Below are positions 1 to 64,000 of a stretch of DNA of 64,000 nt, piece by piece. The DNA is taken from sequence record MK524178.1. One strand, given 5' to 3'. The stretch is from Escherichia phage PHB12. The notes under the pieces are model-generated. The model made no database searches. It had not been told where the DNA came from and saw only the letters and a list, made by a program, of their open reading frames with translations. How positions within the stretch are numbered: the stretch's first letter is position 1; every line of letters starts with the position of its first letter. The translations under genes were made by a program, and so were the position numbers.

Positions 1-1009
1 ATGTGTCAGTGAATTCTAATACAGCTTTTGTGTAAAGCGCAACTACTTCTTTCTTAGGAGTAGAGGAATCAATTTCTACACGCACAGTATCTGGGTCGTA
101 TTCAAATGTCGCATGAGGATAATCCTTAAAAACTAACTGGATTACAGGGACACCTTTAGAGATGGCTTCAATAGAACTATTCTCTACCGTACCTGTGTTA
201 GGACACGTATTAATAAGTGCTTTAGCTGTTTTAAGACGTTCCATGATTTCACTGTGTGGAGCATCAATAATAACAGGATATTTAGCTGGTGGTGCCCATT
301 TGCTTGGACAGTATCCTACACCATTTTCGCCTAGTGCTTTAATCGCTTCAAGAGCAACATCAGTACGACGCATTTTAGTGTCATAACGTTGTGCACTAAT
401 AATCAGATCAGTCGCCGGAAGAACTTCAGGTTTCTCATTCAAACAAATAACCGGATAATCTTCGGCTTCAAACAACGGATTTGCTCGCCAATAATCATAA
501 TCAATTTTGTCAGTCAGACCTGAAGTCATATAACAATATTTGCGTTCAAATTCACGGAAGGCTTTAGTAGGAGCATAACTCTTACCACCATTCTTATGAA
601 TTTGAATAGTCTGGTCCCAAATTTGAACAATGCCACGAGATACAGGTTCAAATGGTGTTGCCATAAAATTCTTATGAACTTTAGAGAGACCTGCGTCTTT
701 AATTGCCTGAACGGTTAGTTTAGTCGGTTCCATAGTAACAACAAAATCGTATTCATGGATGCCGGCTAGTTCAACAATCTTACGAGCCATAGTATAACTC
801 ATACCTAGACTGAATTTAGTCAGATGACCAACAGGATGGTGTGTAACTTTCCAGTCACCAAACGTGTCATTATCAAAACCGATATAATCAATATCAGCAC
901 CAATAGAAACTAAATATTTCAACACATTTAAATGTACTGCTTCAAGGCCACCTTGTACACGGTCAGGATTAAATGGGACTGCACGAGATGGGATAAACAT
1001 AACTTTCAT
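1..1009 (-). CDS. GT-B fold glycosyltransferase, N-terminal ~336 aa (C-terminus lies beyond window edge); candidate DNA sugar transferase
   Basis: Minus-strand translation from ATG at 1009..1007 gives MKVMFIPSRAVPFNPDRVQGGLEAVHLNVLKYLVSIGADIDYIGFD..., open to position 1; absent from ORF track because its stop is outside the window. N-terminus resembles GT1/GT4 and T4 alpha-glucosyltransferase (hydrophobic strand, then GG-x-E). Confidence 0.5.
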   Translation of the reverse strand, partial: MKVMFIPSRAVPFNPDRVQGGLEAVHLNVLKYLVSIGADIDYIGFDNDTFGDWKVTHHPVGHLTKFSLGMSYTMARKIVELAGIHEYDFVVTMEPTKLTVQAIKDAGLSKVHKNFMATPFEPVSRGIVQIWDQTIQIHKNGGKSYAPTKAFREFERKYCYMTSGLTDKIDYDYWRANPLFEAEDYPVICLNEKPEVLPATDLIISAQRYDTKMRRTDVALEAIKALGENGVGYCPSKWAPPAKYPVIIDAPHSEIMERLKTAKALINTCPNTGTVENSSIEAISKGVPVIQLVFKDYPHATFEYDPDTVRVEIDSSTPKKEVVALYTKAVLEFTDT

Positions 1010-1034
1010 AATTAAGCCTTATTAAATTAAAATG

Positions 1035-1052
1035 AAGCTCCCGAAGGAGCTT
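1035..1052 (-). terminator. hairpin terminator after gene 39 (UUCG loop)
   Basis: AAGCTCC-cgaa-GGAGCTT on plus; U-rich tract follows on minus strand. Confidence 0.5.
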
Positions 1053-2868
1053 AGGACATCCATTCTTTACGAAGTTCTGAATCATCACCCAACAACATTT
1101 CAAAGAGTTCTTTCCAATTTTCAGGAAGTTTAACTACGTCGTACACAGGGTTTTGAATCATTTCACGATATTCTGACTTTTCAAGGGAGCCCAATCCCTT
1201 GATGTATCGAATACTATGCTTAGGCAGTGTATCTTTAGCTTCTTCATACTCAGCTACAGTATAAAACCATTTTTGAGTTTTGCCAATTTGTGCAATAATT
1301 ACAGGCGTTTTAACAAAGCGAATACGTCCTTGTTCAAACAATTCAGGCCAATTACTAAAGAAAGCAAGCAAAGCCGGATAAATACTTCCAAGACCGTCAT
1401 GATCGGCATCGGTCATAATTGCAATATTACGATAGTTCGTATTCTCTGCCTTTTCACCAAGAATAAGACCTGTGATAGCACAGATATCAAAGAGCTCTTT
1501 GTTCTTCATCATATCAGCATATGACATACCCCAGCTATTCATTACCTTACCACGTAATGGGAACCCGCCGTGTAGTTCACGGTCACGAACATCAATGAGA
1601 TAACCAATTGCCGAATCACCTTCTGTTAAAAACAATGTCGTATCTGCATCTTTACCACATTGGTTAGCTTTAATATGCTTATGAACCTTAGCTTTAGTTG
1701 CCTTTTTAGCTGCTTTAGTTTCTGCAGCCTTTTCTGCTGCCAATTTACGAGCTAATGCTGCTTCAACAATAGGCATAATCAAGGCTTCGTTTTTAAGAAG
1801 TGCCTGAGCAATTTTCTTAGTATCTAATTGGATATGATTACGAATATCACCATACGTTGACGTTAAACGTTCTTTAGTCTGAGAATCAAAACGCATGTTG
1901 CTCATGTCTCTAATAAACATCAACATTGTGAGACATTCTTTAACACGAGCTTTAGTGACTTCAATACCCTTATATTTCTTTTTAATACCAGGCAAAAGAT
2001 GTTCGCAGATATCATCCATTACACATTCAACGTGATGACCGCCATTTTTAGTATGGATGTTATTCACATAAGTTAAATGTCGGAAGCCATCTGGTGATGT
2101 TGTGAATGCTATAGAGACTTTATCATTTTCTTGAATGATGTTATCTTCGCCAAATTGTTTAGCAAATCGTTTAAAATTACCATCAACCTTTTTACCATTA
2201 AATGTGAACTTGATATCAGGATAAACGACTGCCAATGTTTGAAGTCGGTCTAAAGTAATATCTAAATAAATTTGAGATAAATTATGCTCTTCAAATGAAG
2301 AGAAATCAGGAGTGAAGATTACTTTAGTGCCTTTACCTTTAGATTTCTTAGAAGACCATGATTTGTTTTCCATTCCGTTTGAACAGTTAACAGTGATTTC
2401 ATTTTCGCCATCTGACGTGATGCCTGTAAACAACGTAGAGAAGATATTAGTTAAACTACTCCCGACGCCGTTCATACCACCAGTCTTACGTTCAGAGTCA
2501 TCGCCAAAGTTACCACCAGCCTTTGGAATAGTCCAGGCTGCTACAGGCCCAGGAATTTGTTCACCTGTTTGGTCGGTAACTAAACCTTGAGGAATACCAC
2601 GCCCGTTATCTTCCACCGAAACTTGATTATTTTTAATTTGCACATCAATTTTATTTGCAAACTTAAATGATGTACGAATAGCTTCATCAACCGAGTTGTC
2701 AATAATCTCATCGATTAATTTAACCAGACCAGGAACATATTCAACTTGTTGATATTTACCAAACAAAAAACGCTCGTGGGCTTCTTTGGCCGAAGAACCA
2801 ATATACATGCCACTACGTTTCTTAATATGTTCTACATCTGACAATACCTTAATTTCATTTTTAATCAT
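1051..2868 (-). CDS. 39: DNA topoisomerase II large (ATPase) subunit, fused 39+60 form
   Basis: 605 aa; N-terminus MIKNEIKVLSDVEHIKKRSGMYIGS and GHKL motif DNGRGIP match T4 gp39; length implies the region that is separate gene 60 in T4 is fused in. Confidence 0.9.
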   Translation of the reverse strand: MIKNEIKVLSDVEHIKKRSGMYIGSSAKEAHERFLFGKYQQVEYVPGLVKLIDEIIDNSVDEAIRTSFKFANKIDVQIKNNQVSVEDNGRGIPQGLVTDQTGEQIPGPVAAWTIPKAGGNFGDDSERKTGGMNGVGSSLTNIFSTLFTGITSDGENEITVNCSNGMENKSWSSKKSKGKGTKVIFTPDFSSFEEHNLSQIYLDITLDRLQTLAVVYPDIKFTFNGKKVDGNFKRFAKQFGEDNIIQENDKVSIAFTTSPDGFRHLTYVNNIHTKNGGHHVECVMDDICEHLLPGIKKKYKGIEVTKARVKECLTMLMFIRDMSNMRFDSQTKERLTSTYGDIRNHIQLDTKKIAQALLKNEALIMPIVEAALARKLAAEKAAETKAAKKATKAKVHKHIKANQCGKDADTTLFLTEGDSAIGYLIDVRDRELHGGFPLRGKVMNSWGMSYADMMKNKELFDICAITGLILGEKAENTNYRNIAIMTDADHDGLGSIYPALLAFFSNWPELFEQGRIRFVKTPVIIAQIGKTQKWFYTVAEYEEAKDTLPKHSIRYIKGLGSLEKSEYREMIQNPVYDVVKLPENWKELFEMLLGDDSELRKEWMS

Positions 2869-2914
2869 GTTGTCTCCTCGTTATGAAGGTATTCTATCAT
2901 CCGAAATCTAAAGC

Positions 2915-2933
2915 AAAAAGGGCCGAAGCCCTT
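2915..2933 (-). terminator. hairpin terminator (GGGC-UUCG-GCCC + U-run)
   Basis: aaaaaGGGCcgaaGCCCtt on plus; sits between 2932..3357 and gene 39. Confidence 0.5.
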
Positions 2934-3357
2934 ATTTAAATTTAATTTTCTGAAGTGCATCAATTGCAGCCAAACGCCCTTGTTCACTTTTAACTGTAAT
3001 GACCACATCACCTGATACGATCACCGAACCATCAACAAATTCTACAGAGCCTTTTTTGAAATCGACAGATGTATCTGGTTCCGGAACTTCTTCAAAGAAT
3101 TTAAATTCTGCACCATAAAGCAGAATATCACCTTGCATACTATGAATAGTTCGGCCATAATCGCCTACGGCTTCTACGGCAATAACCGAAACGCCGTAAC
3201 CAATCATCTCTTCCACAATAAAATCTTTGGACAATAAAGTAGTATGCAGATTAGTATTAAGACGTTTACCAGTCGTATTAAGAATTCTCAAGAAATTATC
3301 TTCCTGTCCTTTGATAATACGATATTTCTTACCAACTTCAAAACCTTTAAAAGCCAT
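2932..3357 (-). CDS. hypothetical protein (39.1 position)
   Basis: 141-aa ORF directly upstream of gene 39, co-directional; no recognisable motif. Confidence 0.4.
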   Translation of the reverse strand: MAFKGFEVGKKYRIIKGQEDNFLRILNTTGKRLNTNLHTTLLSKDFIVEEMIGYGVSVIAVEAVGDYGRTIHSMQGDILLYGAEFKFFEEVPEPDTSVDFKKGSVEFVDGSVIVSGDVVITVKSEQGRLAAIDALQKIKFK

Positions 3358-3359
3358 AA

Positions 3360-3539
3360 TTAACCCTTCTTAAGTAAGTCGTAAAAACCACCGTTCACAT
3401 GTTTAGGAGCAGAAACCCGACGAGTAGACAGACGATGACATTCAGGGCAAACATCGTTTTCTCGTTCAGAAATTCTTTTAATTTTTTCATATTCATGGCC
3501 ACAATCTTCAGATTGACATTTATAGTCGTATAACGGCAT
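3360..3539 (-). CDS. small zinc-ribbon protein, FmdB-like (59 aa)
   Basis: Not in ORF track (<60 aa). MPLYDYKCQSEDCGHEYEKIKRISERENDVCPECHRLSTRRV... has two CxxC pairs and the MP-x-Y-x-Y-x-C start typical of FmdB zinc ribbons. Confidence 0.4.
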   Translation of the reverse strand: MPLYDYKCQSEDCGHEYEKIKRISERENDVCPECHRLSTRRVSAPKHVNGGFYDLLKKG

Positions 3540-3541
3540 TA

Positions 3542-3970
3542 TTATTCCTTAAAATGTGCTTTCAACATTTGATACAAAGACCATGCCTGGTCGTTATTTT
3601 CGATAGTAATCGTCATCACCGGAAATTCAGACAATTCGCCAAGTTCACCAGAATCTTGCTCTTCGGACGCTTGATATGGATTTCCCACTTCATCAAAAAA
3701 CTCTGCTTCACTAGTAGAGAGCCAGATAAAGTTTTCATCAAGGATATCACCGCCTGTTGCGTATCCAACCGTGCCAGTAGATGTCACAATTTTAGTAGGA
3801 CGACCAAGATGGTCAACATCTAATACTTTAAATGGTTCCATGCCAAGACGTCGTGCATAAATCCCATTATCAGTGTGGTTTTTAATAAACTCTTTTTGGG
3901 TACGTTTATCTTTAAATTGGTACCATGAGTTAACGCGGAATTTATTAGCCATTAGTAAGTTTCCTTCCAA
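3542..3970 (-). CDS. hypothetical protein
   Basis: 142-aa ORF in the 39-dexA interval; no motif. Confidence 0.45.
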
Positions 3971-4224
3971 TAAGTTGTACCGTTTTCAGTGATTTCACGG
4001 AAGATACCATAGATAGGCATTTCGTCACCGAGTTTTTCGTAAACGTAAACCACTTCGGTGTAGCATAAAAATTCGGTCCAGTTTTTCTGTACAACAACTA
4101 AATCAGGATTAAACAGAACATCTTCAAACTCATCGATGTTTGAATCAGTAGTTACGTTTTTAATGATTTGACGTTTCATAATATTCTCCTCTTGTTTTGA
4201 TAGGTCTATAGTATCATAGACCAT
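3952..4224 (-). CDS. hypothetical protein
   Basis: 90-aa ORF; promoter-like palindrome upstream near 4201-4240. Confidence 0.4.
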
Positions 4225-4236
4225 AGTTGTTGTACA

Positions 4237-4761
4237 TCATTTTAGCAAAATAAAATCAACTTGTTCTGCCAATGAACGTCTAAACATTAATTGACAACTT
4301 CCGAGGATGAAATCAGGTGCTTCATAGACCGCGATGTAGTATCCTTTAGCTTTCAAGAGTTCAACATCCACCTGGTCATCAAACCATGCATAAACCGCGT
4401 CAACACTTTCAAATCCAAAATAGAACCCTTGGGCCCAATCTTCACTCAATTCAAATGTGTGCTCAATTCTATAGTATCTTAAGATATTTTGTTCAAGGAG
4501 TTTGTCTTCATTTACTGTAGGACGATTAGGGACATTATAGTTGTCACCGTGATGGTAGAAGTTACCTGAGATTATTCCATGTTTATCAAGGAACTCCCAT
4601 GTTTCTTCAGAGTTGTCGGTGCCCGACCAACCGTATGGTGAACGAGGTTCTTTATTCCAAGAGGTTTCCCAAATTCTGACGGCTTTACCGTCTTCGATAG
4701 CAATTCCTGGTAATGATTCACGTTGAGTACAAAAACTACGTTCTACACGATAAACTAACAT
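4237..4761 (-). CDS. hypothetical protein (start moved to internal ATG after GAGGAG)
   Basis: Track ORF 4237..4818 begins upstream of the promoter; MLVYRVERSF at 4761 has RBS GAGGAG. Confidence 0.45.
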   Translation of the reverse strand: MLVYRVERSFCTQRESLPGIAIEDGKAVRIWETSWNKEPRSPYGWSGTDNSEETWEFLDKHGIISGNFYHHGDNYNVPNRPTVNEDKLLEQNILRYYRIEHTFELSEDWAQGFYFGFESVDAVYAWFDDQVDVELLKAKGYYIAVYEAPDFILGSCQLMFRRSLAEQVDFILLK

Positions 4762-4787
4762 ATTATTCTCCTCTGGTTGATATGGGT

Positions 4788-4816
4788 ATAATATCAAAAC
4801 CAGAGGAGAAGTAAAC
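4788..4816 (-). promoter_or_regulatory. early promoter (-35 GTTTAC, 17-bp spacer, -10 TATTAT) nested in 11-bp inverted repeat
   Basis: Minus strand GTTTAC-ttctcctctggttttga-TATTAT; arms 4768-4778 and 4798-4808, downstream arm carries the RBS GAGGAG. Confidence 0.55.
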
Positions 4817-4820
4817 AACT

Positions 4821-5240
4821 TTATGCGAAAGCAGCTGGGGTATATTTTTTAATTTGGAATTCAGGAACTACCATGAACTGACCAGCGAAAACGATGTTAT
4901 AAAGCTTAACACCATCTTCAACCCATTGGTCGCTGATAAATCCGGCGATTTGCTTAGTTTTCCACGGTGTTCCATCAGTTGCCGCAGCAATAGTGAATTC
5001 ATGGTCTTTTTCAACAGAAACTGATCTGCATAGTCCCCATTTGAACGCTTTTTCTTCTGGTTCAATGAATTGGCTTGAGACGTAGCCAATATTACCATTA
5101 GCATCACGAACTTTAACTTGGTTACGACCAAAAACCGGATCACTCACAGAAAGAACTTCAACCAACTTCCCGGCAACTTTAGAGCGAGAAGCAACAGATA
5201 CATATACGTAATCACCTGTAGAGAGATTTACAATATTCAT
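4821..5240 (-). CDS. hypothetical protein, member 1 of tandem paralogue family
   Basis: C-terminal FISDQWVEDGVKLYNIVF shared with the next two genes; N-terminal SVASRSKVAGKLVEV shared with 5250..5705. Confidence 0.5.
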   Translation of the reverse strand: MNIVNLSTGDYVYVSVASRSKVAGKLVEVLSVSDPVFGRNQVKVRDANGNIGYVSSQFIEPEEKAFKWGLCRSVSVEKDHEFTIAAATDGTPWKTKQIAGFISDQWVEDGVKLYNIVFAGQFMVVPEFQIKKYTPAAFA

Positions 5241-5249
5241 AATAATTCC

Positions 5250-5705
5250 TTAAGCTTTACGAGGAGACACATAGCGAGTGATTTCAGATTCTTTAACAAC
5301 TCGGAAGTCACCTAAGAATACGATATTGTATAACTTTTCACCATCTTCAACCCATTGGTCACTAATGAAGCCACACATAGTATCAGTTTTGCTTGGATAA
5401 CCGTATTCATCGATGAAGTCAAATTCTTTATCAGTCTGGAATTCAACGCCTTTGCAAAGGGCCCATTTGAACTGTACATTAGGTTCAGTGGAAGCAAAAT
5501 GAGCGCTCACAGGAGTTTCCAAGAATTTAGGACTTACGTAAGCGTACTGAGTATCCTGACGTCCAAAACTAGGAATGATTCGAACTTTAACTTCTTTAAT
5601 ACGTCCCATGCCATTTGTGCGAAGTCCGATAACTTCAACCAGACGACCTGCGGCTTTAGACCGGGATGCAATTGATACACGCTTAATTTCACCAATAGTA
5701 ATCAT
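5250..5705 (-). CDS. hypothetical protein, member 2 of tandem paralogue family
   Basis: GFISDQWVEDGEKLYNIVF and SIASRSKAAGRLVEV motifs. Confidence 0.5.
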   Translation of the reverse strand: MITIGEIKRVSIASRSKAAGRLVEVIGLRTNGMGRIKEVKVRIIPSFGRQDTQYAYVSPKFLETPVSAHFASTEPNVQFKWALCKGVEFQTDKEFDFIDEYGYPSKTDTMCGFISDQWVEDGEKLYNIVFLGDFRVVKESEITRYVSPRKA

Positions 5706-5734
5706 AATTTCTCTCTCTTTGTTAAATTGAATTC

Positions 5735-5764
5735 ACTATACTCCATCCGTCCTTGGATGTACAA
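5735..5764 (-). promoter_or_regulatory. early promoter-like (TTGTAC / TATAGT)
   Basis: Minus strand TTGTACAtccaaggacggatggagTATAGT upstream of 5250..5705. Confidence 0.4.
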
Positions 5765-5766
5765 CA

Positions 5767-6261
5767 TTAATTAAGGATATTAACCACAGCACTACGTGGA
5801 ACTACACTAAAATCACTTGAGTGAACAACGTTCAGAAGTTCAACACCGTCTTCAATCCATTGGTCAGTTACCCATCCATTTACTGGACCAGCGAATGGGC
5901 GTCGAATTGAAACATATTTACACAATAAATCAGTAGGCTCAATAGGCTTAATCAGAGTACCGTACATACAAGCGATATCCATATCAATACAGATGTCTTT
6001 AACGGGTTCTACTTCTTCAATCAACAGTTCAAAGTCGGTGCTTGGGATGGCAGTAGTAGAAATTGTACCGTATGAATTTTTAATTTCTAAGAATAACCAA
6101 GGGCCTTCAGCTTGTTTAATGAAGTTAACAATAGTGAAACTATTACCTTGAGTGGCACCTAAAATTTCACAAAACTTTTCATAAGCTCGCACTGAAGCAC
6201 CGTACCAGTTGATTTGTTTTTCGTCTTTCAGGATGTAAGTAGCCGTAGTATTGATATTCAT
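5767..6261 (-). CDS. hypothetical protein, member 3 of tandem paralogue family
   Basis: C-terminal GWVTDQWIEDGVELLNVV motif; own early promoter upstream. Confidence 0.5.
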   Translation of the reverse strand: MNINTTATYILKDEKQINWYGASVRAYEKFCEILGATQGNSFTIVNFIKQAEGPWLFLEIKNSYGTISTTAIPSTDFELLIEEVEPVKDICIDMDIACMYGTLIKPIEPTDLLCKYVSIRRPFAGPVNGWVTDQWIEDGVELLNVVHSSDFSVVPRSAVVNILN

Positions 6262-6292
6262 AATGTTTTTCCTGTTTGGTTAAGATAGAAAG

Positions 6293-6322
6293 ATTATACT
6301 CCAACCATCCTTGGTTGTAAAC
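6293..6322 (-). promoter_or_regulatory. early promoter (GTTTAC / TATAAT)
   Basis: GTTTACAACCAAGGATGGTTGGAGTATAAT; near-identical copies at 46653-46682 and 47643-47671. Confidence 0.55.
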
Positions 6323-6327
6323 TGGTT

Positions 6328-7005
6328 TTATCGCTGTTTTACACTTAACGGGTCAGGATTCTCAGGGACATCTTCAAGGCCAAGCGCATAACGCTGAGCA
6401 TATTTTAACATCAAAATATCTTTAGCACAATCATGAATACTATCATGGGCAACGAATCCTTTTAACGTACCCATCGGTAATGGACACATACTTAATCCTC
6501 GTGTCAACGAGTAAGCTTCGATTGCCGTACGAATATCGCGTTGAGCCCAGAATTTAACTGGTTCTAAGTTATCAGTATCGATCTCTGGTTCAAGAACACC
6601 TTCATCACGATAGAGGTCACGAATCAAATCGACCAAGATCGGGAAGTCAAAGCTCATACCACGGCACCACATCTGTGATTTCCATTGGTCGACTTTATTA
6701 GCTCGGCAATAGTCTAAAAAGATTTTAATACCTTCAAGCGTAGTGACATCGTCTTCAGACGGAGCCAAGTTTTTACGTGCTTCAGCCGATTGTTCTTTCC
6801 ACCATTTCATAGTGGATTTAGCGAAAACTCGCTTCCCTTTCTGAGAAGCTAAATTAAATTTAATTCGCTTACCTCGTTGAACAAGTTCTTCAAATGATTC
6901 AACAACTTCAGGGTCGGAATTATATGCAATAACCGCAAGGTCAATAACAGCCGCTTTTGATGTATTGCCGAATGTTTCAAAATCTATAATAACATCAGTG
7001 CTCAT
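6328..7005 (-). CDS. dexA: exonuclease A (DEDDh 3'-5' exonuclease)
   Basis: 225 aa; DFETFG (Exo I) and HDSIHDCAKD (Exo III) motifs; sits immediately before dda as in T4. Confidence 0.75.
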   Translation of the reverse strand: MSTDVIIDFETFGNTSKAAVIDLAVIAYNSDPEVVESFEELVQRGKRIKFNLASQKGKRVFAKSTMKWWKEQSAEARKNLAPSEDDVTTLEGIKIFLDYCRANKVDQWKSQMWCRGMSFDFPILVDLIRDLYRDEGVLEPEIDTDNLEPVKFWAQRDIRTAIEAYSLTRGLSMCPLPMGTLKGFVAHDSIHDCAKDILMLKYAQRYALGLEDVPENPDPLSVKQR

Positions 7006-7014
7006 AATTTTCTC

Positions 7015-8328
7015 TCAAATAAAATGGACGTCAAAACGACCACGAGTTGTACCGACATACAATAACTGTTTAGCTAATTCTGAATCGGCATAATGGATAC
7101 ACGGTGTATAAACAAAGGCCGTGTCAACAGACATACCCTGGGCCTTATGGAAGGTTGATACTGGTAGTGCCTTCACCTTAGTGAACATACGTTTAGCATC
7201 CCAGAATTCGCTCCATGGAGCTTTACCACCTTTATTCCAAAATTTGTATGTTTCTGCGGTCTTAGCCAAAAACAAATTGAATTTATAAAGCTCTTCTTCA
7301 GAAGAAATAACCTTTATATCTTCGCGGATGTATTCTTCATCATCCCCATATGTTTCTACTGTAAGATTCCAGTATCGTATCATATATTCGCCTGAAACAC
7401 CACGTGCTTTAACGAATGTAGACGTTTCTACAGCATCTCGAATACGAACGAATTGGCCGTTATTGAAAAGCATTTCGGTCATATTTTTACCATCTAGCTT
7501 ATATGTCTTAGTAAATGGCTCTTGTAGAACAATGACTTCGTCTTTAATAAATGGTTTTTCTGTTTCAAGAAGTTTTCGTCGAATAATTGAATTTAACTTG
7601 TCCACTGACTTATTTGTGAATGCCATCATTCGATTTTCGAAAAGGTCTTCAGGAGTTTTAACGACGTTAAAATAGTTCATCATATACGATTTAAGGTCTG
7701 TATATCCGTGAACACCGTGCCCATCAACTACTTTATCGTAAATCCATTTGCCATTACGAATATCAGTCGCAACATCAATAATTGGTGCATTGCTACGTTT
7801 AACTTCTGTAAGGTTGCATTGCACGAAGTCTTTGTGAGTGAAGAAAGGACTTAGATACGCAGTTGATTCGCCTGGGTCTACCGGACGAATCTGGCATCGG
7901 TCACCGATTCCAATTACTGTACACCATTTAGGGATACTAGCTAACATTATTTTAAACAGAGAACGGTCGCACATTGACGCTTCATCAAATAACAGTACAC
8001 GGCACAAGGCTAAGTCGGGGACCTTTTTCTGTTCAAACAATACGTTTTCTTCGTATGTAGTTGGGTTGATTTTAAGAATGCTATGAATAGTCGATGCTTC
8101 TTGACCAGCAAGTTTGCTTAGAACCTTTTTAGCAGCATGTGTAGGGGCTGCTAAAATAATACCTGATTCTCCAGAAGAAATAAGGGCTTCAACGATGAAT
8201 CTAGTAAGGGTTGTTTTACCTGTACCAGCAGGCCCATTAATAGTTACGTGATGTTTCTTTTCTTTAATAGCGTTCATAACAACGTTGAAGGCGTTTTTCT
8301 GGCCTTCAGTCAAATCATCAAATGTCAT
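7015..8328 (-). CDS. dda: Dda DNA helicase (SF1)
   Basis: 437 aa; Walker A GPAGTGKTT, Walker B LLFDEASM, T4 Dda-like N-terminus. Confidence 0.85.
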   Translation of the reverse strand: MTFDDLTEGQKNAFNVVMNAIKEKKHHVTINGPAGTGKTTLTRFIVEALISSGESGIILAAPTHAAKKVLSKLAGQEASTIHSILKINPTTYEENVLFEQKKVPDLALCRVLLFDEASMCDRSLFKIMLASIPKWCTVIGIGDRCQIRPVDPGESTAYLSPFFTHKDFVQCNLTEVKRSNAPIIDVATDIRNGKWIYDKVVDGHGVHGYTDLKSYMMNYFNVVKTPEDLFENRMMAFTNKSVDKLNSIIRRKLLETEKPFIKDEVIVLQEPFTKTYKLDGKNMTEMLFNNGQFVRIRDAVETSTFVKARGVSGEYMIRYWNLTVETYGDDEEYIREDIKVISSEEELYKFNLFLAKTAETYKFWNKGGKAPWSEFWDAKRMFTKVKALPVSTFHKAQGMSVDTAFVYTPCIHYADSELAKQLLYVGTTRGRFDVHFI

Positions 8329-8636
8329 CGTAAAGTCCCTGCAATTGGAATACTAACAATACGGCCTGTATCCAGGATTCGTTGATACAATTTTTGCGTC
8401 TCCGCATCTAGTTTAATGTGTTTCATTTCAAGCTTATTAAACCAGAACTTACGCGGAGTTTCGACCATTCTTAGAACTCCCATTTTTAAATCTGTTTTAT
8501 ATTGGGTTTTCAAAGTATCGAAAACTTTATCTGCAATATCCTTTCTAAAAAATACTGCAGGACGATGCTCATCAAGTGGAACCGGGACAGTAAATCCTTC
8601 CATATCTCGATAAACTATTGCATATACATAAACCAT
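8325..8636 (-). CDS. hypothetical protein (dda.1 position)
   Basis: 103-aa ORF overlapping dda start by 4 nt. Confidence 0.4.
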   Translation of the reverse strand: MVYVYAIVYRDMEGFTVPVPLDEHRPAVFFRKDIADKVFDTLKTQYKTDLKMGVLRMVETPRKFWFNKLEMKHIKLDAETQKLYQRILDTGRIVSIPIAGTLR

Positions 8637-8638
8637 AA

Positions 8639-9385
8639 TTAACCTTTAATCAGTTGGAATAATGATGCGCTAAGTGGTAAGCCACGTTTCAATTTTAATT
8701 TACCAATGAAACCGATCTTTTCAAAACGTTGCAGACCTTGGATAACTTTATCATATGTATCGAAAAGCGATTCAGCGTCAGTTAATTTAGTTTTAGTTTT
8801 CCAGTCAGAGCCTTTAAGAAGAACGTTGAGTTTAGTAAGTTCATGGCCTTCTGCTTGATGTGAGCCATTAATGCGTGCTTTCAAAGCAACAATTCTAAGT
8901 TTAGATTCGTTAGATAAAGGTTGATTTTTCATCATGTTCGCCATATGCTTAACACGATTTTCACGTTTTGCTCGGATTTTTAAAATAGTACCATAAACCT
9001 TTTTAATTTGGGCCCATTTCTTCTCGTCGAGATTAAGTTTCTCTACTTTACGGACAGAAGGATTAGCGATACGTCTTGCAATGGCATCACGTTTTTCAAT
9101 AAGTTCTTCTAATGTTAAATCAGAACGAGCCGTGTTATATTTTTTCTTAACTGGGATAACATTACCTTTAATGTAGCCTATATCATTATTAAAACGTTCT
9201 AAGGATAATTTCTCACCTTCAACAGAGTTATTGAAAGATTCACCTGAGTAAGCGCAGACCTTTTGATCAAGAATGTTTTTAAGGTAATTAAAGTCTAAGT
9301 TAAAATCCTTAGAGCGTCTCTTCGCAGAAGCTCTGGTGTGGTCAAGACGACGATTAATTTTGTTAATTTTATTATTTGATAACAT
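8639..9385 (-). CDS. hypothetical basic protein with HNH-like motif
   Basis: 248 aa; CAYSGESF...LERFNNDIGYIKGNV resembles His-Me finger/HNH endonuclease signatures; lysine/arginine rich. Confidence 0.4.
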   Translation of the reverse strand: MLSNNKINKINRRLDHTRASAKRRSKDFNLDFNYLKNILDQKVCAYSGESFNNSVEGEKLSLERFNNDIGYIKGNVIPVKKKYNTARSDLTLEELIEKRDAIARRIANPSVRKVEKLNLDEKKWAQIKKVYGTILKIRAKRENRVKHMANMMKNQPLSNESKLRIVALKARINGSHQAEGHELTKLNVLLKGSDWKTKTKLTDAESLFDTYDKVIQGLQRFEKIGFIGKLKLKRGLPLSASLFQLIKG

Positions 9386-9435
9386 AATATTTTCCTCTGT
9401 CTTACGGACGTTAGGTCATTTAGCTGATAGGTCTT

Positions 9436-9464
9436 ATAATATCATGCCCTCAGGTAGTGTACAC
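9436..9464 (-). promoter_or_regulatory. early promoter-like (GTGTAC / TATTAT)
   Basis: gtGTACACtacctgagggcatgaTATTATaagacctatc upstream of 8639..9385. Confidence 0.4.
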
Positions 9465-9538
9465 TCTTTTTTCGTAAAATGCTTTAATTTTTTATGTGTT
9501 ATAATGGTTCTGAGTTCCATCCGGTTATTCCAATCTAG

Positions 9539-10147
9539 TCAGTAACCGACAATAGACAGATTCCAGATTGTATAACTTCCATCTTGAATAATAGAATCTA
9601 CACGCAGTGTAGTCCCTATAGGGAGCATAAATTCACATTCGTCAGATATAAGTCTAGCATTAGACCGTCTTGTCGCTTCAGGGAAAGCTCCATTGAACTC
9701 ACAAGATGGCGCAGCCAGAATCATATTAAGCATATGTTCACGGAAGTTGAAAGCAAATGGTGCATCTTTGACGCAGAACATATTAAATGTTCCATAAAAA
9801 TTATATGAAGCGAAGTTACGTGCTACACCGAACACTGGACTAAAGCTCATTACTCTGTCAAATTTAATAATACTACCAACGCCTTTATCGTCGAGTGTGG
9901 ACATAGTTTTCTTAGAGATTCCACGATACATTGTCTCAGGAACAGAAGACGACCAATTTCTACGAACAATTGCACTTAAATCTTGTTGGATGCTGTCTGG
10001 CTTGTTTTCCATACATTGCCACAGTACACTTTGTTCAATGTCACTGAATTGCTCATCGATTTTGTACTGAAGTTCATCCTGATAGTCTGGGCATTGAGCA
10101 CGTCGAACCATTTCTTCAATTTCACACTCGTTATACGGCATAAACAT
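9539..10147 (-). CDS. modA: ADP-ribosyltransferase, ModA/ModB-like
   Basis: 202 aa (T4 ModA about 200 aa); candidate R-S-E triad: YRG, FS, DECEF; position after dda as in T4. Confidence 0.5.
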   Translation of the reverse strand: MFMPYNECEIEEMVRRAQCPDYQDELQYKIDEQFSDIEQSVLWQCMENKPDSIQQDLSAIVRRNWSSSVPETMYRGISKKTMSTLDDKGVGSIIKFDRVMSFSPVFGVARNFASYNFYGTFNMFCVKDAPFAFNFREHMLNMILAAPSCEFNGAFPEATRRSNARLISDECEFMLPIGTTLRVDSIIQDGSYTIWNLSIVGY

Positions 10148-10175
10148 TTAGGTTTCTCCTGTGGTTGATAAAAGT

Positions 10176-10204
10176 ATAGTATCATCGTCGGTAGAGTTTG
10201 TACA
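10176..10204 (-). promoter_or_regulatory. early promoter-like (TGTACA / TACTAT)
   Basis: Upstream of modA-like start; a second GTTTAC/TATGAT element at about 10306-10334. Confidence 0.4.
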
Positions 10205-10494
10205 CTAAAAATTCAACATTTTCAAATGAATGTTTTTGTTAGGTATTCGCGTTCTTGAAGTTCAGATTGACATGTCATGATAGACCTCCATTTAAAGATA
10301 AGCCTATCATAACACGAGAGGAGGGAATGTAAACTACTTTTTAAGCTTTCCTACTAAAGGTCCATCAGGACCAGGTTGTTCTAACATGAATAAGGATGCT
10401 TTAAAAAGCAATGTCAACCCTTTCACCATTCGATACCATGTCTCAAAGTCTTTTTCCTTGATTTCTAGTAAGAATTTCTCTTTAAATTTCTCTT

Positions 10495-10683
10495 TCATTT
10501 CCAAGGACTCCATGGTGGAGGGTCGTCATAATAAGAGGCAAGGTCTTTCAAGGCTTCAACAGGTAAACTAAAGCCATGTCGTTGTATAATACTATCTAGT
10601 TCATCAACAAGTTCACTACGATGCACTTTAGGAGCCTCAACTTCAGGCTCATCAAACATACTCATCAAGTCCATATTATTCAC
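10495..10683 (-). CDS. hypothetical acidic protein
   Basis: 62-aa ORF. Confidence 0.35.
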   Translation of the reverse strand: MNNMDLMSMFDEPEVEAPKVHRSELVDELDSIIQRHGFSLPVEALKDLASYYDDPPPWSPWK

Positions 10684-11140
10684 CGAGATAAAAACTAGCA
10701 GGTTCAGAGAATGTTTCTAGTGCTACACCTTTTGTCTTAAAAAATTTCCAAATAGCTCGTTGCAAATGGATTAAATCTGCTAATGATGTAATAAAGTATT
10801 TTTTGGCAAAATACTTATGGTCTCGCTTTTCAAACAAGTCTAAACGCTTTTCAGGATTCACATAAACGGCATTTTCCGTAGATTCATAACCTAAGTCCTT
10901 TATGCCTTCTTCAAGACTAAATGGAGAATTTTTAGAACGAGTAATAGCTCCAACTCGCTCTACACGAATTTTGTAACCTTTAGGAATCTGCAATTTGCAG
11001 AATTCTTCTACGATATATTGCGGATTATTTAGACTTTTGTTAATGAGAATAGCTATTTCTAGTGGAGTCTTATCTTCTACTGGTATATGTTTAAATGACT
11101 TGGCTTCAAGCAAATACATTTTAAATAACATAGCATCCAT
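10676..11140 (-). CDS. hypothetical protein
   Basis: 154-aa ORF. Confidence 0.4.
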   Translation of the reverse strand: MDAMLFKMYLLEAKSFKHIPVEDKTPLEIAILINKSLNNPQYIVEEFCKLQIPKGYKIRVERVGAITRSKNSPFSLEEGIKDLGYESTENAVYVNPEKRLDLFEKRDHKYFAKKYFITSLADLIHLQRAIWKFFKTKGVALETFSEPASFYLGE

Positions 11141-11315
11141 TATAATTTCCTCGATGGTTCACCCATATAAAGTTTTACAATACGTTCGCCTTCATCTTCG
11201 ACGAGCTTCTCTTCATGTTTCTGGAGTTCTTTGACCATTTTCTCTTCAAAAACATCTAACCAATCTTCTGGTCCGACTCCATCATTCCAGCTTTTAAACC
11301 ATTTTACTATTCTGT

Positions 11316-11516
11316 TCATTCACAGCTCCCTGAGCTTGAACCACAATCAGAATAACTTGACCCAGAATCACCAGGCCAAGACGATACGTATGAATGATTA
11401 TAACTTGAAGAGCTTGAAACATTAACCTGTTTTGTTTTTGGACGAACAACTTCTTCCATCATTCCATCACCGATATATTCCCAACTTTTTTCATGTGTAT
11501 CAGGAATAGGCATCAT
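11316..11516 (-). CDS. small protein with serine-rich C-terminus
   Basis: Internal start MMPIPDTHEK...; C-terminus SSSSSYNHSYVSSWPGDSGSSYSDCGSSSGSCE. Confidence 0.3.
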   Translation of the reverse strand: MMPIPDTHEKSWEYIGDGMMEEVVRPKTKQVNVSSSSSYNHSYVSSWPGDSGSSYSDCGSSSGSCE

Positions 11517-11529
11517 ACCTTCGCCTGGA

Positions 11530-11759
11530 TTAACAGCAAACAACTTCTTCAGTATCGTAAGCATTAATTGTTCCTCGAACAAAACGAACACCACCGTCAT
11601 CCCAGCGGATTTCGGCATTAAATTTGACGTCTTCACCGTCCATCATGAATGAGTGTACGACTACATCATCATAATATCCAAGACCGTATTTCAACGAAAC
11701 TTCTTGAGCAATTAAAGCACCTAATGTGTTATTAGGTTTAATCCAACGATTTAACATAT
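11530..11759 (-). CDS. hypothetical protein
   Basis: Start moved to MLNRWIKPNN after GAGGAG, downstream of promoter. Confidence 0.35.
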
Positions 11760-11823
11760 TGTTCTCCTCTTGAGTAAGTAAGAATATCTTAACACAGTTT
11801 TTAGTGGTTGTAAACTGTAGAAA

Positions 11824-11853
11824 CAAAAAAAAAGGAATCCCGAAGGATTCCTT
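11824..11853 (-). terminator. strong rho-independent terminator after soc
   Basis: 9-bp stem AAGGAATCC/GGATTCCTT, loop UUCG, then nine U on minus strand. Confidence 0.7.
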
Positions 11854-11860
11854 AAATTAT

Positions 11861-12097
11861 TTAACCACTTACTGGTGTAGGGGTAAACATTGCAGCATTC
11901 TTAGTTTTCCAAGTTGCTGCATCAGAAACTACAGTAGAATATGCTGCCTTTTCTGATGGAAAGATTTGGTAATGAGAATCTGCAATCCGATGTTCGTTTG
12001 AATAAATCTCAAACGGTACAGAAACTTCCATACCTTTAACTTCTTTACCTTCACCGGCAGGATGCGTAAAGGTTTTGATGTTTACATAACCACCCAT
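11861..12097 (-). CDS. soc: small outer capsid protein Soc
   Basis: 78 aa; GYVNIKTF...HYQIFPSEKAAYSTV matches T4 Soc; UUCG terminator directly downstream. Confidence 0.8.
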   Translation of the reverse strand: MGGYVNIKTFTHPAGEGKEVKGMEVSVPFEIYSNEHRIADSHYQIFPSEKAAYSTVVSDAATWKTKNAAMFTPTPVSG

Positions 12098-12142
12098 AAT
12101 TAACTCCTTTGTTGTTTAATTACAGGTGTATTTATAACTTAA

Positions 12143-12664
12143 TCAGTAACCATTATCCTGGCGTTCAAAGTTGTGTTGGTTTTTCAAGTAGTAAAGTTTA
12201 AAGATTTCTTCAGCGGAAAGACCCAGACCTTGGAACATATTCAGAACGAAATGCAGAATATCAATCATCTCGAATTTAATTTCAAGCTGGTCTTCAGGAG
12301 ACAGTTCATCGATACGACGATTTCGATATTCAGCATGTTGAGCTTTCCAAGGCTTCCATACAGAGCTAGCGGCTTTTTCACCATTGCTCATACCACCAAG
12401 TGAAGTCAGCAGTTCACGGAATTCATCATCAATATAATCTTTTTGATTACGCAGCCAATCAACAACATCGCCAGCAGTGGCCAATTCATCAGGATGTTTG
12501 TTATGTTCAGGCTTGTCATTTGCCAGACGAACCTGTAAAGATTTCTGCATATCAAGCATTACCTGCAGAGGGTCTTTATCTTCGTGAATCAGAGCATTAA
12601 AATAAGCTTCTTCTGCTTTATCAACACCAGAAATAAGTTGTGAACATTCGTTAAAGTGTGCCAT
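12143..12664 (-). CDS. 56: dCTP pyrophosphatase (MazG-like)
   Basis: MAHFNEC...DPLQVMLDMQ...LEIKFE..IDILHFVLNMF...FKLYYLKN..NF.RQDNGY matches T4 gp56. Confidence 0.85.
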   Translation of the reverse strand: MAHFNECSQLISGVDKAEEAYFNALIHEDKDPLQVMLDMQKSLQVRLANDKPEHNKHPDELATAGDVVDWLRNQKDYIDDEFRELLTSLGGMSNGEKAASSVWKPWKAQHAEYRNRRIDELSPEDQLEIKFEMIDILHFVLNMFQGLGLSAEEIFKLYYLKNQHNFERQDNGY

Positions 12665-12754
12665 TATTTTTCCTTTCAATTCAGTATAAGAGAAGTTAAT
12701 TCTAACATTAATTTTATAAAGCGTAATAAATAATAAGGTAACTAAGGAGATATT

Positions 12755-12952
12755 ATGTTTAAACTTCCATCGTTAATCAACGCTATTAAAGGCAATAAAA
12801 AGAAAACTGCTATCGCTGCAATAGTTGTAGGTGGCATTATTTCATGGAACTTCGGGATTGCACCATTGTTAGTTGCTAATGGTATTATAGTTCCTTCTGT
12901 TCCATTGGATACTGTAGTTGATTTGGCCTTTGCTATTATAGGGCTTGTTTAA
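12755..12952 (+). CDS. small hydrophobic membrane protein on plus strand
   Basis: 65 aa; RBS AAGGAG 6 nt before ATG; two hydrophobic helices; convergent with gene 61. Confidence 0.35.
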   Translation: MFKLPSLINAIKGNKKKTAIAAIVVGGIISWNFGIAPLLVANGIIVPSVPLDTVVDLAFAIIGLV

Positions 12953-13971
12953 ATCTTAGAATAACGAGATAATCTCATTTTAGCATGCAACCCACTTGAA
13001 ATATTCTGTTTCATATATTCTAAAATTTCTTGTGGTGTTGCATTTTCTTTCATTACCATATCATTCACATCCTTTGATCTCCATGGAGCTCGGTCCCAGA
13101 ACATAACACGTTCGCCTGCATCAACTAATCGCTTCATGCGAGCTATAGTATCCGGATGCCTAGGTTCATTATCCATTACCCATACCCGACGTTCTTTAAA
13201 TGGTGCCACATCTAAATCTATTGAGCCGCCTGTAATAGCGATTGCATTGGGTATGAATAAACTATCAATAGGGCCTTCCATTACCCAGACGTCTCCTTCC
13301 TTAACACGTTCAACACCATAAATTTTTGTTGCAGACTCAAACGCTTTAATAGTGATATATTTCTGAGGAGCATCTTTACGAAGTGCACGTCCTTGGAATG
13401 ACTCGGCCTTCCCGTCTTTATTAAAAATAGGAATCACTAAACGTGGTTCGGGAATCTCTTTCTTATACGTACCAGGTTGAATCTTGTTGACCAATTTAGG
13501 CCATTCTAATGTGAACCATAATCTGTTCCATGATTCTTTAGGAATGCATCGAGACTTAACATATTTCACAATAGGATGCTCTTCAGGCAGCTTGTCCAGA
13601 CGAGAACAAGACGGCAAAGAATTTATAGTCTTTTTCTCTGGCTCCGGCTTAGCTTCAGGAACCTTTTCAATCTTTGGTTCCATTCTAGCTTTTTCTTTAC
13701 GAACTTCCATTAGATACTCGCGATAAAGCTCTTCATCATACTCTTTTAAGTATCCGGAAATTGTATTGTGGTATTGACAATTATAGCAATGTACATTACC
13801 AGGAGTACCACCATAATACCATCCGCGGGCTTTCATTGCATCTGTCTGAGAGTCACCACAAACTGGACATCGAAATGTTAATTTAAACGTGCTTGAATTA
13901 TTGATTTGTCTAAAACGAGGTAGGTGAGAAAACGCACGATAAGCAAATTCATTATCTATCCATTCAGCCAT
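12949..13971 (-). CDS. 61: DNA primase
   Basis: 340 aa; zinc motif CPVCGDS...CYNC; strong match to T4 gp61 N- and C-termini. Confidence 0.9.
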   Translation of the reverse strand: MAEWIDNEFAYRAFSHLPRFRQINNSSTFKLTFRCPVCGDSQTDAMKARGWYYGGTPGNVHCYNCQYHNTISGYLKEYDEELYREYLMEVRKEKARMEPKIEKVPEAKPEPEKKTINSLPSCSRLDKLPEEHPIVKYVKSRCIPKESWNRLWFTLEWPKLVNKIQPGTYKKEIPEPRLVIPIFNKDGKAESFQGRALRKDAPQKYITIKAFESATKIYGVERVKEGDVWVMEGPIDSLFIPNAIAITGGSIDLDVAPFKERRVWVMDNEPRHPDTIARMKRLVDAGERVMFWDRAPWRSKDVNDMVMKENATPQEILEYMKQNISSGLHAKMRLSRYSKI

Positions 13972-14010
13972 AGTATTCTCCAGAGGCCTTAAATTAATAA
14001 GGCCATCATA

Positions 14011-14505
14011 TCACAACTTATTAATATTTACTTTAATTCGCTTTCTTTTCTTGGAAGGAATTTGTTCTGGACCTTTATTTACGACTGCACCTGTAGTTGT
14101 TCCTGATGCAATAGCTTGAGGACTACCGCCTGAATCACCAGCAACCATATCCTCAAATAAAGGGAGTTCTTTAAATATTTCTTTCTGTTGTTCTTCCGTA
14201 ATGTTATAGCGTGAAGCTACAGCACTCCAGGCAGACATCATTGAGGCCATTCCATTAAGACCTGGAACAGTGCTCATCATTCGCTTCATTGAACGAACTG
14301 AAGCATGAAAAGGTGTATACGCCGCTTTCTCTTCGGGAGTAGAAGGACGTTTAAGAACACTTCCACGTTCATCGATGATTTTGGCTTCGTATGCTTTCCA
14401 TTCGGTAAAAGGTTTTTGCATTAGTCGAATAAACTTATATGCATAAACAGAATCTATTGCAGTGTTAATAATACCCATAGGTACCTCCTGAGTATATTTA
14501 ATCAA
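14011..14505 (-). CDS. hypothetical protein (61.1 position)
   Basis: 164-aa ORF. Confidence 0.4.
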   Translation of the reverse strand: MIKYTQEVPMGIINTAIDSVYAYKFIRLMQKPFTEWKAYEAKIIDERGSVLKRPSTPEEKAAYTPFHASVRSMKRMMSTVPGLNGMASMMSAWSAVASRYNITEEQQKEIFKELPLFEDMVAGDSGGSPQAIASGTTTGAVVNKGPEQIPSKKRKRIKVNINKL

Positions 14506-14695
14506 TTACAAAGATTGCTTTGTCACCATTTATATCTGTGACTTCATATGTAGTGCCTTCATACTGTGGAATATTCCAAATTACACCGTCATTGGCTTTT
14601 ACGCTAATATGGTATTGGTGTTTTGAAACAACTTCATAATCTTCAAAACTTGTAAAAACACTAATTTTGGAACCAGTGCAAATTGCAGTAGTCAT
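14498..14695 (-). CDS. hypothetical protein
   Basis: 65-aa ORF, overlapping neighbours. Confidence 0.3.
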   Translation of the reverse strand: MTTAICTGSKISVFTSFEDYEVVSKHQYHISVKANDGVIWNIPQYEGTTYEVTDINGDKAIFVID

Positions 14696-14696
14696 T

Positions 14697-15356
14697 TTAA
14701 CCTCGATTCATAAATGCATTAAATATTTGGTCATCAACAGAAATTTCTAATTCGACTTCAATTGTTTCAGCCTTTTCTTCAGGTGGTAATTCGTATCCAC
14801 ACACTACAATTTTTTCATCGATATCAAAATATACAGAAGCAATACGATTAATGTTATTTTCGGTTAAGTCTAAATCAACATCAACGTCTTTTTGACCTAC
14901 ACTTAAAGGATAACTAATACGGGTTATTTTATTATCTTTAACAAAGAGTCCACCGACATACTCTGTACTACGTTTGAAGTTTACACGTTTCCGAAATGAA
15001 AGATATGATGCATCTTTACCGTGAGCTCGGCTCATAGGACATAATGAATAGCTAGAATAAGAGATGTCAAATCCTACACCTTCAATATGAGCCAACGCGT
15101 CATGATTAAACCAATTATAATCATATGCCAAATCCATTATATTGTAATATGTGAAAGGCACCGGATTAACATCGTACGTTGTACCTTTAAAATCTGCCCA
15201 GGCAACGATTTCGTTATCTTTAACAATTACAAAAATTACACCAATATGGTATCCGTTATTATTTTCATTCGGCGTTATATTATAACATTGTGCATTAGGA
15301 AATTTACCATATTTAAACGGCGCATTTTTGTGCATATAATAAATCATATTATTCAC
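14697..15356 (-). CDS. hypothetical protein (61.2 position)
   Basis: 219-aa ORF. Confidence 0.45.
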   Translation of the reverse strand: MNNMIYYMHKNAPFKYGKFPNAQCYNITPNENNNGYHIGVIFVIVKDNEIVAWADFKGTTYDVNPVPFTYYNIMDLAYDYNWFNHDALAHIEGVGFDISYSSYSLCPMSRAHGKDASYLSFRKRVNFKRSTEYVGGLFVKDNKITRISYPLSVGQKDVDVDLDLTENNINRIASVYFDIDEKIVVCGYELPPEEKAETIEVELEISVDDQIFNAFMNRG

Positions 15357-15642
15357 CTGTGATTTCGGTTACGATATCTTTGTTATCGAAATTAGGGTCA
15401 CAATACAAAACATAATTGTACTGCATGATACCACCAGACTTAAGTTGTTCAACAACTTTATTAACCATATTAGGACGGTCTCGTTTAGTGATGTTCATGA
15501 TATCAGAGAAGATTTGTTGTTCAACATCTTCTTGATTTGCAGTCATTGACCACTCACAGAGGTCTTTATCATAACCTGCCGTAACTGGAGCTGGTGCACA
15601 TGATACTGCAAGTAAGATTGCTGCCAATGATAACTTTTTCAT
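15349..15642 (-). CDS. sp: spackle periplasmic protein
   Basis: 97 aa with signal peptide; GYDKDLCEWSMTA...SGG.MQYNYVLYCD matches T4 Sp. Confidence 0.75.
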   Translation of the reverse strand: MKKLSLAAILLAVSCAPAPVTAGYDKDLCEWSMTANQEDVEQQIFSDIMNITKRDRPNMVNKVVEQLKSGGIMQYNYVLYCDPNFDNKDIVTEITGE

Positions 15643-15705
15643 TTTAACTCCTTAGTTGATTTGATAGGACTACTATACTATAGTCCATCTATAATGTAAA
15701 CAAGT

Positions 15706-15954
15706 TTATTCTTTTTCGCGAATAATAATTACTTGTTGAGGCTGCTGAGCAGATTTCTTTTCGGCAACGATAGACCAAATTAAAGTTCCAATCCAACCAA
15801 TCATCGTCCAGTTAAAGAGTAAAGATACAAAGAAGATTGCTGTTGTGCTTTTTGTGCCACGAATAAGTGCGATTACCCAAGGCAACATGTAAATGATGAT
15901 TGAACCAATACCTGCGATTAAAACTGCTACTGAACTAGCTACGAATAATTCCAT
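15706..15954 (-). CDS. small inner-membrane protein, Imm-like
   Basis: 82 aa, two TM helices, motif PWVIALIRG similar to superinfection-immunity family. Confidence 0.45.
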   Translation of the reverse strand: MELFVASSVAVLIAGIGSIIIYMLPWVIALIRGTKSTTAIFFVSLLFNWTMIGWIGTLIWSIVAEKKSAQQPQQVIIIREKE

Positions 15955-16015
15955 GTTAATTTCCTCTTGATTTGTTATGTTTATAATATCTTGTTTTAAC
16001 TTTGGTGTAAACCAA

Positions 16016-16384
16016 TTAATTAAATTTGTTTAAACGTTCAATACACTGGACGTAGTTATTCGCAATTTGTTTCTGGGTAGGCTCTTTACCAGTTGTTTCA
16101 ACATGGCGAATGAATGCGATTTCAGTAGCCTGTAGACAATGTTCTTTAACGCGTTGTTCTTTTGACAATGCTACAGTATCAGAATCACGATAACGTTGAG
16201 CATGAGCATCAGCTTGAATCATTCGATTGCCTACAGTAACCGGGTCTTCCACTTCAACTTTAGGTTGGTCGTACTGTTTAACATTCGGATTGTAAATCAG
16301 TTGGCCAACGTTATTAGGGATAAAGCCATGGGCACCACATCCAGTTAATCCAAATATCATTGTTAAAGCGATTAATTTTTTCAT
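16016..16384 (-). CDS. lipoprotein
   Basis: Signal peptide with lipobox LTGC (MKKLIALTMIFGLTGCGA). Confidence 0.5.
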   Translation of the reverse strand: MKKLIALTMIFGLTGCGAHGFIPNNVGQLIYNPNVKQYDQPKVEVEDPVTVGNRMIQADAHAQRYRDSDTVALSKEQRVKEHCLQATEIAFIRHVETTGKEPTQKQIANNYVQCIERLNKFN

Positions 16385-16454
16385 TTTAATTTCCTCTGTA
16401 GTTGATAAAAAGATAGTAACACAGTATGTGGTGCTTGTAAACAGTTATTTAAAA

Positions 16455-16643
16455 TTATCGAAAATCTGCTTCGAAAACTTTCTCGTCATTAACAAATGCT
16501 TTAACTAATGCGTTGTTCACTTCAGCAAGTTGTACCGCAACCCACTCGATTTCTTCGCGATCACCTGATAACATGATATCTTTAGTGAACATCTCACCGC
16601 TTTTAAACCAACCAATAAAAGTAACTTTAGTTAATTTGCTCAT
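16455..16643 (-). CDS. dmd: Dmd antitoxin (inhibitor of host RnlA/LsoA)
   Basis: MSKLTKVTFIGWFKSGEMFTKDI...AEVNNALVKAF.ND.KV.E.D.R matches T4 Dmd (about 60 aa). Confidence 0.75.
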   Translation of the reverse strand: MSKLTKVTFIGWFKSGEMFTKDIMLSGDREEIEWVAVQLAEVNNALVKAFVNDEKVFEADFR

Positions 16644-16957
16644 ATTTCCTCGCAAAATGCCCATTCAGCGTGATAAACTGTGGCGCCTTTAGTATTATTC
16701 ATTTGAACTACGTCTACCGGAGAAATTACTCGATAGAGACGTGGTTCACCTCCATAAGAGCGTGCTGCTCGTCCTGCATAAATCTTTGCTAAACCGATAT
16801 CTTCAGTAAAGAATACACGATCCAAGTTTTTCTTACGTCCAGTTTCAGACAGAACTCCTGTTTCCTCAGGAGGACAAAGCATGTTTTCGATGTTAGCTGA
16901 ACTACTTGAACCGTGATAAAAAATCTTAAATTCTGCTTTACAATCGATGGTTTTCAT
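16640..16957 (-). CDS. hypothetical protein
   Basis: 105 aa; stop overlaps dmd start (ATGA); promoter within RBS-sequestering inverted repeat upstream. Confidence 0.45.
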   Translation of the reverse strand: MKTIDCKAEFKIFYHGSSSSANIENMLCPPEETGVLSETGRKKNLDRVFFTEDIGLAKIYAGRAARSYGGEPRLYRVISPVDVVQMNNTKGATVYHAEWAFCEEI

Positions 16958-16983
16958 TTTGTTCTCCAGTAGTTGATAGGTCT

Positions 16984-17012
16984 ATAATAACACAACTACT
17001 GGAGAAGTAAAC
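16984..17012 (-). promoter_or_regulatory. early promoter (GTTTAC / TATTAT) nested in 12-bp inverted repeat
   Basis: Arms ctccagtagttg (16964-16975) and caactactggag (16993-17004); downstream arm contains the RBS. Confidence 0.55.
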
Positions 17013-17387
17013 TTAAAAATGTAATTTAGATATATCTGCGTTGATTTCGTTTTGGTTTGCGTCATATGCAATTAAACGAACCGCTTTAGATGGGTCATTC
17101 AATGCATAGAAATGATGGAACATTGCTCGAACGATATCACCATTTACGAGTTTTACCTGGATAGGAGAACCTTTTTCGAGTTGGAAATGTTCATAAGCTT
17201 TGATGGTTCGCAGATAATCAAGTTTTTGATTTCCGGCTCCAACAATTTGTACGATACGTTTGCCCATGTTTTCCATACGAGATACAATAGTTTTAGGAGC
17301 AAGAATAACATAGGTTGCCAGCGGAGAATCTACTTCAACAGTTGTGTTTTCGGTGATTGCAGTAAAAATTGCTTGAGACATATTCAT
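17013..17387 (-). CDS. hypothetical protein
   Basis: 124-aa ORF with promoter at about 17417-17446. Confidence 0.45.
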   Translation of the reverse strand: MNMSQAIFTAITENTTVEVDSPLATYVILAPKTIVSRMENMGKRIVQIVGAGNQKLDYLRTIKAYEHFQLEKGSPIQVKLVNGDIVRAMFHHFYALNDPSKAVRLIAYDANQNEINADISKLHF

Positions 17388-17416
17388 AGTGTTTTCCTCT
17401 TGGTTGGTGTAAGTAC

Positions 17417-17446
17417 ATCATATCATGCCTAGAGGAAGATGTAAAC
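17417..17446 (-). promoter_or_regulatory. early promoter-like (GTTTAC / TATGAT)
   Basis: gGTTTACatcttcctctaggcatgaTATGAT upstream of 17013..17387. Confidence 0.45.
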
Positions 17447-17452
17447 CCCGAA

Positions 17453-17475
17453 AGGAGACCGAAGTCTCCTTTTTA
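17453..17475. terminator. hairpin after gene 41 (orientation ambiguous)
   Basis: AGGAGAC-cgaa-GTCTCCT followed by TTTTT on plus; on minus followed by UUUCGGGG. Confidence 0.4.
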
Positions 17476-18918
17476 TTAAAATTTTAACTCATTGGCTAAG
17501 CTATCTAGGTCAGCACGTGTTGTTTTGGCTTTACCTACGCGTTCCGTACGATTCACCTCTGCCTGACGCATCTGAGCACCTGCGTTTTCATTTACTGTGT
17601 TAGGTGTGTTCATGCCTTCTTGCTCAATCTCAATCCATTTCTGGTTGCCTTTACGTACACCCATCAGGAATTTATTCCACTTATTCTTATCACCATATCG
17701 TGATTTGATTTGTTTGATAAGTTGTTGTTCAGCTTGTGCAAGTTCTTCGGTTTCAATTACGGCCAACATGAAATCTGCCGTTGCTGGTAAACCTGCTGAT
17801 TCTGCAATATCGCGCATGTTCATATCCGAAGCATCCCATGCTGCACGTCCTACTTGAGCTGCAGTCCATAGAACTGTTTCAGATTCTACTGCTAATGCAC
17901 GAAGTTCTTCTGCGATAGCTTTAACTAATGTGTAGCTATTTTCAGTGTAAACTCTGATACGACAAGACCCACAAATACCTAAGTAATCAACCATGATTAC
18001 AGATGGCACAAAGTTCTTCTTAAGTTTTAACTCATTAAGCAATGCACGGAATGTATTAGCATTAGCTCCGCCAGTAGGATACTGTTTAACTACTAAACGT
18101 CCTAATGTGGATTTTGAACGCCATTTTTCCATCTTGGCTTTATATTCAGCATAAGATACGTTACCATCATCAATATCATCAAGTGATACGTCAAGCATGT
18201 TTGCATCTATACGCTTAGCGCAAACTTCTTCAGCCATTTCCATGGAAATATAAAGAACATTATGACCTGTTTGAAGATAATCTGCAGCAAGTGAACAAAG
18301 GCCTAAAGATTTACCAACGTTAACACCGGCCATTAAAACATTCAGTGTACCGGTTTCAGCACCACCTTTAGTGATTTTATTCAGAATGTTTAATTTGAAC
18401 GGGACCTTACGTGCTTTGTTCAGATAAGAAAGCCAGCGTGCTTCATAGTCTTCCATCCAGTCATGCCCAACATAACTATCAAACGAAATTGAAAGTGCTT
18501 GACGCATAATATCAGGAATAGCTCCTACGTCAGGCATTTTCTTGTTACGTTGTTCTGGAGGTAGTTCAGCATTAGATTGAATCTCAATGATTTTAGATGT
18601 AGCATTATACATCGCTTTTTGCTGGACATATTTCTCAGTTTCTTTAACCAACCATTCGTGGTCTTCAGGAGTATCAGCCAATTTTTCAATTAGGTCTGAA
18701 GTTCCTTTATATTCGGCTTCAGTTAAAGAACTGTTATCTAAAGCCACCTTTAACGCATTGATAGATGGCATTGCATTATATTCGTTAACGTGGCTCTTTA
18801 TAATTTTAAAGACGTTTTTTGCCGGTCCACGCTCAAAATACTCAGAATCCATATAAGGCCAGACCTTAGAAAAATAAGCCTGGTCATATACTAGATGAGA
18901 CAAAATAATTTCTACCAC
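17476..18918 (-). CDS. 41: replicative DNA helicase (DnaB-like)
   Basis: 480 aa; Walker A GVNVGKS and RecA-like core; T4 gp41-like. Confidence 0.9.
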   Translation of the reverse strand: MVEIILSHLVYDQAYFSKVWPYMDSEYFERGPAKNVFKIIKSHVNEYNAMPSINALKVALDNSSLTEAEYKGTSDLIEKLADTPEDHEWLVKETEKYVQQKAMYNATSKIIEIQSNAELPPEQRNKKMPDVGAIPDIMRQALSISFDSYVGHDWMEDYEARWLSYLNKARKVPFKLNILNKITKGGAETGTLNVLMAGVNVGKSLGLCSLAADYLQTGHNVLYISMEMAEEVCAKRIDANMLDVSLDDIDDGNVSYAEYKAKMEKWRSKSTLGRLVVKQYPTGGANANTFRALLNELKLKKNFVPSVIMVDYLGICGSCRIRVYTENSYTLVKAIAEELRALAVESETVLWTAAQVGRAAWDASDMNMRDIAESAGLPATADFMLAVIETEELAQAEQQLIKQIKSRYGDKNKWNKFLMGVRKGNQKWIEIEQEGMNTPNTVNENAGAQMRQAEVNRTERVGKAKTTRADLDSLANELKF

Positions 18919-18927
18919 GATAACTCC

Positions 18928-19269
18928 TTAAAAGAATTTAAATTTTTTCTTGGTCCGTTCATTAAAAGCTTGTTGTACTTGCATTGTAACACATTTTTCA
19001 ACATGTGGTGCAAGTTCTGCTTTTCTGTCCTGGTCAAGAACTGCAAAGTCCATTACGATTTTACCATCAACCCAGTCTAGTTTTGTAATATAGACTATAT
19101 GATGAGAACCATCTTCAAGTGTAATCAGAATCTCTTGAATGACATTTTCCATTGCTGAACGGATAATTTTAAGAGATTCATTAAACACTCGTTCTTTGCG
19201 AATGTCTTCCCCTTCCGAAGAAGGGGATTCATCAACGATTTCTAGATTTAAATCATCGAGATTATTCAT
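18928..19269 (-). CDS. hypothetical protein at gene 40 position
   Basis: Between 41 and uvsX as T4 gene 40; start moved to MNNLDDL. Confidence 0.4.
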   Translation of the reverse strand: MNNLDDLNLEIVDESPSSEGEDIRKERVFNESLKIIRSAMENVIQEILITLEDGSHHIVYITKLDWVDGKIVMDFAVLDQDRKAELAPHVEKCVTMQVQQAFNERTKKKFKFF

Positions 19270-20434
19270 CGAAATCTTCCATTTCGTCAAGGTCGTTTTC
19301 TATATCTGCTGCAGACGGAGCATCAGAAGTTTTAACTGGAACTTTAGTTGTTGCTTTGCAATTAATAAGGTCGTTAACAGCGTCATCAACTTCTTTAATA
19401 GAAGAGATAGCACCTAGTTTATATTTAGTTTCAATTGCATCTCGGAAAGGTTTGTGTTTAAACAAAGGTCCCCAGAATTCTACACAATCAGTAGCTTTAG
19501 CACGCCATGATTTCTCTTCACGAATCATTTCGCCTGTTTCTTCGTCAAGGAATTCTCGAGCATACCACCCGGCTTTAGGCTTAACTACAAAACCAATTTC
19601 AGTTGCCATTTCTAACAAGCCACTGAATGGGTCAATACCACCATCAAAATTAACCGTGATCGGGAAAGTAGATTTTTCTTTAACGGTTCGAGATTTTTCT
19701 GCTTTCAACGTGAAGTCATAACCGGTCAATTCTGTGCCTTCTTTAACCTGACGTTTAGAGATAAAGAATACAGTGTTAGCAGAGTAAAGAATACCTGTAC
19801 CACCACCCATAATCTCTTTAGGATATAGACCGCCGATTTCCATTGCTGTATGGTTGATTGCAACACATGGAATATCTTTAATAGTCAGATAAGGAGTCAC
19901 AATGCGGAACAGAGATTTAAGTGCCTTAGCACGAGACATATCACCTACGACTTTCTCGTTCAATGCATCTTCGGTTTCTTTCTTAGATGCAGTATTACCA
20001 ATCGAGTCAATAAAGATAATAACTTTATCACCACGTTCAATCGCGTCAAGCTGATTAGTCATATCAACTTTAAGTTGTTCGACAGATTGAATCGGAGTAT
20101 GAACTACACGGTCTAAATCAACACCCATTGAACGAAAATAAGATTCTGAAGCACCAAATTCTGAATCATAGAACAAACAAATTGCATCTTTATATTTCTT
20201 CATATATGCTGCAACCATGGTCAGTCCAAACAACGTTTTAAAGTGTTTAGAAGGAGCAGCAAAAATAGTTAAGCCTGATTGCAACCCAGCATTCAGTGCA
20301 CCACCTAATGCAATATTCAACATCGGAATACGAGTAGGGACTTCATCGCGATTATTAAACAACTTAGACTTAGTCAAGTCTGCAGTCATTTTAGAAGTAG
20401 AAGCTTTAATCAGACGAGATTTTAAATCAGACAT
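19262..20434 (-). CDS. uvsX: UvsX recombinase (RecA/Rad51 family)
   Basis: 390 aa; MSDLKSRLIKASTSK... N-terminus and RecA core match T4 UvsX. Confidence 0.9.
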   Translation of the reverse strand: MSDLKSRLIKASTSKMTADLTKSKLFNNRDEVPTRIPMLNIALGGALNAGLQSGLTIFAAPSKHFKTLFGLTMVAAYMKKYKDAICLFYDSEFGASESYFRSMGVDLDRVVHTPIQSVEQLKVDMTNQLDAIERGDKVIIFIDSIGNTASKKETEDALNEKVVGDMSRAKALKSLFRIVTPYLTIKDIPCVAINHTAMEIGGLYPKEIMGGGTGILYSANTVFFISKRQVKEGTELTGYDFTLKAEKSRTVKEKSTFPITVNFDGGIDPFSGLLEMATEIGFVVKPKAGWYAREFLDEETGEMIREEKSWRAKATDCVEFWGPLFKHKPFRDAIETKYKLGAISSIKEVDDAVNDLINCKATTKVPVKTSDAPSAADIENDLDEMEDFDE

Positions 20435-20533
20435 TGTATTTTTCCATAGGCATCATTATATTTTACTCATGTTTAAAAGATAAGACGATTATATACTAAG
20501 GGTTATACAGCATTTAAAACTTTAAACAGGCTC

Positions 20534-21082
20534 TTAACGAGCCCATTTGATAATTTCTGTAATCAAATTATTACGTTCGCTTGCATTAAATCCTATAACT
20601 TTGTTAGCACCATCATGATTAAGTAATTGATACGTTTGGATTTTGTTATGAATTGCAAACTCTTCAAAATATGAAATGACTGTATTAAAACCAAATGAAG
20701 ACAAAGTAATAAGGTCGTCTTCAAAACTTTCAGTCATTTCGTTACGTGTTAAAATAATTGTGAACACATCATGGTTTTGGCAAAGACGAACATAATCCTG
20801 TTCATAAACGTCAAGAACCGAGTCCACATCTTGTCGAATACGTCCATAAACCCAGTTACTAATATATCCACGGTCTAACAGATAAATCTTAGTAGGGTCT
20901 AAATAATTCAACATCGTTTCGAAACAGCCAACTTCATTTCGAGACTTAACATCGAAACGTCCATCAACTGTTCGTTTAGGGAAATCAATCTTTACATATC
21001 TTTCACTAATTTCCATTATGTCATTAATGAAAGTTGTTTTACCAGCATTATCCGGGCCATCTACTAAAATAATTTTAGCCAT
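20534..21082 (-). CDS. P-loop kinase-like protein (nucleoside/nucleotide or sugar kinase fold)
   Basis: 182 aa; Walker A GPDNAGKTT at residues 9-17; DRGY lid-like motif; not a T4 gene at this position. Confidence 0.5.
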   Translation of the reverse strand: MAKIILVDGPDNAGKTTFINDIMEISERYVKIDFPKRTVDGRFDVKSRNEVGCFETMLNYLDPTKIYLLDRGYISNWVYGRIRQDVDSVLDVYEQDYVRLCQNHDVFTIILTRNEMTESFEDDLITLSSFGFNTVISYFEEFAIHNKIQTYQLLNHDGANKVIGFNASERNNLITEIIKWAR

Positions 21083-21083
21083 T

Positions 21084-21983
21084 TTATTCCTCGATTATGA
21101 CATCTTCGTATTTAGGTATATTATACGGTGAAGAAATTAAAGCATTAAAGTAGATGAACTCACCAAGACCTGGATGGAATACTTCTTCAGGATTTTCGAA
21201 ATATTGAATCTTCGGCCGTCCTTTAAGAATTTGATAGTACTCAGTTTTAGTTGGTTTAAAAATTCGAATCAGTGCTTCTTCAGGATACTTATTTCTGTCG
21301 AAGCTATTATTTGGATCGGTTATATAAAGCGGTTGACCTAATTGAATTGCACATTCAACCACTTGTTCAAAACGATAACACGGGTCACTAATTCGAAATG
21401 GATGAAAAATACCATCTAGATGAATAGGAGCCAAATCACCTACAAGACGCTGCATGATGGAAGGACGTATAACTTTCTGCGTTACGATAATCTTATTACC
21501 ATCTGCACCTGCGTTAACCAGCACTTCTTTTTGACGTTCATTCAACACAGTAGTTTGAAGTGAACGATTAACAGACAACATGTCGGTTTTTAAGAATTCG
21601 TCAATATAAAAACGTGGTTTATTAGAGTCTGCAGTAATATTGAAATTGAATTCTACGTCAAAAGTGCCGTCATATCCAGTGATATCTGTGATTAGAAAAT
21701 CACAATCATAATAATCAATTAATGAATCAACCACAAATTCATTTTCAGACCAGAAATATTTACGAGTGTTATATGCGTTATCTTTATACCATAATGGAAC
21801 AAACTTAAATTCTGGGAAAAGACGTTCACATTCTTTAATATCAGATGCATTACGTGGATATGTAATTACATCACCCGGATTAGCACGGTGCAAATGAAGT
21901 TGGAAGTTGCCATCCTTAAGGATAGCATACTGTCCAGTTTCATAAGACCGCATACTCAAGATAGGTACGCGGAAAATAGCCAT
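21084..21983 (-). CDS. hypothetical protein at the beta-glucosyltransferase position
   Basis: 299 aa; no resemblance by eye to T4 Bgt; tightly packed between P-loop gene and gene 42 homologue. Confidence 0.5.
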   Translation of the reverse strand: MAIFRVPILSMRSYETGQYAILKDGNFQLHLHRANPGDVITYPRNASDIKECERLFPEFKFVPLWYKDNAYNTRKYFWSENEFVVDSLIDYYDCDFLITDITGYDGTFDVEFNFNITADSNKPRFYIDEFLKTDMLSVNRSLQTTVLNERQKEVLVNAGADGNKIIVTQKVIRPSIMQRLVGDLAPIHLDGIFHPFRISDPCYRFEQVVECAIQLGQPLYITDPNNSFDRNKYPEEALIRIFKPTKTEYYQILKGRPKIQYFENPEEVFHPGLGEFIYFNALISSPYNIPKYEDVIIEE

Positions 21984-22699
21984 TAGTCAAGGAATCCTTT
22001 AACATAATCAAAATCACGTTCAAACACATGGGCACTTACCATGGTATGAGTATAATCACCAACTTCTACACCACATTCGTTAGCGATATAATGAAGTAAT
22101 TTTCCTTGGAGATAAAAATCCAACTGCATAACAACAGCACAGTTCTGAGAACGCATATGACAGTGGGTATAAAGCTTACCATCACGAATATAATAAGTCA
22201 CTGAGTCAGTACATGGATATTCAAGTGTTTCATCCGAATCAAGCAAAGCCTGATCTGAACTTTCAAGAATTTGAAACACAACTCTTCGTGAATTAGGTTT
22301 CTCTTTAAGTTCTTTTAGAAGAGTTGGTAACTGGGCCGCAATGCGAGGACCATAGAAAGTGTTGAAGTTCGCAGGCAAAGCATCTGATTTTGGTTTAGAA
22401 ATAAATTTAGCGACGTTAGGATATGCCTTAAATGCTTCTTCTGCATCAGTACCACCAGAAATCATAAATTTCCAGAAATCTTCAGCATATTCATAAGAGA
22501 TGCGATTAATACGTGGGTCGGTCATTTTGAATGATGAAGGGGTATCAACAACTACTGTCATAGACCCAATTTCATTACAACGTCCAATACGAGAGTCAGT
22601 AACGAACTGTGGATTTTCTAAAATTTCACGATTGACAGCTTTAAATGCGGATTGAAAATCTGCGGCTTTAATATATTTCATTGTGTTATGTTTTCCCAT
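21983..22699 (-). CDS. 42: thymidylate-synthase-fold pyrimidine C5 hydroxymethylase (gene 42-like, divergent)
   Basis: 238 aa; catalytic-Cys block YPCTDSVTYYIRDGK...HMRSQN parallels T4 gp42 FMCTNTVQYLIRD...NMRSND. Confidence 0.6.
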   Translation of the reverse strand: MGKHNTMKYIKAADFQSAFKAVNREILENPQFVTDSRIGRCNEIGSMTVVVDTPSSFKMTDPRINRISYEYAEDFWKFMISGGTDAEEAFKAYPNVAKFISKPKSDALPANFNTFYGPRIAAQLPTLLKELKEKPNSRRVVFQILESSDQALLDSDETLEYPCTDSVTYYIRDGKLYTHCHMRSQNCAVVMQLDFYLQGKLLHYIANECGVEVGDYTHTMVSAHVFERDFDYVKGFLD

Positions 22700-22978
22700 G
22701 TTTACCTCAATACAGTTATTATATACTCAATTCATAAAAGCTTATTTGAATTTCTTAGCGATGTTGATATAACGTAAAGCTTCAGCATCGATACTTCCAA
22801 GAACACTATGAAGAAATGCATCAGCGTAGTATTCTAGTTGAACAGGTTTCTTTAATCACTTTAGCCGCTTTAGTTTCAAACAGGCCCATAAGGGCCTTTT
22901 TAAGAATTTGTTCGTTGCTGTTAATTTTCATAGTCAAAATCTCTTCATTAAGTTGGTGGTTAAAAGTTTTTCTAGAAA

Positions 22979-24139
22979 TCATTCCGGGTACCTCAAAGCG
23001 TCATCAGAGTTAGTTATATCAATAATAGATATAGAGTTTTCTGCTAACCCATTTTTAGATAACTGACGTTTATAATATCTTTCACAATATGTACACGTCG
23101 TCCCGCAGATTTCATTAGCACAATCGAAATCTGGATGTCTGAACCACCTTTTTTCTAAAAAGCCATCTAACAAAGAGGTTTCAATATTTACTGTATGTGA
23201 AAACTCGGTTTCGTTTTCAAGAGTGAAAATAGTCTCTAAAGGCTTCCACAATTCCAACAAATTACCTTCAAATTTTTCAGAAGCATAAGCTTCAAGAACT
23301 TTCAAAATGTAGTCTGTGCTACCTGTACGTCCTGAAACTTTGAATTGAGTGATACCAATATCATTATAAAGTTTCAAATCTTGAGGACGAACAAAACGAG
23401 TTCTCAACCAGTTAAATGGGTCTGTATCACGAGCTTTAATACAGTGTTGCATTGGATATCCATTTAAGGATTTGGCATCATCTACTGTAACGTCGGTGCT
23501 ATGGAAAATATAGCAAGAGTCACGATAGCTACAATGTGTTGTATACCCTTTACCAGCATTAGAACAGAACTCATTTACAAGAACTTCAAATATTATATTG
23601 TTCTTATTACAAAACTCTGCTGCGCGTTTCAGGAAAGAAACTGAACGGTTCTTATGAATTCCACAGCAGACCTTTTTGATATTATATTGGTCATGCAAAT
23701 ATTTGATTTGAGTTACAGCATCAACATGTAGAATTGTTGAAACTTCAATCTCAATGTCTTTATTGACTTCACGAACAATTTCCATAACAACAGGGTTAGC
23801 GATAGTAATACGCCATACGCCTATTGACCAAAGATACTGAACATAATCCTGAATAGCTTTCTTCTTCCACTCAACTAGTTCTCTTTTTGAACCAGGATTT
23901 ATCGTGTTGAGTGTATAGTTAAAGCAAATACCTAATTCGTTACAACGTTTAACATAATCTTCTAACATCTTTTTGTCAACGTCAGGAAGCCTAAAATCAG
24001 GTCTGGCTGCTACAAAAGCCATTTCTCTTGTAGAGCCGTATACTTCGTTTATCAAGCTATTAGGATAAGTTTTATTGAGCTCTACGATTTTATCAAGAAG
24101 AGCTAAATCAAAATTCGTTCCGATTTTAAAGGTATTCAT
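22979..24139 (-). CDS. cysteine-cluster enzyme-like protein, unknown function
   Basis: 386 aa, 14 Cys including C-terminal CANEICGTTCTYC (C-x3-C-x3-C-x2-C); possible Fe-S or Zn site. Confidence 0.5.
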   Translation of the reverse strand: MNTFKIGTNFDLALLDKIVELNKTYPNSLINEVYGSTREMAFVAARPDFRLPDVDKKMLEDYVKRCNELGICFNYTLNTINPGSKRELVEWKKKAIQDYVQYLWSIGVWRITIANPVVMEIVREVNKDIEIEVSTILHVDAVTQIKYLHDQYNIKKVCCGIHKNRSVSFLKRAAEFCNKNNIIFEVLVNEFCSNAGKGYTTHCSYRDSCYIFHSTDVTVDDAKSLNGYPMQHCIKARDTDPFNWLRTRFVRPQDLKLYNDIGITQFKVSGRTGSTDYILKVLEAYASEKFEGNLLELWKPLETIFTLENETEFSHTVNIETSLLDGFLEKRWFRHPDFDCANEICGTTCTYCERYYKRQLSKNGLAENSISIIDITNSDDALRYPE

Positions 24140-24193
24140 TTTTGCATCTCGCGTTAATTGTTGCGATGGTTTTTGCAGGTCTTACTTAAATTA

Positions 24194-24595
24194 TTATAGA
24201 TTCGGTTTATATGATTTAAATGTTTCGAATTCGCCTTTATTCATAAGAGCTTTGAATTCGTCAGGACGCATAGCTTTGTCGTCGATAATCCAATCATATA
24301 CTGGTTTATGTGTTAGCAAATTATGGTACTTCAATCCAATGTTTGCCAAGTTCTGAATCAGACTTGGGAGAATGTCAATTGCTATACGACCAGGACCGAC
24401 TGACTTCATACCGCGAGCAGTGTAAAGAGTTATTGTATGCCCTGCATCATACAGGGCATTAATGGCAGACACCATTTCGACGTCTGGTTTGAAGTTCACG
24501 TAATCACGATTGTTATTCCACTCTGTTATACAATCATCGACATCAAAACAAAGATTAAGCATGTTTTCTACACGGTGCATTAGATTCGTTCCCAT
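24194..24595 (-). CDS. HAD-superfamily phosphatase-like protein
   Basis: 133 aa; motif I FDVDDCIT and motif II TLYTARG. Confidence 0.5.
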   Translation of the reverse strand: MGTNLMHRVENMLNLCFDVDDCITEWNNNRDYVNFKPDVEMVSAINALYDAGHTITLYTARGMKSVGPGRIAIDILPSLIQNLANIGLKYHNLLTHKPVYDWIIDDKAMRPDEFKALMNKGEFETFKSYKPNL

Positions 24596-26265
24596 TGATG
24601 AGTGATATCGCCACCGATTGGACGATAGGAAACACCAGTTTCTTTATCAGTTAGTACCCATTTACCAGGATTTTTTGTAATCAGAGTAGCCGTTACAGGT
24701 TCTGCTACGTCATAACTAATAGAGCCGTCTTGAAGTACACGGCCCATGTTACGTAATTGCTTAGTCAGAAGTTCCATACCTTTATAATATGCGGCTACCG
24801 CTTTAAGTGGATTATTCTTGAAATAACCACCTAATGCAATCCAGATAATTGCTACAGCCAAATGATGATATTCATTAAACGAACTCATCTTTCCATATTT
24901 GTAAACTAATGGATTGATGTTAATAGTCACATTACAAGTTGTTTCATCAATAGTAAACTGTCCCCAGGTCGGATTAGCGTTGAATTCATCATAACCTGAA
25001 ACAGCATAAAGCACTTTAGCTTCATCGTACAATTTTGGCCCATAAATCTTGGTTTCGCCAAAATATCCACGAGGGTCGATAAACTTAACTTCGCCGTTAT
25101 CAGTAATCATAGTATTACTGAAGTTCGGGTCACCATGAATAACAGAGTACTGTCCCTGAGAACGATTATGATAACGAATAAGGTGTTCTAAAGCTTGTTT
25201 CAGCATTGGCTTCAGACGTCCAATCTTAGTGTAGTTCACATGTGTGATTTTACCAAATGAATCAATCAATGGTTGAATGCTTTCACAACGATCAATAACT
25301 TTCGTATAGAATTCTTTAGTGAAATCACGACGAACAGTTTCAGGACTTACAAAATAAGTGTCTGTGCTGAATTTCAGTGCATCTAAAATTGCATCAACAA
25401 TTTGTGGACGAGCAAGACTCGATTTGGATTTAATATATTCAAATGCCGGCTTACCTTTAATGCGTTCCATTTCAAAGTTATTTTCATTAACAGAAACTAA
25501 CTGAGGAACTGAATCTGATTTCACTTTAAGATACCATGAAATCTCATCTTTCTGAAGAGCTCGGCCCTGTTCGGTTAATGCGAATTTAGTTACAGTTTCT
25601 TCACCAATTTCAACTGCATTAAAACTACGATTAAGTTCACGAACTTCATGAGCTTTTTCAAGTTTAGGCATATCACCTAAATCAATTAGATTCATAAGCT
25701 CTGATTTATTGAATGCGCTGCCGTAAAGGAATTCTACGAAATCACGTCCTTTGCAGTATTCATGAATTTCCTCATCAGTAGAACCCATATAGAATTCCCA
25801 GTCTTTGAACTGATAAATTCCTACAACATTACCACCTGTTGAACCTACGTTAGTGATATTTTCACCGTCGAAATTATATCGACATTCGTCACCCTTAACA
25901 TAGATTGCGTTAACATTCCAAGACCATGAGCCAAAATCAGGAATAATATCACACCAGTTAACAATTACATTATGGCCGTCTAAATCTTTGTGTAATTTAG
26001 CAAGAGCATAAGCAGAACCATACGCTTCATCAACTGTACGAATAGTCACATTGAACCCTTCTTGCTCACAATAAGCTCGAACAGTTTCAGCAAATTTTGA
26101 ATGAACTACTACAATAATTTCATCTGCGCCAAGGTCAGAATAAATTGTATACAAATTGCTCAGAATAGTGTCTTGTTTATAGTTAACAAGCACCTTAGGA
26201 ATATGATGCGTTATTGGATACAAACGAGTTGCCAGTCCAGCACCAAGAATAACAGCTTTTTTCAT
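24580..26265 (-). CDS. bifunctional sugar-1-phosphate nucleotidyltransferase / APH-like sugar kinase
   Basis: 561 aa; N-terminal ILGAGLATRL (NTP-transferase G-x-G-x-R) and C-terminal HGDPNFSNTM...IDPRG (kinase catalytic/DFG-like). Confidence 0.65.
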   Translation of the reverse strand: MKKAVILGAGLATRLYPITHHIPKVLVNYKQDTILSNLYTIYSDLGADEIIVVVHSKFAETVRAYCEQEGFNVTIRTVDEAYGSAYALAKLHKDLDGHNVIVNWCDIIPDFGSWSWNVNAIYVKGDECRYNFDGENITNVGSTGGNVVGIYQFKDWEFYMGSTDEEIHEYCKGRDFVEFLYGSAFNKSELMNLIDLGDMPKLEKAHEVRELNRSFNAVEIGEETVTKFALTEQGRALQKDEISWYLKVKSDSVPQLVSVNENNFEMERIKGKPAFEYIKSKSSLARPQIVDAILDALKFSTDTYFVSPETVRRDFTKEFYTKVIDRCESIQPLIDSFGKITHVNYTKIGRLKPMLKQALEHLIRYHNRSQGQYSVIHGDPNFSNTMITDNGEVKFIDPRGYFGETKIYGPKLYDEAKVLYAVSGYDEFNANPTWGQFTIDETTCNVTININPLVYKYGKMSSFNEYHHLAVAIIWIALGGYFKNNPLKAVAAYYKGMELLTKQLRNMGRVLQDGSISYDVAEPVTATLITKNPGKWVLTDKETGVSYRPIGGDITHQWERI

Positions 26266-26306
26266 GTTGTGGTCCTCATTGGTAAGTAGGAGTATTGTAC
26301 ACTATT

Positions 26307-26450
26307 CTAGTTAAAGCATTCATACTTTGCTTGTAGTCCAATCATAATCCATCCGATTATAAGAGTCGGAATCATTACTGGAGCCGTTAAGCTCCAGTAG
26401 ATAGTCATGACAAGCATCAATAGTAAAAGTCCTATTGTTATTGCTTTCAT
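26307..26450 (-). CDS. small hydrophobic ORF coupled to isomerase gene
   Basis: 47 aa MKAITIGLLLLMLVMTIYW...; ATG overlaps stop of 26447..27082 (ATGA). Confidence 0.3.
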   Translation of the reverse strand: MKAITIGLLLLMLVMTIYWSLTAPVMIPTLIIGWIMIGLQAKYECFN

Positions 26451-27082
26451 TGTTCGCCTCGTAACATGGCACCTAGTGCACCGCCAGGGTGGAACTTAAG
26501 GAAGTCATTAGAGGTAAATCCACGTTCAGACGAAAGGTTGATAGCAAACGTATCGATAAGCGCTAACAACAATGTAGTGGACATGGTCGGAGCCAGAGAA
26601 TTCTCATCGACCTCTACTGCGATGCCTGTACAGAACGTATAATCAAAAAGAGCTTCGTATTCTTGTGGAATGTCTGGGTTACAATGCAACAGAATCTGTT
26701 TGACGTTCGGACGAATCATTTTAAGATGCTTAGCCACGCCTATCATTTCTTCAGTTTTACCGGAACGACTAATATGAATCAACACATCATTAGGCGCAAT
26801 GAATCCTGCATCACCGTGAGAATAATGCCCAGTGTTCAAGTACATACTCGGGATACCGAGTGAAGCAAATGTCTCAGAAGCTTTAGTTGCAATATTAGCA
26901 TTCTTACCAACACCTGTAATAATTACTCGGCTTTCATAATTACTAAGTCCAGGGCGTCGAAGAGTTTCTAGAATAGCATTATAACGAGCAGGGTTTTGAC
27001 TAATTACTTTGGCCATAGCGGCCAAAGAAGAAGCTTGTTTTATGATTGCGTCAATAGCGATAGTAATAGGAGTAGTTTTCAT
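26447..27082 (-). CDS. SIS-domain sugar-phosphate isomerase (KdsD/GutQ/GmhA-like)
   Basis: 211 aa; VIITGVGKNANIATKASETFASLGIPS and SRSGKTEE resemble SIS phosphosugar-binding motifs. Confidence 0.65.
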   Translation of the reverse strand: MKTTPITIAIDAIIKQASSLAAMAKVISQNPARYNAILETLRRPGLSNYESRVIITGVGKNANIATKASETFASLGIPSMYLNTGHYSHGDAGFIAPNDVLIHISRSGKTEEMIGVAKHLKMIRPNVKQILLHCNPDIPQEYEALFDYTFCTGIAVEVDENSLAPTMSTTLLLALIDTFAINLSSERGFTSNDFLKFHPGGALGAMLRGEQ

Positions 27083-27122
27083 ATTTCTCTCATTTAATTA
27101 GTTTGCCGTCAATGTCATTATA

Positions 27123-29834
27123 TCAAAAATCGAACATATCGAACAGAGATGCTTTCTTCTCGTAATCGAGTTTCGCTGCTGATGTGAATCCTTCAAGTGG
27201 TTTAATAAATGTCTTCTCAAGGAGAACAGTGTAGTCCATCCAATGAAGTACGTCGTCTTTAATTAAATCTGTGATTTCAGTGCCAGAAGGCCATGCGATA
27301 CATTTATCACCGAATGGGTTTCCTTCACGTAAAGGCAGAACATATACTTTTTCACCTTCTACAACTTGTGGTGCATCGATATTACCTTTGATAGCCCGGT
27401 TATACGTCAGAATTCCACGAATATGGAATGGGCATTTGGGACCAGGGAATCCACCTACGTCATATTTAGCAATGTTATTCGCAGAAGATACCGACGCGAT
27501 GCTAATATAATTCAATTGACGGAATTCTTTTTCAAACTCTTTAAAATATTCTTGTAATGATTCTTCACCTTCTTGAAGCATACGACGAATACATTCTTTA
27601 AGAGCTTTCTGTACTGCTTTAGGAGTCGAAGATTTCTGAGTCTCTAGACCCATGATTTTGAGTTTAGGCTCAGCGTAACGAGTACCTTCCATATCCCACA
27701 CGTTTAATGCATAACGTTTCTTACCAGTCCAGAATCCACCAATACCTTTAGAACCTAATGGAGGCCCAGCGATAGCTTCTCGGTCCATGAACATTAAGTG
27801 TTGTTTATTGTTCATGTATTCACACATTTCACGGAAACCTCTATCAATAGCTGGTTCCATACGTTCACGTGCAAACTTATCTAAGAAGTCTACCCAATGG
27901 TTGGTATCACGGAATTTAGATTCACCAACCTTATCGATAATTTTATCAGCAGATACGTAAATAGAGTCTGTATCACCATAAAGAACGAAAGCTTCACCTT
28001 CTGTACCACAAACTTCATTCAGATATTCATTAACTTTACGTTCAATCCACTGTAAAGCCATTTGACCAAATGTTGTGATTGCAGTAGCATTACGCAAATC
28101 ATAATAACGGAACCAAACGTTTCCAAGTGCACCATAAAGTGAGTTGATAAGCAATTTACGGTTAATTTGAGCAGTCATACCTGCAACTTCAGTACGTTGA
28201 GCTCTAAACAACATTTCATTAAGAGATTTAGCAGACAACTTTTTAATCTTTTCTTTAATCTCATCACTGAAGTCGAAACGATAATCAACATCTAATGGTT
28301 CGTCAACAGAAAGATTAGGATTATGCAATGCCTCTTTAATTATTTCACCATTACGTTGAGCTGCAAGCATGTAACCTTTATGTTCTTTACGTTGATTAAA
28401 GACCTTAGTGATTTCAGTTGGAACTACACCATCACGGTCTTTATAATACATCATGCCGTTAGGAGAGCAACTGTACACATCTGAAGGACGTTCAGCAACA
28501 GCGTTAATATAATCATGCAATGGAGCTACTTTAAACGTTCCTGCTATTGTTTCTGGGCTAATATTCACTTGGCGAATAATACTTGGATACAGAGATGTAA
28601 GGTCGAAACTCATTACATATTTGTATCGATTCGGAATAGGTTCCTTAACAAAAGCGCCGGGATAAGGTTGAACCGGGTGAGAACGACCTTGTGGAATCAC
28701 CTTGTTCTGCTCTTTAAGGCTATTAAAAATAATAGCATCCCATGTTTTAATTGGACTAAACACAGATTGAATCTGTATCTTAGCATAATAACCCATGTCC
28801 AAACTCAAGTTGATGAACTGACGCTTAGCATCAATTTGCAATACACGGTACACGTCGATAATGTTATAAGAAATATATCGTTGGTGATTGCTTTCACGAA
28901 GCTTAGAAATAGGGCCGTCATATTTCAGTTTACCAACGTTCAATTCAAATTCTGAAATGTAATCCAGAGAATATGATGGTTGATTGGTAAAAGAGAATTT
29001 TTTGTAAAGGTCAATGTAATCAAGAACAGAGATACCGAACAATGTAATGATTTCACGAGAACCATACATGTTTTCGATAACTTTAACACGAGTTTTACGA
29101 TGTGGTGATAAACGTTTCGCAGTAGATTCGCCAAAAATATTCTTGATTCGGTTATACACATACGGAATATCAAATGACTCAACGTTCCATCCAGTCAAAA
29201 TGACAGGAGTTTTCTGTTGCCAGAAGTTGAGATATTCCATCAACAATTCTTTTTCGTTATCGAACGGCATATAAATGATTTTATCGATAATTTCAGATGG
29301 AACTTCATCACCACCTTGTTCTTGAAGCTTAGCAGCGATTTCAATAGACCATTCTTCTACATTACCATATGGAGAATTCAATAGATCAAATACATAGAAC
29401 CTGTCGTCAATTGAGTCATAATGGGTGATAGCATCAATCGGATGTTTTGCTTGTGACGGCTCAGGGAACCCATCCGGAGATGTTACTTCGATGTCGAAGT
29501 TAGCCACACGAATTTTTGTATGGTCATATTTGATTTCATAGTTATAAGTGTCAGACAAATACGCCAATTTGAAATCGTCCATGCCAAGTGCTTCAAGTCC
29601 GATATCTTCCATGCGTTTAATCCATTGGGAGGCATCACGCATATTGGCGAACAACTTACGAGTACACGGCTTACCGTAGATATCGAAATATTTCGTAGCC
29701 TGACTTTCTGGGCAATGAGCAAACAGTGATGGTTTATATTCTACTTCACGAGTACGTTCACGGCCATTAGAATCGATGTAACGTTCAAAAATTGAATCAC
29801 CAATCTGTTCAACCGTTAAGTAAAATTCTTTCAT
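27123..29834 (-). CDS. 43: DNA polymerase (family B)
   Basis: 903 aa; MKEFYLTVEQIGDSIFERYIDSNGRERTREV...; exo motifs FDIE and YNIIDV, pol motifs DLTSLYPS and YGDTDS; matches RB69 gp43 from memory. Confidence 0.97.
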   Translation of the reverse strand: MKEFYLTVEQIGDSIFERYIDSNGRERTREVEYKPSLFAHCPESQATKYFDIYGKPCTRKLFANMRDASQWIKRMEDIGLEALGMDDFKLAYLSDTYNYEIKYDHTKIRVANFDIEVTSPDGFPEPSQAKHPIDAITHYDSIDDRFYVFDLLNSPYGNVEEWSIEIAAKLQEQGGDEVPSEIIDKIIYMPFDNEKELLMEYLNFWQQKTPVILTGWNVESFDIPYVYNRIKNIFGESTAKRLSPHRKTRVKVIENMYGSREIITLFGISVLDYIDLYKKFSFTNQPSYSLDYISEFELNVGKLKYDGPISKLRESNHQRYISYNIIDVYRVLQIDAKRQFINLSLDMGYYAKIQIQSVFSPIKTWDAIIFNSLKEQNKVIPQGRSHPVQPYPGAFVKEPIPNRYKYVMSFDLTSLYPSIIRQVNISPETIAGTFKVAPLHDYINAVAERPSDVYSCSPNGMMYYKDRDGVVPTEITKVFNQRKEHKGYMLAAQRNGEIIKEALHNPNLSVDEPLDVDYRFDFSDEIKEKIKKLSAKSLNEMLFRAQRTEVAGMTAQINRKLLINSLYGALGNVWFRYYDLRNATAITTFGQMALQWIERKVNEYLNEVCGTEGEAFVLYGDTDSIYVSADKIIDKVGESKFRDTNHWVDFLDKFARERMEPAIDRGFREMCEYMNNKQHLMFMDREAIAGPPLGSKGIGGFWTGKKRYALNVWDMEGTRYAEPKLKIMGLETQKSSTPKAVQKALKECIRRMLQEGEESLQEYFKEFEKEFRQLNYISIASVSSANNIAKYDVGGFPGPKCPFHIRGILTYNRAIKGNIDAPQVVEGEKVYVLPLREGNPFGDKCIAWPSGTEITDLIKDDVLHWMDYTVLLEKTFIKPLEGFTSAAKLDYEKKASLFDMFDF

Positions 29835-29846
29835 TTAATTTCCTTT

Positions 29847-29862
29847 AGACGAGTTATTGTCT
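29847..29862 (-). promoter_or_regulatory. gene 43 translational operator hairpin (autoregulation site)
   Basis: Minus strand AGAC-AAUAACUC-GUCU immediately 5' of RBS AAGGAAA and ATG; same architecture and loop core as the T4 gp43 operator. Confidence 0.6.
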
Positions 29863-29892
29863 TTTGTTTGTTGATGAACTTATTATACTCCA

Positions 29893-29912
29893 AATGGGAC
29901 CGAAGTCCCATT
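29893..29912 (-). terminator. hairpin after regA (8-bp stem, UUCG loop)
   Basis: AATGGGAC-cgaa-GTCCCATT immediately 3' of regA stop; separates regA from gene 43. Confidence 0.5.
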
Positions 29913-29915
29913 GCT

Positions 29916-30293
29916 TTAATTACCAATTGTATATTTTGCTTTCAAAGTCCAGTCATCTTTCTGTTTAAAAGAGATAACACGGAAGTTATTAGTCAGGCCA
30001 AACAGATCTTCACGAGCAGAGTCTTCAATAACAATCAATCCCCAGTCTTCAAGCAACTGAGCAATCGAATCACGTCGCTGATAGTCTTCACCATCAATAT
30101 CAACCTGACGTCCGTCCATACGCAGCATTTCTTTAAAGTGGACGATGTAATATTTACCTTGCTTTTGGAGGATATGACAAGACTGGTAAAGGACTTTATC
30201 CTTGTTATTAGCGATGCCCATACGGGTCAGAGTCTCTTTGACTTTCAGAAAATCTTCAGGGTTCTTCAATTTAATTTCAATCATTTTTACCAT
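29916..30293 (-). CDS. regA: translational repressor RegA
   Basis: 125 aa; [41 protein letters not shown]... matches T4 RegA. Confidence 0.9.
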
Positions 30294-30871
30294 TCCAATG
30301 CTAATTTTTTAAATTGTTTTTGTTCTTTCACGTTTTTGGTAACTTCTTTGAGAAATTCATCAGTGACCATGGCCTTCAGTTCTTTAAGGACTATCGGCAA
30401 CTTGTTATTTTTTTCAAGGAGCCGCTTATACTCAGTAGCATCGTTCATGTTGATTGTGTAATGTTTCATCAACAGTTTGATAACTAGTAACTCTGAAGTG
30501 TCTTCTACTAGTTTAGCCCATTTAGAGAATCGACGACCACGCGGAATTGCCGCCATCATATAGTTGAAGTGCGCTTCATCACTTAATTCAGAACCGACTA
30601 AGTTCATCATGTAAACAGCTGGCATACATTCTGGGAACTGGGATAATGAGTTCTCAACCATAAATTTTGAGTAGTCGACCTGAGCAATTGACATAGATTT
30701 CTTTTCATTAATAGCATTAATGATTTTAAAGAATTCATTCTCAGGTTTTTCTTTAAACATATCAGCACATTTTTGAATCGCATCAGTGTCATTAGACTTC
30801 CATGCAATTTGGTGCTCGTTAAGCCGGACGTCATCATCGAATAAGTTCATATTATTTCCAAGTAAGTTCAC
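30287..30871 (-). CDS. 62: clamp loader small subunit
   Basis: 194 aa; LNEHQ.AW...[20 protein letters not shown]...KEQKQ.KKLALEW matches T4 gp62. Confidence 0.85.
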
Positions 30872-31814
30872 AGGTCAGTTGAAGAAGCATATACATAACA
30901 TGTAATTCAATATTACTTGCTAATCCATGAAACTTATTGTTTTCGCCTGCAATTTCATAAAGCGAAATAATACTTTTACCAGGTGCAACTTGGTCATAAC
31001 ATTCTGAAACTAATTTATCGATGAACCATGAATAATCTGCGGCATATTTTGGAGCTAATGCACGAAGCTGTTTGATATCTTTGTTCTTCATTGCTTCAAT
31101 AACATCAGAGACTGTGCCACGGTCATTAGTTACGATAGACAAAATACCTGCATCAAGAACACCTTTAGACGAGTACTGGTCTAATTGACCAATTGTGCGA
31201 CGAAAGTCTGGGAAGTTCTTTTTAACCAGAGCTGCAACAACTTTCATATCAGCGATTTCGATATTTTCGTTCTTACAGATTTCAACCATACGATGAATCA
31301 TTTTCTTCATCATCGAGATTTTATCTTCTTCGGTTGGACGTCCGAATTCGATAACTCGACAACGACTACGTAATGGTTCAATAATTCCATCGATGTTGTT
31401 AGCAGTAATAACAATAGAGCAGTTACTAGAGAATTCTTCCATAAACGTACGAAGGTGACGTTGTGATTCGGCGAGGCCACTACGGTCAAATTCATCAATA
31501 ACAATAACTTTAGGCTTGCCTTCCATTGAGACTGAACGAGCGAATGCGGTTAACGGACCCCGCACAAAATCAATCTTACAATCAGAACCGTTGACAAACA
31601 TCATTTCGGCATTGATATCATTGCATAATGCTTTTGCCACGGTTGTTTTACCTGTACCAGGAGAAGGAGAGTGCAAAATAATATGAGGAAGTTTTCCTTT
31701 AGATACTAAAGACTTGAATGTTTCATGGTCATACGCAGGCAGAATACATTCGTCAATGGAAGAAGGACGATATTTCTGTTCTAGAATGTGTTCTTTGGAA
31801 TTGATAGTAATCAT
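30852..31814 (-). CDS. 44: clamp loader ATPase subunit
   Basis: 320 aa; Walker [15 protein letters not shown] box, SRC motif; overlaps gene 62 start as in T4. Confidence 0.9.
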
Positions 31815-31889
31815 GTAATTTTCCTCATTATCATTAAACTGGAGGATTTCTCCTCCATAATCGTATCACAATAAACGTAAAGCTTTGAC

Positions 31890-32576
31890 TTAGAAGTCGT
31901 GAGTAGAATCGGCTTCCATCGCAATAACATAACTTACTTGAGAGCTTTCAAACTTGGCTGCAACTTTATCACCAGCTCCCCACAACATTACTTTATAGTT
32001 ACCTGGCTGGATTTTCATATTAGCCATATTGATTACGAAGTTAAAGTTGTTAGAACCATCATAATCGGTAAGAGTCAAAGAATACTTAGGACGAGTTAGT
32101 CCGGAATCTTCAACTTTATTATAGCCATTGATAACAATTTTACCATCTTTATTTGTAATAGCAATTGTATCAATCTGAAGACCACGTGAAACTCGAAGCA
32201 ATTGTTGAAGGTCTTCAGCTTTAATTTCAGTAATCACAGAAGCCACTGGGAATTGAATTGGCTTATTAGGAAAAACAATGGTGCTCTTGTCAGCGGCAGG
32301 CCAATAAACCGTGGAACGTGTATCTGCAATTTTAATATTGCCATCGGTGTGCATTGAAATTTCAGCATCATCAGACACTAGACTCAAAATGCTTAAGAAG
32401 CTATTCAAATCATAAAGTGCTACGTCAAAATCAATTTCATCAGAGATATTTGCTTCCGCATAAGTGGTGCCGTTAACTGCACGAGTCATAATAAATTTAC
32501 CTTGACTCAGCAGAATGCCGGAGTTAATAGAGGCAAAGTTTTTCAGAATAGCGATAGTATCTTTAGACAGTTTCAT
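31890..32576 (-). CDS. 45: sliding clamp
   Basis: Start moved to MKLSKDTIAILKNF (RBS AAGGAA); matches T4 gp45 throughout. Confidence 0.9.
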   Translation of the reverse strand: MKLSKDTIAILKNFASINSGILLSQGKFIMTRAVNGTTYAEANISDEIDFDVALYDLNSFLSILSLVSDDAEISMHTDGNIKIADTRSTVYWPAADKSTIVFPNKPIQFPVASVITEIKAEDLQQLLRVSRGLQIDTIAITNKDGKIVINGYNKVEDSGLTRPKYSLTLTDYDGSNNFNFVINMANMKIQPGNYKVMLWGAGDKVAAKFESSQVSYVIAMEADSTHDF

Positions 32577-32618
32577 TTTATTTCCTTTCAAGACAATTCA
32601 AAGTTTATAACAAATTTA

Positions 32619-33035
32619 TTATGCAGCAACCATCTGCTTTTTAATAGCTTCAGGCAGTGATTCAATATATTCTGGAATTTTGGAAGCAACAATTTCGCCA
32701 GCTGCAATTAGTTGTTCGTCGGCATCAACACAATAGAAATCTTCCAGACGCTCAGAACCGTCTTTATCAAGAACGATTTTTCCGCCGGCTTCAATAGAAT
32801 CTTTATAGTGCTTACGCATCAGATGAATCCACATATCAGATACATCGTTATCAATAAAACCATAAATCATAAAACGAGTTTCTTGTGGCAAAGATTGGAG
32901 TTTTTTAGCACTTGCGTCATCACAATGCAGGACCCATGCTTTACGAACACGATTATGGTTATGTGGGTTAGCGTCAGTACGGATAGAAGTAACTTTCAGA
33001 TCAGCAGCAGTGAAACCTTTAGCAGTAGTAAACAT
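32619..33035 (-). CDS. rpbA: hypothetical protein at rpbA position
   Basis: 138 aa, directly downstream of gene 45; assignment positional only. Confidence 0.4.
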   Translation of the reverse strand: MFTTAKGFTAADLKVTSIRTDANPHNHNRVRKAWVLHCDDASAKKLQSLPQETRFMIYGFIDNDVSDMWIHLMRKHYKDSIEAGGKIVLDKDGSERLEDFYCVDADEQLIAAGEIVASKIPEYIESLPEAIKKQMVAA

Positions 33036-33047
33036 ATTATTTCTCTC

Positions 33048-33248
33048 TTATTCGTAGAAGTCGGTAACTGTCCATGCGGAATTGCGATTAGACATTATTT
33101 TATTATACTCATCTTTAAAAGCAGATTTGAGCATTTGTTCAGTAACAATATGTTCTTCACCTGAAAACGTATTGGTCAAAACATATTTTTTAATTTCAGG
33201 GACAACGAGAAGATGTTGGCCAGTTGAATACTCCATGTTGTTCTCCAT
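33048..33248 (-). CDS. hypothetical protein (45.2 position)
   Basis: 66-aa ORF. Confidence 0.4.
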   Translation of the reverse strand: MENNMEYSTGQHLLVVPEIKKYVLTNTFSGEEHIVTEQMLKSAFKDEYNKIMSNRNSAWTVTDFYE

Positions 33249-33290
33249 TTAATTTGATGTGGTCATTATAACCACATCGTGTTAAAGCGT

Positions 33291-34979
33291 TTATGAAACA
33301 GTCATTACAGTAAATCGTCCAACTTTGCTCATTTGAAGATGTTGTCCATAAGCTTGTGGGTCATGGTCTCTGTGACTAATTATAAACACGTTTGCATCGG
33401 TTAGAGAGTTAAGAATTGTTGAAATAGCTTTAATACCTTCAGAATCAGTCGCGGAATCCATGACTTCGTCCATAATTAATGTATTGATTCTAACACCAGA
33501 GACCTTTTCAGCAATATCTCGCCATGTAAACAACAATGCGATATCGATACGCGCTTTTTCGCCTTGACTAAATGAAGCATAACTGAACTCTTCACGGCCA
33601 CGTGATTTTATAGATTCATTGAATTCTTCGTCAATAGAAAACACGTAATCAGCTTCCATGATTTTAAGATAATGGTTAATCTGCTTGTTGAACAGAGGCA
33701 CATATTTTTTAATGATAGCACCTTTAATACCAGAATCTTTTAACATATCTGTGATAATACCACGATGGTATTTTTCAAGAACGATATCTGATTTTGTTTT
33801 AATGATTTTATCAAGTTCTTTTTGAAGCAAAGCTATCTCATCGGCATGGTCGATAAATTCAGCTGAGGCTTGTTCTATTGCAGCTTTAACTTTCTTAGCT
33901 TTATCAATAGTGGCAATCATTGCTTGTTTCTTGGTACGAATATCAGATGCAAGGTCCTGTTTAGTCTTAACATTAGCTCTATATTCGTCCACTAGGACAC
34001 TCAGATTATCTCTGTGACATGTAAGTTGCTCGAATGAGTGATTACATTCTTGAAGCTTATTGGTAATCTTAGAGACAATAGGATCACCCTGGTGCAACTG
34101 TGATGCACAAGTAGGACATGTACCACCGTCATGATACATCTTAATAACTTTGTTATATGAGTCGATTTTAGATTTAATCAAGAATGCTTCTTGTCCGATC
34201 TTGTTGAATGCCTCAGTAGGGTCTTCGTCAAGAACGATATTAAGTAGTCGCTCATTAGCTTCTTCGATTTCTGCTTTTAATGAACGAGCTTCTTTGGCTA
34301 GGTCGTCATACATATTCTGTAGACGCGCTACATTATCACCAGATAATTTCTTTTGACGTTCGATATTCTCGTTATAAATCTTAATTTGTTGGATAATACC
34401 ATCTTTCTTGGCATCGAGAACTTGTCCTTGGGAATTAAGTTCTCGAACTTGAGACTTATTGATTTTATCCATTTCAGCGAGTGTGCCGACTTCTAAAAGG
34501 TCTTCGACAAGTTTTCTACGAGCAGGGGTGCTAAGAGCCATGAAAGGGGTATACCCTGCCGTCCCAAGCACAACGATTTGTTTAAAAGACGAGTATGACA
34601 TTCCGATGCTACGTTCAAATTCTTCTTGGAAGTCCCGACTGCTGGCAGATTCATCAAGACGAACACCGTCAACGGAGATTTCGAAAATATTGGGCTTTTG
34701 GCCACGTTTAATGAAGTATTTTTTATCATCGAATTCCATCCAAAGCTCAACTAAGAGCTCTTTCTTGTTCGTGCTATTAATGATTTGTCCTTTCTTAACA
34801 TCACGAAATGGTTTACCGAAAAGTCCGAAAGTAATGGCTTCTAACATCGTAGATTTACCACCGCCATTTTTACCAGTGATTAATGTCTTTTGGACTTTAT
34901 CTAATTGGATATCAATAGGATTCCCACCTACTGACATGATGTTTTGATAACGAACACGATTTAATTTAAATGATTTCAT
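33291..34979 (-). CDS. 46: recombination nuclease ATPase subunit (Rad50/SbcC-like)
   Basis: 562 aa; Walker A GKNGGGKST, coiled-coil with CPTC zinc hook, signature SQGEKARIDIA, Walker B LIMDEV. Confidence 0.9.
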   Translation of the reverse strand: MKSFKLNRVRYQNIMSVGGNPIDIQLDKVQKTLITGKNGGGKSTMLEAITFGLFGKPFRDVKKGQIINSTNKKELLVELWMEFDDKKYFIKRGQKPNIFEISVDGVRLDESASSRDFQEEFERSIGMSYSSFKQIVVLGTAGYTPFMALSTPARRKLVEDLLEVGTLAEMDKINKSQVRELNSQGQVLDAKKDGIIQQIKIYNENIERQKKLSGDNVARLQNMYDDLAKEARSLKAEIEEANERLLNIVLDEDPTEAFNKIGQEAFLIKSKIDSYNKVIKMYHDGGTCPTCASQLHQGDPIVSKITNKLQECNHSFEQLTCHRDNLSVLVDEYRANVKTKQDLASDIRTKKQAMIATIDKAKKVKAAIEQASAEFIDHADEIALLQKELDKIIKTKSDIVLEKYHRGIITDMLKDSGIKGAIIKKYVPLFNKQINHYLKIMEADYVFSIDEEFNESIKSRGREEFSYASFSQGEKARIDIALLFTWRDIAEKVSGVRINTLIMDEVMDSATDSEGIKAISTILNSLTDANVFIISHRDHDPQAYGQHLQMSKVGRFTVMTVS

Positions 34980-35230
34980 ATGTATTCTCTTCGAATGAAG
35001 TCCTCTACATATTTTAACATGTCATCTCTATCAGCAAAATATTCATCTAGTTCTGCATACATAACAACACCTGGTGCGTACTCACAGGTAACATACATTG
35101 TTCCAAAGAAACGAGGAGTTGATTCCTCGCAATTCTCAGTCCATTCAACGATACCAATATAACCGTCACCAATACTAAATTCATGACGATGGATTTCATA
35201 ATCAGTCTTCGTCATTATACGCATCCTCAA
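34976..35230 (-). CDS. hypothetical protein (46.1 position)
   Basis: 84-aa ORF. Confidence 0.4.
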   Translation of the reverse strand: MRMRIMTKTDYEIHRHEFSIGDGYIGIVEWTENCEESTPRFFGTMYVTCEYAPGVVMYAELDEYFADRDDMLKYVEDFIRREYI

Positions 35231-35459
35231 TACACGCTTCAGCCATTTTAAGAATAGAGCCAGGAGTATCGTTGTCCATTATATTAAAGCTAAATTCAAT
35301 AGCCCAGTCGGTACAAACATGAACAGCTTTAACTTCATTGCCTTCAACACGTAATGGTTCAATCCAATACGTGATAGTGTTCTCGAATCCATCATCATCT
35401 TTAACGTCCATTTCAACTTCAAGCCCGAGCCCAGCATTGTTAAATTCATCTAAAGTCAT
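35202..35459 (-). CDS. hypothetical acidic protein (46.2 position)
   Basis: 85-aa ORF. Confidence 0.4.
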   Translation of the reverse strand: MTLDEFNNAGLGLEVEMDVKDDDGFENTITYWIEPLRVEGNEVKAVHVCTDWAIEFSFNIMDNDTPGSILKMAEACIEDAYNDED

Positions 35460-36475
35460 TGTGTTGCCTCAATATAAAGTTCGTTGGAATATTTGACCAG
35501 TGCTTCTCTGTCTTCGTCTGAGATATCTGGAATCGCGTCAATATATTCTTTAATGATATCTTGAAGTGATTTAATCTCGATTTCCTGGTCGTCATCAGAT
35601 TCAACACTGTTATCAACTTTAGAAACCATACGAAGAGAGTGAACTACTTTTTCAAGTTCAGATTCAAACTTAGTCAACTCTGAATCAATTTCTGATACTA
35701 TAACACGTAAGGCTAGATTAGTATAATCAGAATAATTGATTTTGCCTTTAAACGGATAAGTGATTCGTCGATGCCATGTTGTTTCATTAGGAATAAATTC
35801 CATACGTTCAACATCAGTGTCAAATACCCAGAATCCGCGCGGGTCGTTCTCATCACCCGCAGTAAGGGTCCATGGTGTCCCAATATATTTGACGTTAGCA
35901 GCTTCAGAGATTGTGTGGAAGTGGCCGGACCAGACTTGTTTATAGGTCTTTAAGAAATCAGGTTCAAGCCCATGAGACTTCATTCCTTTATAGAAATAAA
36001 AGCCGTTCAGTTCCCAGTGCCCAACACAATACGCTGCAGAAGAAGTCTTGATGTGCTCTAAGATTTCACCTGTATTTTCTTCACACATCCATGGAACGAT
36101 ATCAATCAGACATCCGTCAAAATCTACAGTAGTTGGATGTTCGTAAATAGTAAAGTTTTCAAATTGAGTTAACAATTCAGAAACAGTGTTAGGTGTTATT
36201 GTATTCTTAAACGCCATGTCATGGTTTCCTATCGTGACATGAACGTGAATGCCTGCTTTAGAAATCATATCAACGATTTCACGATTGAATTCCATTGTAC
36301 GATGTGTAATTGCTTTACGGACGTCAAACCAATCACCATACTGAATCCAAGTTTTAATCCCGTGTTTCTTAGAGTATTCAATTGCTTGACGAATACCATC
36401 ACGTTGAATATCTTGGACCCATGGGTCGTCTTGTTTGACTCCGATATGGAAGTCGCCTAAGTGCAAAATTTTCAT
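35456..36475 (-). CDS. 47: recombination nuclease subunit (Mre11/SbcD-like)
   Basis: 339 aa; phosphoesterase motifs MKILHLGDFH, GDWFD, GNHD. Confidence 0.9.
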   Translation of the reverse strand: MKILHLGDFHIGVKQDDPWVQDIQRDGIRQAIEYSKKHGIKTWIQYGDWFDVRKAITHRTMEFNREIVDMISKAGIHVHVTIGNHDMAFKNTITPNTVSELLTQFENFTIYEHPTTVDFDGCLIDIVPWMCEENTGEILEHIKTSSAAYCVGHWELNGFYFYKGMKSHGLEPDFLKTYKQVWSGHFHTISEAANVKYIGTPWTLTAGDENDPRGFWVFDTDVERMEFIPNETTWHRRITYPFKGKINYSDYTNLALRVIVSEIDSELTKFESELEKVVHSLRMVSKVDNSVESDDDQEIEIKSLQDIIKEYIDAIPDISDEDREALVKYSNELYIEATQ

Positions 36476-36521
36476 ATTATTTCCTCATTAGTTAATTCAT
36501 TCTATCATCCGTTTATAAAGC

Positions 36522-36545
36522 AAAAAAGGAACTCCGAAGAGTTCC
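36522..36545 (-). terminator. rho-independent terminator (GGAACTC-UUCG-GAGTTCC + U6)
   Basis: aaaaaaGGAACTCcgaaGAGTTCC on plus, between small ORF 36545..36718 and gene 47. Confidence 0.65.
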
Positions 36546-36718
36546 TATCCACATAGTACACCGTACAGAGGCTCATTTGAACTTTTAAATCGAATGGGCT
36601 TGTACGTAATAGTTCCTTCGGCTTTAGCTTTATCATAAGACTCTTTAAAACGTCTCATTCTTTCTGCTTTGCCTTTACGGATTTTATCGAAATTTTCAGA
36701 AGTCGGGATGTTCGTCAT
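36545..36718 (-). CDS. small basic ORF (57 aa)
   Basis: Not in track; MTNIPTSENFDKIRKGKAERMRRFKESYDKAKAEG...; terminator hairpin at its 3' end. Confidence 0.3.
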   Translation of the reverse strand: MTNIPTSENFDKIRKGKAERMRRFKESYDKAKAEGTITYKPIRFKSSNEPLYGVLCG

Positions 36719-36757
36719 GCATAAGCACCTCTCAGAAAATGCCTAAATCGATTTCTC

Positions 36758-36979
36758 TCATCGTTTCCACCATTTCTTAACTTGAAATGAATCAACCCAC
36801 ACGAGTTGTTTTGGGTCTGCCTTTACAATAGGCGGACAAATTTCTGTAATAGAACCGTCGTGATATTCCTTTTCGGAAATTTTAACACAAAGAGGACCAC
36901 CCAATTTAACGGTGAACCCTGCGTTCAGCTTCAGACGTTTAAACTTTGTTTGAACTAGCGCCATTAATGATGTCCTCAA
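36758..36979 (-). CDS. hypothetical protein
   Basis: 73-aa ORF. Confidence 0.35.
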   Translation of the reverse strand: MRTSLMALVQTKFKRLKLNAGFTVKLGGPLCVKISEKEYHDGSITEICPPIVKADPKQLVWVDSFQVKKWWKR

Positions 36980-37262
36980 TAGCCTGACGAGTAGTAACCC
37001 ACTGGATTTTAATTAACTTGTCATTATACGGTTGTCGTAGAATACCCCGAGATTTCTTAATAGCATATTCGTAAGCTTCGAAGTTGTTTTGAATTGCTGC
37101 TTCTTGAGCATGTGCATAAAGACGGTTTAGTTCAAAACGATTCTTTTTAAGAATCTTTTCGGATTTTTTACGTGCTTCAGCTTCATTTTTCTTTTGGATT
37201 TCTTGTAGCATTTTAGCTACTGCATCTTCTGCTTCTTTATTTTCAATAATCTCGGTAGTCAT
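36939..37262 (-). CDS. hypothetical protein
   Basis: 107-aa ORF. Confidence 0.4.
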   Translation of the reverse strand: MTTEIIENKEAEDAVAKMLQEIQKKNEAEARKKSEKILKKNRFELNRLYAHAQEAAIQNNFEAYEYAIKKSRGILRQPYNDKLIKIQWVTTRQAIEDIINGASSNKV

Positions 37263-37263
37263 A

Positions 37264-37479
37264 TTATCTCATTAAATTAAAATAAAAACGTCCGTCCTCT
37301 TCAATGCAGAACTCGTACTCAACCGGAGTCCCATTTATCGAAAATGACACGTCGTGTGGGTTCAAAGGATCGATGTCAAAATTAATTTTAAATTCTCGAC
37401 CCAACAGTTTTACCAAATAAGGGATTGCTTCGTCAAAAGGTTCTTCTAAGTAGTTAGAGATATCAATTGTCATCCTCAT
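37264..37479 (-). CDS. hypothetical protein
   Basis: Start moved to internal [10 protein letters not shown]. Confidence 0.35.
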
Positions 37480-38020
37480 ATAAAAAATCCAAACTAGGCG
37501 AATCGCTAACAACTTCCTTCTTTTCAGCCCCAGGAGCTTTATAAGCGGATTCTTCATAATGCGTCATTTTATCGTAGATGTCTTGAATAAACGTTTCATC
37601 TACCAACGCTACCATATCATCGTCATGACTGTCGTAGACATTATGAACGAAGTAACTATATTTCTTTGCAACTTCCTTACGTTCTTTTTTGATACGTTGG
37701 ACAAAAGCATTAAAACAAGCTCGAGTTATGTATGCATGTGGGTTATTGTACTTAGTTTCGTCGAAATTATGAAGTCCCTTAATAGAGGCTTCAATCCCAT
37801 CTGCGATCATCTCCTGCTTCCAAGACTGGGTGTATCCTGAAAAGTTGAAACGTTTGGACAGGCCTTCGGCGATAAGCATAATTGCTAAACCGATGGTATC
37901 ATTCTGACGAATAATTTTGTTTGGGTCTTTATTATTTAAGAGCTCCTTTTTCCACTCGATTATAGCGGCGAGAAGCTCTTTATTATTCACATAGTTATTT
38001 TTAGGTTTTTGTTCAGTCAT
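37463..38020 (-). CDS. 55: late-transcription sigma factor
   Basis: 185 aa; [33 protein letters not shown] parallels the T4 gp55 N-terminus. Confidence 0.85.
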
Positions 38021-38175
38021 AAGTACCTCTTAGCTCAATTCATAGGTCTATTATATCATAATATTTAGAGACCTATCTTAAAGCACGAGATACTATCAAA
38101 GATACATAACTTTCATAAAGTTGTTGACTTAAAATTCACCAAACTTTTCTTCAGTTATACTGATTCGAGTTAATT

Positions 38176-38403
38176 TCATTCTAGTTCCTTTGCTGCTTCA
38201 AGAGCAGCATCCAGCGAATCAAATTGGTCAACGAAATCAATATTCAACGCATCGTCAACCGTAGCATATAACCACCATTGTTTGAATTCATATTCTAGGA
38301 TAAATCCAGGCCCTTCAATCTGAGGAAGACCTAGGCTATTTGTACCAACTTCGTAACCAGCTAGACGCAGGTCATTAATCAAAGTTTCTGTTAATACGCT
38401 CAT
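38176..38403 (-). CDS. hypothetical acidic protein
   Basis: 75-aa ORF. Confidence 0.4.
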   Translation of the reverse strand: MSVLTETLINDLRLAGYEVGTNSLGLPQIEGPGFILEYEFKQWWLYATVDDALNIDFVDQFDSLDAALEAAKELE

Positions 38404-38732
38404 TTTACCGCCTTAACAATTTTCAGGTCAACGAATTTTTTCTTACGTTGATTTTTCATACGACGGATAGTCTTTTCAGAGATTTCATGTTTCTGATAAG
38501 CTTTAGATTCAACACCAAATGCAGCAACGTCAAATTCAGAAAGAATATATTGTACTAGAATTTCGCGAATAGAATTACGTCCAATTTTCTGGCCATGTTT
38601 TTGCATGATTTCATAAAGACGGAATTCCCACGCGTCAAGAACTTGAGGAGTAACAATATTGCCGGATTCCAGAAGAGCAACAACTTTATCGAAAGCGAAA
38701 GAATTAACTACGTTTTTGATTTTAGTAGACAT
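38400..38732 (-). CDS. hypothetical protein
   Basis: Start at MSTKIKNVVN with RBS GAGGAAA. Confidence 0.4.
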   Translation of the reverse strand: MSTKIKNVVNSFAFDKVVALLESGNIVTPQVLDAWEFRLYEIMQKHGQKIGRNSIREILVQYILSEFDVAAFGVESKAYQKHEISEKTIRRMKNQRKKKFVDLKIVKAVK

Positions 38733-38797
38733 ATTATTTTCCTCGGTTATTTTATTATCCAACTAGAGAATTATACTCATCTCTCAAGAGTTGTATA

Positions 38798-39037
38798 TTA
38801 TTTTTTAAGCATGAAAAGTAAGTAATTTGTATCACGTGGAGTGATATCAACACCCATATCAAAGATGCCTTTATAGATTGGGTATTTGTTTTCGGTTGTA
38901 TCGAAGCTGAAACTATTTCCATCACAACTAACAGTAATAGCATCTGTTAAAATGTCATACTCAATCCTAACAATTGAATCCCCAATTTTAACGTCGAGGT
39001 GTTTTTTGAATTTGATAAAATCTAATTCTTGGGCCAT
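38798..39037 (-). CDS. hypothetical protein
   Basis: 79-aa ORF. Confidence 0.4.
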   Translation of the reverse strand: MAQELDFIKFKKHLDVKIGDSIVRIEYDILTDAITVSCDGNSFSFDTTENKYPIYKGIFDMGVDITPRDTNYLLFMLKK

Positions 39038-39100
39038 GATATTTTCCTCATTTTAAGACGATAGGAAGATAATAACATGTCTTCCTATCGTTGTACATTA

Positions 39101-39301
39101 TTAACCGAACTTTTTAGCGCCTTTCCAGCCTTCGTACATAACTGCACAAGTCAGTAGTACAGCGTGCTGGAATTCTTTGTATTTGTAAATCCAGAACCAA
39201 CGTAAGAAGTCTTCATCCTCAACGCCGTTGAGTTTCATATTGGCAAAGAATTCTGCACGTTCTTCACGAAGTTGCCATGACACAATATTTTCAGGATTCA
39301 T
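39101..39301 (-). CDS. hypothetical protein
   Basis: 66-aa ORF. Confidence 0.35.
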   Translation of the reverse strand: MNPENIVSWQLREERAEFFANMKLNGVEDEDFLRWFWIYKYKEFQHAVLLTCAVMYEGWKGAKKFG

Positions 39302-39440
39302 TTAAATTTTCCAGTTACCGTTTTCATCAATAAATTTAATCCAGTCATTTACTGACCACTTAGTTGTATCGCCTTTTGGAGCAGAATTTAAAGTGTAGAA
39401 CCCTTGCTTAAAAAGCCAGCGTTTGATATTCATAATTTCC

Positions 39441-39734
39441 TCAACTGTAACGATAACATTCGTTAGCTTTACGTTTGGCTTCAGTATGAGAAGTATTATA
39501 ATCATAATCTTCTTTACTGTAAACATCTTTTTTCAACTTACGAACTTCTTTGCGGAGTTGTCGATTCATTTCGTTCTTGACTTCAGAATCAACACCTTTC
39601 ATACGTTTCCATTTATCTGAGCGGAAGATGTTTTCAACCATGTCTTTGTGGCTAACACCGTCAGGAGCTTTACGCTTACCAAAATAGTCGTAATCGCGAA
39701 CTTTCAAATCTTTACGACGATATGTTTTACCCAT
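39441..39734 (-). CDS. small highly basic protein (possible nucleic-acid binder)
   Basis: Start at MGKTYRRKDLK; Lys/Arg-rich throughout. Confidence 0.4.
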   Translation of the reverse strand: MGKTYRRKDLKVRDYDYFGKRKAPDGVSHKDMVENIFRSDKWKRMKGVDSEVKNEMNRQLRKEVRKLKKDVYSKEDYDYNTSHTEAKRKANECYRYS

Positions 39735-39741
39735 AAGTACC

Positions 39742-39990
39742 TCAGAGGTTGATTGATACAATGCGTTTGATAAAATTCACTTCACTTACTGAAAGGTCTT
39801 TAAGACCGATTGATTCTAAACGCTGAGTAAGCGTCAACATTGGGATATAGTCCCAATGAGTTTTATTTGCTTGATAAGTACGAACGCCATTAGCAATTTC
39901 AACATGCAAATCGGAAATGGTAATGAATACCGGATGCTCGTCATTAACTTTAAGGGTTAGAACAACCTTCTTTGAATCTAAACTAATCAT
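39742..39990 (-). CDS. hypothetical protein
   Basis: 82-aa ORF. Confidence 0.4.
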   Translation of the reverse strand: MISLDSKKVVLTLKVNDEHPVFITISDLHVEIANGVRTYQANKTHWDYIPMLTLTQRLESIGLKDLSVSEVNFIKRIVSINL

Positions 39991-40169
39991 GGCTTAATTT
40001 CCTTCGCAATTGAACAGAAGATACTACGGTCACAAAGCATTTCACCAATTTCTGGATATTTGATTGAACGGTACCAAACATCCAGGCTTGAAACTCCGGT
40101 TATCTGTACTGCGTTACCGTTGACAGAATAGTACTGGTCAACCTTAATTTCTTTATCTTCAATTGTCAT
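39987..40169 (-). CDS. hypothetical protein
   Basis: Start moved to MTIEDKEIKV after AGGAAA. Confidence 0.3.
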   Translation of the reverse strand: MTIEDKEIKVDQYYSVNGNAVQITGVSSLDVWYRSIKYPEIGEMLCDRSIFCSIAKEIKP

Positions 40170-40335
40170 TTTGTTTTCCTCTATAGCAGTTGGTTTAATC
40201 TTAACACATCTATCGAGGATGTAAACTGTTTTATGAAAAATATTTTTGATTTGAGAGGGGCACAAGGAGATAGTGAAGTGAAGATTCCAATGGATTATAT
40301 TAGAAATGAGATAAAGAAGACCAGGCGGCACCTGG

Positions 40336-40659
40336 TCAATCTTCTATGATATCAGAGTCGTATCCTAATGAAATCAAGGACTTTTTAAACTCTGCAATAT
40401 TCTTTTGTTTCTTATCATTTAAAAATATGACAGGATAACGAATATTAAGTGAAGTGAATCCTGCACGTTTAGCAAGAGATACAATTAAAGGACGGTCGTA
40501 TTCAATCTTACCATTATTAGTGAGGACTTTATAAAATGTATAAGGAGCATTGAGCTCCTTTAAAAGTTTTGTAACAGTATAACATCCCGGACAACGTCCT
40601 ACTTCTTCAGGGATGCCATAGATTTCAATCTTGTTCTTTAAGTTCGAGTTTTGTTCCAC
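40336..40659 (-). CDS. thioredoxin/glutaredoxin-fold protein with CPGC motif (NrdH-like)
   Basis: IEIYGIPEEVGRCPGCYTV...YPVIFLND; start uncertain (GTG at 40659 after AAGGAA). Confidence 0.4.
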   Translation of the reverse strand: MEQNSNLKNKIEIYGIPEEVGRCPGCYTVTKLLKELNAPYTFYKVLTNNGKIEYDRPLIVSLAKRAGFTSLNIRYPVIFLNDKKQKNIAEFKKSLISLGYDSDIIED

Positions 40660-40942
40660 GAGAAATAATTCCTTGGTAAGCCCAATAAGGAGGATTAACA
40701 GAATCCTCACCCGAGTTTTCTTCAGGAAAATAAACCTGGATAACGAAGCCGGATTCATCAAATGTAAAATAAACTGTAGGCAGTTCACCTAACAATTCGG
40801 CACGAGCATTAATTTCTTCGAGATCTCGTTCACGTCCAGCCCAAAAACTAGGATTTAGATTACATTCGTAAAAATAATAGTCATTACCGAACATATCAAA
40901 CCCATTCCAACTCTCTACCACGTACCGCTCAAAACTAATCAT
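40625..40942 (-). CDS. hypothetical protein
   Basis: 105-aa ORF. Confidence 0.4.
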   Translation of the reverse strand: MISFERYVVESWNGFDMFGNDYYFYECNLNPSFWAGRERDLEEINARAELLGELPTVYFTFDESGFVIQVYFPEENSGEDSVNPPYWAYQGIISRGTKLELKEQD

Positions 40943-40944
40943 AA

Positions 40945-41160
40945 TTAAGCCTTTTTATCAAGAACAGAATTCAGTTTGTTAGTAATTTTGTCCAAACGTT
41001 CATTGAATTCGCTGGAGGATAATCCCTTTTCCGGAGAAATTAAACTAATCACGAAAAATACAACAGTAAAAGGAATAAGAAAAATAGCTCCAACTGCCAT
41101 AAACAGAAAGAATGTTACAGTTGTAAGAAAATCAGCTAAACCTTTACGAAATTTATACAT
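40945..41160 (-). CDS. small membrane protein
   Basis: 71 aa with central hydrophobic helix. Confidence 0.4.
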   Translation of the reverse strand: MYKFRKGLADFLTTVTFFLFMAVGAIFLIPFTVVFFVISLISPEKGLSSSEFNERLDKITNKLNSVLDKKA

Positions 41161-41274
41161 ATTTTACCCTAATTGATTAACCAAGCATTGATAAGCACTA
41201 AACTATACTGCGAATAAAATTCTGGACCAAAATGAAAAATCATATCATTTATAGTATCCATAATATAATTCAAT

Positions 41275-41745
41275 TTAATCATGTTTCCACACCCCATCGG
41301 TATTTGACCAAAGTCGCTGATTATCTGATCCTCGCCACAGTTTTTTGGTCGGAAAATTTTTCTCATACTTCCCATCAATAATAACATCAACATATTTAAG
41401 CATTTCTAGTTGTTTAATATCTTCAAACTTATATCCTGTCCACAACCAAATGCTTTTATTGGGATAAAGATTTTTTACTGTTTGAGCAATGCAATGAACA
41501 ACATCTCTGTTATCAGGATAGAGAGGGTCTCCTCCAGTTATAGTTAATCCTTCTATATAATCATTATTCAAACATTCAATTAATTGTTCTAGCGTTTCAT
41601 CCGTGAATGGAATACCATTTCTAGCATTCCATGTTGATTTATTATAACACCCTTCACATTTATGCAAACAACCTGTAACGAAAAGAACGACCCTGCATCC
41701 AGGGCCATTCACAAAATCGCAGGGATAAAATCTATCATAATTCAT
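41275..41745 (-). CDS. nrdG: anaerobic ribonucleotide reductase activating protein (radical SAM)
   Basis: 156 aa; CLHKCEGC (C-x3-C-x2-C) near N-terminus. Confidence 0.9.
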   Translation of the reverse strand: MNYDRFYPCDFVNGPGCRVVLFVTGCLHKCEGCYNKSTWNARNGIPFTDETLEQLIECLNNDYIEGLTITGGDPLYPDNRDVVHCIAQTVKNLYPNKSIWLWTGYKFEDIKQLEMLKYVDVIIDGKYEKNFPTKKLWRGSDNQRLWSNTDGVWKHD

Positions 41746-43559
41746 TGGTGTTTAACCCTATGCATGATTTCTTTATTTTTACCGAGATTAAATCCGCGTT
41801 CGTTCGGATTTCCAAGATAACCGCATGTTCTTCTTATGGTGTTCATCTTTTTAGGATCAGTTTCTCCACAAACTGAACAAACAAATCCGTTTTCAGTAGG
41901 AGTCATTTCATGGGTACTTCCGCATGTAAAACATTTATCTACTGGCATGTTAACACCAAAATAATCTAAATGTTGCGCAGCATAATCCCATACGGCCTCA
42001 AGTCCTTTTAAGTTATTTTTCATATCAGGAAGTTCAACATAAGAAATGTGTCCGCCGGTCGCAATGAAATGATATGGTGCTTCGCGAGAAATCTTTTCAA
42101 ACGGAGTAATATTTTCTTCTACCGAAACGTGGAAACTATTAGTGTACCAGCCTTTATCAGTAACATCTTTTACACTTCCATATTTCTCAGTATCAAGTTT
42201 ACAGAAGCGATAGCACAGGTTTTCAGCGGGTGTAGAATACAAGCTAAAAGCAAAACCAGTTCTTTCGGTCCACTGCTTAAGACGAGCATTCATTTTAGTT
42301 AAAATTTCTTGTCCAATATCACGACCGACAAGAATATTCAATTCGTGAATACCAATGTATCCTAAGGACACCGAACTTCTACCGTTTTTAAATAACTCAA
42401 TTATATCATCGTCAGGTTTCAGACGAACCCCAAATGCACCTTCTTGGTAAAGAATAGGAGCAACTGTTGCTTTAACTCCTTTTAATGAACTAATTCTACA
42501 CATCAATGCTTCAAAACACAGATCCATTCGTTCATTAAATAGCTCAACAAATTTCTGTTCATTGAATTGTGTTCCAATATAAGAATCTAACGCAATACGA
42601 GGAAGATTCAGTGTTACAACACCAAGATTATTACGTCCATCAAGAATTTCATTACCAGTCGAATCTTTCCATACACTCAAGAAACTACGACAACCCATTG
42701 GAGAAACAGGAATAGATGAACCAGTGATAGCTTTATTGTTCTTAACTGAAATAATATCAGGATACATTCTTTTGCTTGCACACTCTAGAGCAAGCTGCTT
42801 AATATCATAGTTCGGGTCGTCTTTATAAAGATTGACACCCTCTTCAACGAACATAACAAGTTTAGGGAAAATAGGAGTTATTCCATCACGACCAAGGCCT
42901 TTAATGCGGTTTTTAAGAATTGCCTTCTGAATCATTCGTTCAGTCCAATCGGTTCCCGTACCAAATGTAATTGTTACAAAAGGCGTTTGTCCGTTTGAAC
43001 TAAAGAGAGTATTTACTTCATATTCATAAGCTTGGAATGCATCGTATACGTCTTTTTCTGTTTTAGATTGGGCATAATTCAACGCATCAGCGATTTGCCA
43101 TTTTTCTGCATCCTCAATATGTTTTGCATAGGTGCGTTTAACATAAGGAGAAAGTACTTTATCTACATTCGCAAAAGTCGTTCCGCCATATTGATGGGAA
43201 GCGACCTGTGCAGTAATTTGTGCCATAATTGCAGTAGCAACACCGATCGATTTAGGCGTTTCAATTTGAGCATTACCTAGCTTAAATCCGTTCTCAAGCA
43301 TTCCTTTTAAATCTACTAAACAGCAATTAGTAAACGGAAGAGCAGGAGAATAATCAATATCATGGAAATGGATAATTCCGCTTTCATGTGCTTTCATAAT
43401 AAAAGACGGGACCATATTTTTGGCAATGTGCTTAGACACAATACCAGCCATAAGGTCCCGTTGAGTTGGAAAAACACGAGAATCTTTATTAGCATTCTCG
43501 TTCAAAAGATCTTTATTAGTTTTATGAATTAATCCTTCAATTTCTTTTTCAATTTTCAT
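41742..43559 (-). CDS. nrdD: anaerobic ribonucleotide reductase (glycyl radical enzyme), uninterrupted
   Basis: 605 aa; C-terminal Zn cysteines and glycyl-radical motif RTCGYLG; continuous frame, no intron. Confidence 0.95.
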   Translation of the reverse strand: MKIEKEIEGLIHKTNKDLLNENANKDSRVFPTQRDLMAGIVSKHIAKNMVPSFIMKAHESGIIHFHDIDYSPALPFTNCCLVDLKGMLENGFKLGNAQIETPKSIGVATAIMAQITAQVASHQYGGTTFANVDKVLSPYVKRTYAKHIEDAEKWQIADALNYAQSKTEKDVYDAFQAYEYEVNTLFSSNGQTPFVTITFGTGTDWTERMIQKAILKNRIKGLGRDGITPIFPKLVMFVEEGVNLYKDDPNYDIKQLALECASKRMYPDIISVKNNKAITGSSIPVSPMGCRSFLSVWKDSTGNEILDGRNNLGVVTLNLPRIALDSYIGTQFNEQKFVELFNERMDLCFEALMCRISSLKGVKATVAPILYQEGAFGVRLKPDDDIIELFKNGRSSVSLGYIGIHELNILVGRDIGQEILTKMNARLKQWTERTGFAFSLYSTPAENLCYRFCKLDTEKYGSVKDVTDKGWYTNSFHVSVEENITPFEKISREAPYHFIATGGHISYVELPDMKNNLKGLEAVWDYAAQHLDYFGVNMPVDKCFTCGSTHEMTPTENGFVCSVCGETDPKKMNTIRRTCGYLGNPNERGFNLGKNKEIMHRVKHQ

Positions 43560-44029
43560 TTTAAACTCTTTCTAAGCTGCTTTTTGAATGAAGCTATTAA
43601 TTGTGTTTTGGTATCAGATTCATTATATTCAAATCCTCTTTGAAGCATCTCAGCCATCATTTCCTCTTTACCTAGTCTTGAGAACTCTTTAGTTTTGTCT
43701 GGAACAAAATTAGGATGGATATTATTATCAGAATAATCTTGTTTCAAATAAGCAAGAAGAGCTTCAAGCCATTCTAAGTAGTCAACGTTTTGTCCTTTCA
43801 AACCGGAACGGTTGAACTTATGCTTCATTTGGCCTTCTGCTGCGTTGCACAGATTACAGAGTAACCCACGAACTCTACCTGCTTTTGGCCCGTTTAATTC
43901 GTGGTCGTGGTCAAGATGGTTACCTTGAACATCAGGGTCTAATTCACGGTGGCAAATAGGACACTTACCATTCTGTGCATCATAAAATTTTTGTTTTTCT
44001 TCTTTATATTTTGCGCCTGATAATAACAT
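43556..44029 (-). CDS. 49: endonuclease VII (Holliday junction resolvase)
   Basis: 157 aa; CPICHREL, HLDHDHE, CNLCN motifs; TATAAATA late promoter upstream. Confidence 0.85.
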   Translation of the reverse strand: MLLSGAKYKEEKQKFYDAQNGKCPICHRELDPDVQGNHLDHDHELNGPKAGRVRGLLCNLCNAAEGQMKHKFNRSGLKGQNVDYLEWLEALLAYLKQDYSDNNIHPNFVPDKTKEFSRLGKEEMMAEMLQRGFEYNESDTKTQLIASFKKQLRKSLK

Positions 44030-44058
44030 GATAAACCCTTACCTTAAATAGATAAGGG

Positions 44059-44066
44059 TATTTATA
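44059..44066 (-). promoter_or_regulatory. late promoter TATAAATA upstream of gene 49
   Basis: Exact TATAAATA on minus strand about 30 nt before the ATG. Confidence 0.55.
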
Positions 44067-44068
44067 AT

Positions 44069-44239
44069 TTAGTAAACGTTATAAAAGTTACGATGAGAAC
44101 GTTTAGCTTTGCGAAGCTGACGTTTAGTAGGACGAACTGTAAATGGTTGTCCAGAGAAAAAATTCGGATCGGTTTTAATAAGCAAATACCAATCATGCTT
44201 GCCATTTTTTAATAAACGGTACAATAATTTAACTTGCAT
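44069..44239 (-). CDS. small basic protein
   Basis: Start at MQVKLLYRLL. Confidence 0.3.
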   Translation of the reverse strand: MQVKLLYRLLKNGKHDWYLLIKTDPNFFSGQPFTVRPTKRQLRKAKRSHRNFYNVY

Positions 44240-44367
44240 AATAATCTCTTCCCATTTCCATATCAATTAATTCATTTATTGAAGGCTCATCATAACATGT
44301 TTCTTCGTCGTTGTAAACTGTTTCGACGTCTGGCTCAACAGTCTCCCATCGAGCCGAATACCACGGT

Positions 44368-44703
44368 TTAACCGCGGAGCTTATTGAGCTCTTCATAATA
44401 AATCCAGGATTCTAGCCCAGACGGCAAATCAGATTCAACATTCCACAGAAGCTCTTCGATGGCTTGTAGGCGATTATATTCTTCAACAGTAATAGTAACC
44501 ATTGTTTCAGGCTTTTTAACCATCATGTCATTCATCAGAATGTACAGGTCTTCACAAACAGCCGGGTCGTCCCATGTCCATATTTCAGCATCTCGAACCA
44601 ATGAAGTCGGAATCGAATTTAAAACTTCAAGCTTAGTAGGAGCGTCAGGGCCGAGAAGAGTTGCTACAAATTTATATGCTTTGGCGAAATCAATATCGTT
44701 CAT
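44368..44703 (-). CDS. hypothetical protein
   Basis: 111-aa ORF. Confidence 0.4.
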   Translation of the reverse strand: MNDIDFAKAYKFVATLLGPDAPTKLEVLNSIPTSLVRDAEIWTWDDPAVCEDLYILMNDMMVKKPETMVTITVEEYNRLQAIEELLWNVESDLPSGLESWIYYEELNKLRG

Positions 44704-44963
44704 TTAAAATATTCTCGCAGTTGGTCGAATCCACCAATATGACTTCCGTCAGGAGCAAACACTTGAGGCATAGTCAATCCGACTTGTGATTCACGTCCAA
44801 GCTTAACCAGAAGCTCAGCAATTTTCTCATCATCAAAAACACCCTTTTCTGGCATAACATTAATGAATTCGAATGGCTGTTTCTTAACAGTCAGCAATCG
44901 TTTCGCATTATCGCAATAAATGCATTTATGAATAGTAGAGTCGTACCCGTACACTTTAAACAT
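44700..44963 (-). CDS. nrdC: thioredoxin (glutaredoxin-like)
   Basis: MFKVYGYDSTIHKCIYCDNAKRLL...FAPDGSHIGGFDQLREYFK matches T4 NrdC. Confidence 0.85.
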   Translation of the reverse strand: MFKVYGYDSTIHKCIYCDNAKRLLTVKKQPFEFINVMPEKGVFDDEKIAELLVKLGRESQVGLTMPQVFAPDGSHIGGFDQLREYFK

Positions 44964-45369
44964 TATTTTTCCTTTCATCAATTAAATATGCAACGCCAAA
45001 TACAATACATGTAATAAAACCTGTGATACAGATAGAAACCAACAACACTGTACCAAAGAACCAAATCAAGTTATCTTTAGTAGTTTGTTTGATATCCATC
45101 TCACGAATTTCTATAGCTATCGTATCACCTTTATTCAGAAGCGTATAAAACGATGGCGATACACGCCTGTCAAAAACTCGACCTTGTTCATCTTTATAAA
45201 CTGCAATAAATTCCAATTTAGAATATTTTCCTGTAGATTGTCCTGAAATTAATTCCACTACCTCTACAGGAATTACTTTAGTTTCCATGTAAGTATTCTG
45301 GCTGTTCCAAATGAATGGAATGATGGCAAAAACTAAAGCTGCAATAAAACAACGAAGGCTATATCTCAT
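44956..45369 (-). CDS. membrane protein
   Basis: 137 aa with N- and C-terminal hydrophobic helices. Confidence 0.4.
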   Translation of the reverse strand: MRYSLRCFIAALVFAIIPFIWNSQNTYMETKVIPVEVVELISGQSTGKYSKLEFIAVYKDEQGRVFDRRVSPSFYTLLNKGDTIAIEIREMDIKQTTKDNLIWFFGTVLLVSICITGFITCIVFGVAYLIDERKNNV

Positions 45370-45674
45370 TATAATGTTCTCTCAAATTTGTGGAAGCATT
45401 TACGGCATTTCAATTTCAAGTTATCAGTGGTCCAGTTAACCAGTTGGACTTGGATAGTTCCACATTCCGGGCATGGATGTTTTGCTGCCGATTTGGCAGC
45501 ATTTTCACGTCGTTCAACCATTTTCATTATTTCGTTCCATGCCGGAGGAACGAACTCTTCTTCACCGTGGATTTTATCTCGCTGAACAAATTCAATCTTT
45601 GAACTATCGTCAATAAACTTAACCAAGCCATGATTAGTGCTCATATCAATATCCTCTAAAAGACGTAGTTTCAT
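45369..45674 (-). CDS. zinc-ribbon protein
   Basis: 101 aa; CPECG...CRKC. Confidence 0.4.
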   Translation of the reverse strand: MKLRLLEDIDMSTNHGLVKFIDDSSKIEFVQRDKIHGEEEFVPPAWNEIMKMVERRENAAKSAAKHPCPECGTIQVQLVNWTTDNLKLKCRKCFHKFERTL

Positions 45675-46624
45675 TATAAAACCTCAATAGCATTTCGTAA
45701 ACCATCAGCTTTTGCATTCAGAGCTTTTAATGATTTAGTTTGTTCTGCAATCTGGGCTTCGACTTCTTTCAGACGAGATTTGAGATATTCGCGTTCTTCT
45801 CTTAAATTATCAACTTTTTCTACTTTAGTCTCTTTAATAGGCTTAGGTTTATACTCGTTAGGGTTCTTCAACTTAATTTGAATGCGAGAACTGTATAACA
45901 TTGAACCATTATCTTCAGTTTCATCATACATTTCTACCACGTCCATAGTCTGTAACATCATACGAAGTTTATAAGACAGCGAACGAACGGTTTTGTTGCG
46001 CTTATTAATTTCTTCGGCTTTCATGGTACCGAGATTACGTGAGTAGTAATAAGGAACCTGGATATCAATTGATAACGATGCAGCGCCATTACCGGTTGGT
46101 TTGAATACTGCAGTAACCCAATCTTTAACATGAACTTTATTTGTACGACCATCACCGCCTGTGAATAATTTACGTGAATGTTTAAAAAGCATATTCACTT
46201 GGTTATTGAATTCACAAGCAAATTTATCAGCAAATTTAGTTTCAGGAATGGTAGATAACCAATCAGCCAAATGAGTCTTTTTAACATCGTTAATAATAGT
46301 AAATTCAACCAAATCAGTTTTAGATGTCACAGATTTAATAAAGCTCGGCTTCATAAAGTTTTTAATGTTATCTCGAGCTACAGTAGAAGATAATAAACGA
46401 GAACGTTTGAACCATTGAAGCAGTGTCCCTAATGAATGAGAATACGCATTCTGAGTATCTTTACAGATATGATTTTCTTGGCCTGTGTATGTACCAAAAT
46501 CGCGAAGAATGCCACTTACTACAACTCGGTGTGGAACATCAAATCCTAATAAACCAGAAGCACGTTGGGCATGAACGTTAGCGATAAGACCTGCAAAATA
46601 ATCAACATAATGTGAACGTGTCAT
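45674..46624 (-). CDS. hypothetical protein with C-terminal coiled coil
   Basis: 316 aa; identical early promoter copy upstream. Confidence 0.5.
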   Translation of the reverse strand: MTRSHYVDYFAGLIANVHAQRASGLLGFDVPHRVVVSGILRDFGTYTGQENHICKDTQNAYSHSLGTLLQWFKRSRLLSSTVARDNIKNFMKPSFIKSVTSKTDLVEFTIINDVKKTHLADWLSTIPETKFADKFACEFNNQVNMLFKHSRKLFTGGDGRTNKVHVKDWVTAVFKPTGNGAASLSIDIQVPYYYSRNLGTMKAEEINKRNKTVRSLSYKLRMMLQTMDVVEMYDETEDNGSMLYSSRIQIKLKNPNEYKPKPIKETKVEKVDNLREEREYLKSRLKEVEAQIAEQTKSLKALNAKADGLRNAIEVL

Positions 46625-46652
46625 AATATTTTCCTCTCGTTAAGATAGAAAG

Positions 46653-46682
46653 ATTATACTCCAACCATCCTTGGTTGTAAAC
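46653..46682 (-). promoter_or_regulatory. early promoter (copy of the 6293 element)
   Basis: Same ~45-bp sequence gttaagatagaaagattatactccaaccatccttggttgtaaactg. Confidence 0.55.
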
Positions 46683-46686
46683 TGAT

Positions 46687-47616
46687 TTATGATTTTAATG
46701 CATTCATTGCATTAAAAAGTTTAGAGTATTGCAACTGGAGTTTGGTAACTACTTGTTGAGCATCACGAAGCTTAGCTTGTGCTTTGTCAAGTTCAACAGA
46801 CAGTTGGTCCACAGTGGCTTTGATTTGATTATAATAGTAATCTTCGGCAGGAAGAAGACCGTTAGAGATTTCCAGTTTAGTCGACGGTGTGCCGTTAAAC
46901 ATAACAGGTTGTGCTGAAGCTGCATTAATCTTACCGATAGTCGGGGCGACAATAATTGACGCTTCGAACGTTGCATTTTCCTTTTTAAGATTTTGATAGT
47001 ATTCAGAGTCTTTGTGCCACCATGGCGCAGGAACCTTTTTACCAATAGATACACGAGCCTGGATAGCGATATGGCCCTTATTCTTGATAACGTCGATAAT
47101 ATTAAGCTCACGAGAATAAATTGCTTTAATCTGGTGGATATTATCACCTAACACTTCCAACGCTTGGTGGAATACACGAGCAACGTTATCATTCTTAGGT
47201 TTATACGTAAGAGTGAACTCGTTCTCACTGATAACCATGATTTCTAACTTATCGTAAGTATATTTCAAATGTTTCATGTTAATTGCTTGAGGACGAATAC
47301 GAGAAGCAATGGCCATCAGATTGTTAAGGTTATTCCGGAACTGCTTAGCGAAATATTGTCCTTCACCGCCAATACAAAAATTACGAAGTTTCTGTTTGGC
47401 TAATAAACGGCTGAACTCACCATTTTTAATGAACTCTTTAACGGGTGTGTTAGTAACGCATTCAAATTGAGTAAACTTACGAGAAGTAATCCCATAATAT
47501 GAACAGATTTCCTCAATCTCTTCAGGAGTCTTTACAGGCATACGGATAGGATTAGGACCTGGGGTATATGCGTTAGAGGTAAATTCTTTGATAAGTTCTC
47601 TACGTGTAATAGCCAT
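46687..47616 (-). CDS. hypothetical protein with C-terminal coiled coil
   Basis: 309 aa; near-identical promoter copy upstream. Confidence 0.5.
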   Translation of the reverse strand: MAITRRELIKEFTSNAYTPGPNPIRMPVKTPEEIEEICSYYGITSRKFTQFECVTNTPVKEFIKNGEFSRLLAKQKLRNFCIGGEGQYFAKQFRNNLNNLMAIASRIRPQAINMKHLKYTYDKLEIMVISENEFTLTYKPKNDNVARVFHQALEVLGDNIHQIKAIYSRELNIIDVIKNKGHIAIQARVSIGKKVPAPWWHKDSEYYQNLKKENATFEASIIVAPTIGKINAASAQPVMFNGTPSTKLEISNGLLPAEDYYYNQIKATVDQLSVELDKAQAKLRDAQQVVTKLQLQYSKLFNAMNALKS

Positions 47617-47642
47617 TTTATATTCCTCATGTTGAAAAATTT

Positions 47643-47671
47643 ATTATACTCCAACCATCCTTGGTTGTACA
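47643..47671 (-). promoter_or_regulatory. early promoter (variant copy, -35 TGTACA)
   Basis: ttattatactccaaccatccttggttgtacatc upstream of 46687..47616. Confidence 0.45.
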
Positions 47672-48667
47672 TCATTCCTTAAGAAGTTTTACTACTTGAA
47701 TAAGATTAGCTCGTTCTGTTTTATTTTTACTGTTTAAGCCTGCTAATCGTGAGATTTCATCATCAGTCTGTTGAATAGTTACATTAAGTTCGCTAATCAA
47801 AGCTTCAAAGTATTTGATTTGCTCAGCATGTTTTGATTCAAATTTCTGAACCGGAATAACGTCCTGGTTTAGTTCATCAATAAGGTCTTTAAGAGCATCT
47901 TCTTGATTGATATCATATTCAACTTCTTTTATTTCTTCAACGAGCTCGTCTTTATATCTAACGTCTTTTAGTCCTGGTGATGGTCCTGAAATCTCTTCTT
48001 TAAGAGTACAAACATATCCAATACGGTATCCAATGCCGTCTCGCTTGATATCAACTTCGTCAATAAATCCACAATGTTTAAGACCAGAGCCGATTAGGTC
48101 AAAATATCCTTGACGTCGTCCTTCAAACGTTACACGAACTACTAAGACAGTTTTACCTGCAACCTTTTGAAGCTCACATTTATAAAAGTCTGTTGAACCT
48201 GAATAACGTGGATGAGTTTTAAAGTTCATCTGACGATCTAGGCCCATTTGTAAGCGTGCTGATACGGCCATAAAACGTGTTTGGTTCTCGTTAAGATGAG
48301 CAACAATCCATTTCAAAGGCATTTTACACTGTTCACGACCGAACAAATCAGTACGTCCTAGATTACGCAGGATGTTGTTAGAGTTAATCATCGACAGAAC
48401 GTTAAGTTTATTCAGCGCGCTGAAGATTCCATCGGCCATTGATTTTCCGTAACCTTTACACGCTTTAATAAGCGCTCGCGGTAGATTAGTATAAATTTCA
48501 GACGGCATATGAAAATCAAATTTACTAGTCAGTAATTGATGAACTTGGATAGCAATTTGCTCATAATTAAGTGCTCTGCGATCATTATGGTCTTTAAACC
48601 ACACTTTAATCTGTGAAGCACATAAACCGTTAATTTCATGTTTTACCGCATCAGATGTAATGCTCAT
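47672..48667 (-). CDS. hypothetical protein with C-terminal coiled coil
   Basis: 331-aa ORF. Confidence 0.5.
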   Translation of the reverse strand: MSITSDAVKHEINGLCASQIKVWFKDHNDRRALNYEQIAIQVHQLLTSKFDFHMPSEIYTNLPRALIKACKGYGKSMADGIFSALNKLNVLSMINSNNILRNLGRTDLFGREQCKMPLKWIVAHLNENQTRFMAVSARLQMGLDRQMNFKTHPRYSGSTDFYKCELQKVAGKTVLVVRVTFEGRRQGYFDLIGSGLKHCGFIDEVDIKRDGIGYRIGYVCTLKEEISGPSPGLKDVRYKDELVEEIKEVEYDINQEDALKDLIDELNQDVIPVQKFESKHAEQIKYFEALISELNVTIQQTDDEISRLAGLNSKNKTERANLIQVVKLLKE

Positions 48668-48729
48668 AACTATTTCCTCAGATTGAATTGGAACTCAAAA
48701 CCATTATAACCCGTCCTTGGGTAAAGCGT

Positions 48730-49257
48730 TTATGCGTGAACCGTCTTTAAACGTTCTTCAAATTTCCGAAGAGTACTAATACGTTCTGCTTTCTGTTTTG
48801 TATAGTTTGCAATACGTTCTGAAGTGAGAGCGTATCGTTCGTTTACTGTTTCTTTCATGAAGTCAGGGATTTCACGAGAAGCTTTAATTTCATCAAACTT
48901 ATCGAGTACTGCCTGGTCTTCAGCGATTAAATTTTCGTACATCTCGATATCTTTCTTGATAAACTCGATATCTTCCTGGGTTACTTTGGATAAACGAGAT
49001 GCTTTATCCTTTTTGTACTGCTCGTTAGTTTCACGAGACCAGAATAATGTACGTTTTTTGTTAGTGTTTTTGTAGACTTCCACAATTCCAACTGAATCGA
49101 TGATAGCAATCCAATTCCAGTGAGATTTGAAAATCTGACCTCCGTCCACGGTAATCTCGTTACCATAAGCAACGTCATTAAAGAACTTGCTTTGTGCTTC
49201 AGATTTAAATTTACCGTCGTTATAATTTACCAGGTTGAAAATATCTTTAGCGTTCAT
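48730..49257 (-). CDS. hypothetical protein
   Basis: 175 aa; RBS GGAGG; promoter upstream. Confidence 0.45.
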   Translation of the reverse strand: MNAKDIFNLVNYNDGKFKSEAQSKFFNDVAYGNEITVDGGQIFKSHWNWIAIIDSVGIVEVYKNTNKKRTLFWSRETNEQYKKDKASRLSKVTQEDIEFIKKDIEMYENLIAEDQAVLDKFDEIKASREIPDFMKETVNERYALTSERIANYTKQKAERISTLRKFEERLKTVHA

Positions 49258-49284
49258 GTTTTACCTCCAGTAGTTGATAGGTCT

Positions 49285-49313
49285 ATAATAACATAACCAT
49301 AGACCTTGTAAAC
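49285..49313 (-). promoter_or_regulatory. early promoter (GTTTAC / TATTAT) with ATAGACC palindrome around -10
   Basis: GTTTACaaggtctatggttatgtTATTATagacctatc; inverted repeat AGGTCTAT / ATAGACCT at 49279-49306. Confidence 0.55.
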
Positions 49314-49315
49314 AA

Positions 49316-49657
49316 CTAAAAGAAACTTTTTTCGGTATTTTTTCCACTGAACCAAGCGGATTGGGTAGTATTTTTCCGTTGGTGTTCGATACGAATGCGA
49401 TATTCATTCCTGATGGCGCAGAGTTCACCTCGGAAGTCGCCTGCCAACTTTACCTGCTTTCGGTCTAGATTTATTAAGGCCTGAGTCTTCGCGGCCAAGA
49501 GCAGTCTCTTGTAGTCTCCTTCTTCACAATCGGTTTTATAAACTCTATTGGTATATCCGTTGATAACTTCTTTATCATAGTCCTCGACGGATTGTTTCAT
49601 AGCTTTGGAAAAAGTCTGACCTGCGTTATAAAGATTGTAAATAAATTGTTCAAACAT
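49316..49657 (-). CDS. hypothetical protein
   Basis: 113-aa ORF. Confidence 0.4.
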   Translation of the reverse strand: MFEQFIYNLYNAGQTFSKAMKQSVEDYDKEVINGYTNRVYKTDCEEGDYKRLLLAAKTQALINLDRKQVKLAGDFRGELCAIRNEYRIRIEHQRKNTTQSAWFSGKNTEKSFF

Positions 49658-49667
49658 AATTTCACCT

Positions 49668-50648
49668 TTATTTCAGAAGTGTAACTTCAGAGATTTCCTC
49701 CCAACCGTCTTTATCAGTTGAAATAAAATCTGCTACATAAAGAGCCGTACGTAATGATACATTGCGAAGACGAGATACGTTAGCCTTCATCCAGGACAAT
49801 GCTTTATACGTTTCTGCATCTGTCAGACCACGTTTCTGCATCATGTCAGTAGATAATATTACATCTTCAACTCGAACCATAATCTCTTCATTAGAGTGTA
49901 CTCCAAGGTCGAGATACACTGAACGAGATACTAAAGCTTGAAGGTGCGGGGCAAGCTTCGAACCGCGTTCTAACTCTTTATCGATATCAACGTTTGTAAT
50001 GAAAACGATAGTACCTTCAAACACAAATTCTTTATCAATACCCTTATCATCGAGATAAGACGACGCAGTGCTCCAGCAAACTTTGCGTTTATCTCCAGTA
50101 TCTAATGCTGCTTTAAGAAGGTTCAAGATGTCCATATCCGAGAATACGTCAACGTCGTCGATTAAGAGAACGCTGTCTGCATCACGGTTGAGCCAAAGTT
50201 GTTCGTAAAGGCCTATACCAGAGATTTTACCATTAATGCTTTTGTATTTGATGAAACCGTTATCATTAGCATTATTAAGCGCTTTATCCAGAGAATACGT
50301 CTTACCAATACCTGCTGCACCTGAAATAATGAGTGAACGAATTTTGCCATCGATAATGCCATTCGTCATCATGTTCATTACTTTAAAGCGTTTGTTGATA
50401 CGAGTTTTCATATCTTCACTGCTTTCAACAACTGCAACTGGTGATGTCTCAGCTCCTTCCATTACGATGTCTGATTTGAAGACCCATACTCCACGTTCAG
50501 AACCATCAATCATAACGAAAATTTTACCATCACCTAAGTGGGAACATTCAGGATTAAGCTTTGCCGGGAACCATGTCTTTGTGGCAACATAAGAACCAGA
50601 GATTTCGTTATTACGATAGATACCTTTTTTGATTTGAACGTTGAACAT
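49668..50648 (-). CDS. P-loop ATPase (AAA-like), unknown function
   Basis: Walker A ISGAAGIGKTY and Walker B VLLIDDVD; start at MFNVQIKKG after GGAGAA. Confidence 0.5.
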   Translation of the reverse strand: MFNVQIKKGIYRNNEISGSYVATKTWFPAKLNPECSHLGDGKIFVMIDGSERGVWVFKSDIVMEGAETSPVAVVESSEDMKTRINKRFKVMNMMTNGIIDGKIRSLIISGAAGIGKTYSLDKALNNANDNGFIKYKSINGKISGIGLYEQLWLNRDADSVLLIDDVDVFSDMDILNLLKAALDTGDKRKVCWSTASSYLDDKGIDKEFVFEGTIVFITNVDIDKELERGSKLAPHLQALVSRSVYLDLGVHSNEEIMVRVEDVILSTDMMQKRGLTDAETYKALSWMKANVSRLRNVSLRTALYVADFISTDKDGWEEISEVTLLK

Positions 50649-50686
50649 TTTATTCTCCAATTTACTCATTTCGTTTCGATAGGTCT

Positions 50687-50715
50687 ATAATAACATGTTT
50701 AAAGCAAAAGTAAAC
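50687..50715 (-). promoter_or_regulatory. early promoter (GTTTAC / TATTAT)
   Basis: GTTTACttttgctttaaacatgtTATTATagacctatc upstream of the P-loop ATPase gene. Confidence 0.55.
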
Positions 50716-50717
50716 AA

Positions 50718-50936
50718 TTATTTGCGACGAGATTTTTTGGTAAGAGGTTGAAAGAACACTGCTTTACCTGCAGGAGTCAAAGTAACTCGTAATGCATTAC
50801 CGATTCCCAAGGATGCTTTAACAAGACCTTTAGATTTCAGTTCACCGAATGCTTGACGTTGGTCTGCATCACGAGTGTTAACCATAAGACCTTTATCACC
50901 AGCTTCACGAATCATTTCTAACATTTTGGTTTTCAT
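50718..50936 (-). CDS. small hypothetical protein
   Basis: Start at MKTKMLEMIREAG after GAGGAG. Confidence 0.35.
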   Translation of the reverse strand: MKTKMLEMIREAGDKGLMVNTRDADQRQAFGELKSKGLVKASLGIGNALRVTLTPAGKAVFFQPLTKKSRRK

Positions 50937-50964
50937 TTTGTTCTCCTCTTGTTTTGATAGGTCT

Positions 50965-50993
50965 ATAATAACATATCCTAAAAGCATGTACAC
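50965..50993 (-). promoter_or_regulatory. early promoter-like (GTGTAC / TATTAT)
   Basis: GTGTACatgcttttaggatatgtTATTATagacctatc. Confidence 0.45.
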
Positions 50994-51021
50994 CACTTTT
51001 TAAAAATATTTTGACCCCCTA

Positions 51022-51039
51022 AAGGGCCCGAAGGCCCTT
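51022..51039 (-). terminator. 3' stabilising hairpin after nucleotidyltransferase gene
   Basis: AAGGGCC-cgaa-GGCCCTT; weak U tract on minus strand. Confidence 0.35.
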
Positions 51040-51040
51040 A

Positions 51041-52030
51041 TCATTTATAGTACGAATTGTGGTTTTCTAAGTAGACTTGCTCAAGGAAATCATCCCAGAA
51101 ACTCATATCTACTTTTTGTTGCATACCGTTCTTGGCAGCTTGTTCTGATGCTTGTTCAACTTTGTCAACGATATCTTCTAGGAATTCTTGTACAGTTTTA
51201 AACGTATGTTTACCAAGCTTAACATCTAGAATAAATGGAGCATCCCGAAGTGGGTAAACCAGGTCGCCGGTTTTATAAATTTCTAATAGTTGAAGTCCAC
51301 CACGACATGCATGACTCAATGCTTTCCAGTCAATACCTTCGTTAGCTTCTGCCTTACGAGCACGTTCGCCATAGTTCTCTTCCAGTTTAACCAGGATGGC
51401 ATTGAACTCTTTATTGGTTAATGTGTCTTGGAATTTACGGTCTAACAGATTATAGAACGTTTGCTTACCTGTTTTCTCGTTTTCGGTTTCAACCCACGAA
51501 GCAAATTCACCTACGGGCAGAACATTCTTCATATGTGATAAACGAATTACTGCACCATTATCAAAGTATTGTCCCCATTCGTTAGAACGTTTAAGGGCTT
51601 GTCGAAGAACAGCCAGTCGAGAACCCTTGACACCATATTTAGAAGCTTGCTTACGGACATACCCTAAATAAGATTTCATGTTAGTAGTATAGAAACGAGA
51701 CCTGTTGTCTTGAATATACTTCCACACGTCAGGCAAATCAGATTTAACTACTAGACTTTGCGGAGTGTGAAGCATATCTAATGCGACAGTTTCACCATCC
51801 ATAGCTAGTTTAAAGAAATATTTGAGACTATACAACTCGTGGTCCACGTCGTCTTTTGTGTTCTTAGAAGATGTGTTATTCGTGTTCTTGCTCATGTGTT
51901 CTTTAACGTTACCAGTCAAGATATCACGAGCATGAGGGACATAAATTTCTTTAAAATCGACGTCAGATTCAGGAGTAGACGTTCCATAAAGGTGACTACC
52001 AAAGTAGCCTTTCATAATTGTTTTCATCAT
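51041..52030 (-). CDS. Pol-beta-superfamily nucleotidyltransferase, unknown substrate
   Basis: 329 aa; N-terminal GSHLYGTSTPESDVDF (G-S...D-x-D). Confidence 0.5.
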   Translation of the reverse strand: MMKTIMKGYFGSHLYGTSTPESDVDFKEIYVPHARDILTGNVKEHMSKNTNNTSSKNTKDDVDHELYSLKYFFKLAMDGETVALDMLHTPQSLVVKSDLPDVWKYIQDNRSRFYTTNMKSYLGYVRKQASKYGVKGSRLAVLRQALKRSNEWGQYFDNGAVIRLSHMKNVLPVGEFASWVETENEKTGKQTFYNLLDRKFQDTLTNKEFNAILVKLEENYGERARKAEANEGIDWKALSHACRGGLQLLEIYKTGDLVYPLRDAPFILDVKLGKHTFKTVQEFLEDIVDKVEQASEQAAKNGMQQKVDMSFWDDFLEQVYLENHNSYYK

Positions 52031-52500
52031 TTAGCCTTATATTCAAGAGTAGGACAGACTTTTTCTTTACGAGCTTTAAGGTATTCACCTATTAATGATT
52101 TCTTACGTTCAATAGGCTCAAGTCCATTTTTAATTCGTTCTTGGTTTTTCGCAATGAGCTCGATTTCTTTATAATATTTTCTGTCGTTATATTTGTCTAA
52201 CAACCAAGACGGACCAATTATCAACCCGGCAGCAATAAAAGCCATGACTGCTACTATTAAAATGCCTACGCCAATTGAGGCTGGAACTAATGTCCATAGA
52301 CTGCTAAAAACAAAGAATTTAGTTAAAATTTCCTGGCCAATGATTACGACTGCTGCTAAAATCGCAAATCCGATAATTGAAACAGACAATACCGGGATTA
52401 ACGTTTTCCAAAAATAAGCACACAACGTTTTCGGGCGATTCCATGTACTATTGAACGCGGCATAAATTTTAAAGTGCCAAGAGTTTTCATTGATAATCAT
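52027..52500 (-). CDS. membrane protein
   Basis: 157 aa with two or three TM helices. Confidence 0.4.
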   Translation of the reverse strand: MIINENSWHFKIYAAFNSTWNRPKTLCAYFWKTLIPVLSVSIIGFAILAAVVIIGQEILTKFFVFSSLWTLVPASIGVGILIVAVMAFIAAGLIIGPSWLLDKYNDRKYYKEIELIAKNQERIKNGLEPIERKKSLIGEYLKARKEKVCPTLEYKAK

Positions 52501-52509
52501 AATAATTCC

Positions 52510-53040
52510 TTATTTCAAAGTCGGGATAATAGAATCAAGATAAGCTTTAAGAGCAACTGCTTCATCTTTGTCTAATGTAATGATATGTTGACGAAGGTCA
52601 TCAATTTGACGAATAACTACGACATCACCATCTTCATAAGAAGGATTAACGCCTAAGACCGTTGTAGAGTCAGAGTTGGCCGGATTTGTAATAAAAGCAT
52701 TACGGCATTTAGCCCATTGAAGTTTGGCCTTTTTGGCTGTTTCAGATTCCACGAATTCTTTCACCTTAGTGACGAATGTTTTCCAATTATTAATAGAAAA
52801 ACATTCGTCTTCAGTTTCGATATTAACCCCACTATAAAGTCCATGATAAAAACGAACTTGAAGGTCTTCGTCAATGTTAATTACAGATGCATGGCCCGGT
52901 GGATTGAGTTTCAAAATCTTGTCCAGTTCCATAGGAAGAATAGTAACCGCATCATCTTCTTGTGTCAGAACGTAAGCACAACCACGTTTTTCTATACATA
53001 AATCACCAAACAACTCAGTCGTTTCAATTACCGTTTTCAT
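52510..53040 (-). CDS. hypothetical protein
   Basis: Start at ATG MKTVIETTELF (track start is TTG). Confidence 0.4.
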   Translation of the reverse strand: MKTVIETTELFGDLCIEKRGCAYVLTQEDDAVTILPMELDKILKLNPPGHASVINIDEDLQVRFYHGLYSGVNIETEDECFSINNWKTFVTKVKEFVESETAKKAKLQWAKCRNAFITNPANSDSTTVLGVNPSYEDGDVVVIRQIDDLRQHIITLDKDEAVALKAYLDSIIPTLK

Positions 53041-53385
53041 ATTATTCACCAATTAAAGTTTCAACAAAATTCACTAAATCATTCTGACAAGCATCAACCT
53101 GATTTTCATAAAAATCTCCGTTATCATTTACCGCGTGATAAGCTACATCATTCAAATCTGAATCGGCTTCACGTAAGTCACGGATAAGGTCCATCAATTT
53201 ATTAGCTTGTTCACGGGTCATTTTACCATACTCGTTTCAATAAGATTCACTATGCCGTTTACCATGTTATAAGTAAACATCGGATAATTGTATTGTACTA
53301 CAACATAAGCGATAAGCAAAAGTTTCATTTTGTTCTCCATTTGTTTTGGTAGGATTACTATATCATAGTCCTACCAAGACGTAAA

Positions 53386-53619
53386 CTACCGATTGTGTTT
53401 TAAATGTTGATAAAGCTCTTCAACTTGTTTAGGGTCCAAAACAATTAAGTCATTTTCTTGGCGAAGATAAATCCATCCCTTATCCCCAGGACCATTTTTA
53501 CAAAACATCACCACCGTATCATCATCTTCAGCGCTTTCAGGTAAAAGTTCAAGTACACCGTCTTCAGATTTTCCAGTATAATCGTAAAGCATAATGACCT
53601 CACATAATCTCGTTAACAT
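53386..53619 (-). CDS. hypothetical protein
   Basis: 77-aa ORF. Confidence 0.35.
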   Translation of the reverse strand: MLTRLCEVIMLYDYTGKSEDGVLELLPESAEDDDTVVMFCKNGPGDKGWIYLRQENDLIVLDPKQVEELYQHLKHNR

Positions 53620-53779
53620 ACATTTGCAATTCGGTGTGGGCAGATGCCATCTTTTTCATTGCCTTATTGATATCGATATCACCGTCTTCACACCCGTGGG
53701 CATTTTCCCAATCGGATACAGCGTTAGCGTACTCTTCAATCAAAAACATTAACTTAGAAATTTTTTCTTTACGTGACAT
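53600..53779 (-). CDS. hypothetical protein
   Basis: Start at MSRKEKISKL after GAGGAG. Confidence 0.35.
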   Translation of the reverse strand: MSRKEKISKLMFLIEEYANAVSDWENAHGCEDGDIDINKAMKKMASAHTELQMYVNEIM

Positions 53780-53806
53780 AACGTTCTCCTCTAGTAAGTA
53801 AGGTCT

Positions 53807-53835
53807 ACTATAACACAACCTGAGGAGAAGTAAAC
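53807..53835 (-). promoter_or_regulatory. early promoter (GTTTAC / TATAGT) flanked by CTCCTC/GAGGAG repeat
   Basis: GTTTACttctcctcaggttgtgtTATAGT; 6-bp arms at about 53786-53791 and 53822-53827. Confidence 0.5.
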
Positions 53836-53845
53836 TGCTAAATGC

Positions 53846-53874
53846 AAAAAAAGCCCCAACCTTTCGGAAGGGGC
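53846..53874 (-). terminator. rho-independent terminator, repeat copy 1
   Basis: aaaaaaaGCCCCaaCCtttcGGaaGGGGC on plus; U-run on minus strand after hairpin. Confidence 0.65.
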
Positions 53875-53879
53875 TTTGA

Positions 53880-54437
53880 TTAGTTTTTGTAATATCGTAA
53901 AGGGTTGATATGGAATGAAAGCATTGCGCGTGGAATAGGACGACTCAAAAGACTCTTAAGTTTCCAACCACAATAAACACGCAGATAAAATGTAATACCA
54001 CCAACCTTAAGATAAGGTATAGCAGCGAATAATCCCCATGCAGACTCGTTCCAAACTAAAAGATATCCATGATGTGCCGGATCAGGAGATCCAGATTTAG
54101 TTTCGGCGTTGCCTTTATAGTGCCATTCTGATGAAGCTTCGCGACCTAAAACATGATACGAAAAATTATATGCTTTGTTGCGCCATAGCCAAGCTACGCG
54201 TTGAGCATATTTACCTATAACAGGAATTTTACGTATTTTAGACCAACGTTCAACATGGCCGCGGTCACCATCGATAGGATTATCGTAAGTCATCATCCAG
54301 TCAAAGCCATAAGGTAGTTTACCGGTTTTTTCACTATGGAATGGAACTACAAATGGTGCTAGAATAATTGCTAAAATCGCTGCGATCCAATCTATAGGAA
54401 CAAGAACAACCCAACTTATATATTTTAAAAATTTCAT
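53880..54437 (-). CDS. membrane protein with late promoter (rI.-1 position)
   Basis: 185 aa, N-terminal TM helix; TATAAATA upstream; bracketed by two identical terminator hairpins. Confidence 0.5.
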   Translation of the reverse strand: MKFLKYISWVVLVPIDWIAAILAIILAPFVVPFHSEKTGKLPYGFDWMMTYDNPIDGDRGHVERWSKIRKIPVIGKYAQRVAWLWRNKAYNFSYHVLGREASSEWHYKGNAETKSGSPDPAHHGYLLVWNESAWGLFAAIPYLKVGGITFYLRVYCGWKLKSLLSRPIPRAMLSFHINPLRYYKN

Positions 54438-54461
54438 ATATCCTCTCTTAGTTTACAAGGA

Positions 54462-54469
54462 TATTTATA
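54462..54469 (-). promoter_or_regulatory. late promoter TATAAATA upstream of 53880..54437
   Basis: gTATAAATAtccttgtaaactaagagaggatatATG. Confidence 0.55.
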
Positions 54470-54470
54470 C

Positions 54471-54497
54471 AAAAAGCCCCAACCTTTCGGAAGGGGC
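54471..54497 (-). terminator. rho-independent terminator, repeat copy 2 (identical)
   Basis: aaaaaGCCCCaacctttcggaaGGGGC, identical to 53848-53874, directly after rI. Confidence 0.65.
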
Positions 54498-54504
54498 AGG
54501 TAAA

Positions 54505-54807
54505 TTAGATAGATGTAGGCTCTAATTTTATTTTCATGAACTCGGCAAATTGTCTGGCAGTTTTTATGCCTTGTTCATGACATTCAAATGCATCATCACA
54601 GGGGCTATTTTTGTAATGCTTTACCATATACTTATAGAATTTTTCAGAATTCTCGACATTTTGAATTTCAAACAAAGTATATACGTTTTTAATCCCTGAT
54701 TCCATAAAGTTATCAAAATATGGGTCGGTATACGCAGTGCCAACGATAGGAGTTGTTGCTGCAAAAAACCCCAGCATCGCCACAATGGCTATCGCTCTTA
54801 AGGCCAT
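54505..54807 (-). CDS. rI: lysis inhibition protein RI
   Basis: 100 aa; signal anchor MALRAIAIVAMLG, FMESGI..VY.LFE, YKN.PC...FEC match T4 RI. Confidence 0.8.
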   Translation of the reverse strand: MALRAIAIVAMLGFFAATTPIVGTAYTDPYFDNFMESGIKNVYTLFEIQNVENSEKFYKYMVKHYKNSPCDDAFECHEQGIKTARQFAEFMKIKLEPTSI

Positions 54808-54819
54808 ATAGGCCTCCTG

Positions 54820-55032
54820 TTAATTTTGGCCAGTATTTATTTTTCGCCTTTGGACGGCCTTAACATCTGCGAGGTATTTTTCCAGCTTACGCTTACGAGT
54901 ATAATCTGCTTTAGAACCGGTTTGACGGATATCCTCATTTAAATGAGAAATAGAATGTCCTAATTCTCTTCGGATTTCATCCAATTGGGTTACAGTAAGA
55001 TTACGAAGTTGTCTTTCGTTTAATTGCTGCAT
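54820..55032 (-). CDS. hypothetical protein
   Basis: 70 aa; TATAAATA late promoter upstream. Confidence 0.4.
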
Positions 55033-55056
55033 ATATACCTCTTGGTTAGATATTAG

Positions 55057-55064
55057 TATTTATA
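55057..55064 (-). promoter_or_regulatory. late promoter TATAAATA upstream of 54820..55032
   Basis: gttaTAAATActaatatctaaccaagaggtatatATG. Confidence 0.5.
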
Positions 55065-55641
55065 ACAACCCTGTCAAATCATTCCAATGCTTCCGGCATA
55101 ATGACACATATCTATCGGTGTCACCAATTTCAATTTGACTGCCATCTGTAATTGGAAGTCCGTCTTCAGTGACTCTAGCTACCATTGTGGCCTTTTTACC
55201 ACAATGACAGACACCTTTAAGTTCAACAAGCTTATCGGCAATAGCCATTAATGCTTGAGAACCTTCAAATAGATTACCTTTAAAATCTGTTCGTAGTCCA
55301 TATGCCATTACCGGCACATTGTATACGTCAACAATACGACTAAGTTGATACACCTTTTCAGTAGTTAAGAACTGAGCTTCGTCAACAAATACACAATGAA
55401 TATCCTTTTGTGCTGCAGCCCATTTATAGAATTCAAAGATATCCATGTCTTTTGTAATTATATTGGCGTCCTGACGAATACCAATACGAGAGACTATTTC
55501 ACCTTTTGAATCGCGAGTATCAATAGCCGGTTTAAGAACTAATACACCCATGCCACGTTCTTTATAGTTATGTGCGGCAGTAAGTAATGAAGCAGACTTA
55601 CCAGCGTTCATAGCGGCATATGTAAAAATTAAACTAGCCAT
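55060..55641 (-). CDS. tk: thymidine kinase
   Basis: 193 aa; MASLIFTYAAMNAGKSASLL P-loop, CHCGKKA zinc site; matches T4 Tk. Confidence 0.9.
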   Translation of the reverse strand: MASLIFTYAAMNAGKSASLLTAAHNYKERGMGVLVLKPAIDTRDSKGEIVSRIGIRQDANIITKDMDIFEFYKWAAAQKDIHCVFVDEAQFLTTEKVYQLSRIVDVYNVPVMAYGLRTDFKGNLFEGSQALMAIADKLVELKGVCHCGKKATMVARVTEDGLPITDGSQIEIGDTDRYVSLCRKHWNDLTGLL

Positions 55642-55831
55642 AAGAGTCCTTAGTTAAATTTTCTAAATATGTTTCTAAATCATTTTCAGCTTTATCGATA
55701 GATTTTACTAATTCGTAGTATGTTTCAGCATCTCCATAATCCGAAGCCAATTCAAAAGATAAATCTCGTTCTAAACCAATAATTTCGCTGATTAAAAATC
55801 GTATTTCATTCTTTTGTTCGCGAGTAATCAT
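55634..55831 (-). CDS. hypothetical protein (tk.1 position)
   Basis: 65-aa acidic ORF. Confidence 0.35.
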   Translation of the reverse strand: MITREQKNEIRFLISEIIGLERDLSFELASDYGDAETYYELVKSIDKAENDLETYLENLTKDSYG

Positions 55832-56019
55832 AAGGAATTTATATAATCAATAAGTTCTTGTTCTTTATCGTCGAAATCTTTACACAGTTCTTCATATTCA
55901 TCGGTATTAAAAGGACCGCATTCATCACAAACTTTTTCCAATTCATTGTTTTTATCCATAACTTCATGAATAAGAGAAAACAGTCTGTCTTTTTGTTCTT
56001 TGCTTAAACTCATAACCAT
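55828..56019 (-). CDS. hypothetical protein
   Basis: 63-aa acidic ORF. Confidence 0.35.
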   Translation of the reverse strand: MVMSLSKEQKDRLFSLIHEVMDKNNELEKVCDECGPFNTDEYEELCKDFDDKEQELIDYINSL

Positions 56020-56237
56020 GTCACCTTTAAGCAGTATTCTTCTACATGTTGTTTACGACCTTTCTTATCAATAAAGGTATATTCAACGAATGTTCCAATG
56101 TAGTCTTTATCTACATCATGTGGACTATTAATTGGGCATTTAGTACGACAAATGCGTTCCCATTGACGAATAATTACTGCCTTATTCTTTGGGTCGTATG
56201 GATGTGGATAATGTATATTCATAATAATGGTTCCCAA
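56010..56237 (-). CDS. hypothetical protein
   Basis: 75-aa ORF. Confidence 0.35.
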   Translation of the reverse strand: MGTIIMNIHYPHPYDPKNKAVIIRQWERICRTKCPINSPHDVDKDYIGTFVEYTFIDKKGRKQHVEEYCLKVTWL

Positions 56238-56716
56238 TCAACAATCACAATTTCTAGTTTAGTGGAATACGTATCTAAAATCTCTTCGATGACAACCCAG
56301 TTTCCACCACCGATACCTGCACCAATTCTTGGCATATAAATTACAGGCTTTGTTATCTTATTCTTTCCGAATTCATTTAATTCTATTATACAATTCATTA
56401 AAGCAAAGTACTCAAAATTAGGTCCCGGCTCAAACTGTGTATAAAGATTAAAGCAATAAGCTTTATGGGTCTTAAAATATTTTTCATAAACCGAATAAGT
56501 CCCGAGTTTAGACTCGTCTCCGAATTCGGTTTGAAGTTTATCGGCTTCTAAAATTTTTGGATAAGCCTTTGCTAATTGTCCTGCCACACCAGCGCCCATT
56601 GTATGAAAACAATTACACCCATGAGCAATATTATTACCTTTAGAAAACAGGGCGACAATATCGCCCTTGATATAGTTTTTAATCACTTGCTGCAAGTCCT
56701 CTAGTATAAGAGTCAA
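56219..56716 (-). CDS. macro-domain protein (ADP-ribose binding/hydrolase fold)
   Basis: 165 aa; GCNCFHTMGAGVAGQLAKAYP and PRIGAGIGGGNW resemble the two macro-domain glycine-rich motifs. Confidence 0.55.
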   Translation of the reverse strand: MTLILEDLQQVIKNYIKGDIVALFSKGNNIAHGCNCFHTMGAGVAGQLAKAYPKILEADKLQTEFGDESKLGTYSVYEKYFKTHKAYCFNLYTQFEPGPNFEYFALMNCIIELNEFGKNKITKPVIYMPRIGAGIGGGNWVVIEEILDTYSTKLEIVIVDWEPLL

Positions 56717-57026
56717 CTAGACGGTCCACCATAGAATTGCATGCTGCCTTATCTTTAGGTTCCGCCACCGAGCATTCTAATATTTGCCATTTTTTATGAT
56801 ATCGTTTAATTAAGGTAGACGCCTTGAACCTACTAGACGCCCCATCTTTTTCTCCGTCTTTATATGCGTATAACAATTTTTGTGAAAAATCTACTTTACA
56901 CTCTTGACTTTTACCACAATAATCAGATGCCGTTCTGTTTGTATACTCCGTTACATCAGTATATGTAGTATTAGCAAGAGCGTTAAATGAAACCAAGCCA
57001 ACTATTAAAGCCAACATTTTGGTCAT
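56679..57026 (-). CDS. secreted protein
   Basis: 115 aa with N-terminal signal peptide; four Cys. Confidence 0.4.
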   Translation of the reverse strand: MTKMLALIVGLVSFNALANTTYTDVTEYTNRTASDYCGKSQECKVDFSQKLLYAYKDGEKDGASSRFKASTLIKRYHKKWQILECSVAEPKDKAACNSMVDRLVDSYTRGLAASD

Positions 57027-57565
57027 TCTTTTATTTCCAGTAGTTTATTTGATTTAAGGTAATTAGCCTTTTCTAGGACTTCAGAAGCATATTTACTTCC
57101 AGCACTTGTCTTCCATCCCGCATTATATGAGGATATAGCTTTTCTTATATCCCCGTTATGTATATTTAACCAATAAGAAAATTCGATATAAGCCCATCTG
57201 GCTGAATTAGACCGCTTAGATAGCATTTTCTTAATTTGGGCATCAGTCATATTATAACCAAGCTGGTTAATTCTTGCCCTCATTGTCGGTAGATAATTTT
57301 GGAACATTCCATACGCATGGTGACCTTTCTTATCTTTAAGATTAATACCGGCAGATGATTCCTGCCATAGTATTGCGGCCATTATGTATCCAAGTCCTTT
57401 CTTATGCATATTTTCATGCGTTTTAAATTTTCCATCCTTAGAAAACTGTTCCCCAAACTGATAAGCATAATTCAAGTTATCGAGTTGGACATTACTAAAA
57501 GTATGCTCGGAGCTATGTGCTGATAACGAAAGAGCAAATAGACCAGCGAGTAGTGCTTTTCTCAT
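57023..57565 (-). CDS. secreted lytic-transglycosylase-like protein (SLT domain)
   Basis: Signal peptide MRKALLAGLFALSLSA; WQESS, AYGMFQ, SSYNAGW motifs. Confidence 0.55.
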   Translation of the reverse strand: MRKALLAGLFALSLSAHSSEHTFSNVQLDNLNYAYQFGEQFSKDGKFKTHENMHKKGLGYIMAAILWQESSAGINLKDKKGHHAYGMFQNYLPTMRARINQLGYNMTDAQIKKMLSKRSNSARWAYIEFSYWLNIHNGDIRKAISSYNAGWKTSAGSKYASEVLEKANYLKSNKLLEIKE

Positions 57566-57573
57566 GTTTACCT

Positions 57574-58032
57574 CTAGATTTTAATCACTGCTTTAGAAGC
57601 TTTTCCTGGTAGTCGTTTATTGTTAATAATAGCCATTCTGCATTGAAGAGTCTTCATTTTGAATGCTGGATTTTCACGACAAACTGTAAGTCCTAACCAA
57701 AGATTTCCATCAGTTATTTCTAAACGGCCTGGGCGATATTCGACACCTTCGACAAAATCTTCATCAACATCTGGACGGGCCGGCATTGATAAAAATTCTG
57801 CAACTTCTTTAACATGATTTTTTACTTTACGAAATAATTCAAAAACGTAGTTCTCATCTATTTCTCTCTGGATGGCACGATCTAAGAGATGTTGAGAATA
57901 CTTGATATGAAAGCCTGGTAGTCCAAGAGACTTTGCAGCATCTTTTATACCGGCATTTATTTTGCGGAACTCCGTTTCAAAGATTCGACGGAGTTTATTA
58001 CGGCGGATAAAAACGTCTGAATTGATAGTCAT
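57574..58032 (-). CDS. regB: endoribonuclease RegB
   Basis: 152 aa; FIRRNKLRR.FE.EFR.IN, YSQHLLDRAIQREIDE, GRLEITDGNLWLG match T4 RegB. Confidence 0.85.
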   Translation of the reverse strand: MTINSDVFIRRNKLRRIFETEFRKINAGIKDAAKSLGLPGFHIKYSQHLLDRAIQREIDENYVFELFRKVKNHVKEVAEFLSMPARPDVDEDFVEGVEYRPGRLEITDGNLWLGLTVCRENPAFKMKTLQCRMAIINNKRLPGKASKAVIKI

Positions 58033-58060
58033 TTTGATTTCTCCTCTAGTTGACAGGTCT

Positions 58061-58089
58061 ATAGTAACACAACTAGAGGAGAAGTAAAC
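58061..58089 (-). promoter_or_regulatory. early promoter for regB (GTTTAC / TACTAT) nested in 12-bp inverted repeat
   Basis: Arms ctcctctagttg (58041-58052) and caactagaggag (58070-58081); downstream arm holds the RBS GAGGAG. Confidence 0.55.
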
Positions 58090-58093
58090 TACT

Positions 58094-58309
58094 TTATTGA
58101 TAAAATGGAGTTAAAGCCCAAGATTCTTTAGATACCATGTTGGCGAAATGCCTCATCTCTTCGATTTGGCGACGACGCTGGTCAGCATAGTCTTCTTCGC
58201 CTTCTTCCTTACAATCTTCAAGGTCTTCTTCAAGATACTTTAAGTATTCACTACAAATTTTGTTGACCTTTTCTTGAAAGTCCAATAACCCAGTAATAGT
58301 AGAAGCCAT
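58094..58309 (-). CDS. hypothetical acidic protein
   Basis: 71-aa ORF. Confidence 0.35.
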   Translation of the reverse strand: MASTITGLLDFQEKVNKICSEYLKYLEEDLEDCKEEGEEDYADQRRRQIEEMRHFANMVSKESWALTPFYQ

Positions 58310-58575
58310 TAGTATTTTTCCTCAGGTCGAAATACTGCACGACATGCCCACATGCTGGCTTCTTTTAGATGTTGCTTAGCATACTTAAGAGCCTGCACTG
58401 CATCCATATCTTCTTTGGTTTGTTGCTCTGATTCATTTTCTTTCAAGATATATGCTTCTTCAATCAGAGCATCAAACATCAATCCAAGACGGACTTCTGC
58501 ATCTTTAATAGCGTTCACTTTACTGATTTTATCATCGGTATGCGGCTTGTAGCCTTTGATGTCTTCAATCGACAT
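58309..58575 (-). CDS. hypothetical protein
   Basis: Start at MSIEDIKGYK after GAGGAAA; the track's longer N-terminus is out-of-frame overlap. Confidence 0.4.
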   Translation of the reverse strand: MSIEDIKGYKPHTDDKISKVNAIKDAEVRLGLMFDALIEEAYILKENESEQQTKEDMDAVQALKYAKQHLKEASMWACRAVFRPEEKY

Positions 58576-58789
58576 AAGGAATTTCCTCATCGGTGGCAAG
58601 GTCATATTCGACCAATTGGATAGGCTCGTTAATACCATATCCACGTACAGTGATATCGGTTGTCGGATATTTTCCAGTAATATCACCCATTCTAAATGCT
58701 TCAGTGAATGATTGCTCGCCTGAGCAACTAAACCAGGCGGCAAAACATTTTAAAACATCTTCAGACCCTTCTATAATCAATTTAGCCAT
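58565..58789 (-). CDS. hypothetical protein
   Basis: 74-aa ORF. Confidence 0.35.
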   Translation of the reverse strand: MAKLIIEGSEDVLKCFAAWFSCSGEQSFTEAFRMGDITGKYPTTDITVRGYGINEPIQLVEYDLATDEEIPYVD

Positions 58790-59151
58790 TATAGACTCTC
58801 AGTAAAGGTACGAGCGATAACGTCGCGTTGCTGTTCTGGAGTCAGAGAGTTAAAGCGAACTGCATAACCGGATACACGGATGGTCAGCTGTGGATATTTT
58901 TCCGGATGCTTAACTGCATCTTCCAGAGTTTCACGACGCAGAACGTTAACGTTCAGATGTTGACCACCTTCAATTTTAACTTTAGGTTGATGTTCAATTT
59001 CAATTTCACGGGCATTCAAACCGTAGAAAATTTCCGGGTCTACAATAGCGTCTTCTTTAAAAGTCTTAGAGACGATAATCCGGGCTTGAGTACCGTCTTC
59101 AAAATAAATAGTGCCTTTATGTGCACCTTCAAGAATTTGATATGCTTTCAT
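58789..59151 (-). CDS. autonomous glycyl radical cofactor (GrcA/YfiD-like)
   Basis: 120 aa; C-terminal [56 protein letters not shown] is the glycyl-radical domain of PFL/GrcA (radical Gly in RVSGYAV). Confidence 0.8.
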
Positions 59152-59157
59152 ATAACC

Positions 59158-59466
59158 TCAATTAGAAAATAAATTTATCCAAGATTTTTCTTTAATCAAA
59201 AATGGGTCGGAATTAAACGCCATTAAACTTTGAGTGATTAATCCCTTAAATGGCCCATCAATAAATTCCATTTTGAAATGTGGAATACTAGTCATCAACC
59301 GTGCATTAGGAGCAGTACAAAGAACGTGCTGCCCTGCGAACGGACCTTTAGTCAAACGATATCGTTTAGGTTTAAAATGGTAAATCTCGTAATTTTCTAC
59401 AAGAGCCCTTTTATTGCATACTGGGCTGTTATAACAATACTCAAAAACTTCAATAGTGGTCATCAT
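59158..59466 (-). CDS. hypothetical protein
   Basis: Start at MMTTIEVFEY. Confidence 0.4.
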   Translation of the reverse strand: MMTTIEVFEYCYNSPVCNKRALVENYEIYHFKPKRYRLTKGPFAGQHVLCTAPNARLMTSIPHFKMEFIDGPFKGLITQSLMAFNSDPFLIKEKSWINLFSN

Positions 59467-60002
59467 TGCATTCCAATCACAAAAAATTGAGGACGAGCAA
59501 TACCGCCGATGCAATATTTGCTTTTGCAGCAGTGCTGTACTGATTTAATATGGACATTGTAAATCTTATCCATATCAGGAGCTTTAATAGGCTCGTCAAT
59601 TATATACAGAATACGAGAAAGCGTTAATCCACGGAATTTAGAACCTTCATTGCCAATAAAACTACGGACAGAATCAGTAAATAAACGGAATCGAATATCA
59701 TCGCTAGAATAACGAGAAAATTCTTTTTTAATGTTGCCAACAGAAATTTTAGCATAAGCTGAAGTATTAGAAAGAACAATAACTGTTCCACCGTCGTACA
59801 GCCAATTAACAGCAAAATTAGTTACTGCGGTCGATTTACCTGATTGTCTGCCGCCGTCTAAACGAAGTGTACAGTACTGCTTGAGTACGTCTTCAAATGG
59901 CGGGATATAACCATTCTTACAAATTTCTTCTACTCTAGCATCAGAATGGTGTGTAAAAGCATTCATCAGGGATAGATAAGGTCCGGTTAAAAATGTTCTC
60001 AT
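59463..60002 (-). CDS. small P-loop NTPase
   Basis: 179 aa; Walker A GGRQSGKST, Walker B ILYIIDEP. Confidence 0.45.
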   Translation of the reverse strand: MRTFLTGPYLSLMNAFTHHSDARVEEICKNGYIPPFEDVLKQYCTLRLDGGRQSGKSTAVTNFAVNWLYDGGTVIVLSNTSAYAKISVGNIKKEFSRYSSDDIRFRLFTDSVRSFIGNEGSKFRGLTLSRILYIIDEPIKAPDMDKIYNVHIKSVQHCCKSKYCIGGIARPQFFVIGMQ

Positions 60003-60243
60003 TTAGTTTCTCTTTTAGGTTGGGCTGTTCCGTGGCACATGAATTGTCCATTTCTGTATTTACCCATTACCGCACTTGGGCTCGACCTTATTACAGGTTG
60101 GCGGGAATCCCTCATAGAATCATGAGGTCCAGGTTGTTCCCATGTTATTTGAATGTAAATATTTTTGCCTTAATACTTATACCAGTGTGGCTTCATTAAA
60201 ATTTTTTCATCGAGTCATTTTACCTCTCCAAGTAATTATGAAT

Positions 60244-60273
60244 ATACTATCACAATTTTAGGAGAAAGTAAAC
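60244..60273 (-). promoter_or_regulatory. early promoter-like element heading a ~250-nt untranslated leader
   Basis: GTTTACtttctcctaaaattgtgATAGTAT; next sizeable ORF starts at 60002. Confidence 0.45.
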
Positions 60274-60275
60274 TG

Positions 60276-60578
60276 TTATTTACCTTTAATTACTTTAGCT
60301 GCTTCGATAGCCGCTTGCTGAAGGTCGTCCATAGACATACCGAATTTAGAAGCAAAGTTATCAATTTTCTTTTCGACAGCATTCAAAGGCTTGGCCTGTT
60401 TACCTTCATTAGCGCCAGGAAGAGCGAGAATACGCTCTTTGTCAATATAAAGGCTTACAAGTTTCTTACGGTCTTTATCGGATAAATCATGAAATGAATG
60501 GGCCTTTTTATTTATAGCGGCTTCTAATTTACCTGCACTCACTCGCGCTTCAGTAATAAATTCTTGATATGTTTTCAT
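60276..60578 (-). CDS. ipII: internal protein II (capsid-targeted)
   Basis: 100 aa; capsid targeting sequence MKTYQEFITEA. Confidence 0.7.
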   Translation of the reverse strand: MKTYQEFITEARVSAGKLEAAINKKAHSFHDLSDKDRKKLVSLYIDKERILALPGANEGKQAKPLNAVEKKIDNFASKFGMSMDDLQQAAIEAAKVIKGK

Positions 60579-60619
60579 ATGTTTCCTTTAAATGTAAATA
60601 GGCCTAAGTATCGGCCTTA

Positions 60620-61198
60620 TTAATTACCACGGGCTGCATTAGCAACGGCATAAGCGTACTGAACATTAGCGTCTTTAAACGTACCTTTAGAGGTGTCTAT
60701 TTCTGCCTTAAAGCCGCCTTTAGCCATAACATCGGCAAATTCTTTACGGAAGGCCATTGCATCAAGACCCTTCCATGATGATTTATGCTTGGCAAATTCA
60801 AGACCTGCGAAGTTGACAGCTTTAGCCAATTTATTATCAATGACCCATTTACCGGCTTTAGGCACAAACTTCGGGCCTTTTTGTTTAGAGAACAGTTTTA
60901 AATTCCAGCGACGAAGATCACTGTCGGCTTTAACAAAAGCTGCGTCTAAGTTACTAGCAACAACATCTTCAATATGAGCAAATTTAAGTCCGTCAACTTC
61001 AATATTTAGATCGTTACGCCAGCGAAGTCCTTCCCAAGCGAAGGCTTTAAAATCAGAAGCTTTTGTGGCTAGATATCGTTCAAGTGGAGCAGTTTTAGGG
61101 TCGAAGCCGTTTCCACCACGATAAGTCCACTCGTCCTTATTAATGCCTTGAGCTTTTCCTGCAAAGGCCTCGGCGATAAATTCTTTATATGTTTTCAT
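60620..61198 (-). CDS. ipIII: internal protein III (capsid-targeted)
   Basis: 192 aa; capsid targeting sequence MKTYKEFIAEA. Confidence 0.7.
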   Translation of the reverse strand: MKTYKEFIAEAFAGKAQGINKDEWTYRGGNGFDPKTAPLERYLATKASDFKAFAWEGLRWRNDLNIEVDGLKFAHIEDVVASNLDAAFVKADSDLRRWNLKLFSKQKGPKFVPKAGKWVIDNKLAKAVNFAGLEFAKHKSSWKGLDAMAFRKEFADVMAKGGFKAEIDTSKGTFKDANVQYAYAVANAARGN

Positions 61199-61228
61199 TT
61201 TTGTTTCCTTGTTTGTTTTGATAGAGTA

Positions 61229-61258
61229 ATTATACCATATTAATACTTAAGCGTAAAC
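61229..61258 (-). promoter_or_regulatory. early promoter for ipIII (GTTTAC / TATAAT)
   Basis: GTTTACgcttaagtattaatatggTATAAT. Confidence 0.5.
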
Positions 61259-61261
61259 TGT

Positions 61262-61522
61262 TTAAGCTTTACCGCCGGAAATAATTCCGAAGTTGTTAAA
61301 ATCGTATCCAATATCGTCGACATCTACTTTAGGGCTTGCTACAACATAAGCAATTTCACTACGTTTTGCATAGGTGTTGATTTCTTTACCATCGCCACCT
61401 AAGAAAGAATACCCATTACGTTTTAATGAGCCAAAGTCTTCCGCATCACCAATGAAAGCTTTAACTTTAAATTTGGGGTCTTTGGCATCTGCTTCAATGA
61501 TAAATTCTTGATACATTTTCAT
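61262..61522 (-). CDS. internal-protein-like ORF with capsid targeting sequence
   Basis: 86 aa; MKMYQEFIIEA then unrelated cargo. Confidence 0.55.
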   Translation of the reverse strand: MKMYQEFIIEADAKDPKFKVKAFIGDAEDFGSLKRNGYSFLGGDGKEINTYAKRSEIAYVVASPKVDVDDIGYDFNNFGIISGGKA

Positions 61523-61530
61523 TTTTTTCC

Positions 61531-61944
61531 TTAGTAAATTGATTTACCATAGTATTTGTACCAAGTCGGACGTTGAGCAATTTTTTCATCTAAGCGTGCT
61601 TGACTTATCGCAATGGACGCTTCGGACGGGACGTAATTATTACGAAATTCTACAGGAATGTCGGAAATATCCTGGACTGTCGTGTCCTTGATTTTGAAAC
61701 CACGTTTCAAACATTCGGTGATTAGCTCGATTTGACGTAAACGTAAAAATTCGAGTTTGTCGTAAAAGAATGTTACGTGACCTGTGCCTAAGATAAATGT
61801 TGGAGAGATTTTAAAATCTTTTACACGTTTACCGTTTTGAACATGTTTACGGACTGCACCAAATACGCGTGGTAATTCACGATACTCAGCCATAAGATGT
61901 TGGTCGGTCAGTTCGGAAACGAGTGTTAAATTGATACGAGTCAT
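61531..61944 (-). CDS. denV: endonuclease V (pyrimidine dimer DNA glycosylase)
   Basis: Start at [34 protein letters not shown]; near-identical to T4 DenV over its length. Confidence 0.9.
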
Positions 61945-61971
61945 AATTTCCTCCAAGTAGTTGATGAATGT

Positions 61972-62001
61972 ATAGTATCAAAGTCCTTGGAGGAAGTAAA
62001 C
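61972..62001 (-). promoter_or_regulatory. early promoter for denV nested in 8-bp inverted repeat
   Basis: GTTTAC at 61996-62001; arms CCTCCAAG / CTTGGAGG at 61950-61957 and 61986-61993, downstream arm holds the RBS GGAGG. Confidence 0.5.
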
Positions 62002-62002
62002 A

Positions 62003-62284
62003 CTATTTTTCTGAAGCGCCCGAAATATATTTTTCAAGACGTTGTTTCATCAGCGAGCCGTTCTTAGCGATTTCTTCCGGTTTATCGCACATACGCAACA
62101 AGGCTTCAAGCTTAACGATATCACTGGTACGTTCAAATTTGCGAGTATCTATCTTACTAGCAAGTTCAGAAATACGTGCTAATAGACTTTCAGCTTCAAC
62201 CAAAGCTGCACCTAGCTTAGTTGCAAATGTGTCAGTAGCTTCGTTAAGAATAGATTCTGATAAAAATTCACTATATGTTTTCAT
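62003..62284 (-). CDS. internal-protein-like ORF with capsid targeting sequence
   Basis: Start at [11 protein letters not shown]; ATG overlaps lysozyme stop (ATGA). Confidence 0.5.
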
Positions 62285-62769
62285 ATATACGCTTTCCAAG
62301 TTCCTGTTTTAAATGTTGAGATTACGCGTTTCGCGCGATTAGGTGTCTGACGATACCATTTAGATTGGGCTAGATTTACTGCCGCTTCGTCCCAACGTTT
62401 CTGTTGAAGCATACGAAGAGAATTAGTAAAACCAGCGACGCCTGCTACACCCATTTGGAAGACCATATTGACCAATGCACATCGACGAACTGCATCTAAA
62501 GAATCATATACCGGTTTAAGTTTAGCATTACCCAAGATTCCGCGAACGGCTTTATCAACGTCTTCATTAAATAGCTTTTCAGCCTCATCAAGGGTAATTG
62601 TACCGTTGCATTTACGTCCGATCATTCTGTCAAGTTCAGCTTTAGCTACGGCTAAAGACGGGTTCTTTGTTACTAAATGGCCTATGCCAATCGTCCAAAA
62701 GCCTTCAGTGTCTTTGTATAAAGACAGTCTAAGACCTTCGTCATTACGAAGCATTTCAAATATATTCAT
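62281..62769 (-). CDS. e: lysozyme (endolysin)
   Basis: [32 protein letters not shown]... near-identical to T4 lysozyme; catalytic E11, D20, T26 conserved. Confidence 0.9.
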
Positions 62770-62772
62770 AAT

Positions 62773-62794
62773 ACCTCCCACGTTTATAGGAGGT
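62773..62794 (-). promoter_or_regulatory. lysozyme RBS-sequestering hairpin with late-promoter-like box in loop
   Basis: Minus strand ACCTCC-TATAAACGTG-GGAGGT-ATT-ATG; downstream arm is the RBS. Confidence 0.6.
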
Positions 62795-62803
62795 ATTTAT
62801 TAC

Positions 62804-63262
62804 TTATAAGAGGGTAGTGAGCACCTTATATAATGATTTGCCCATTACATATTCCCATTGAGAAGGTTTAATTAAAGCGAATGCATCAAATTCAGGAATC
62901 TGTCGTCCATCCGGGAACGTATGATAGGAATTACAAACACTGTTTCTGAATTGCTCGTGCTCTACAGGGATGGTATATAAGAACAGATGAATATTCTTAT
63001 TGTCTGAGTAATGATGTTCACCTAGGTCTTTCAGGAAGGCAGGGTCATATTGTGTAAACCCAGTTTCTTCTTCGCATTCACGAATAGCGGCTTCGATAGG
63101 AGATTCACCGGGCTCGACACGACCTTTAGGAATATCCCACCGATGAGCTAATGCACCTTTAGGACGAGAACCAGTTACACGGCCCATGAATAACTCTTTA
63201 TCTTCGGTAAGGAAAATAATACCGGCTGATAGTTCTTTCACTTTATTTTTCTTACTCATCAT
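62804..63262 (-). CDS. nudE: Nudix hydrolase
   Basis: 152 aa; Nudix box GRVEPGESPIEAAIRECEEETGF. Confidence 0.85.
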   Translation of the reverse strand: MMSKKNKVKELSAGIIFLTEDKELFMGRVTGSRPKGALAHRWDIPKGRVEPGESPIEAAIRECEEETGFTQYDPAFLKDLGEHHYSDNKNIHLFLYTIPVEHEQFRNSVCNSYHTFPDGRQIPEFDAFALIKPSQWEYVMGKSLYKVLTTLL

Positions 63263-63503
63263 CTCGGTCCCATGATTTGGCCATTAATTCGGACATAAAT
63301 TCTTCAATGCGCGTTTCTTTAGATGGACTTTCACTATTAGAGACCGCAAGTTTGTAATCTGCAATAGGACAGAACATATCAAGGTCCATATTAAGGTCGT
63401 CTTTGATTTTTTCTTCTGACACATCTTTATCGTATGTGTACAGATAACTATCACATGATTCTGATTTAATGTAAATTGCTATACTCATCTCAAATTCCTG
63501 CAT
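63252..63503 (-). CDS. hypothetical acidic protein
   Basis: 83-aa ORF. Confidence 0.4.
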   Translation of the reverse strand: MQEFEMSIAIYIKSESCDSYLYTYDKDVSEEKIKDDLNMDLDMFCPIADYKLAVSNSESPSKETRIEEFMSELMAKSWDRDDE

Positions 63504-63964
63504 TCGGTAATAAAACGTTCAACTTCATTATTCTTGGCTTTTATCTTGTCTTTATGTTCTTGTAAACTACTTTTAATAAGATTAATAATGATGGCGGCGG
63601 TACCGCCGCCAATGATGCCACCAACAACGCTTATGATACTAGATGCTAATAAGATAGCAATAATATCAACAAAACCGAAAGAACTCACCTTAGTACTGAA
63701 AAACCATATAGATGGTACAAATATAATCCATCCTGTTATCCATTGGCACTTATTGAAAAACTTTTCAAGCTCAGCTTGAGTTGTTCGTATTACTTCATCG
63801 ATAGGTTGATATCCATTAATGTATCTGTTCACGATAATACCTGCTGGCTGGTCGATTTTAAATTCTTGGCAAATATGTTTCACTAAGTAGGATGGACATC
63901 CTGTCCAATCTACTGAATAGTATGAAATACCTTCATTGCCATCGTCTATATTATTGTTAATCAT
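63485..63964 (-). CDS. membrane protein
   Basis: 159 aa with glycine-rich TM segment VVGGIIGGGTAAIII. Confidence 0.4.
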   Translation of the reverse strand: MINNNIDDGNEGISYYSVDWTGCPSYLVKHICQEFKIDQPAGIIVNRYINGYQPIDEVIRTTQAELEKFFNKCQWITGWIIFVPSIWFFSTKVSSFGFVDIIAILLASSIISVVGGIIGGGTAAIIINLIKSSLQEHKDKIKAKNNEVERFITECRNLR

Positions 63965-64000
63965 TACCAGCCTTCCATAGGGAATTCCAGATAAACTTGA

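Follow-up and report, generated by a model that had tools for sequence, protein, structure and literature searches.

A putative immediate-early accessory-gene island between genes 41 and 61 of Mosigvirus phage PHB12 encodes a predicted ADP-ribosyltransferase of the Arr/Tpt1 branch

The segment of Escherichia phage PHB12 (MK524178.1) that separates the gp41 helicase gene (17476-18918) from the gp61 primase gene (12949-13971) is probably an immediate-early accessory-gene island of Mosigvirus, and its 105-aa member is probably an ADP-ribosyltransferase (ART) of the Arr/Tpt1 branch; we place the probability of this reading at about 0.7. The window, meaning the whole 64,000-nt stretch that was analysed, belongs to a Mosigvirus (an RB69-like T-even phage) and shares ~98% identity with over 100 phages that have been sequenced. 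Read on the minus strand from gp41 to gp61, the block encodes a 124-aa orphan, the 105-aa protein, Dmd, a lipoprotein, Imm, Spackle and AdfA. Over 2.9 kb it is 98% identical to Mosigvirus genomes in which the genes follow the same order, and the BASEL-collection phages ChristianSchoenbein and AlbertHofmann are among those that have it.

Gene order and early promoters of the block

A sequence-only reading of this DNA had described five open reading frames as a cluster of envelope-targeted and anti-toxin genes. All five are present on the minus strand where it placed them, and they are not chance open reading frames, since each has strong homologues and the block is closely matched in many Mosigvirus genomes. 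The reading's identifications of Spackle, Imm, a lipobox (LTGC) lipoprotein and Dmd were correct, as Spackle, Imm and Dmd score above their Pfam thresholds and the lipobox L-T-G-C16 is present. The idea of a clustered exclusion and anti-toxin block is strengthened by AdfA, which lies directly downstream and had been missed. The same reading noted that the stop codon of the 105-aa gene overlaps the start of dmd, which holds, but it placed the gene after dmd, whereas transcription reaches the 105-aa gene first.

Scanning the window for the early-promoter pattern GTTTAC-N17-19-TANNNT returned 24 matches against 2.95 ± 1.74 expected, with 23 of the 24 on the coding strand. Five matches fall between 15672 and 17446, and the presence of five T4-type early promoters within 1.8 kb also fits an exclusion and anti-toxin block. 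The predicted promoters, all on the minus strand, precede the 124-aa gene (17417..17446, with the sequence GTTTACA-N17-TATGAT), the ART-dmd operon (16984..17012), imm.1 (16413..16442), imm (15983..16012) and sp-adfA (15672..15701). Just upstream of the first of these, after gene 41, is a terminator-like hairpin, AGGAGAC-TTCG-GTCTCCT (about 17453-17470). The pattern scan found no separate promoter for dmd. We propose that host RNA polymerase would fire the five close-set promoters to give short transcripts carrying, respectively, the 124-aa orphan, ART-dmd, imm.1, imm and sp-adfA.

The first gene of the block (17013..17387, minus strand; phrog_10668) encodes the 124-aa protein, which has no Pfam match and is essentially confined to Mosigvirus. 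The 62-aa Dmd (16455..16643, minus strand) matches the Pfam Dmd family (PF17587) at 2.7e-19 and 69.7 bits against a threshold of 27, and is 53% identical to T4 Dmd. Its true start is the second ATG, matching the annotation in phages mogra and AV109. By homology to characterised T4 and RB69 proteins, Dmd is a predicted antitoxin mimic that would substitute for the labile antitoxins of the RNases RnlA and LsoA. The TGA of the ART gene overlaps the ATG of dmd as ATGA, and a GAGGAA in the last ART codons forms the dmd Shine-Dalgarno sequence. The ART would be made first from an early dicistronic message, with translation of the second cistron, dmd, coupled to it. The -35 side of the ART-dmd promoter forms the 5′ arm of a 14-bp hairpin (about 16957-17011; dG -22.1 kcal/mol, z -4.9), and the 3′ arm covers the ART Shine-Dalgarno sequence. 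An Rfam scan produced nothing beyond a miRNA-like match below threshold, and this match corresponds to the same hairpin.

The T4 locus shares Sp, Imm, Dmd, Imm.1 and AdfA with the PHB12 block, as well as the style of early promoter. In PHB12, by contrast, gene 41 and dmd are separated by two additional genes, those for the 124-aa orphan and the ART. The imm.1-imm cassette of T4 is located between genes 43 and 42, whereas in Mosigvirus the pair instead occupies the position of tifA, which in T4 (61.4) lies between dmd and sp (PMC9391042). In RB69, tifA has been reported to adjoin dmd (PMC9391042). We did not find tifA at the PHB12 dmd locus, although it was expected there, and only a weak TifA-like open reading frame occurs ~27 kb away.

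Fold, motifs and distribution of the 105-aa protein

The 105-aa protein (16640..16957, minus strand; phrog_2110) had been listed as an unknown among the possible further exclusion or counter-defence factors. It is indeed functionally uncharacterised, yet it resembles neither an envelope protein nor an antitoxin and can now be assigned to the ART fold, as a stand-alone mini-protein of the Arr/Tpt1 branch. The AF2 model (pLDDT 86.5, pTM 0.77) has the split beta-sheet core of an ART. Conserved segments are H15-G16-S17, E38-x-G-R41-x-K-N44, F49-F50-T51 and Y60. Among 92 representative domains, H15, G16 and Y60 are conserved in 100%, as is Thr or Ser at position 17, followed by E38 (99%), F49 (98%), T51 (97%) and R41 (97%). 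The strand-1 His-Gly-[Ser/Thr] and the nicotinamide-pocket aromatic pair of ARTs are present, with F49 replacing the first Tyr. The position that, by extrapolation, would hold the catalytic acid on strand 5 is Asn88 in PHB12; it is Asp in about a quarter of the 92 representatives, and Asp or Glu in 31 of 37 close T4-like homologues. Glu103 is invariant among the close homologues only, not across the family. The protein is near neutral, with a pI of 6.1.

Searches with the PHB12 protein returned zero matches in Pfam (even at E ≤ 1), NCBIfam, PADLOC, the PDB by phmmer and the PDB by profile, and aligning the family profile to a 66-residue piece of Arr with hhalign yielded a probability of only 12%. 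Given these results, the ART assignment rests on structure and on transitive matches. The latter come from multidomain relatives, 31 of 54 of which match Pfam Arr-ms (E ≤ 0.001; best 1.8e-9), several of them individually above the 25-bit cut-off. One relative matches the Arr-ms structure 2HW2 (E 9e-4), with the motifs YHGT, (V/I)(F/Y)xT and E-x-G-R-x-x-N aligned. The fold and the NAD-site motifs of an ART are seen in the modelled protein, and its chemistry and target are what we infer. We predict that it is a new member of the known ART superfamily, of the H-Y-[EDQ] type.

Comparison with characterised ARTs places the phage protein closest in sequence to Arr (PF12120; PDB 2HW2), also a small single-domain H-Y-[EDQ] enzyme, with which YHG[ST], hydrophobic-aromatic-x-T and E-x-G-R-x-x-N align. 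It differs from Arr in being an early gene, and its own sequence has no Arr-ms match, though relatives pass the threshold. Against the Arr catalytic triad H19-Y49-D84 (PMC8120803), the 105-aa protein keeps the His, has Phe49 in place of Tyr49, and has Asn88 in place of Asp84 by extrapolation only, the alignment to Arr ending at Arr residue 82. Tpt1/KptA enzymes have two lobes and an R-H-R-R catalytic set, whereas the phage protein is a stand-alone domain that corresponds to the NAD lobe alone. We found no sequence similarity to the anti-CRISPR ADP-ribosyltransferase AcrIF11, and the ART, carried by lytic T4-like phages, is extremely conserved, unlike a typical fast-evolving counter-defence protein. 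T4 Alt, ModA and ModB are likewise ARTs of a T-even phage that act at the start of infection; they are large enzymes of the R-S-E clade (PMC5512222), whereas the 105-aa protein is of the H type and absent from T4. Within the literature collection searched, we found neither a characterised Arr-like ART from a phage nor a paper on the 105-aa protein.

ART homologues occur in 609 phage records, and the T4-like phages that carry them infect Escherichia, Klebsiella, Acinetobacter, Aeromonas and Vibrio. Because T4 lacks the gene, classical genetics would have missed it. ART identity exceeds gp41 identity at 18 of 18 non-Mosigvirus loci (mean 84% versus 65%). The domain is also a module of giant phage polyvalent proteins, where its partners are ART-PolyVal, NUDIX, 2H, Toprim, portal and tail domains, a context that fits an effector acting at the start of infection.

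The neighbourhood of the ART varies. Only in Mosigvirus and Dhakavirus-like phages does dmd follow it, and the Dhakavirus-like loci have a similarly tight ART-dmd junction; in Slopekvirus and in Acinetobacter and Aeromonas T4-likes, there is no adjoining dmd and the downstream gene differs. Across 65 viral-contig loci searched for a conserved partner, no gene proved universal, and the commonest neighbours were gp41, uvsX and gp40. A protein of 250-290 aa without a Pfam match is encoded upstream of the ART in both KP15 and Aeromonas phage 25. With no gene neighbour conserved across lineages and dmd adjacency limited, the link between the ART and RNA-toxin defence is weak. Dmd was considered as a cognate antitoxin of the ART and rejected on phyletic grounds.

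Possible activities of the ART

Our proposal is that the 105-aa gene encodes a mono-ADP-ribosyltransferase of the Arr/Tpt1 branch that is minimal, stand-alone and NAD+-dependent, and whose modification would serve host takeover or counter-defence. As the ART is conserved above the helicase and the enzymes nearest to it in structure act on acceptors other than proteins, the acceptor is most likely an invariant target, either non-protein or universally conserved in hosts; examples would be a phosphate or hydroxyl of RNA or of a nucleotide, or a core machine. We consider a defence protein that evolves fast less likely. It is a bolder and rather unlikely proposition that this is the smallest self-sufficient ART yet seen, an immediate-early enzyme that is deeply conserved in T-even-like phages other than T4, that acts on an RNA end, a nucleotide used in immune signalling or some other small molecule rather than on a protein, and that joins Dmd as a new counter-defence against RNA-targeting or nucleotide-signalling immunity. 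With its target found, the enzyme would join the small group formed by the phage ARTs Alt, ModA, ModB and AcrIF11, and the finding could inform the still-debated native role of Arr-type enzymes.

These proposals have to be weighed against others. An activity like that of AcrIF11 or of Alt and Mod, in which the ART would ADP-ribosylate a host protein belonging either to defence or to core machinery, for example RNA polymerase or the translation apparatus, is possible if doubtful. For polyvalent-protein ARTs, modification of host proteins upon entry has been proposed (PMC5512222), and early expression is predicted from the promoters. However, conservation above that of gp41 across Escherichia, Acinetobacter, Aeromonas and Vibrio phages opposes a fast-evolving defence target, though a core machine may still be the target, and the closest relatives, Arr by sequence and Tpt1 by structure, modify non-proteins. 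A phosphate-directed ART like Tpt1/KptA would remove 2′-phosphates or cap the 5′-phosphate ends of RNA or DNA and would thereby help, beside Dmd, to mend or protect RNAs of phage and host that defence RNases have cut. The domain is fused to a 2H phosphoesterase in one case and to NUDIX in three, which resembles the viral KptA-2H and KptA-Nudix logic (PMC9503650), the ART is predicted to be cotranscribed and translationally coupled with the gene for Dmd, a HEPN-RNase inhibitor, and in KP15 it lies ~1.4 kb upstream of RNA ligase 2. Nevertheless, the N-terminal RNA-binding lobe is missing, and as most of the R-H-R-R set (R18, H19, R68 and R121 in C. thermocellum Tpt1; PMC8120803) must sit in that part, the ART cannot supply it. 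The neutral pI is atypical of nucleic-acid-binding ARTs, fusions are few and dmd adjacency is found in two genera only, so that we consider a Tpt1-like role somewhat unlikely.

The remaining alternatives are less probable. No acidic residue is shared by the whole family at the canonical strand-5 position, as might be seen in a protein that binds NAD+ or ADP-ribose as a sponge, in an NADase or in a catalytically dead scaffold, but the complete or near-complete conservation of H-G-[ST], F-x-T, Tyr60, E38 and R41 is what would be expected of an active enzyme and makes a non-transferase improbable. A true Arr, inactivating small molecules of the rifamycin type, or others with hydroxyls, that would block the host polymerase on which phage transcription relies, would account for the sequence bridge to Pfam Arr-ms and 2HW2 and for the label 'rifampin ADP-ribosyl transferase' on homologues in some GenBank records. 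The phage protein, though, has 105 residues against 143 and is thus 38 shorter than Arr-ms, and since the relatives cover only positions 1-67 of the 99-position profile, the C-terminal third differs from Arr. With the substitutions at Tyr49 and, by extrapolation, at Asp84 also against it, and with no obvious rifamycin environments known to us for the enteric bacteria, Acinetobacter and Aeromonas that serve as hosts, we judge a true Arr quite improbable. Least credible is a phage-borne toxin-antitoxin-like pair in which Dmd would neutralise the ART: the 4-nt ATGA overlap is typical of such operons, but most lineages with the ART have no neighbouring dmd, and T4 has dmd but no ART.

Superinfection exclusion, anti-DarT and Imm.1 genes

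The functions of Spackle, Imm, Dmd and AdfA are textbook knowledge or recently published, and their presence here is routine. The 97-aa Sp (15349..15642, minus strand) matches Pfam T4_Spackle (PF25676) over residues 1-96 at 1.1e-42 and 145 bits (cut-off 27) and is 66% identical to T4 Sp. Spackle is described as having a cleavable signal peptide, a mature protein of about 75 aa and a Cys29-Cys81 disulfide (PMC7677548). PHB12 Sp has both the signal peptide and the cysteine pair, as its N-terminal hydrophobic segment leads into VTA|GYD and both Cys29 and Cys81 are present and conserved. It is a predicted periplasmic inhibitor of the gp5 tail lysozyme (PMC7677548), and by homology to characterised proteins the exported form would block the tail lysozyme of superinfecting phages. 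The 82-aa superinfection immunity protein Imm (15706..15954, minus strand) matches Imm_superinfect (PF14373) at 1.5e-15 and 57.2 bits (threshold 27.9) and is 65% identical to T4 Imm. Judged from hydrophobicity, one strongly hydrophobic stretch lies at its N-terminal end and is joined by a weaker one, and like its characterised homologues Imm would reside in the inner membrane and stop DNA entry.

The gene for anti-DarT factor A (PMC9391042, PMC11825919), adfA (gene 61.2; 14697..15347, minus strand), starts 1 nt past the sp stop codon. Its 216-aa product matches PF23813 at 1.4e-120 and 400.8 bits (cut-off 27), is 66% identical to T4 AdfA and, by the same homology argument, would bind DarT. The gene is outside the interval considered in the sequence-only reading (15349-16957) but is part of the same block.

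The 122-aa lipoprotein (16016..16384, minus strand) had been taken for a free-standing, uncharacterised protein. Its function is still uncharacterised, but it is a homologue of T4 Imm.1, as judged from 31% identity over the full length (BLASTP E 4e-18) and from synteny with imm, and it matches DUF5481 (PF17578) at 2.5e-8 and 34.7 bits (threshold 27). It has a signal peptide, the lipobox L13-T14-G15-C16 with Gly at +2, and a conserved Cys83/Cys114 pair, and is predicted from these sequence features to be a periplasm-facing lipoprotein. Homologue searches gave 6 sequences only. The AF2 model is poor (pLDDT 62, pTM 0.38), and so the assignment of a role relies on synteny and secretion signals only. 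Two variants of the family (P0271 and P0274) have a plain AxA signal peptide in place of the lipobox, and a lipid anchor is therefore no defining trait of this family. At every Mosigvirus and Tequatrovirus locus checked, imm.1 is directly upstream of imm, despite differing genome positions. We propose that Imm.1 is secreted to the periplasm, usually with a lipid anchor, and would travel with imm as a two-gene cassette, most likely as an accessory of envelope-level exclusion. Movement with imm as a cassette makes it a cheap candidate for the partner that is still missing from superinfection exclusion in T-even phages.

Gene content of the exclusion and counter-defence island

Every gene across 12.9-20.4 kb of the window lies on the minus strand. 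In transcription order, the gp41 helicase gene (17476-18918) is followed by genes for a 124-aa protein (17013-17387), the 105-aa protein (16640-16957), Dmd (16455-16643), a 122-aa lipoprotein (16016-16384), Imm (15706-15954), Spackle (15349-15642) and AdfA, or 61.2 (14697-15347), then by a 65-aa ORF (14498-14695), a 61.1-like gene (14011-14505) and, last, the gp61 primase gene (12949-13971). The 2.9 kb at 14600-17500 share 98-98.6% identity with many Mosigvirus (RB69-like) genomes, at least 80% of this stretch is covered by 151 phage records, and the gene order is identical in phages mogra and AV109 as annotated. Because gene content and order were recovered in both the window and these annotated relatives, the coordinates and gene descriptions of the sequence-only reading are borne out, apart from its placing of the 105-aa gene after dmd, when it is upstream. 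The locus is mostly ordinary: RB69-like phages carry it as their annotated island of early exclusion and counter-defence genes.

The identities proposed for Spackle, Imm and Dmd were confirmed by Pfam scores far above the curated cut-offs (145 bits against 27, 57.2 against 27.9 for Imm_superinfect, and 69.7 against 27, respectively). AdfA scored 400.8 bits (cut-off 27), and PHROGs assignments agree for all four. Identity to the T4 proteins is 66% for Sp, 65% for Imm, 53% for Dmd and 66% for AdfA. In Sp, the signal peptide is retained, as are the two cysteines, Cys29/Cys81, that are joined by a disulfide in the structure of T4 Sp, an inhibitor of the gp5 lysozyme (PMC7677548). According to the literature, Dmd inhibits RnlA and AdfA counters DarT (PMC9391042, PMC11825919). 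AdfA of the window has Arg at residue 168 (164 from the MHK start; ...NNINRIAS...), apparently the equivalent of RB69 R164. The R164 variant of RB69 was reported to lack DarT1 neutralisation, while T4 has His (PMC11825919), so the phage is predicted to be DarTG1-sensitive unless a working AdfN is present.

By sequence, the lipoprotein is assigned to Imm.1: it matches DUF5481 (34.7 bits, threshold 27) and aligns over its full length, lipobox included, with T4 Imm.1 (31% identity, E 4e-18). In T4, imm.1 is directly upstream of imm, both between genes 43 and 42, whereas in the window phage and its relatives imm.1-imm fills the dmd-sp interval, the site of tifA/61.4 in T4 (PMC9391042). Since imm.1 adjoins imm in all Mosigvirus and Tequatrovirus loci examined, the pair moves as a cassette, and recognising Imm.1 as a member of this mobile unit is one of two things that the analysis adds. 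Imm.1 homologues are limited to these two genera and form two groups, 95-99% and ~32% identical; at 31% between genera, against 65% for Imm, Imm.1 has diverged far more. Conservation of Cys83 and Cys114 as a pair suggests that the protein resides in an oxidising compartment. Two variants have a plain AxA signal-peptidase site in place of the lipobox Cys; export rather than lipidation is the constant feature. Under the E. coli Lol sorting rule, Gly at +2 directs lipoproteins to the outer membrane, and Imm.1 of the window, with Gly at +2, is predicted to be an outer-membrane, periplasm-facing lipoprotein. Its AF2 model is poor, with a helical hairpin at 75-120 as the sole confident part. Synteny and location suggest a role in exclusion. 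T4 imm.1 (NC_000866; 9137-9514 of the T4 comparison locus) is named 'iduronate sulfatase' in RefSeq, a label that has spread to other phage records; nothing in this 125-aa secreted protein, whose sole Pfam match is DUF5481, supports it.

Several neighbours deserve mention. The 124-aa protein, encoded directly after gene 41 behind its own early promoter, is an orphan with no Pfam match; Mosigvirus accounts for almost all of the 134 phage records that contain it (95-99% identity), besides two distant matches below 60%, one in a Salmonella phage (36%). The 61.1-like protein has 164 aa against 54 in T4, and its match to T4 61.1 is confined to the C-terminal 48 residues. The 65-aa ORF between its gene and adfA (phrog_3249) has no counterpart in the T4 locus. 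Because another 65-aa ORF (44069-44266, minus strand), adjoining the endonuclease VII (gp49) gene, carries the T4 TifA basic core motif FTVRPTKRQLRKAKR (67% identity over 18 aa, E 0.002), a TifA-like function may be encoded ~27 kb from dmd.

An ADP-ribosyltransferase fold in the 105-aa protein

The 105-aa protein gave no sequence match in Pfam, NCBIfam, PADLOC or PDB, and its PHROGs family, phrog_2110, is listed as function unknown. Its modelled structure has an ADP-ribosyltransferase (ART) fold, with Tpt1/KptA as the best match (9ld3, 8.4), followed by Arr (9iaf, 7.9; 85 residues aligned, 22% identity), AcrIF11 (6.6) and diphtheria toxin (6.0); other matches were mostly ART-superfamily enzymes, including PARPs, DarT, RES toxins and pertussis-like toxins. 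Homologues are abundant across many phage genera and unusually close (60-98% identity), and an alignment of 37 leaves H15-G16, E38, R41, K43, N44, F49, T51, Y60, R63, G69-G70 and E103 invariant.

An exhaustive profile search with the family returned 228 clusters, many of them stand-alone proteins of about 100 aa; the domain also occurs within larger proteins, the longest of 3,924 aa. Pfam Arr-ms was matched by 31 of 54 multidomain relatives (best 1.8e-9), whose partner domains (ART-PolyVal, NUDIX, GNAT, Toprim, portal, tail, CHAP, 2H and ddrB-ParB) are typical of polyvalent proteins of phages and conjugative elements (PMC5512222). One relative's domain matches the Arr-ms crystal sequence (E 9e-4), pairing Arr His19 with His15, Tyr49 with Phe49 and Trp59 roughly with Tyr60, and sharing an E-x-G-R-x-x-N motif. 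Across 92 representative domains, H15, G16, Y60 and T/S17 are present in 100%, E38 in 99%, F49 in 98%, and T51 and R41 in 97%; the C-terminal half has no universal acidic residue. Extrapolating from the crystal alignment, Asn88 occupies the expected Arr Asp84 position. Among the 37 close T4-like homologues, 31 have Asp/Glu there, as against Asp in only about a quarter of the representatives. From this pattern the NAD pocket is well supported, with candidates only for the catalytic acid. The protein was rejected as a bona fide Arr, given that it has no Pfam match of its own, differs at two of three triad positions and leaves its C-terminal third unmatched; it is no Tpt1 either, since the RNA lobe is missing.

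Early promoters and coupling to dmd

The window contains 24 copies of the T4-type early-promoter motif GTTTAC-N17-19-TANNNT (2.95 ± 1.74 expected), 23 of them on the coding strand. Five fall in 15672-17446, one each before the 124-aa gene, the ART gene, imm.1, imm and sp; dmd lacks its own promoter. The ART stop and dmd ATG overlap as ATGA, and the predicted dmd Shine-Dalgarno, GAGGAA, lies in ART codons 103-104. The ...GAGGAAATCTAAATG junction runs straight into dmd in Dhakavirus-like loci, as in the window, and into different small genes in other genera.

Within 16945-17020 (minus strand), the ART promoter sits in a 14-bp hairpin (dG -22.1 kcal/mol, z -4.9) in which the -35 region is base-paired to the ART ribosome-binding site. 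Transcripts reading through from upstream would thus sequester this site, while those from the proximal promoter would leave it free. Many early promoters (for example at 4788, 17417, 53807, 58061, 60244 and 61972) have a pyrimidine-rich, CTTCTCC-like anti-Shine-Dalgarno stretch straight after the -35 GTTTAC, and at the ART gene it is this stretch that forms the hairpin with the ribosome-binding site; it looks like a recurrent device by which only proximal-promoter transcripts are translated. Between gene 41 and the early promoter that follows, directly behind the stop codon, lies a terminator-like hairpin that has UUCG as its loop (~17453-17470, minus strand; AGGAGAC-TTCG-GTCTCCT, then TTT); a near-identical hairpin stands upstream of the ART promoter in another comparison locus, L028.

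Distribution and likely activity of the mini-ART

By tblastn, the mini-ART is present in 609 phage records, from Mosigvirus, Dhakavirus-like phages, Slopekvirus and T4-likes of Acinetobacter, Aeromonas and Vibrio; no Tequatrovirus is among the matches listed, and the gene is missing from the corresponding T4 locus. A few GenBank records name it 'putative ADP-ribosyl transferase' or 'rifampin ADP-ribosyl transferase', UniProt/BFVD entries for two close family members are uncharacterised, our literature searches found no paper studying it, and the parts consulted of a survey of viral NAD/ADP-ribose systems (PMC9503650) do not single it out. The second thing that the analysis adds is the recognition of this former 'unknown' as a minimal, highly conserved ART-fold protein, co-expressed with dmd and experimentally untouched.

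We consider it an active early ART, with a probability of about 0.7; catalysis and early action would follow from its motifs and promoter. Similarity to the window copy is higher for ART than for gp41 in 18 of 18 non-Mosigvirus loci carrying both (mean 84% vs 65%), a striking constraint for an accessory gene. This favours an invariant target over a fast-evolving defence protein, and the target is probably conserved. We favour a non-protein or core target, with any specific acceptor much less certain than the activity itself. Protein modification, as for AcrIF11, a fold relative, or Alt, is less likely, slightly ahead of Tpt1-like phosphate chemistry on nucleic-acid ends, which has the missing RNA lobe against it and is unlikely. 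A non-catalytic binder or NADase, to which the lack of a universal C-terminal acidic residue lends some room, is improbable given the strongly conserved NAD-site motifs, and true rifamycin resistance, suggested by the Arr likeness and opposed by the differing triad, is slightly more so. That ART and Dmd form a toxin-antitoxin pair, as their overlap might suggest, is very improbable; the mini-ART has no universal neighbour across the loci compared.

Its position varies: the window phage and Acinetobacter phage 133 have it in the 41-61 gap, KP15 and Aeromonas phage 25 in the hoc-srd-rnlB region. Upstream of it in Slopekvirus and Aeromonas T4-likes is the gene of a 250-290-aa protein with no Pfam match, homologous between the two (KP15_201, L004 2093-2968; Aeromonas phage 25 ORF162, L006 2181-2939; 27% identity, E 7e-11) and a possible lineage-specific partner. 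In a Yersinia phage TG1-like locus (L023), dmd is replaced as the gene coupled to the ART stop by one (3318-3608) whose 96-aa product carries a signal peptide and several cysteines and may be a further exclusion factor of the periplasm.

Follow-up and report, generated by a model that had tools for sequence, protein, structure and literature searches.

The window analysed here, a stretch of 64,000 nucleotides from Escherichia phage PHB12 (MK524178.1), carries seven packed ORFs on the minus strand at 20534-27082, between uvsX and gene 43 (Table 1). An ORF check bore out the coordinates and the tight or overlapping packing given in a preliminary description of this DNA, which was also right that the T4 interval (gene order uvsX-segA-beta-gt-42-imm-imm.1-43) holds beta-glucosyltransferase, gene 42 and imm. 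Its fold calls (TS, SIS, nucleotidyltransferase/APH-like kinase, HAD and P-loop kinase) are supported by Pfam, NCBIfam and PHROG profile matches. One nucleotide separates the first two genes (21082/21084), the next pair overlap by one (at 21983), and the HAD and 561-aa genes overlap by 16 nt (24580-24595), or by 1 nt with the start annotated in RB69. Two wider gaps, of 279 nt and 181 nt, both contain small ORFs. The GC content of the block (0.33-0.41) is the same as that of its flanks, and only in its gene content does the block stand out as an island. In a nucleotide comparison, 151 phage records cover at least 80% of the block; identity is 97.6-98.5% in the best 30 of these, and the ORFs are therefore real conserved genes rather than chance ones. 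The source phage is a Mosigvirus that matches RB69 at 97.65% identity across 11.5 kb, and each block protein is 97-99.7% identical to its counterpart among RB69 gp45-gp55.

Table 1. Genes and ORFs of the block, its flanks and related genes in the window
Feature	Coordinates	Strand	Length (aa)	Evidence
Putative second DNA arabinosyltransferase (RB69 gp3 homologue), C-terminus beyond window edge	2..1009	-		tblastn with RB69p003 residues 1-336 of 366: 98.8% identity
dCTPase (gp56 homologue)	12146..12664	-	173	97.1% identity to RB69p028 over all 173 residues
uvsX	19262-20434			Flank of block
Tmk-like P-loop nucleotide kinase (RB69 gp45 homologue)	20534..21082	-	182	97.8% identity to RB69p045; PHROG 761 'thymidylate kinase' 7e-45
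Putative DNA arabinosyltransferase 1 (RB69 gp46:47 family), single ORF	21084..21983	-	299	97-99% identity to RB69p047 and RB69p046 joined; PHROG 3891 1e-154
Predicted 5-hydroxy-dCMP synthase, TS fold	21983..22699	-	238	PF00303 (Thymidylat_synt) E 1.9e-15; 98.7% identity to RB69 gp48
ORF in chorismate-mutase slot	22821..22982	-	53	4-nt overlap with U32 gene; shortened by frameshift
U32-family Fe-S-type protein (RB69 gp50 homologue)	22979..24139	-	386	Peptidase_U32 PF01136 E 6.3e-11
HAD sugar phosphatase, predicted arabinose-1,5-bisphosphate 5-phosphatase (RB69 gp51 / HY126 AfhF homologue)	24194..24595	-	133	99.2% identity to RB69p051; TIGR01689 'capsule biosynthesis phosphatase' 4.3e-13
Predicted bifunctional Ara5P 1-kinase and UDP-arabinofuranose pyrophosphorylase, one ORF (RB69 gp52:53 / HY126 AfhE)	24580..26265	-	561	99.5-99.7% identity to RB69p053 and RB69p052
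Hydrophobic small ORF	26307..26450	-	47	4-nt overlap with isomerase gene; 47-aa ORF annotated there in F2 and ST0
Predicted D-arabinose-5-phosphate isomerase, SIS domain (RB69 gp55 homologue)	26447..27082	-	211	PF01380 1.7e-10; KpsF/GutQ 2.2e-32; KdsD 1.2e-30; 99% identity to RB69p055
Gene 43	27123-29834			Flank of block

Genes for the base and for the sugar

We read the block, with a probability of about 0.85, as a gene cluster that replaces cytosine by arabinosylated 5-hydroxycytosine in the DNA of an RB69-like Mosigvirus. The core pathway is already known: RB69 gp45-gp55 and the Afh cluster of phage HY126 were described in 2025-26 (Mahler et al. 2025, Cell Host Microbe; He et al. 2026, Nat Chem Biol; Lee et al. 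2026, PMC13326640). NMR and MS of RB69 DNA place arabinose in ether linkage, through oxygen, on C5 of 5-hydroxycytosine (PMC13326640), and arabinosyl-5-hydroxycytosine was confirmed independently in a Mosigvirus (PMC13390438). RB69 gp48 makes 5hodC in vivo with incorporation of 18O2, as a flavin (FMN)/O2-dependent dCMP 5-hydroxylase (PMC13326640). The window TS-fold protein is only 25% identical to T4 gp42. An ungapped alignment of the window segment MRSQNCAVVMQLD with T4 gp42 MRSNDVVFGFRND shows Asn at the position of Asp169, a residue present in both T4 gp42 and ThyA, and Asp at the position of Asn177; in the motif LEYPC, Glu takes the Leu143 position beside the catalytic Cys. Asn at the Asp169 position is a published signature of 5hodCMP synthases (PMC13326640). 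Judged by its residues and its RB69 counterpart, the window protein is a flavin/O2-dependent 5-hydroxy-dCMP synthase and not a hydroxymethylase. Hydroxylases of this TS type occur in 373 phage records, including 57 from Acinetobacter and 20 from Rhizobium.

The preliminary description had anticipated a non-glucose hypermodification system, and this is borne out, the RB69-type sugar being arabinose (PMC13326640). It had placed the sugar on hmC, with the TS-fold protein as a divergent gene 42 dCMP hydroxymethylase. Such a reading could draw on the T4 gene 42 position of the TS-fold gene, on the residual likeness to T4 gp42, and on a 2018 report that, in the portion available, assigned arabinosyl-hmC to RB69 DNA (PMC6024577). 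It is nonetheless hardly credible now. That assignment has been called erroneous (PMC13326640; PMC13390438), hmC as acceptor base is already refuted for RB69 by the NMR/MS data and by the 5hodC product of gp48, and the window protein carries the synthase signature. What stands of the gene 42 comparison is the TS fold and the position; the hydroxymethylase function falls, since the nearly identical gp48 is a dCMP 5-hydroxylase. Likewise outdated is the statement that none of these genes had a biochemical assignment.

By analogy with these phages, the dCTPase would remove dCTP and supply dCMP, which the TS-fold enzyme would hydroxylate at C5 with flavin and O2. A phage dNMP kinase would then phosphorylate the hydroxylated dCMP; both the hydroxylation and this phosphorylation have been shown elsewhere for near-identical proteins. 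The polymerase presumably incorporates the product into DNA, since cells expressing these genes have 5hodC in their plasmid DNA. The Tmk-like protein has GPDNAGKT as Walker A motif in its translation and probably acts as a kinase reserved for 5-hydroxy-dCMP: kinases of its type accompany a TS-type hydroxylase and a glycosyltransferase in Maestro, VR5 and Thanatos, and also in DLP3 and RL38J1 (Table 1 of PMC13326640), and lie near U32 genes in four uncultivated viral contig loci (L006, L012, L014 and L049). The 299-aa protein, previously listed without a function, is the counterpart of RB69 gp46:47, for which a GT-B fold and the role of first arabinosyltransferase are proposed in the available part of PMC13326640 (Table 1 there). 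In a direct comparison it has no sequence similarity to T4 beta-glucosyltransferase; hhalign shows it to be homologous (probability 99.9%, E 1.9e-32) to the 'X334' proteins that adjoin U32 on contigs of uncultivated viruses. This enzyme would transfer the first arabinose to the 5-OH, and the gp3 homologue at the window edge would add a second, RB69 gp3 having been proposed as beta-arabinosyltransferase 2 (PMC13326640).

The remaining genes would provide the sugar donor. In the 561-aa protein, the N-terminal region matches PF00483 (NTP_transferase; 8.5e-10, residues 3-99) and the C-terminal region has weak APH/fructosamine-kinase-like matches (residues 308-409). Functions of the phosphatase AfhF and the kinase/pyrophosphorylase AfhE come from HY126, and in the portion of PMC13326640 that summarises them the order is isomerase, C1-kinase on Ara5P, 5-phosphatase and pyrophosphorylase, with UDP-arabinofuranose as product. 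By homology, then, the SIS isomerase would convert ribulose-5-P to arabinose-5-P, the C-terminal kinase domain would phosphorylate C1, the HAD phosphatase would take off the 5-phosphate, and the N-terminal nucleotidyltransferase domain would yield UDP-arabinofuranose. A route through isomerase, phosphatase, kinase and nucleotidyltransferase to an NDP-pentose had been foreseen correctly as a donor pathway, but with the phosphatase acting before the anomeric kinase, which in HY126 comes first.

The U32-family protein and its neighbours

The role of the 386-aa protein is the part of the block that goes beyond the pathway as described in the available literature. RB69 gp50 is labelled 'sugar or heterocycle reductase' (Table 1, PMC13326640), and the available sections of that paper give no mechanism for it or for the Tmk-like kinase. 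The cysteine cluster first noted in this protein is real (13 Cys, ten of them invariant or near-invariant among 121 homologues), but its U32 membership had been missed. The AlphaFold2 model (pLDDT 92.6) has the U32 protein 5d88 as its top PDB match, and a profile of the subfamily matches TrhP and RlhA (4e-6 and 1.7e-4; Z=4) and also UbiU, with RDSCYIFHS opposite SGQCYISHA of RlhA. The relationship is remote: pairwise BLASTP against RlhA, TrhP and UbiU is insignificant, the top NCBIfam model, UbiU, reaches 19 bits where its cut-off is 440, and the one-to-one matching of Fe-S cysteines with these three proteins is ambiguous between alignments. RlhA requires Glu and Cys residues of the U32 motif, further cysteines at the C-terminus, Fe-S assembly and prephenate (PMC5727448). 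The window protein has invariant C158, C192, C203, C209, C233, C340, C345, C349 and C352, with C177 in 98% of homologues and E185 kept in at least 90% of a 56-sequence alignment; it lacks the additional domains that TrhP and RlhA have at the C-terminus. About 50 positions, ten Cys among them, are invariant down to 48% identity, and conservation of the protein is 99-100% among 151 Mosigvirus records and 81-89% between genera, a pattern that speaks for strong purifying selection on a predicted metal-cluster protein.

The U32 subfamily is connected with prephenate synthesis through three independent gene architectures. In 51 phage records, which span at least 12 host genera, the slot separating U32 from the TS gene is taken by a stand-alone AroQ chorismate mutase; in Entb_45 (PF01817 2.4e-10, 40.9 bits where the cut-off is 27) the start of the mutase gene overlaps the stop of U32, and the pair is still adjacent in the rearranged Thanatos cluster. 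DAHP synthase directly follows U32 in two uncultivated viral contigs (L014, L033), and in four others (L044, L045, L047 and L048) a DAHP synthase-chorismate mutase fusion is the nearest identified gene just upstream. Other Mosigviruses, like the source phage, have in this slot a variable small ORF, unrelated to chorismate mutase: here one extra base pair in an A-run near 22850, compared with the 79-aa RB69p049, leaves 53 aa, which have no match in Pfam or NCBIfam, and F2 and ST0 have only 47-49 aa.

All 221 phage records with U32 are T4-like (Straboviridae) homologues at least 80% identical, their named hosts being Enterobacterales and Shewanella; for that reason T4-like phages without the cluster, such as T4, gave no match. 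Neither Acinetobacter nor Rhizobium is among these named hosts. The hosts of Rhizobium phage RL38J1 and of the Acinetobacter phages DLP3 and Maestro are obligate aerobes, but few independent lineages underlie the aerobe/anaerobe host pattern of U32. The HAD gene of Maestro directly abuts the TS gene with no U32 between them. Dhakaviruses of E. coli have the TS-type hydroxylase with U32 absent, so U32 is not needed by all enteric phages. Some 27 non-T4-like viral loci also carry U32. With flanks of up to 10 kb covered on each side, 18 include a homologue of the first arabinosyltransferase, and ten also SIS and kinase/nucleotidyltransferase homologues; none has a TS of the 5hodCMP-synthase type, which given this scope could lie elsewhere in these uncultivated genomes, and the single TS found (L035) has canonical ThyA residues. 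U32 genes in such unrelated contigs overlap or abut homologues of DNA arabinosyltransferase, TAGT-type DNA glycosyltransferase, dCMP deaminase and dUTPase; in L006 and L012 the neighbour is dCMP deaminase, and the flanks covered there contain no sugar genes.

A candidate second hydroxylase and its alternatives

We favour, at somewhat better than even odds, a role for the U32 protein as a prephenate-dependent, O2-independent second C5 hydroxylase that would form 5-hydroxycytosine on dCMP or DNA. Like RlhA, TrhP and UbiU/V it would use an Fe-S cluster with prephenate as oxygen donor, and it would serve in an anoxic host, where the flavin enzyme cannot work. NrdD/NrdG, the anaerobic ribonucleotide reductase, is encoded in the same window, so the phage is equipped for replication without O2. 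Paired O2-dependent and prephenate-dependent hydroxylation has precedents in TrhO/TrhP (PMC6599085) and UbiIHF/UbiUV (PMC10990095). Where other phage genera carry a chorismate mutase, either fused to U32 or next to it, this enzyme would supply prephenate; in the source phage, where the slot appears to be a frameshifted remnant, the E. coli host would supply it.

To our knowledge, the characterised members of the U32 family are all linked to prephenate-dependent hydroxylation, which counts against a role of the protein in making UDP-arabinose, be it as reductase, as epimerase or in some other step, in place of a role on the base. That reading, which we consider unlikely, takes its appeal from the published gp50 label, from a BASEL-collection annotation ('putative enzyme involved in UDP-arabinose biosynthesis'), from the position of the gene, which has the HAD phosphatase on one side and base-modifying genes on the other, and from the ten uncultivated loci where it follows SIS and kinase/nucleotidyltransferase homologues. 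However, the route from ribulose-5-P to UDP-Araf, as outlined in the available part of PMC13326640, is complete without U32; Acinetobacter phages and Dhakaviruses that have no U32 possess the same genes for kinase/nucleotidyltransferase, phosphatase and transferase; and arabinosylation has been reported for Maestro DNA (PMC13326640). The two loci with dCMP deaminase and no sugar genes point the same way, and chorismate mutase and DAHP synthase have no obvious role in pentose activation.

It is quite improbable that the U32 protein, with chorismate mutase, serves to hydroxylate RNA (tRNA ho5U34 or rRNA ho5C) and so tunes translation during infection, their position in the cluster being due to chance. 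T4-like phages do carry their own tRNA genes, and RNA is the substrate of the only U32 hydroxylases of pyrimidine C5 characterised so far (PMC5727448, PMC6599085). Yet U32 sits inside the DNA-modification operon in all 16 of the T4-like loci examined, its phage-record matches, all at least 80% identical, are confined to Straboviridae, T4-like phages without the cluster gave none, its neighbours in unrelated contigs are the DNA-modification and nucleotide genes named above, and the C-terminal domains of TrhP and RlhA are missing. That it is a genuine peptidase, or else a passenger gene without activity, outside DNA modification altogether, we regard as very unlikely: the family name 'peptidase U32' and records annotated 'peptidase' speak for it, but the conservation within Mosigvirus and across genera and the invariant positions with their ten Cys do not fit a passenger, and a hydroxylase, rather than a protease, is what the conserved association with genes of the prephenate pathway would suggest.

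Comparison with known systems

The closest systems are RB69 gp45-gp55 and HY126 Afh, with which the source phage shares genes, gene order and the uvsX and gene 43 flanks (97-99.7% identity to RB69); the second arabinosyltransferase and dCTPase also occupy the same relative places in RB69. The RB69 GenBank record splits both the arabinosyltransferase and the kinase/nucleotidyltransferase in two, whereas the source phage has single intact ORFs; after U32, the 79-aa RB69p049 corresponds to the frameshifted 53-aa ORF. The glycosyl-5hoC systems of RL38J1 and DLP3/Maestro likewise bring together a 5hodCMP synthase of the TS type, glycosyltransferases and a Tmk-like kinase in one cluster, but have neither U32 nor chorismate mutase, and differ in sugars and transferase number.

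T4, with its glucosyl-hydroxymethylcytosine system (gene 42, alpha- and beta-glucosyltransferases, gp56 and gp1), resembles the source phage in using a TS-fold enzyme on dCMP, a dCTPase that removes dCTP and a glycosyltransferase on the new hydroxyl; the hydroxylase gene of the source phage lies in the slot of T4 gene 42. It differs in that its hydroxymethylation is folate-dependent, rather than a flavin/O2 hydroxylation, and its sugar donor is host UDP-glucose, rather than arabinofuranose made through four phage-encoded activities; beta-gt is unrelated in sequence to the 299-aa transferase, and the T4 interval has no U32.

The proposed pairing itself resembles TrhO/TrhP (ho5U34), RlhA (ho5C2501) and UbiI-H-F/UbiU-V (ubiquinone), where flavin/O2 hydroxylases and prephenate-linked U32 Fe-S proteins stand side by side for one product. 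As with RlhA and TrhP, the target proposed for the phage U32 protein is pyrimidine C5. The phage subfamily is, however, remote from RlhA, TrhP and UbiU, compact (about 360-390 aa) and endowed with its own C-terminal CX4CX3CX2C cluster, and its proposed substrate is a DNA precursor or DNA, rather than RNA or quinone, for an enzyme that is encoded by a virus.

The block and the arabinosyl-5-hydroxycytosine pathway

PHB12 is a T-even-type phage of the genus Mosigvirus: positions 17001-31000 match RB69 (NC_004928) at 97.65% over 11.5 kb, and the flagged block is 97.6-98.5% identical in the best 30 of 151 GenBank phage records whose coverage of the block is 80% or more. The seven minus-strand ORFs of the preliminary description all lie where it placed them, between uvsX and gene 43, and are as tightly packed as it held (a 1-nt gap, a 1-nt overlap and a 16-nt overlap); two wider gaps, of 279 nt and 181 nt, contain one small ORF each. 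Its comparison with T4, where the interval reads uvsX-segA-beta-gt-42-imm-imm.1-43, also stands, and in RB69 imm occurs at another place in the genome. The feature is real and correctly delimited. The GC content of the block equals that of its flanks, and base composition carries no foreign-island signal. A promoter and terminator scan of the island (25 sites versus 27 expected, and 5 versus 3.9, respectively) shows no excess over shuffled sequence and so provides no operon evidence.

Features of the block and of related genes in the window, with family assignments
Feature	Length	Position	Strand	Match or remark
gp3 homologue (proposed second transferase)		2-1009		98.8% identity to RB69 gp3; cut by the left window edge
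dCTPase		12146-12664
uvsX		19262-20434
Flagged block		20534-27082	-	seven ORFs
Tmk-like kinase	182 aa	20534-21082	-	PHROG 761 "thymidylate kinase", 7e-45
AraT1, first DNA arabinosyltransferase (proposed)	299 aa	21084-21983	-	no Pfam match; PHROG 3891 (unknown function), 1e-154
TS-type hydroxylase	238 aa	21983-22699	-	Thymidylat_synt PF00303, 1.9e-15
Middle-promoter-like arrangement		22718-22743	-	AAGCTTTTA, 11 nt, TATAAT
Slot ORF	53 aa	22821-22982	-
U32 protein	386 aa	22979-24139	-	Peptidase_U32 PF01136, 6.3e-11
HAD phosphatase	133 aa	24194-24595	-	"capsule biosynthesis phosphatase" TIGR01689, 4.3e-13
Kinase/nucleotidyltransferase	561 aa	24580-26265	-	NTP_transferase, residues 3-99; weak APH/fructosamine-kinase-type matches, 308-409
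Hydrophobic ORF	47 aa	26307-26450	-	MKAITIGLLLLMLVMTIYWSLTAPVMIPTLIIGWIMIGLQAKYECFN
SIS isomerase	211 aa	26447-27082	-	SIS; KpsF/GutQ 2e-32; KdsD 1e-30
Gene 43		27123-29834
NrdD and NrdG	605 aa and 156 aa	41275-43559	-	NrdD: PF13597, 8e-172

Family searches bore out every one of the folds guessed earlier, and each protein of the block is 97-99.7% identical to its RB69 counterpart (gp45, gp46+47, gp48, gp50, gp51, gp52+53 and gp55). In the RB69 record (6598-7498 and 10095-11781 of our locus L001) gp46/47 and gp52/53 are each two ORFs, whereas the window carries single intact ORFs in both places, in agreement with the published view that the splits are sequencing errors. Two small elements may be mentioned here. 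The very hydrophobic 47-aa ORF, which overlaps the isomerase stop codon by 4 nt and is annotated at the same place in phages F2 and ST0, may be a small membrane protein. The arrangement located 18 nt upstream of the hydroxylase start codon resembles a T4 middle promoter (MotA box plus -10 element); a generic sigma-70 scan of the island finds sites no more often than chance.

The block is the published arabinosyl-5-hydroxycytosine pathway, known in RB69 as the gp45-gp55 arabinosylation cluster (PMC13326640). As a hypermodification island it is therefore already known, its chemistry is to be corrected, and its main value is one of annotation: 5-hydroxycytosine (5hoC) rather than hmC, with a function for each gene. 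RB69 DNA contains mono- and di-arabinosylated 5-hydroxycytosine, by MS and NMR, with the sugar ether-linked directly to C5 (Lee et al., NAR 2026, PMC13326640); arabinosyl-5hoC in DNA is demonstrated for RB69 and for Mosigvirus NP (PMC13326640, PMC13390438), and the older arabinosyl-hmC assignment, on which the preliminary description still relied for its base, is called erroneous in an independent Mosigvirus paper (PMC13390438). From 97.7% nucleotide identity we infer that the virion DNA of PHB12 likewise carries arabinosyl-5hoC.

What had been described as a divergent gene 42 homologue is 98.7% identical to RB69 gp48, which converts dCMP to 5-hydroxy-dCMP (5hodCMP) in vivo, incorporates 18O from O2, and co-purifies with FMN (PMC13326640). 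The published 5hodCMP synthase signature is present. The stretch "MRSQNCAVVMQLD" aligns ungapped with "MRSNDVVFGFRND" of T4 gp42, which puts Asn at the ThyA Asp169 position and Asp at the Asn177 position, and RSQN...QLD pairs ungapped with RSND...RND of gp42, while a MAFFT alignment with ThyA gaps the same TS-fold stretch differently. LEYPC, the counterpart of DFMC in T4 gp42, contains the catalytic Cys and a Glu at the Leu143 position. The Asp that T4-type dCMP hydroxymethylase has at the ThyA 169 position is absent from the window protein, where it is replaced by Asn, and the chemistry is that of dCMP 5-hydroxylation of the gp48 type.

The sugar route reads much as first proposed. The isomerase, kinase/nucleotidyltransferase and HAD phosphatase are encoded together and are 99-99.7% identical to RB69 gp55, gp52:53 and gp51. 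According to He et al. 2026 on HY126, as cited in PMC13326640, the SIS protein is an arabinose-5-P isomerase, the AfhE-type 561-aa protein combines Ara5P 1-kinase with UDP-Araf pyrophosphorylase, and the AfhF-type HAD protein is an Ara-1,5-P2 5-phosphatase. By these cited assignments, the proposed logic of isomerase, kinase, phosphatase and nucleotidyltransferase leading to an NDP-pentose was right and its order of steps was not, the C1-kinase acting first, on Ara5P, and the 5-phosphatase after it. The remark that no biochemical assignment of these genes existed has been overtaken by the RB69 work (PMC13326640) and, as cited there, by that on HY126. The proposed first arabinosyltransferase is gp46:47, a family of GT-B fold (PMC13326640, Table 1), and the second gp3 (PMC13326640). 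The window has both: AraT1 is 97-99% identical to gp46:47 and adjoins the hydroxylase gene. When the 299-aa protein is compared with T4 beta-gt, the alpha- or beta-glucosyltransferase homologue of a T4-type system is absent: no similarity is seen (best BLASTP E-value 3.8).

Taken in order, 5hodCMP would be made from dCMP by the TS-fold flavoenzyme and phosphorylated by a gp1-type dNMP kinase, both steps being demonstrated elsewhere for near-identical proteins. UDP-Araf would come, by homology, from the four-activity route reported for HY126 in the work cited, and the 299-aa protein would make the first arabinosyl transfer. The Tmk-like kinase is a candidate for a dedicated 5hodCMP kinase. In the phage clusters that were examined, a kinase of its type is found alongside the TS-type hydroxylase and the transferase, and Tmk-like kinases also occur near U32 homologues in four loci (L006, L012, L014 and L049).

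The U32 protein as a candidate hydroxylase

The RB69 homologue of the 386-aa protein, gp50, is listed in a table of Lee et al. as "sugar or heterocycle reductase" and is absent from the discussion in the text (PMC13326640). We put at roughly 55% the probability that this protein is a prephenate-dependent, O2-independent cytosine-C5 hydroxylase, acting on dCMP or on DNA. Its family offers the precedent: the U32 proteins whose role is known have links to O2-independent hydroxylation. RlhA makes ho5C2501 in 23S rRNA and requires Fe-S assembly, prephenate, E161, C169, C176 and the C-terminal cysteines (PMC5727448). TrhP, which works in parallel to the O2-dependent TrhO, uses prephenate and no O2 to make ho5U34 (PMC6599085). 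UbiU/V carry out anaerobic hydroxylation of ubiquinone precursors, with prephenate as the oxygen donor, and U32 proteins are described as almost exclusively bacterial (PMC10990095).

Membership in the family rests on the PF01136 match (cut-off 22.4 bits). A confident AlphaFold2 model built from 56 homologues (pLDDT 92.6) finds the U32 protein MK0906 (5d88) as its best Foldseek match in the PDB, at E 2.4e-7, the other matches being generic TIM barrels; searching the PDB by sequence, with the single protein or with the 56-sequence profile, gives no meaningful match. The best NCBIfam model is UbiU, far under its cut-off. The phage-family profile matches E. coli TrhP, RlhA and UbiU in the expected segments, laying RDSCYIFHS on SGQCYISHA of RlhA, while pairwise BLASTP against RlhA and UbiU is insignificant, so the relationship is visible to profile methods only. 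Nine cysteines (C158, C192, C203, C209, C233, C340, C345, C349 and C352) are invariant in 121 homologues ranging down to 48% identity, and C177 is 98% conserved in the same set. C192, C203, C209 and C233 fall in the RlhA-motif segment, where C209 pairs with different RlhA cysteines in two alignments. E185 aligns with the conserved Glu of the U32 motif and is at least 90% conserved in the 56-sequence alignment. The phage protein is a remote homologue of the characterized U32 hydroxylases.

Residues 340-352, C-terminal and beyond the barrel, form an invariant C-x4-C-G-x-T-C-x-Y-C, whose CX3CX(aromatic)C pattern is similar to the cluster motif of radical-SAM enzymes; it may be a second Fe-S site or a zinc site. 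Genes for radical SAM/SPASM proteins lie near U32 homologues in L006 and L007. The latter, an apparently bacterial metagenome contig from ENA, has at 7135-17428 two clustered U32 paralogues together with a 5'(3')-deoxyribonucleotidase, a PnuC-type transporter, a deoxynucleoside kinase, an AlaX-like protein, the radical SAM/SPASM protein, a 29-aa ORF and a nucleoside deoxyribosyltransferase; the set has the look of a module for modifying or salvaging nucleosides.

A dependence on prephenate has indirect support from the genomic context of this U32 subfamily. The AroQ chorismate mutase of Enterobacter phage Entb_45 (79 aa; PF01817, 2.4e-10, above the gathering score) has its start 4 nt ahead of the stop codon of U32. 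A tblastn search with this protein locates it in 51 phage records, each time in the slot that separates U32 from the TS-type gene. The host genera are Klebsiella, Serratia, Yersinia, Enterobacter, Edwardsiella, Erwinia, Pectobacterium, Escherichia, Shewanella, Providencia, Morganella and Kosakonia. Shewanella phage Thanatos-1 has a rearranged cluster in which U32 and the chorismate mutase are still adjacent and overlapping; the Thanatos paper does not discuss the two genes. In two uncultivated viral contigs the gene after U32 encodes a DAHP synthase (DAHP synthase models at 2.6e-70 and 2.2e-65, KDO-8-P synthase models at about 1e-17), and in four more U32 has a fused DAHP synthase-chorismate mutase just upstream (PF00793 at 2.5e-36 plus PF01817 at 7.9e-18). 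Members of the DAHP_synth_1 family could instead be KDO-8-P synthases, which use arabinose-5-P. That reading was rejected, as the DAHP models score 2.6e-70 versus 2.9e-17, and a fused chorismate mutase domain is present in four of the six neighbours.

In Mosigviruses the slot holds an ORF of variable length (79 aa in RB69p049, 47-49 aa in F2 and ST0), which in the window is cut to 53 aa by one extra A, relative to RB69p049, in an A-run near 22850. The idea of a diverged chorismate mutase here is unsupported: neither the window ORF nor RB69p049 has any Pfam or NCBIfam match, CM_2 (PF01817) included, or BLASTP similarity to the Entb_45 enzyme, and the ORF falls in PHROG 8601, versus 10027 for chorismate mutases. 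Because a true chorismate mutase fills the slot in other genera only, the slot gene in Mosigviruses looks decaying or replaced. With an unrelated ORF in the slot, prephenate would have to come from PheA and TyrA of E. coli.

Distribution of U32 and the TS-type hydroxylase

A scan of IMG/VR with the U32 alignment gave 44 loci. The T4-like loci among them have both U32 and the TS-type hydroxylase without exception (16/16), and 13 of the 16 have the chorismate mutase. About 27 non-T4-like loci, including finds from exact-protein look-up, were examined over up to 10 kb on each side of U32, and within these flanks none encodes a TS of the 5hodCMP-synthase type; the lone TS, in L035, keeps the canonical ThyA residues. 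An AraT1 homologue of about 330 aa lies directly upstream of U32 in 18 of the non-T4-like loci (hhalign probability 99.9%, E 1.9e-32), and ten also have homologues of the SIS and kinase/nucleotidyltransferase proteins. In two, a TAGT-type DNA glycosyltransferase overlaps the U32 stop, together with dUTPase and UDP-galactopyranose mutase; in others a dCMP deaminase abuts U32. A transferase of the AraT1 family needs a hydroxylated base, and U32 is the sole candidate hydroxylase seen nearby. On this distribution, U32 and the TS-type hydroxylase behave as alternatives.

The gene order of two such uncultivated loci (L015 5777-14179 and L041 7575-16284) is Gly_transf_sug, AraT1-like GT, U32, TAGT-type DNA glycosyltransferase, dUTPase, second TAGT-like protein, UDP-galactopyranose mutase. 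It suggests galactofuranosyl-type decoration of a putative U32-made hydroxy-pyrimidine. Both loci resemble Rhizobium phage RL38J1 but differ from it in having no TS-type hydroxylase within the examined flanks.

Among phage records, 373 carry the TS-type hydroxylase, 57 of them from Acinetobacter phages and 20 from Rhizobium phages, and 221 carry U32, all at least 80% identical; the named hosts of the latter are Enterobacterales and Shewanella, with neither Acinetobacter nor Rhizobium among them. Both of these genera are obligate aerobes, and the hosts of the U32-bearing phages are facultative anaerobes; few independent lineages underlie this host correlation. E. coli Dhakaviruses carry the TS-type enzyme and lack U32, and in Acinetobacter phage Maestro the HAD gene directly abuts the TS-type gene. 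Genes for NrdD, the anaerobic ribonucleotide reductase, and for NrdG, its radical-SAM activase, lie in the window beside endonuclease VII, so the phage is built for replication without O2. Their presence, and the lack of U32 in phages of obligate aerobes, lend indirect support to hydroxylation without O2. Under such conditions the flavin/O2 enzyme would yield no 5hodCMP while the dCTPase, also encoded in the window, would still destroy dCTP.

A proposed second route to 5-hydroxycytosine

These lines of evidence combine, with the balance tipping slightly in its favour, into a joint reading in which U32 is an Fe-S hydroxylase using prephenate and provides a second, interchangeable 5hoC route in enteric T4-like phages and the only route in a large uncultivated group. 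In that uncultivated group U32 is paired with the same arabinosyltransferase family and with a chorismate mutase or DAHP synthase of the phages' own. An O2-independent branch of 5-hydroxycytosine synthesis is apparently unreported: outside He et al. 2026 and Mahler et al. 2025, the literature search found no phage U32 protein linked to DNA hydroxylation.

The sole demonstrated source of 5-hydroxycytosine requires O2, yet gut bacteria are the hosts of these phages, which also encode an anaerobic ribonucleotide reductase. A prephenate-dependent U32 hydroxylase, if correct, would explain how the modification arises without oxygen. It would be the first U32 hydroxylase known to act on DNA precursors and the first viral one, extending U32 chemistry beyond RNA and quinones to DNA. 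The phage would then boost the shikimate pathway for the sake of DNA modification, which would account for phage-encoded chorismate mutase and DAHP synthase, and U32 could serve as a marker for 5hoC-type DNA modifications in uncultivated phages that have no TS-type enzyme. The question is relevant to phage therapy and to the evasion of restriction and CRISPR under gut conditions. By analogy, the proposed U32 enzyme would be the anaerobic twin of gp48, standing to it as TrhP stands to TrhO and as UbiUV stand to UbiIHF.

Follow-up and report, generated by a model that had tools for sequence, protein, structure and literature searches.

A thymidylate kinase-like protein and a GT-B glycosyltransferase encoded next to uvsX in Escherichia phage PHB12 are predicted members of the RB69-type arabinosyl-5-hydroxycytosine cluster

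Arabinose is present in the DNA of phage RB69, and the gene module discussed here was implicated in this modification by Thomas et al. in 2018. According to Lee et al. (NAR 2026, PMC13326640), the modified base of RB69 is arabinofuranosyl-5-hydroxycytosine and not arabinosyl-hmC. Arabinosyl-5-hydroxy-dC in phage DNA was shown for RB69, NP and others, and no bare 5-hydroxycytosine (5hoC) has been reported in virions. The same study demonstrated experimentally that RB69 gp48 is a flavin-associated 5-hydroxy-dCMP (5hodCMP) synthase and that gp159, a gp1-type kinase, turns 5hodCMP into 5hodCDP. RB69 gp45 and gp46:47, with the equivalents gp78/gp79 in DLP3 and gp214/gp215 in RL38J1, are labelled there as 'nucleotide kinase' and 'arabinosyltransferase 1'. 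Single transferases, DLP3 gp79 included, did not arabinosylate 5hoC-DNA, and by the authors' own account first arabinosylation at the nucleotide and at the DNA level could not be told apart. We found no enzymatic activity reported for gp45, gp46:47 or their orthologs in the literature examined, the published functions being computational predictions. Also from PMC13326640 we take the roles of a HAD phosphatase (AfhF analog) and of a 561-aa protein (AfhE analog). For the nucleotidyltransferase domain of the latter type UDP-arabinose pyrophosphorylase activity was assigned in HY126, and the sugar kinase of the pathway is the C-terminal domain of AfhE.

We analysed a stretch of 64,000 nucleotides of Escherichia phage PHB12 (MK524178.1), referred to as the window. 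Positions 19000-27000 align end to end, at 97.6-98.4% identity, with the 30 Escherichia and Shigella phage records that match best, among them F2, HY126, JS09 and SSE1, and the window derives from an RB69-like (Mosigvirus-type) phage of the T4 family. The original prediction had given correct coordinates for the two ORFs in question: 20534..21082, coding for 182 aa, and 21084..21983, coding for 299 aa. Both are read from the minus strand. The relevant features are:

1..1009, minus strand: putative second arabinosyltransferase (RB69 ORF003c / gp3 homolog), N-terminal 336 codons
17476..18918, minus strand: gp41
19262..20434, minus strand: uvsX
20534..21082, minus strand: 182-aa TMK-fold (d)NMP kinase, RB69 gp45 ortholog
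21084..21983, minus strand: 299-aa compact GT-B (GT4-like) glycosyltransferase, corresponding to intact RB69 ORF047c+ORF046c (gp46:47, 'arabinosyltransferase 1')
21983..22699, minus strand: 238-aa ThyA homolog, flavin-dependent 5-hydroxy-dCMP synthase (RB69 gp48), first cistron of the cassette
22979..24139, minus strand: predicted 386-aa Peptidase_U32-family protein (RB69 gp50); Pfam PF01136 6.3e-11, PHROG 5757
24194..24595, minus strand: 133-aa HAD phosphatase (RB69 gp51, AfhF analog); TIGR01689 capsule biosynthesis phosphatase 4e-13, PHROG 1238
24580..26265, minus strand: 561-aa bifunctional sugar-1-P nucleotidylyltransferase and APH-like kinase (RB69 gp52:53, AfhE analog)
26447..27082, minus strand: 211-aa arabinose-5-phosphate isomerase (RB69 gp55); TIGR00393 KpsF 2e-32, KdsD 1e-30

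On the minus strand the order is gp41, gp40, uvsX, 182-aa ORF, 299-aa ORF, ThyA homolog, U32 protein, HAD phosphatase, 561-aa nucleotidyltransferase/kinase, arabinose-5-phosphate isomerase and DNA polymerase. At the corresponding place T4 has the order 42, b-gt, segA, uvsX, and the window has ThyA homolog (21983..22699), 299-aa gene, 182-aa gene, uvsX (19262..20434). The 299-aa gene therefore lies in the b-gt slot, as was originally stated, and directly downstream of the gene-42-type synthase position, as Bgt does in T4. Synthase and 299-aa gene overlap at 21983 (TAATG), and one base separates 21084 from 21082 at the following junction (TAA-A-ATG), with GAGGA just upstream; all three genes form a single compact unit. 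In a scan for promoters and terminators the signal was not above shuffled background, and the resemblance of a 'GCTTTTA...TATATAAT' stretch ahead of the synthase to T4 middle/early promoters is a by-eye impression only. Among 50,697 phage records we detected full-length homologs of the kinase in 343 and of the 299-aa protein in 348, with matching genus distribution, and the two alignments of homologs contain 31 and 37 invariant residues; hence both ORFs are real genes and not chance frames.

The 238-aa synthase matches PDB entries 9iqc/9ir2 with E 2.2e-162 (9iqc, 9ir2 and 9iqu all at 2e-162 or better) and carries the D169N (+N177D) signature of 5hodCMP synthases, RSQNCAVVMQLD, as defined in PMC13326640. 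An hmC pathway, which the original prediction had assumed, does not agree with this match and with the activity of gp48: the synthase is a 5-hydroxylase and no hmC is made. Genes for the supply of UDP-arabinofuranose are encoded in the window as well, namely the arabinose-5-phosphate isomerase, the HAD phosphatase and the bifunctional kinase/nucleotidyltransferase (561 aa; Pfam NTP_transferase 8.5e-10, weak kinase-family matches and NCBIfam matches). The frame at 1..1009, truncated by the window start, is open without stops, begins with 'MKVMFIPSRAV...' and adjoins a 605-aa ORF (1051..2868), as RB69p003 adjoins gene 39 in RB69; from the stop-free frame and the shared neighbourhood we predict an ORF003c homolog. 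Because of the synthase match, the D169N/N177D signature and the work of Lee et al., the finding stands, but the identity of the genes is already accounted for. By their sequences, the two ORFs appear to be members of the RB69-type arabinosyl-5-hydroxycytosine cluster, which was described between 2018 and 2026 with both genes listed in it, so that gene identification alone adds nothing.

The 182-aa protein shows 98% amino acid identity to RB69p045. Its Walker A motif GPDNAGKTT (residues 9-17) had been recognised correctly, and the DRGY motif is indeed present (residues 70-73), but not as the lid-like element proposed. It sits at the end of strand 3, the site of the DR(Y/H) motif in thymidylate kinases (TMKs), and represents the DR motif of these enzymes; D70-R71 are invariant in 24 kinase homologs together with G9, D11, N12, G14, K15, T16, S75, N76, Y79 and R113. 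The AlphaFold model (pLDDT 88.5; mean 66 for residues 121-130) shows a TMK fold with P-loop and DR(Y/H) motif, and TMKs are its closest folds, in agreement with the original assignment as a kinase. In the lid region the single invariant arginine, R113, is followed by acidic D122-D123. In the P-loop, N12 replaces the class-I arginine in the window's subgroup, and distant members read 'EG(L/F/I)DR.GK'. Databases annotate the protein as 'thymidylate kinase'; curated TMK cut-offs were not reached (PF02223 12.3 bits vs 27, TIGR00041 16.8 vs 83.25), and a PDB sequence search returned only P-loop matches, to RecA and TMKs. An hhalign comparison of the kinase profile with E. coli Tmk spans just a 25-residue P-loop segment, and since the alignment covers the P-loop only, an attempt to match F54, L58 and Y79 by eye with the residues that bind the base in TMKs was not relied on.

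The 299-aa gene corresponds to RB69 ORF047c and ORF046c in intact form, with BFVD matches to both ORFs (Q7Y591, Q7Y592). In the RB69 record one extra T at position 545 splits the gene, as already remarked by Lee et al. (PMC13326640), whereas the window copy is unsplit. The model (pLDDT 95.3, pTM 0.90) consists of two Rossmann-like domains with an inter-domain cleft. This GT-B, GT4-like fold supports the transferase suggested at the outset, though not as a "second" one. Sequence comparison reaches less far: neither the protein nor its 55 homologs (56 members in all) matched a family in Pfam or NCBIfam, GT families included, and PDB sequence searches with the protein or its profile gave nothing significant (one chance match, E 0.46). 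The hhalign probability was 0.1% against T4 beta-GT, in accordance with the earlier impression that the protein does not resemble Bgt, 0.2% against alpha-GT and 0.3% against RB69 gp3. With the transferase profile 228 cluster representatives were found among 1.84 billion, and the large GT4 superfamily was not reached. All 56 members share R197, K246 and H270-P-G; at position 275, 47 have E and nine have D. R197, K246 and position 275 are likened to GT4 donor-binding residues by their place in the secondary structure of the model and not by residue-level superposition. The protein is acidic (pI 5.06, net charge -11; family median 5.1) compared with T4 beta-GT (pI 9.05), but pI is a weak test of DNA binding, as T4 alpha-GT is likewise acidic (6.11).

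To place the pair in a wider context, neighbours were scored with HMMs in 58 viral loci and metagenome contigs encoding relatives of the 299-aa protein. The kinase family is found on the same strand in 55 of 57 transferase loci (exceptions L051 and L052), and about 43 of these 55 kinase genes abut or overlap the transferase gene, the commonest order being synthase, transferase, kinase. About 15 metagenomic loci comprise the trio of ThyA homolog, transferase and kinase with arabinose-activation genes absent within 5 kb, and in some of these, as well as in the related contigs L002 and L003, a Flavodoxin_2 gene lies beside the synthase. That the kinase is kept in such loci argues for a role in the nucleotide and not in the pentose branch. 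Moreover, six cluster representatives (P0257, P0258, P0259, P0240, P0269, P0281) are single-polypeptide fusions of 519-574 aa, with the transferase domain N-terminal and the P-loop kinase domain C-terminal. This kinase domain and its free-standing neighbours align to the window's kinase family over 129 columns by hhalign, with a probability of 92% and E 6.7e-7. In the iterated kinase HMM search the E-values of the third round are circular for included sequences, and the second round and the independent hhalign comparison were used. Fusions of HAD and transferase domains exist too (P0165, P0176, P0248, P0227, L052). The co-occurrence in 55 of 57 loci, the transferase-kinase fusions and the retention of the kinase without arabinose-activation genes are new here.

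We consider it highly probable that one of the two proteins is a kinase for modified (5-substituted) dCMP and the other the arabinofuranosyltransferase that adds the first, base-proximal sugar of the pathway in alpha linkage. Orthology, folds, conserved motifs, synteny and the published activity of gp48 are in hand for this assignment, and we infer the substrate of the kinase, the donor and acceptor of the transferase and the order of the steps. To the explanation as a whole, with synthase, GT-B transferase and TMK-fold kinase as the conserved core of phage glycosyl-5-hydroxycytosine hypermodification and acting here in the RB69-type pathway according to the published working model, we would give an even chance. 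Against the assignment of the two proteins count the negative DLP3 gp79 assay, the report of pyrophosphorylase activity for TH1_063 (see below) and the curated family thresholds, which neither protein reaches.

In the proposed pathway, the cassette would make mono- and di-arabinofuranosyl-5-hydroxycytosine, replacing every cytosine in the phage DNA. The gp48-type synthase would convert dCMP to 5-hydroxy-dCMP, and a phage dNMP kinase, the TMK-like enzyme and/or the gp1-type kinase, would provide the diphosphate. Host NDP kinase would form the triphosphate, and the polymerase would then insert the modified nucleotide. The neighbouring upstream genes, for the isomerase and the AfhE-like and AfhF-like proteins, would supply UDP-Araf, from which the 299-aa enzyme would transfer the first, alpha-linked D-arabinofuranose onto the 5-hydroxyl group, and the ORF003c-type transferase may add the second arabinose on DNA. 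Given these roles, the published working model, in which the transferase acts on DNA after replication, carries about half of our confidence. Its order of kinase, polymerase and transferase on DNA fits all precedent for phage DNA glycosylation, every characterised case of which is, to our knowledge, post-replicative. A second 5hodCMP kinase looks redundant here because gp159 of RB69 already converts 5hodCMP to 5hodCDP; the published model accounts for the extra kinase by a self-sufficient mobile module.

A different order of steps is nearly as plausible, though we rate it somewhat below an even chance. The 299-aa transferase would add the sugar to free 5-hydroxy-dCMP, the TMK-like kinase would be dedicated to arabinosyl-5-hydroxy-dCMP, the polymerase would insert glycosylated dCTP, and only further sugars would be added on DNA. 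This reading stays viable owing to the co-occurrence, the fusions and the kinase kept without arabinose-activation genes. The six fusions can be read as Rosetta-stone links, although the HAD-transferase fusions indicate that a fusion shows a shared pathway and need not join consecutive steps. The sequence of synthase, transferase and kinase, in genes and in domains, fits glycosylation before replication, and so does a gene for a YfbR-like 5'-deoxynucleotidase between transferase and kinase in L058. The kinase is retained in 55 of 57 loci even though the T4-like phages among them own a gp1-type kinase that handles 5hodCMP; a mobile module with its own 5hodCMP kinase would explain this equally well. 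The inactivity of single transferases on 5hoC-DNA in vitro also favours this order, and Lee et al. (PMC13326640) cannot discriminate between the two levels. The acidity of the transferase family points in the same direction, an argument weakened by the mildly acidic T4 alpha-GT. Against sugar addition before replication stands the post-replicative precedent; furthermore, competition from the gp1-type kinase for 5hodCMP should let some bare 5hoC slip into DNA, yet virions are not reported to contain any.

Other identities of the two enzymes have far less in their favour. For the phage Thanatos of Shewanella, purified TH1_063 (300 aa) was reported to form UDP-xylose from UTP and xylose-1-P and showed no transfer to DNA, dCMP or dCTP (PMC12838424), and the 299-aa protein might by analogy be a sugar-activating NDP-pentose pyrophosphorylase instead of a transferase. 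We regard this as very improbable: its fold is GT-B and not that of a nucleotidyltransferase, the cluster has its own nucleotidyltransferase domain in the 561-aa protein, the transferase family occurs in modules without sugar-activation genes, and the Thanatos acceptors lacked a 5-hydroxyl group, so that the negative transfer result says little. That the 182-aa protein phosphorylates a pentose or other sugar for the sugar branch, or hm-dCMP in an hmC pathway, as considered in the original prediction, seems scarcely credible. In enterobacterial relatives, the identity of the kinase (~70% vs ~38%) parallels that of the AfhE-like protein (~70% vs ~43%) and the HAD phosphatase and not that of ThyA, transferase, U32 or UvsX, and the second class of relatives has the gene order AfhE-HAD-kinase; however, this pattern is accounted for by exchange of a contiguous AfhE-HAD-kinase block. 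Fold and motifs (P-loop, DR motif, S..VY) are TMK-like, the sugar kinase role is already filled by the C-terminal domain of AfhE, the metagenomic trios do without arabinose genes, and a hydroxylase as synthase leaves no hmC to be phosphorylated. Equally remote is an ordinary auxiliary dTMP kinase that raises the dTTP supply and is merely physically linked to the modification genes: in spite of the database name and the TMK folds, the protein lies far under both curated cut-offs, aligns with E. coli Tmk in the P-loop segment only and occurs essentially only beside the 299-aa-type transferase, fusions included, and T4-type phages are already equipped with the gp1-type dNMP kinase, which in T4 covers dTMP.

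The 386-aa U32 protein also has homologs next to those of transferase and kinase where a ThyA homolog is not seen: several distant modules (L050, L053, L056, L067) encode kinase, transferase and U32 protein, and the 4-7 kb flank on each side contains no ThyA homolog. Known Peptidase_U32 members include RlhA, which the K-12 record annotates as the synthase of 5-hydroxycytidine C2501 in 23S rRNA (PMC5727448), TrhP, which makes ho5U in tRNA (PMC6599085), and UbiU/UbiV of anaerobic ubiquinone synthesis, for which prephenate was reported as oxygen donor (PMC10990095). Lee et al. (PMC13326640) labelled RB69 gp50 a "sugar or heterocycle reductase". Similarity of the U32 protein to E. coli RlhA was marginal in pairwise BLAST, and there was no PDB sequence match. 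Because of the modules without ThyA homolog, a role as oxygen-independent C5 hydroxylase is worth testing. As a lead, the U32 protein may be a candidate cytosine-5 hydroxylase that backs up the O2- and flavin-dependent synthase in the anoxic gut.

These results sharpen the question to why a second kinase is kept, joined or fused to the first transferase, despite a gp1-type dNMP kinase, and whether the first sugar is placed on DNA or on the nucleotide. 5-Hydroxycytosine is a mutagenic lesion that is excised by host repair glycosylases. If the sugar goes on the nucleotide, the DNA would never hold the bare base, and the polymerase must accept glycosylated dNTPs. We know of no earlier nucleotide-level pathway of DNA glycosylation, so that this one, if true, would be the first, with relevance for the biology of phage counter-defence and for the enzymatic synthesis of glycosylated DNA. 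The compact trio of ThyA homolog, transferase and kinase might in addition help to trace new phages with glycosyl-5-hydroxycytosine in metagenomic data.

The closest known system is RB69 itself, where gp45 and gp46:47 are orthologs of the pair (98% amino acid and 99% nucleotide identity, a single indel). Neighbours, their order and the results of fold searches are the same, and the split transferase gene is essentially the only difference. With thymidylate kinases (vaccinia 2v54, T. thermophilus 5x7j) the 182-aa protein shares the overall fold, the P-loop G-x-D-x-x-G-K-T and the D-R motif after strand 3 that is followed by an S..(A/V)Y helix; it differs from them in its low identity of only 8-19%, its shorter length (182 aa), the apparent lack of an Arg-rich lid and its linkage to the 299-aa-type transferase. 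The latter has in common with retaining GT4 enzymes (sucrose-phosphate synthase 6kih, BshA 6n1x, PimA 2gej) the GT-B fold of two Rossmann domains. Its C-terminal domain holds an Arg (R197) and a Lys (K246), both invariant, which may correspond to those of GT4 enzymes, and an H-P-G...E/D275 segment that may stand for the EX7E motif; its N-terminal domain is shortened and bears a family-specific S-M-R-S-Y loop. Compared with Bgt and alpha-GT of T4, it is smaller (299 vs 351 or 400 aa) and more acidic, with no detectable sequence similarity. Its predicted acceptor is the hydroxyl directly on C5 of 5-hydroxycytosine and its predicted donor UDP-arabinofuranose, in contrast to the hydroxymethyl group and UDP-glucose used by the T4 glucosyltransferases.

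Fused relatives of the 299-aa GT-B transferase are seen among the cluster representatives of the transferase profile search. In P0257, P0258, P0259, P0240, P0269 and P0281 (519-574 aa), an N-terminal transferase domain and a C-terminal P-loop kinase domain lie on one chain, and in P0165, P0176, P0248, P0227 and the product of L052 4452-6107 (471-566 aa) a KdsC-like HAD phosphatase domain is joined N-terminally to the transferase domain. The genomic context of P0281 is as follows:

L067 7278-9002, transferase-kinase fusion P0281, after which come genes for a SIS isomerase, an NTP-transferase, a HAD-like protein and a U32 protein

In RB69 itself the transferase gene is annotated in two parts. 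It was compared with window 21084-21983:

L068 3598-4498 (NC_004928 24597-25497), RB69 transferase gene

The reference record carries one extra T at gene position 545 (GTAGTGTGA in RB69 versus GTAGGTGA in the window), and because of this single nucleotide the split into ORF047c and ORF046c is artificial.

The enterobacterial relatives fall into a first class (L005, L009-L011) and a second class (L006-L008, L012-L016, L021), the latter with the gene order AfhE-HAD-kinase-(U32)-ThyA-transferase. Divergence of UvsX, ThyA, transferase and, where present, U32 is about equal in both. Kinase identity stands at ~70% in the first class versus ~38% in the second, the AfhE-like nucleotidyltransferase/kinase at ~70% versus ~43%, and the HAD phosphatase varies together with these two. 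The difference looks like the exchange of one contiguous block comprising the genes for the AfhE-like protein, HAD phosphatase and kinase.

Further genes accompany the transferase in single loci or in the window:

L058 5909-6460, YfbR-like HD-domain 5'-deoxynucleotidase (Pfam 7e-20), between the transferase and kinase homologs
L051 5248-6201, gene after the transferase, start MLVVIHGAGPAGCTAARLLAEKGH
Window 1-1009, minus strand, open frame of 336 codons ('MKVMFIPSRAV...') adjoining the 605-aa ORF at 1051..2868

L051 is one of two loci without a kinase. The gene that follows its transferase opens with what resembles, by eye, a dinucleotide-binding (FAD/NAD) motif; the product may be similar to UDP-galactopyranose mutase, an enzyme type described for RL38J1. 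The frame at window 1-1009 is read as the N-terminal portion of the second arabinosyltransferase, homologous to RB69 ORF003c (366 aa) and truncated where the window begins.

Near 5hodCMP-synthase (ThyA) homologs, flavin-reductase-like genes were detected:

L002 1-523, Flavodoxin_2 (NAD(P)H-dependent FMN reductase-like) gene close to the synthase, with SIS and APH genes near the synthase-transferase-kinase trio
L003 6739-7293, the same type, immediately upstream of the synthase in a trio-only locus

L031 3240-3746 and L036 3790-4293 are probably of this type, a likeness seen by eye only. Such a neighbour fits a flavin-dependent hydroxylase requiring reduced flavin.

A second candidate for hydroxylation belongs to the Peptidase_U32 family; it is listed with a small neighbouring ORF:

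Window 22979-24139, minus strand, U32 protein, 386 aa, RB69 gp50 homolog
Window 22821-22982, minus strand, 53-aa ORF between the U32 and synthase genes
L050 5954-7051, L053 5783-6865, L056 5885-6973 and L067 12301-13401, U32 genes in other loci

The small ORF overlaps the U32 gene start with its end; phage F2 has a short hypothetical CDS annotated at this place, and RB69p049 occupies the equivalent place in RB69. In some distant modules with kinase, transferase and U32, namely L050, L053, L056 and L067, no ThyA homolog was found in the 4-7 kb flanks, and U32 is therefore a possible alternative cytosine-5 hydroxylase. RB69 gp50 is labelled in print as 'sugar or heterocycle reductase' (PMC13326640). 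Among the characterised U32 proteins are the hydroxylases RlhA, the 23S rRNA 5-hydroxycytidine synthase (PMC5727448), TrhP, which makes ho5U (PMC6599085), and UbiU/V (PMC10990095); the alternative hydroxylation by the 386-aa protein could be anaerobic.
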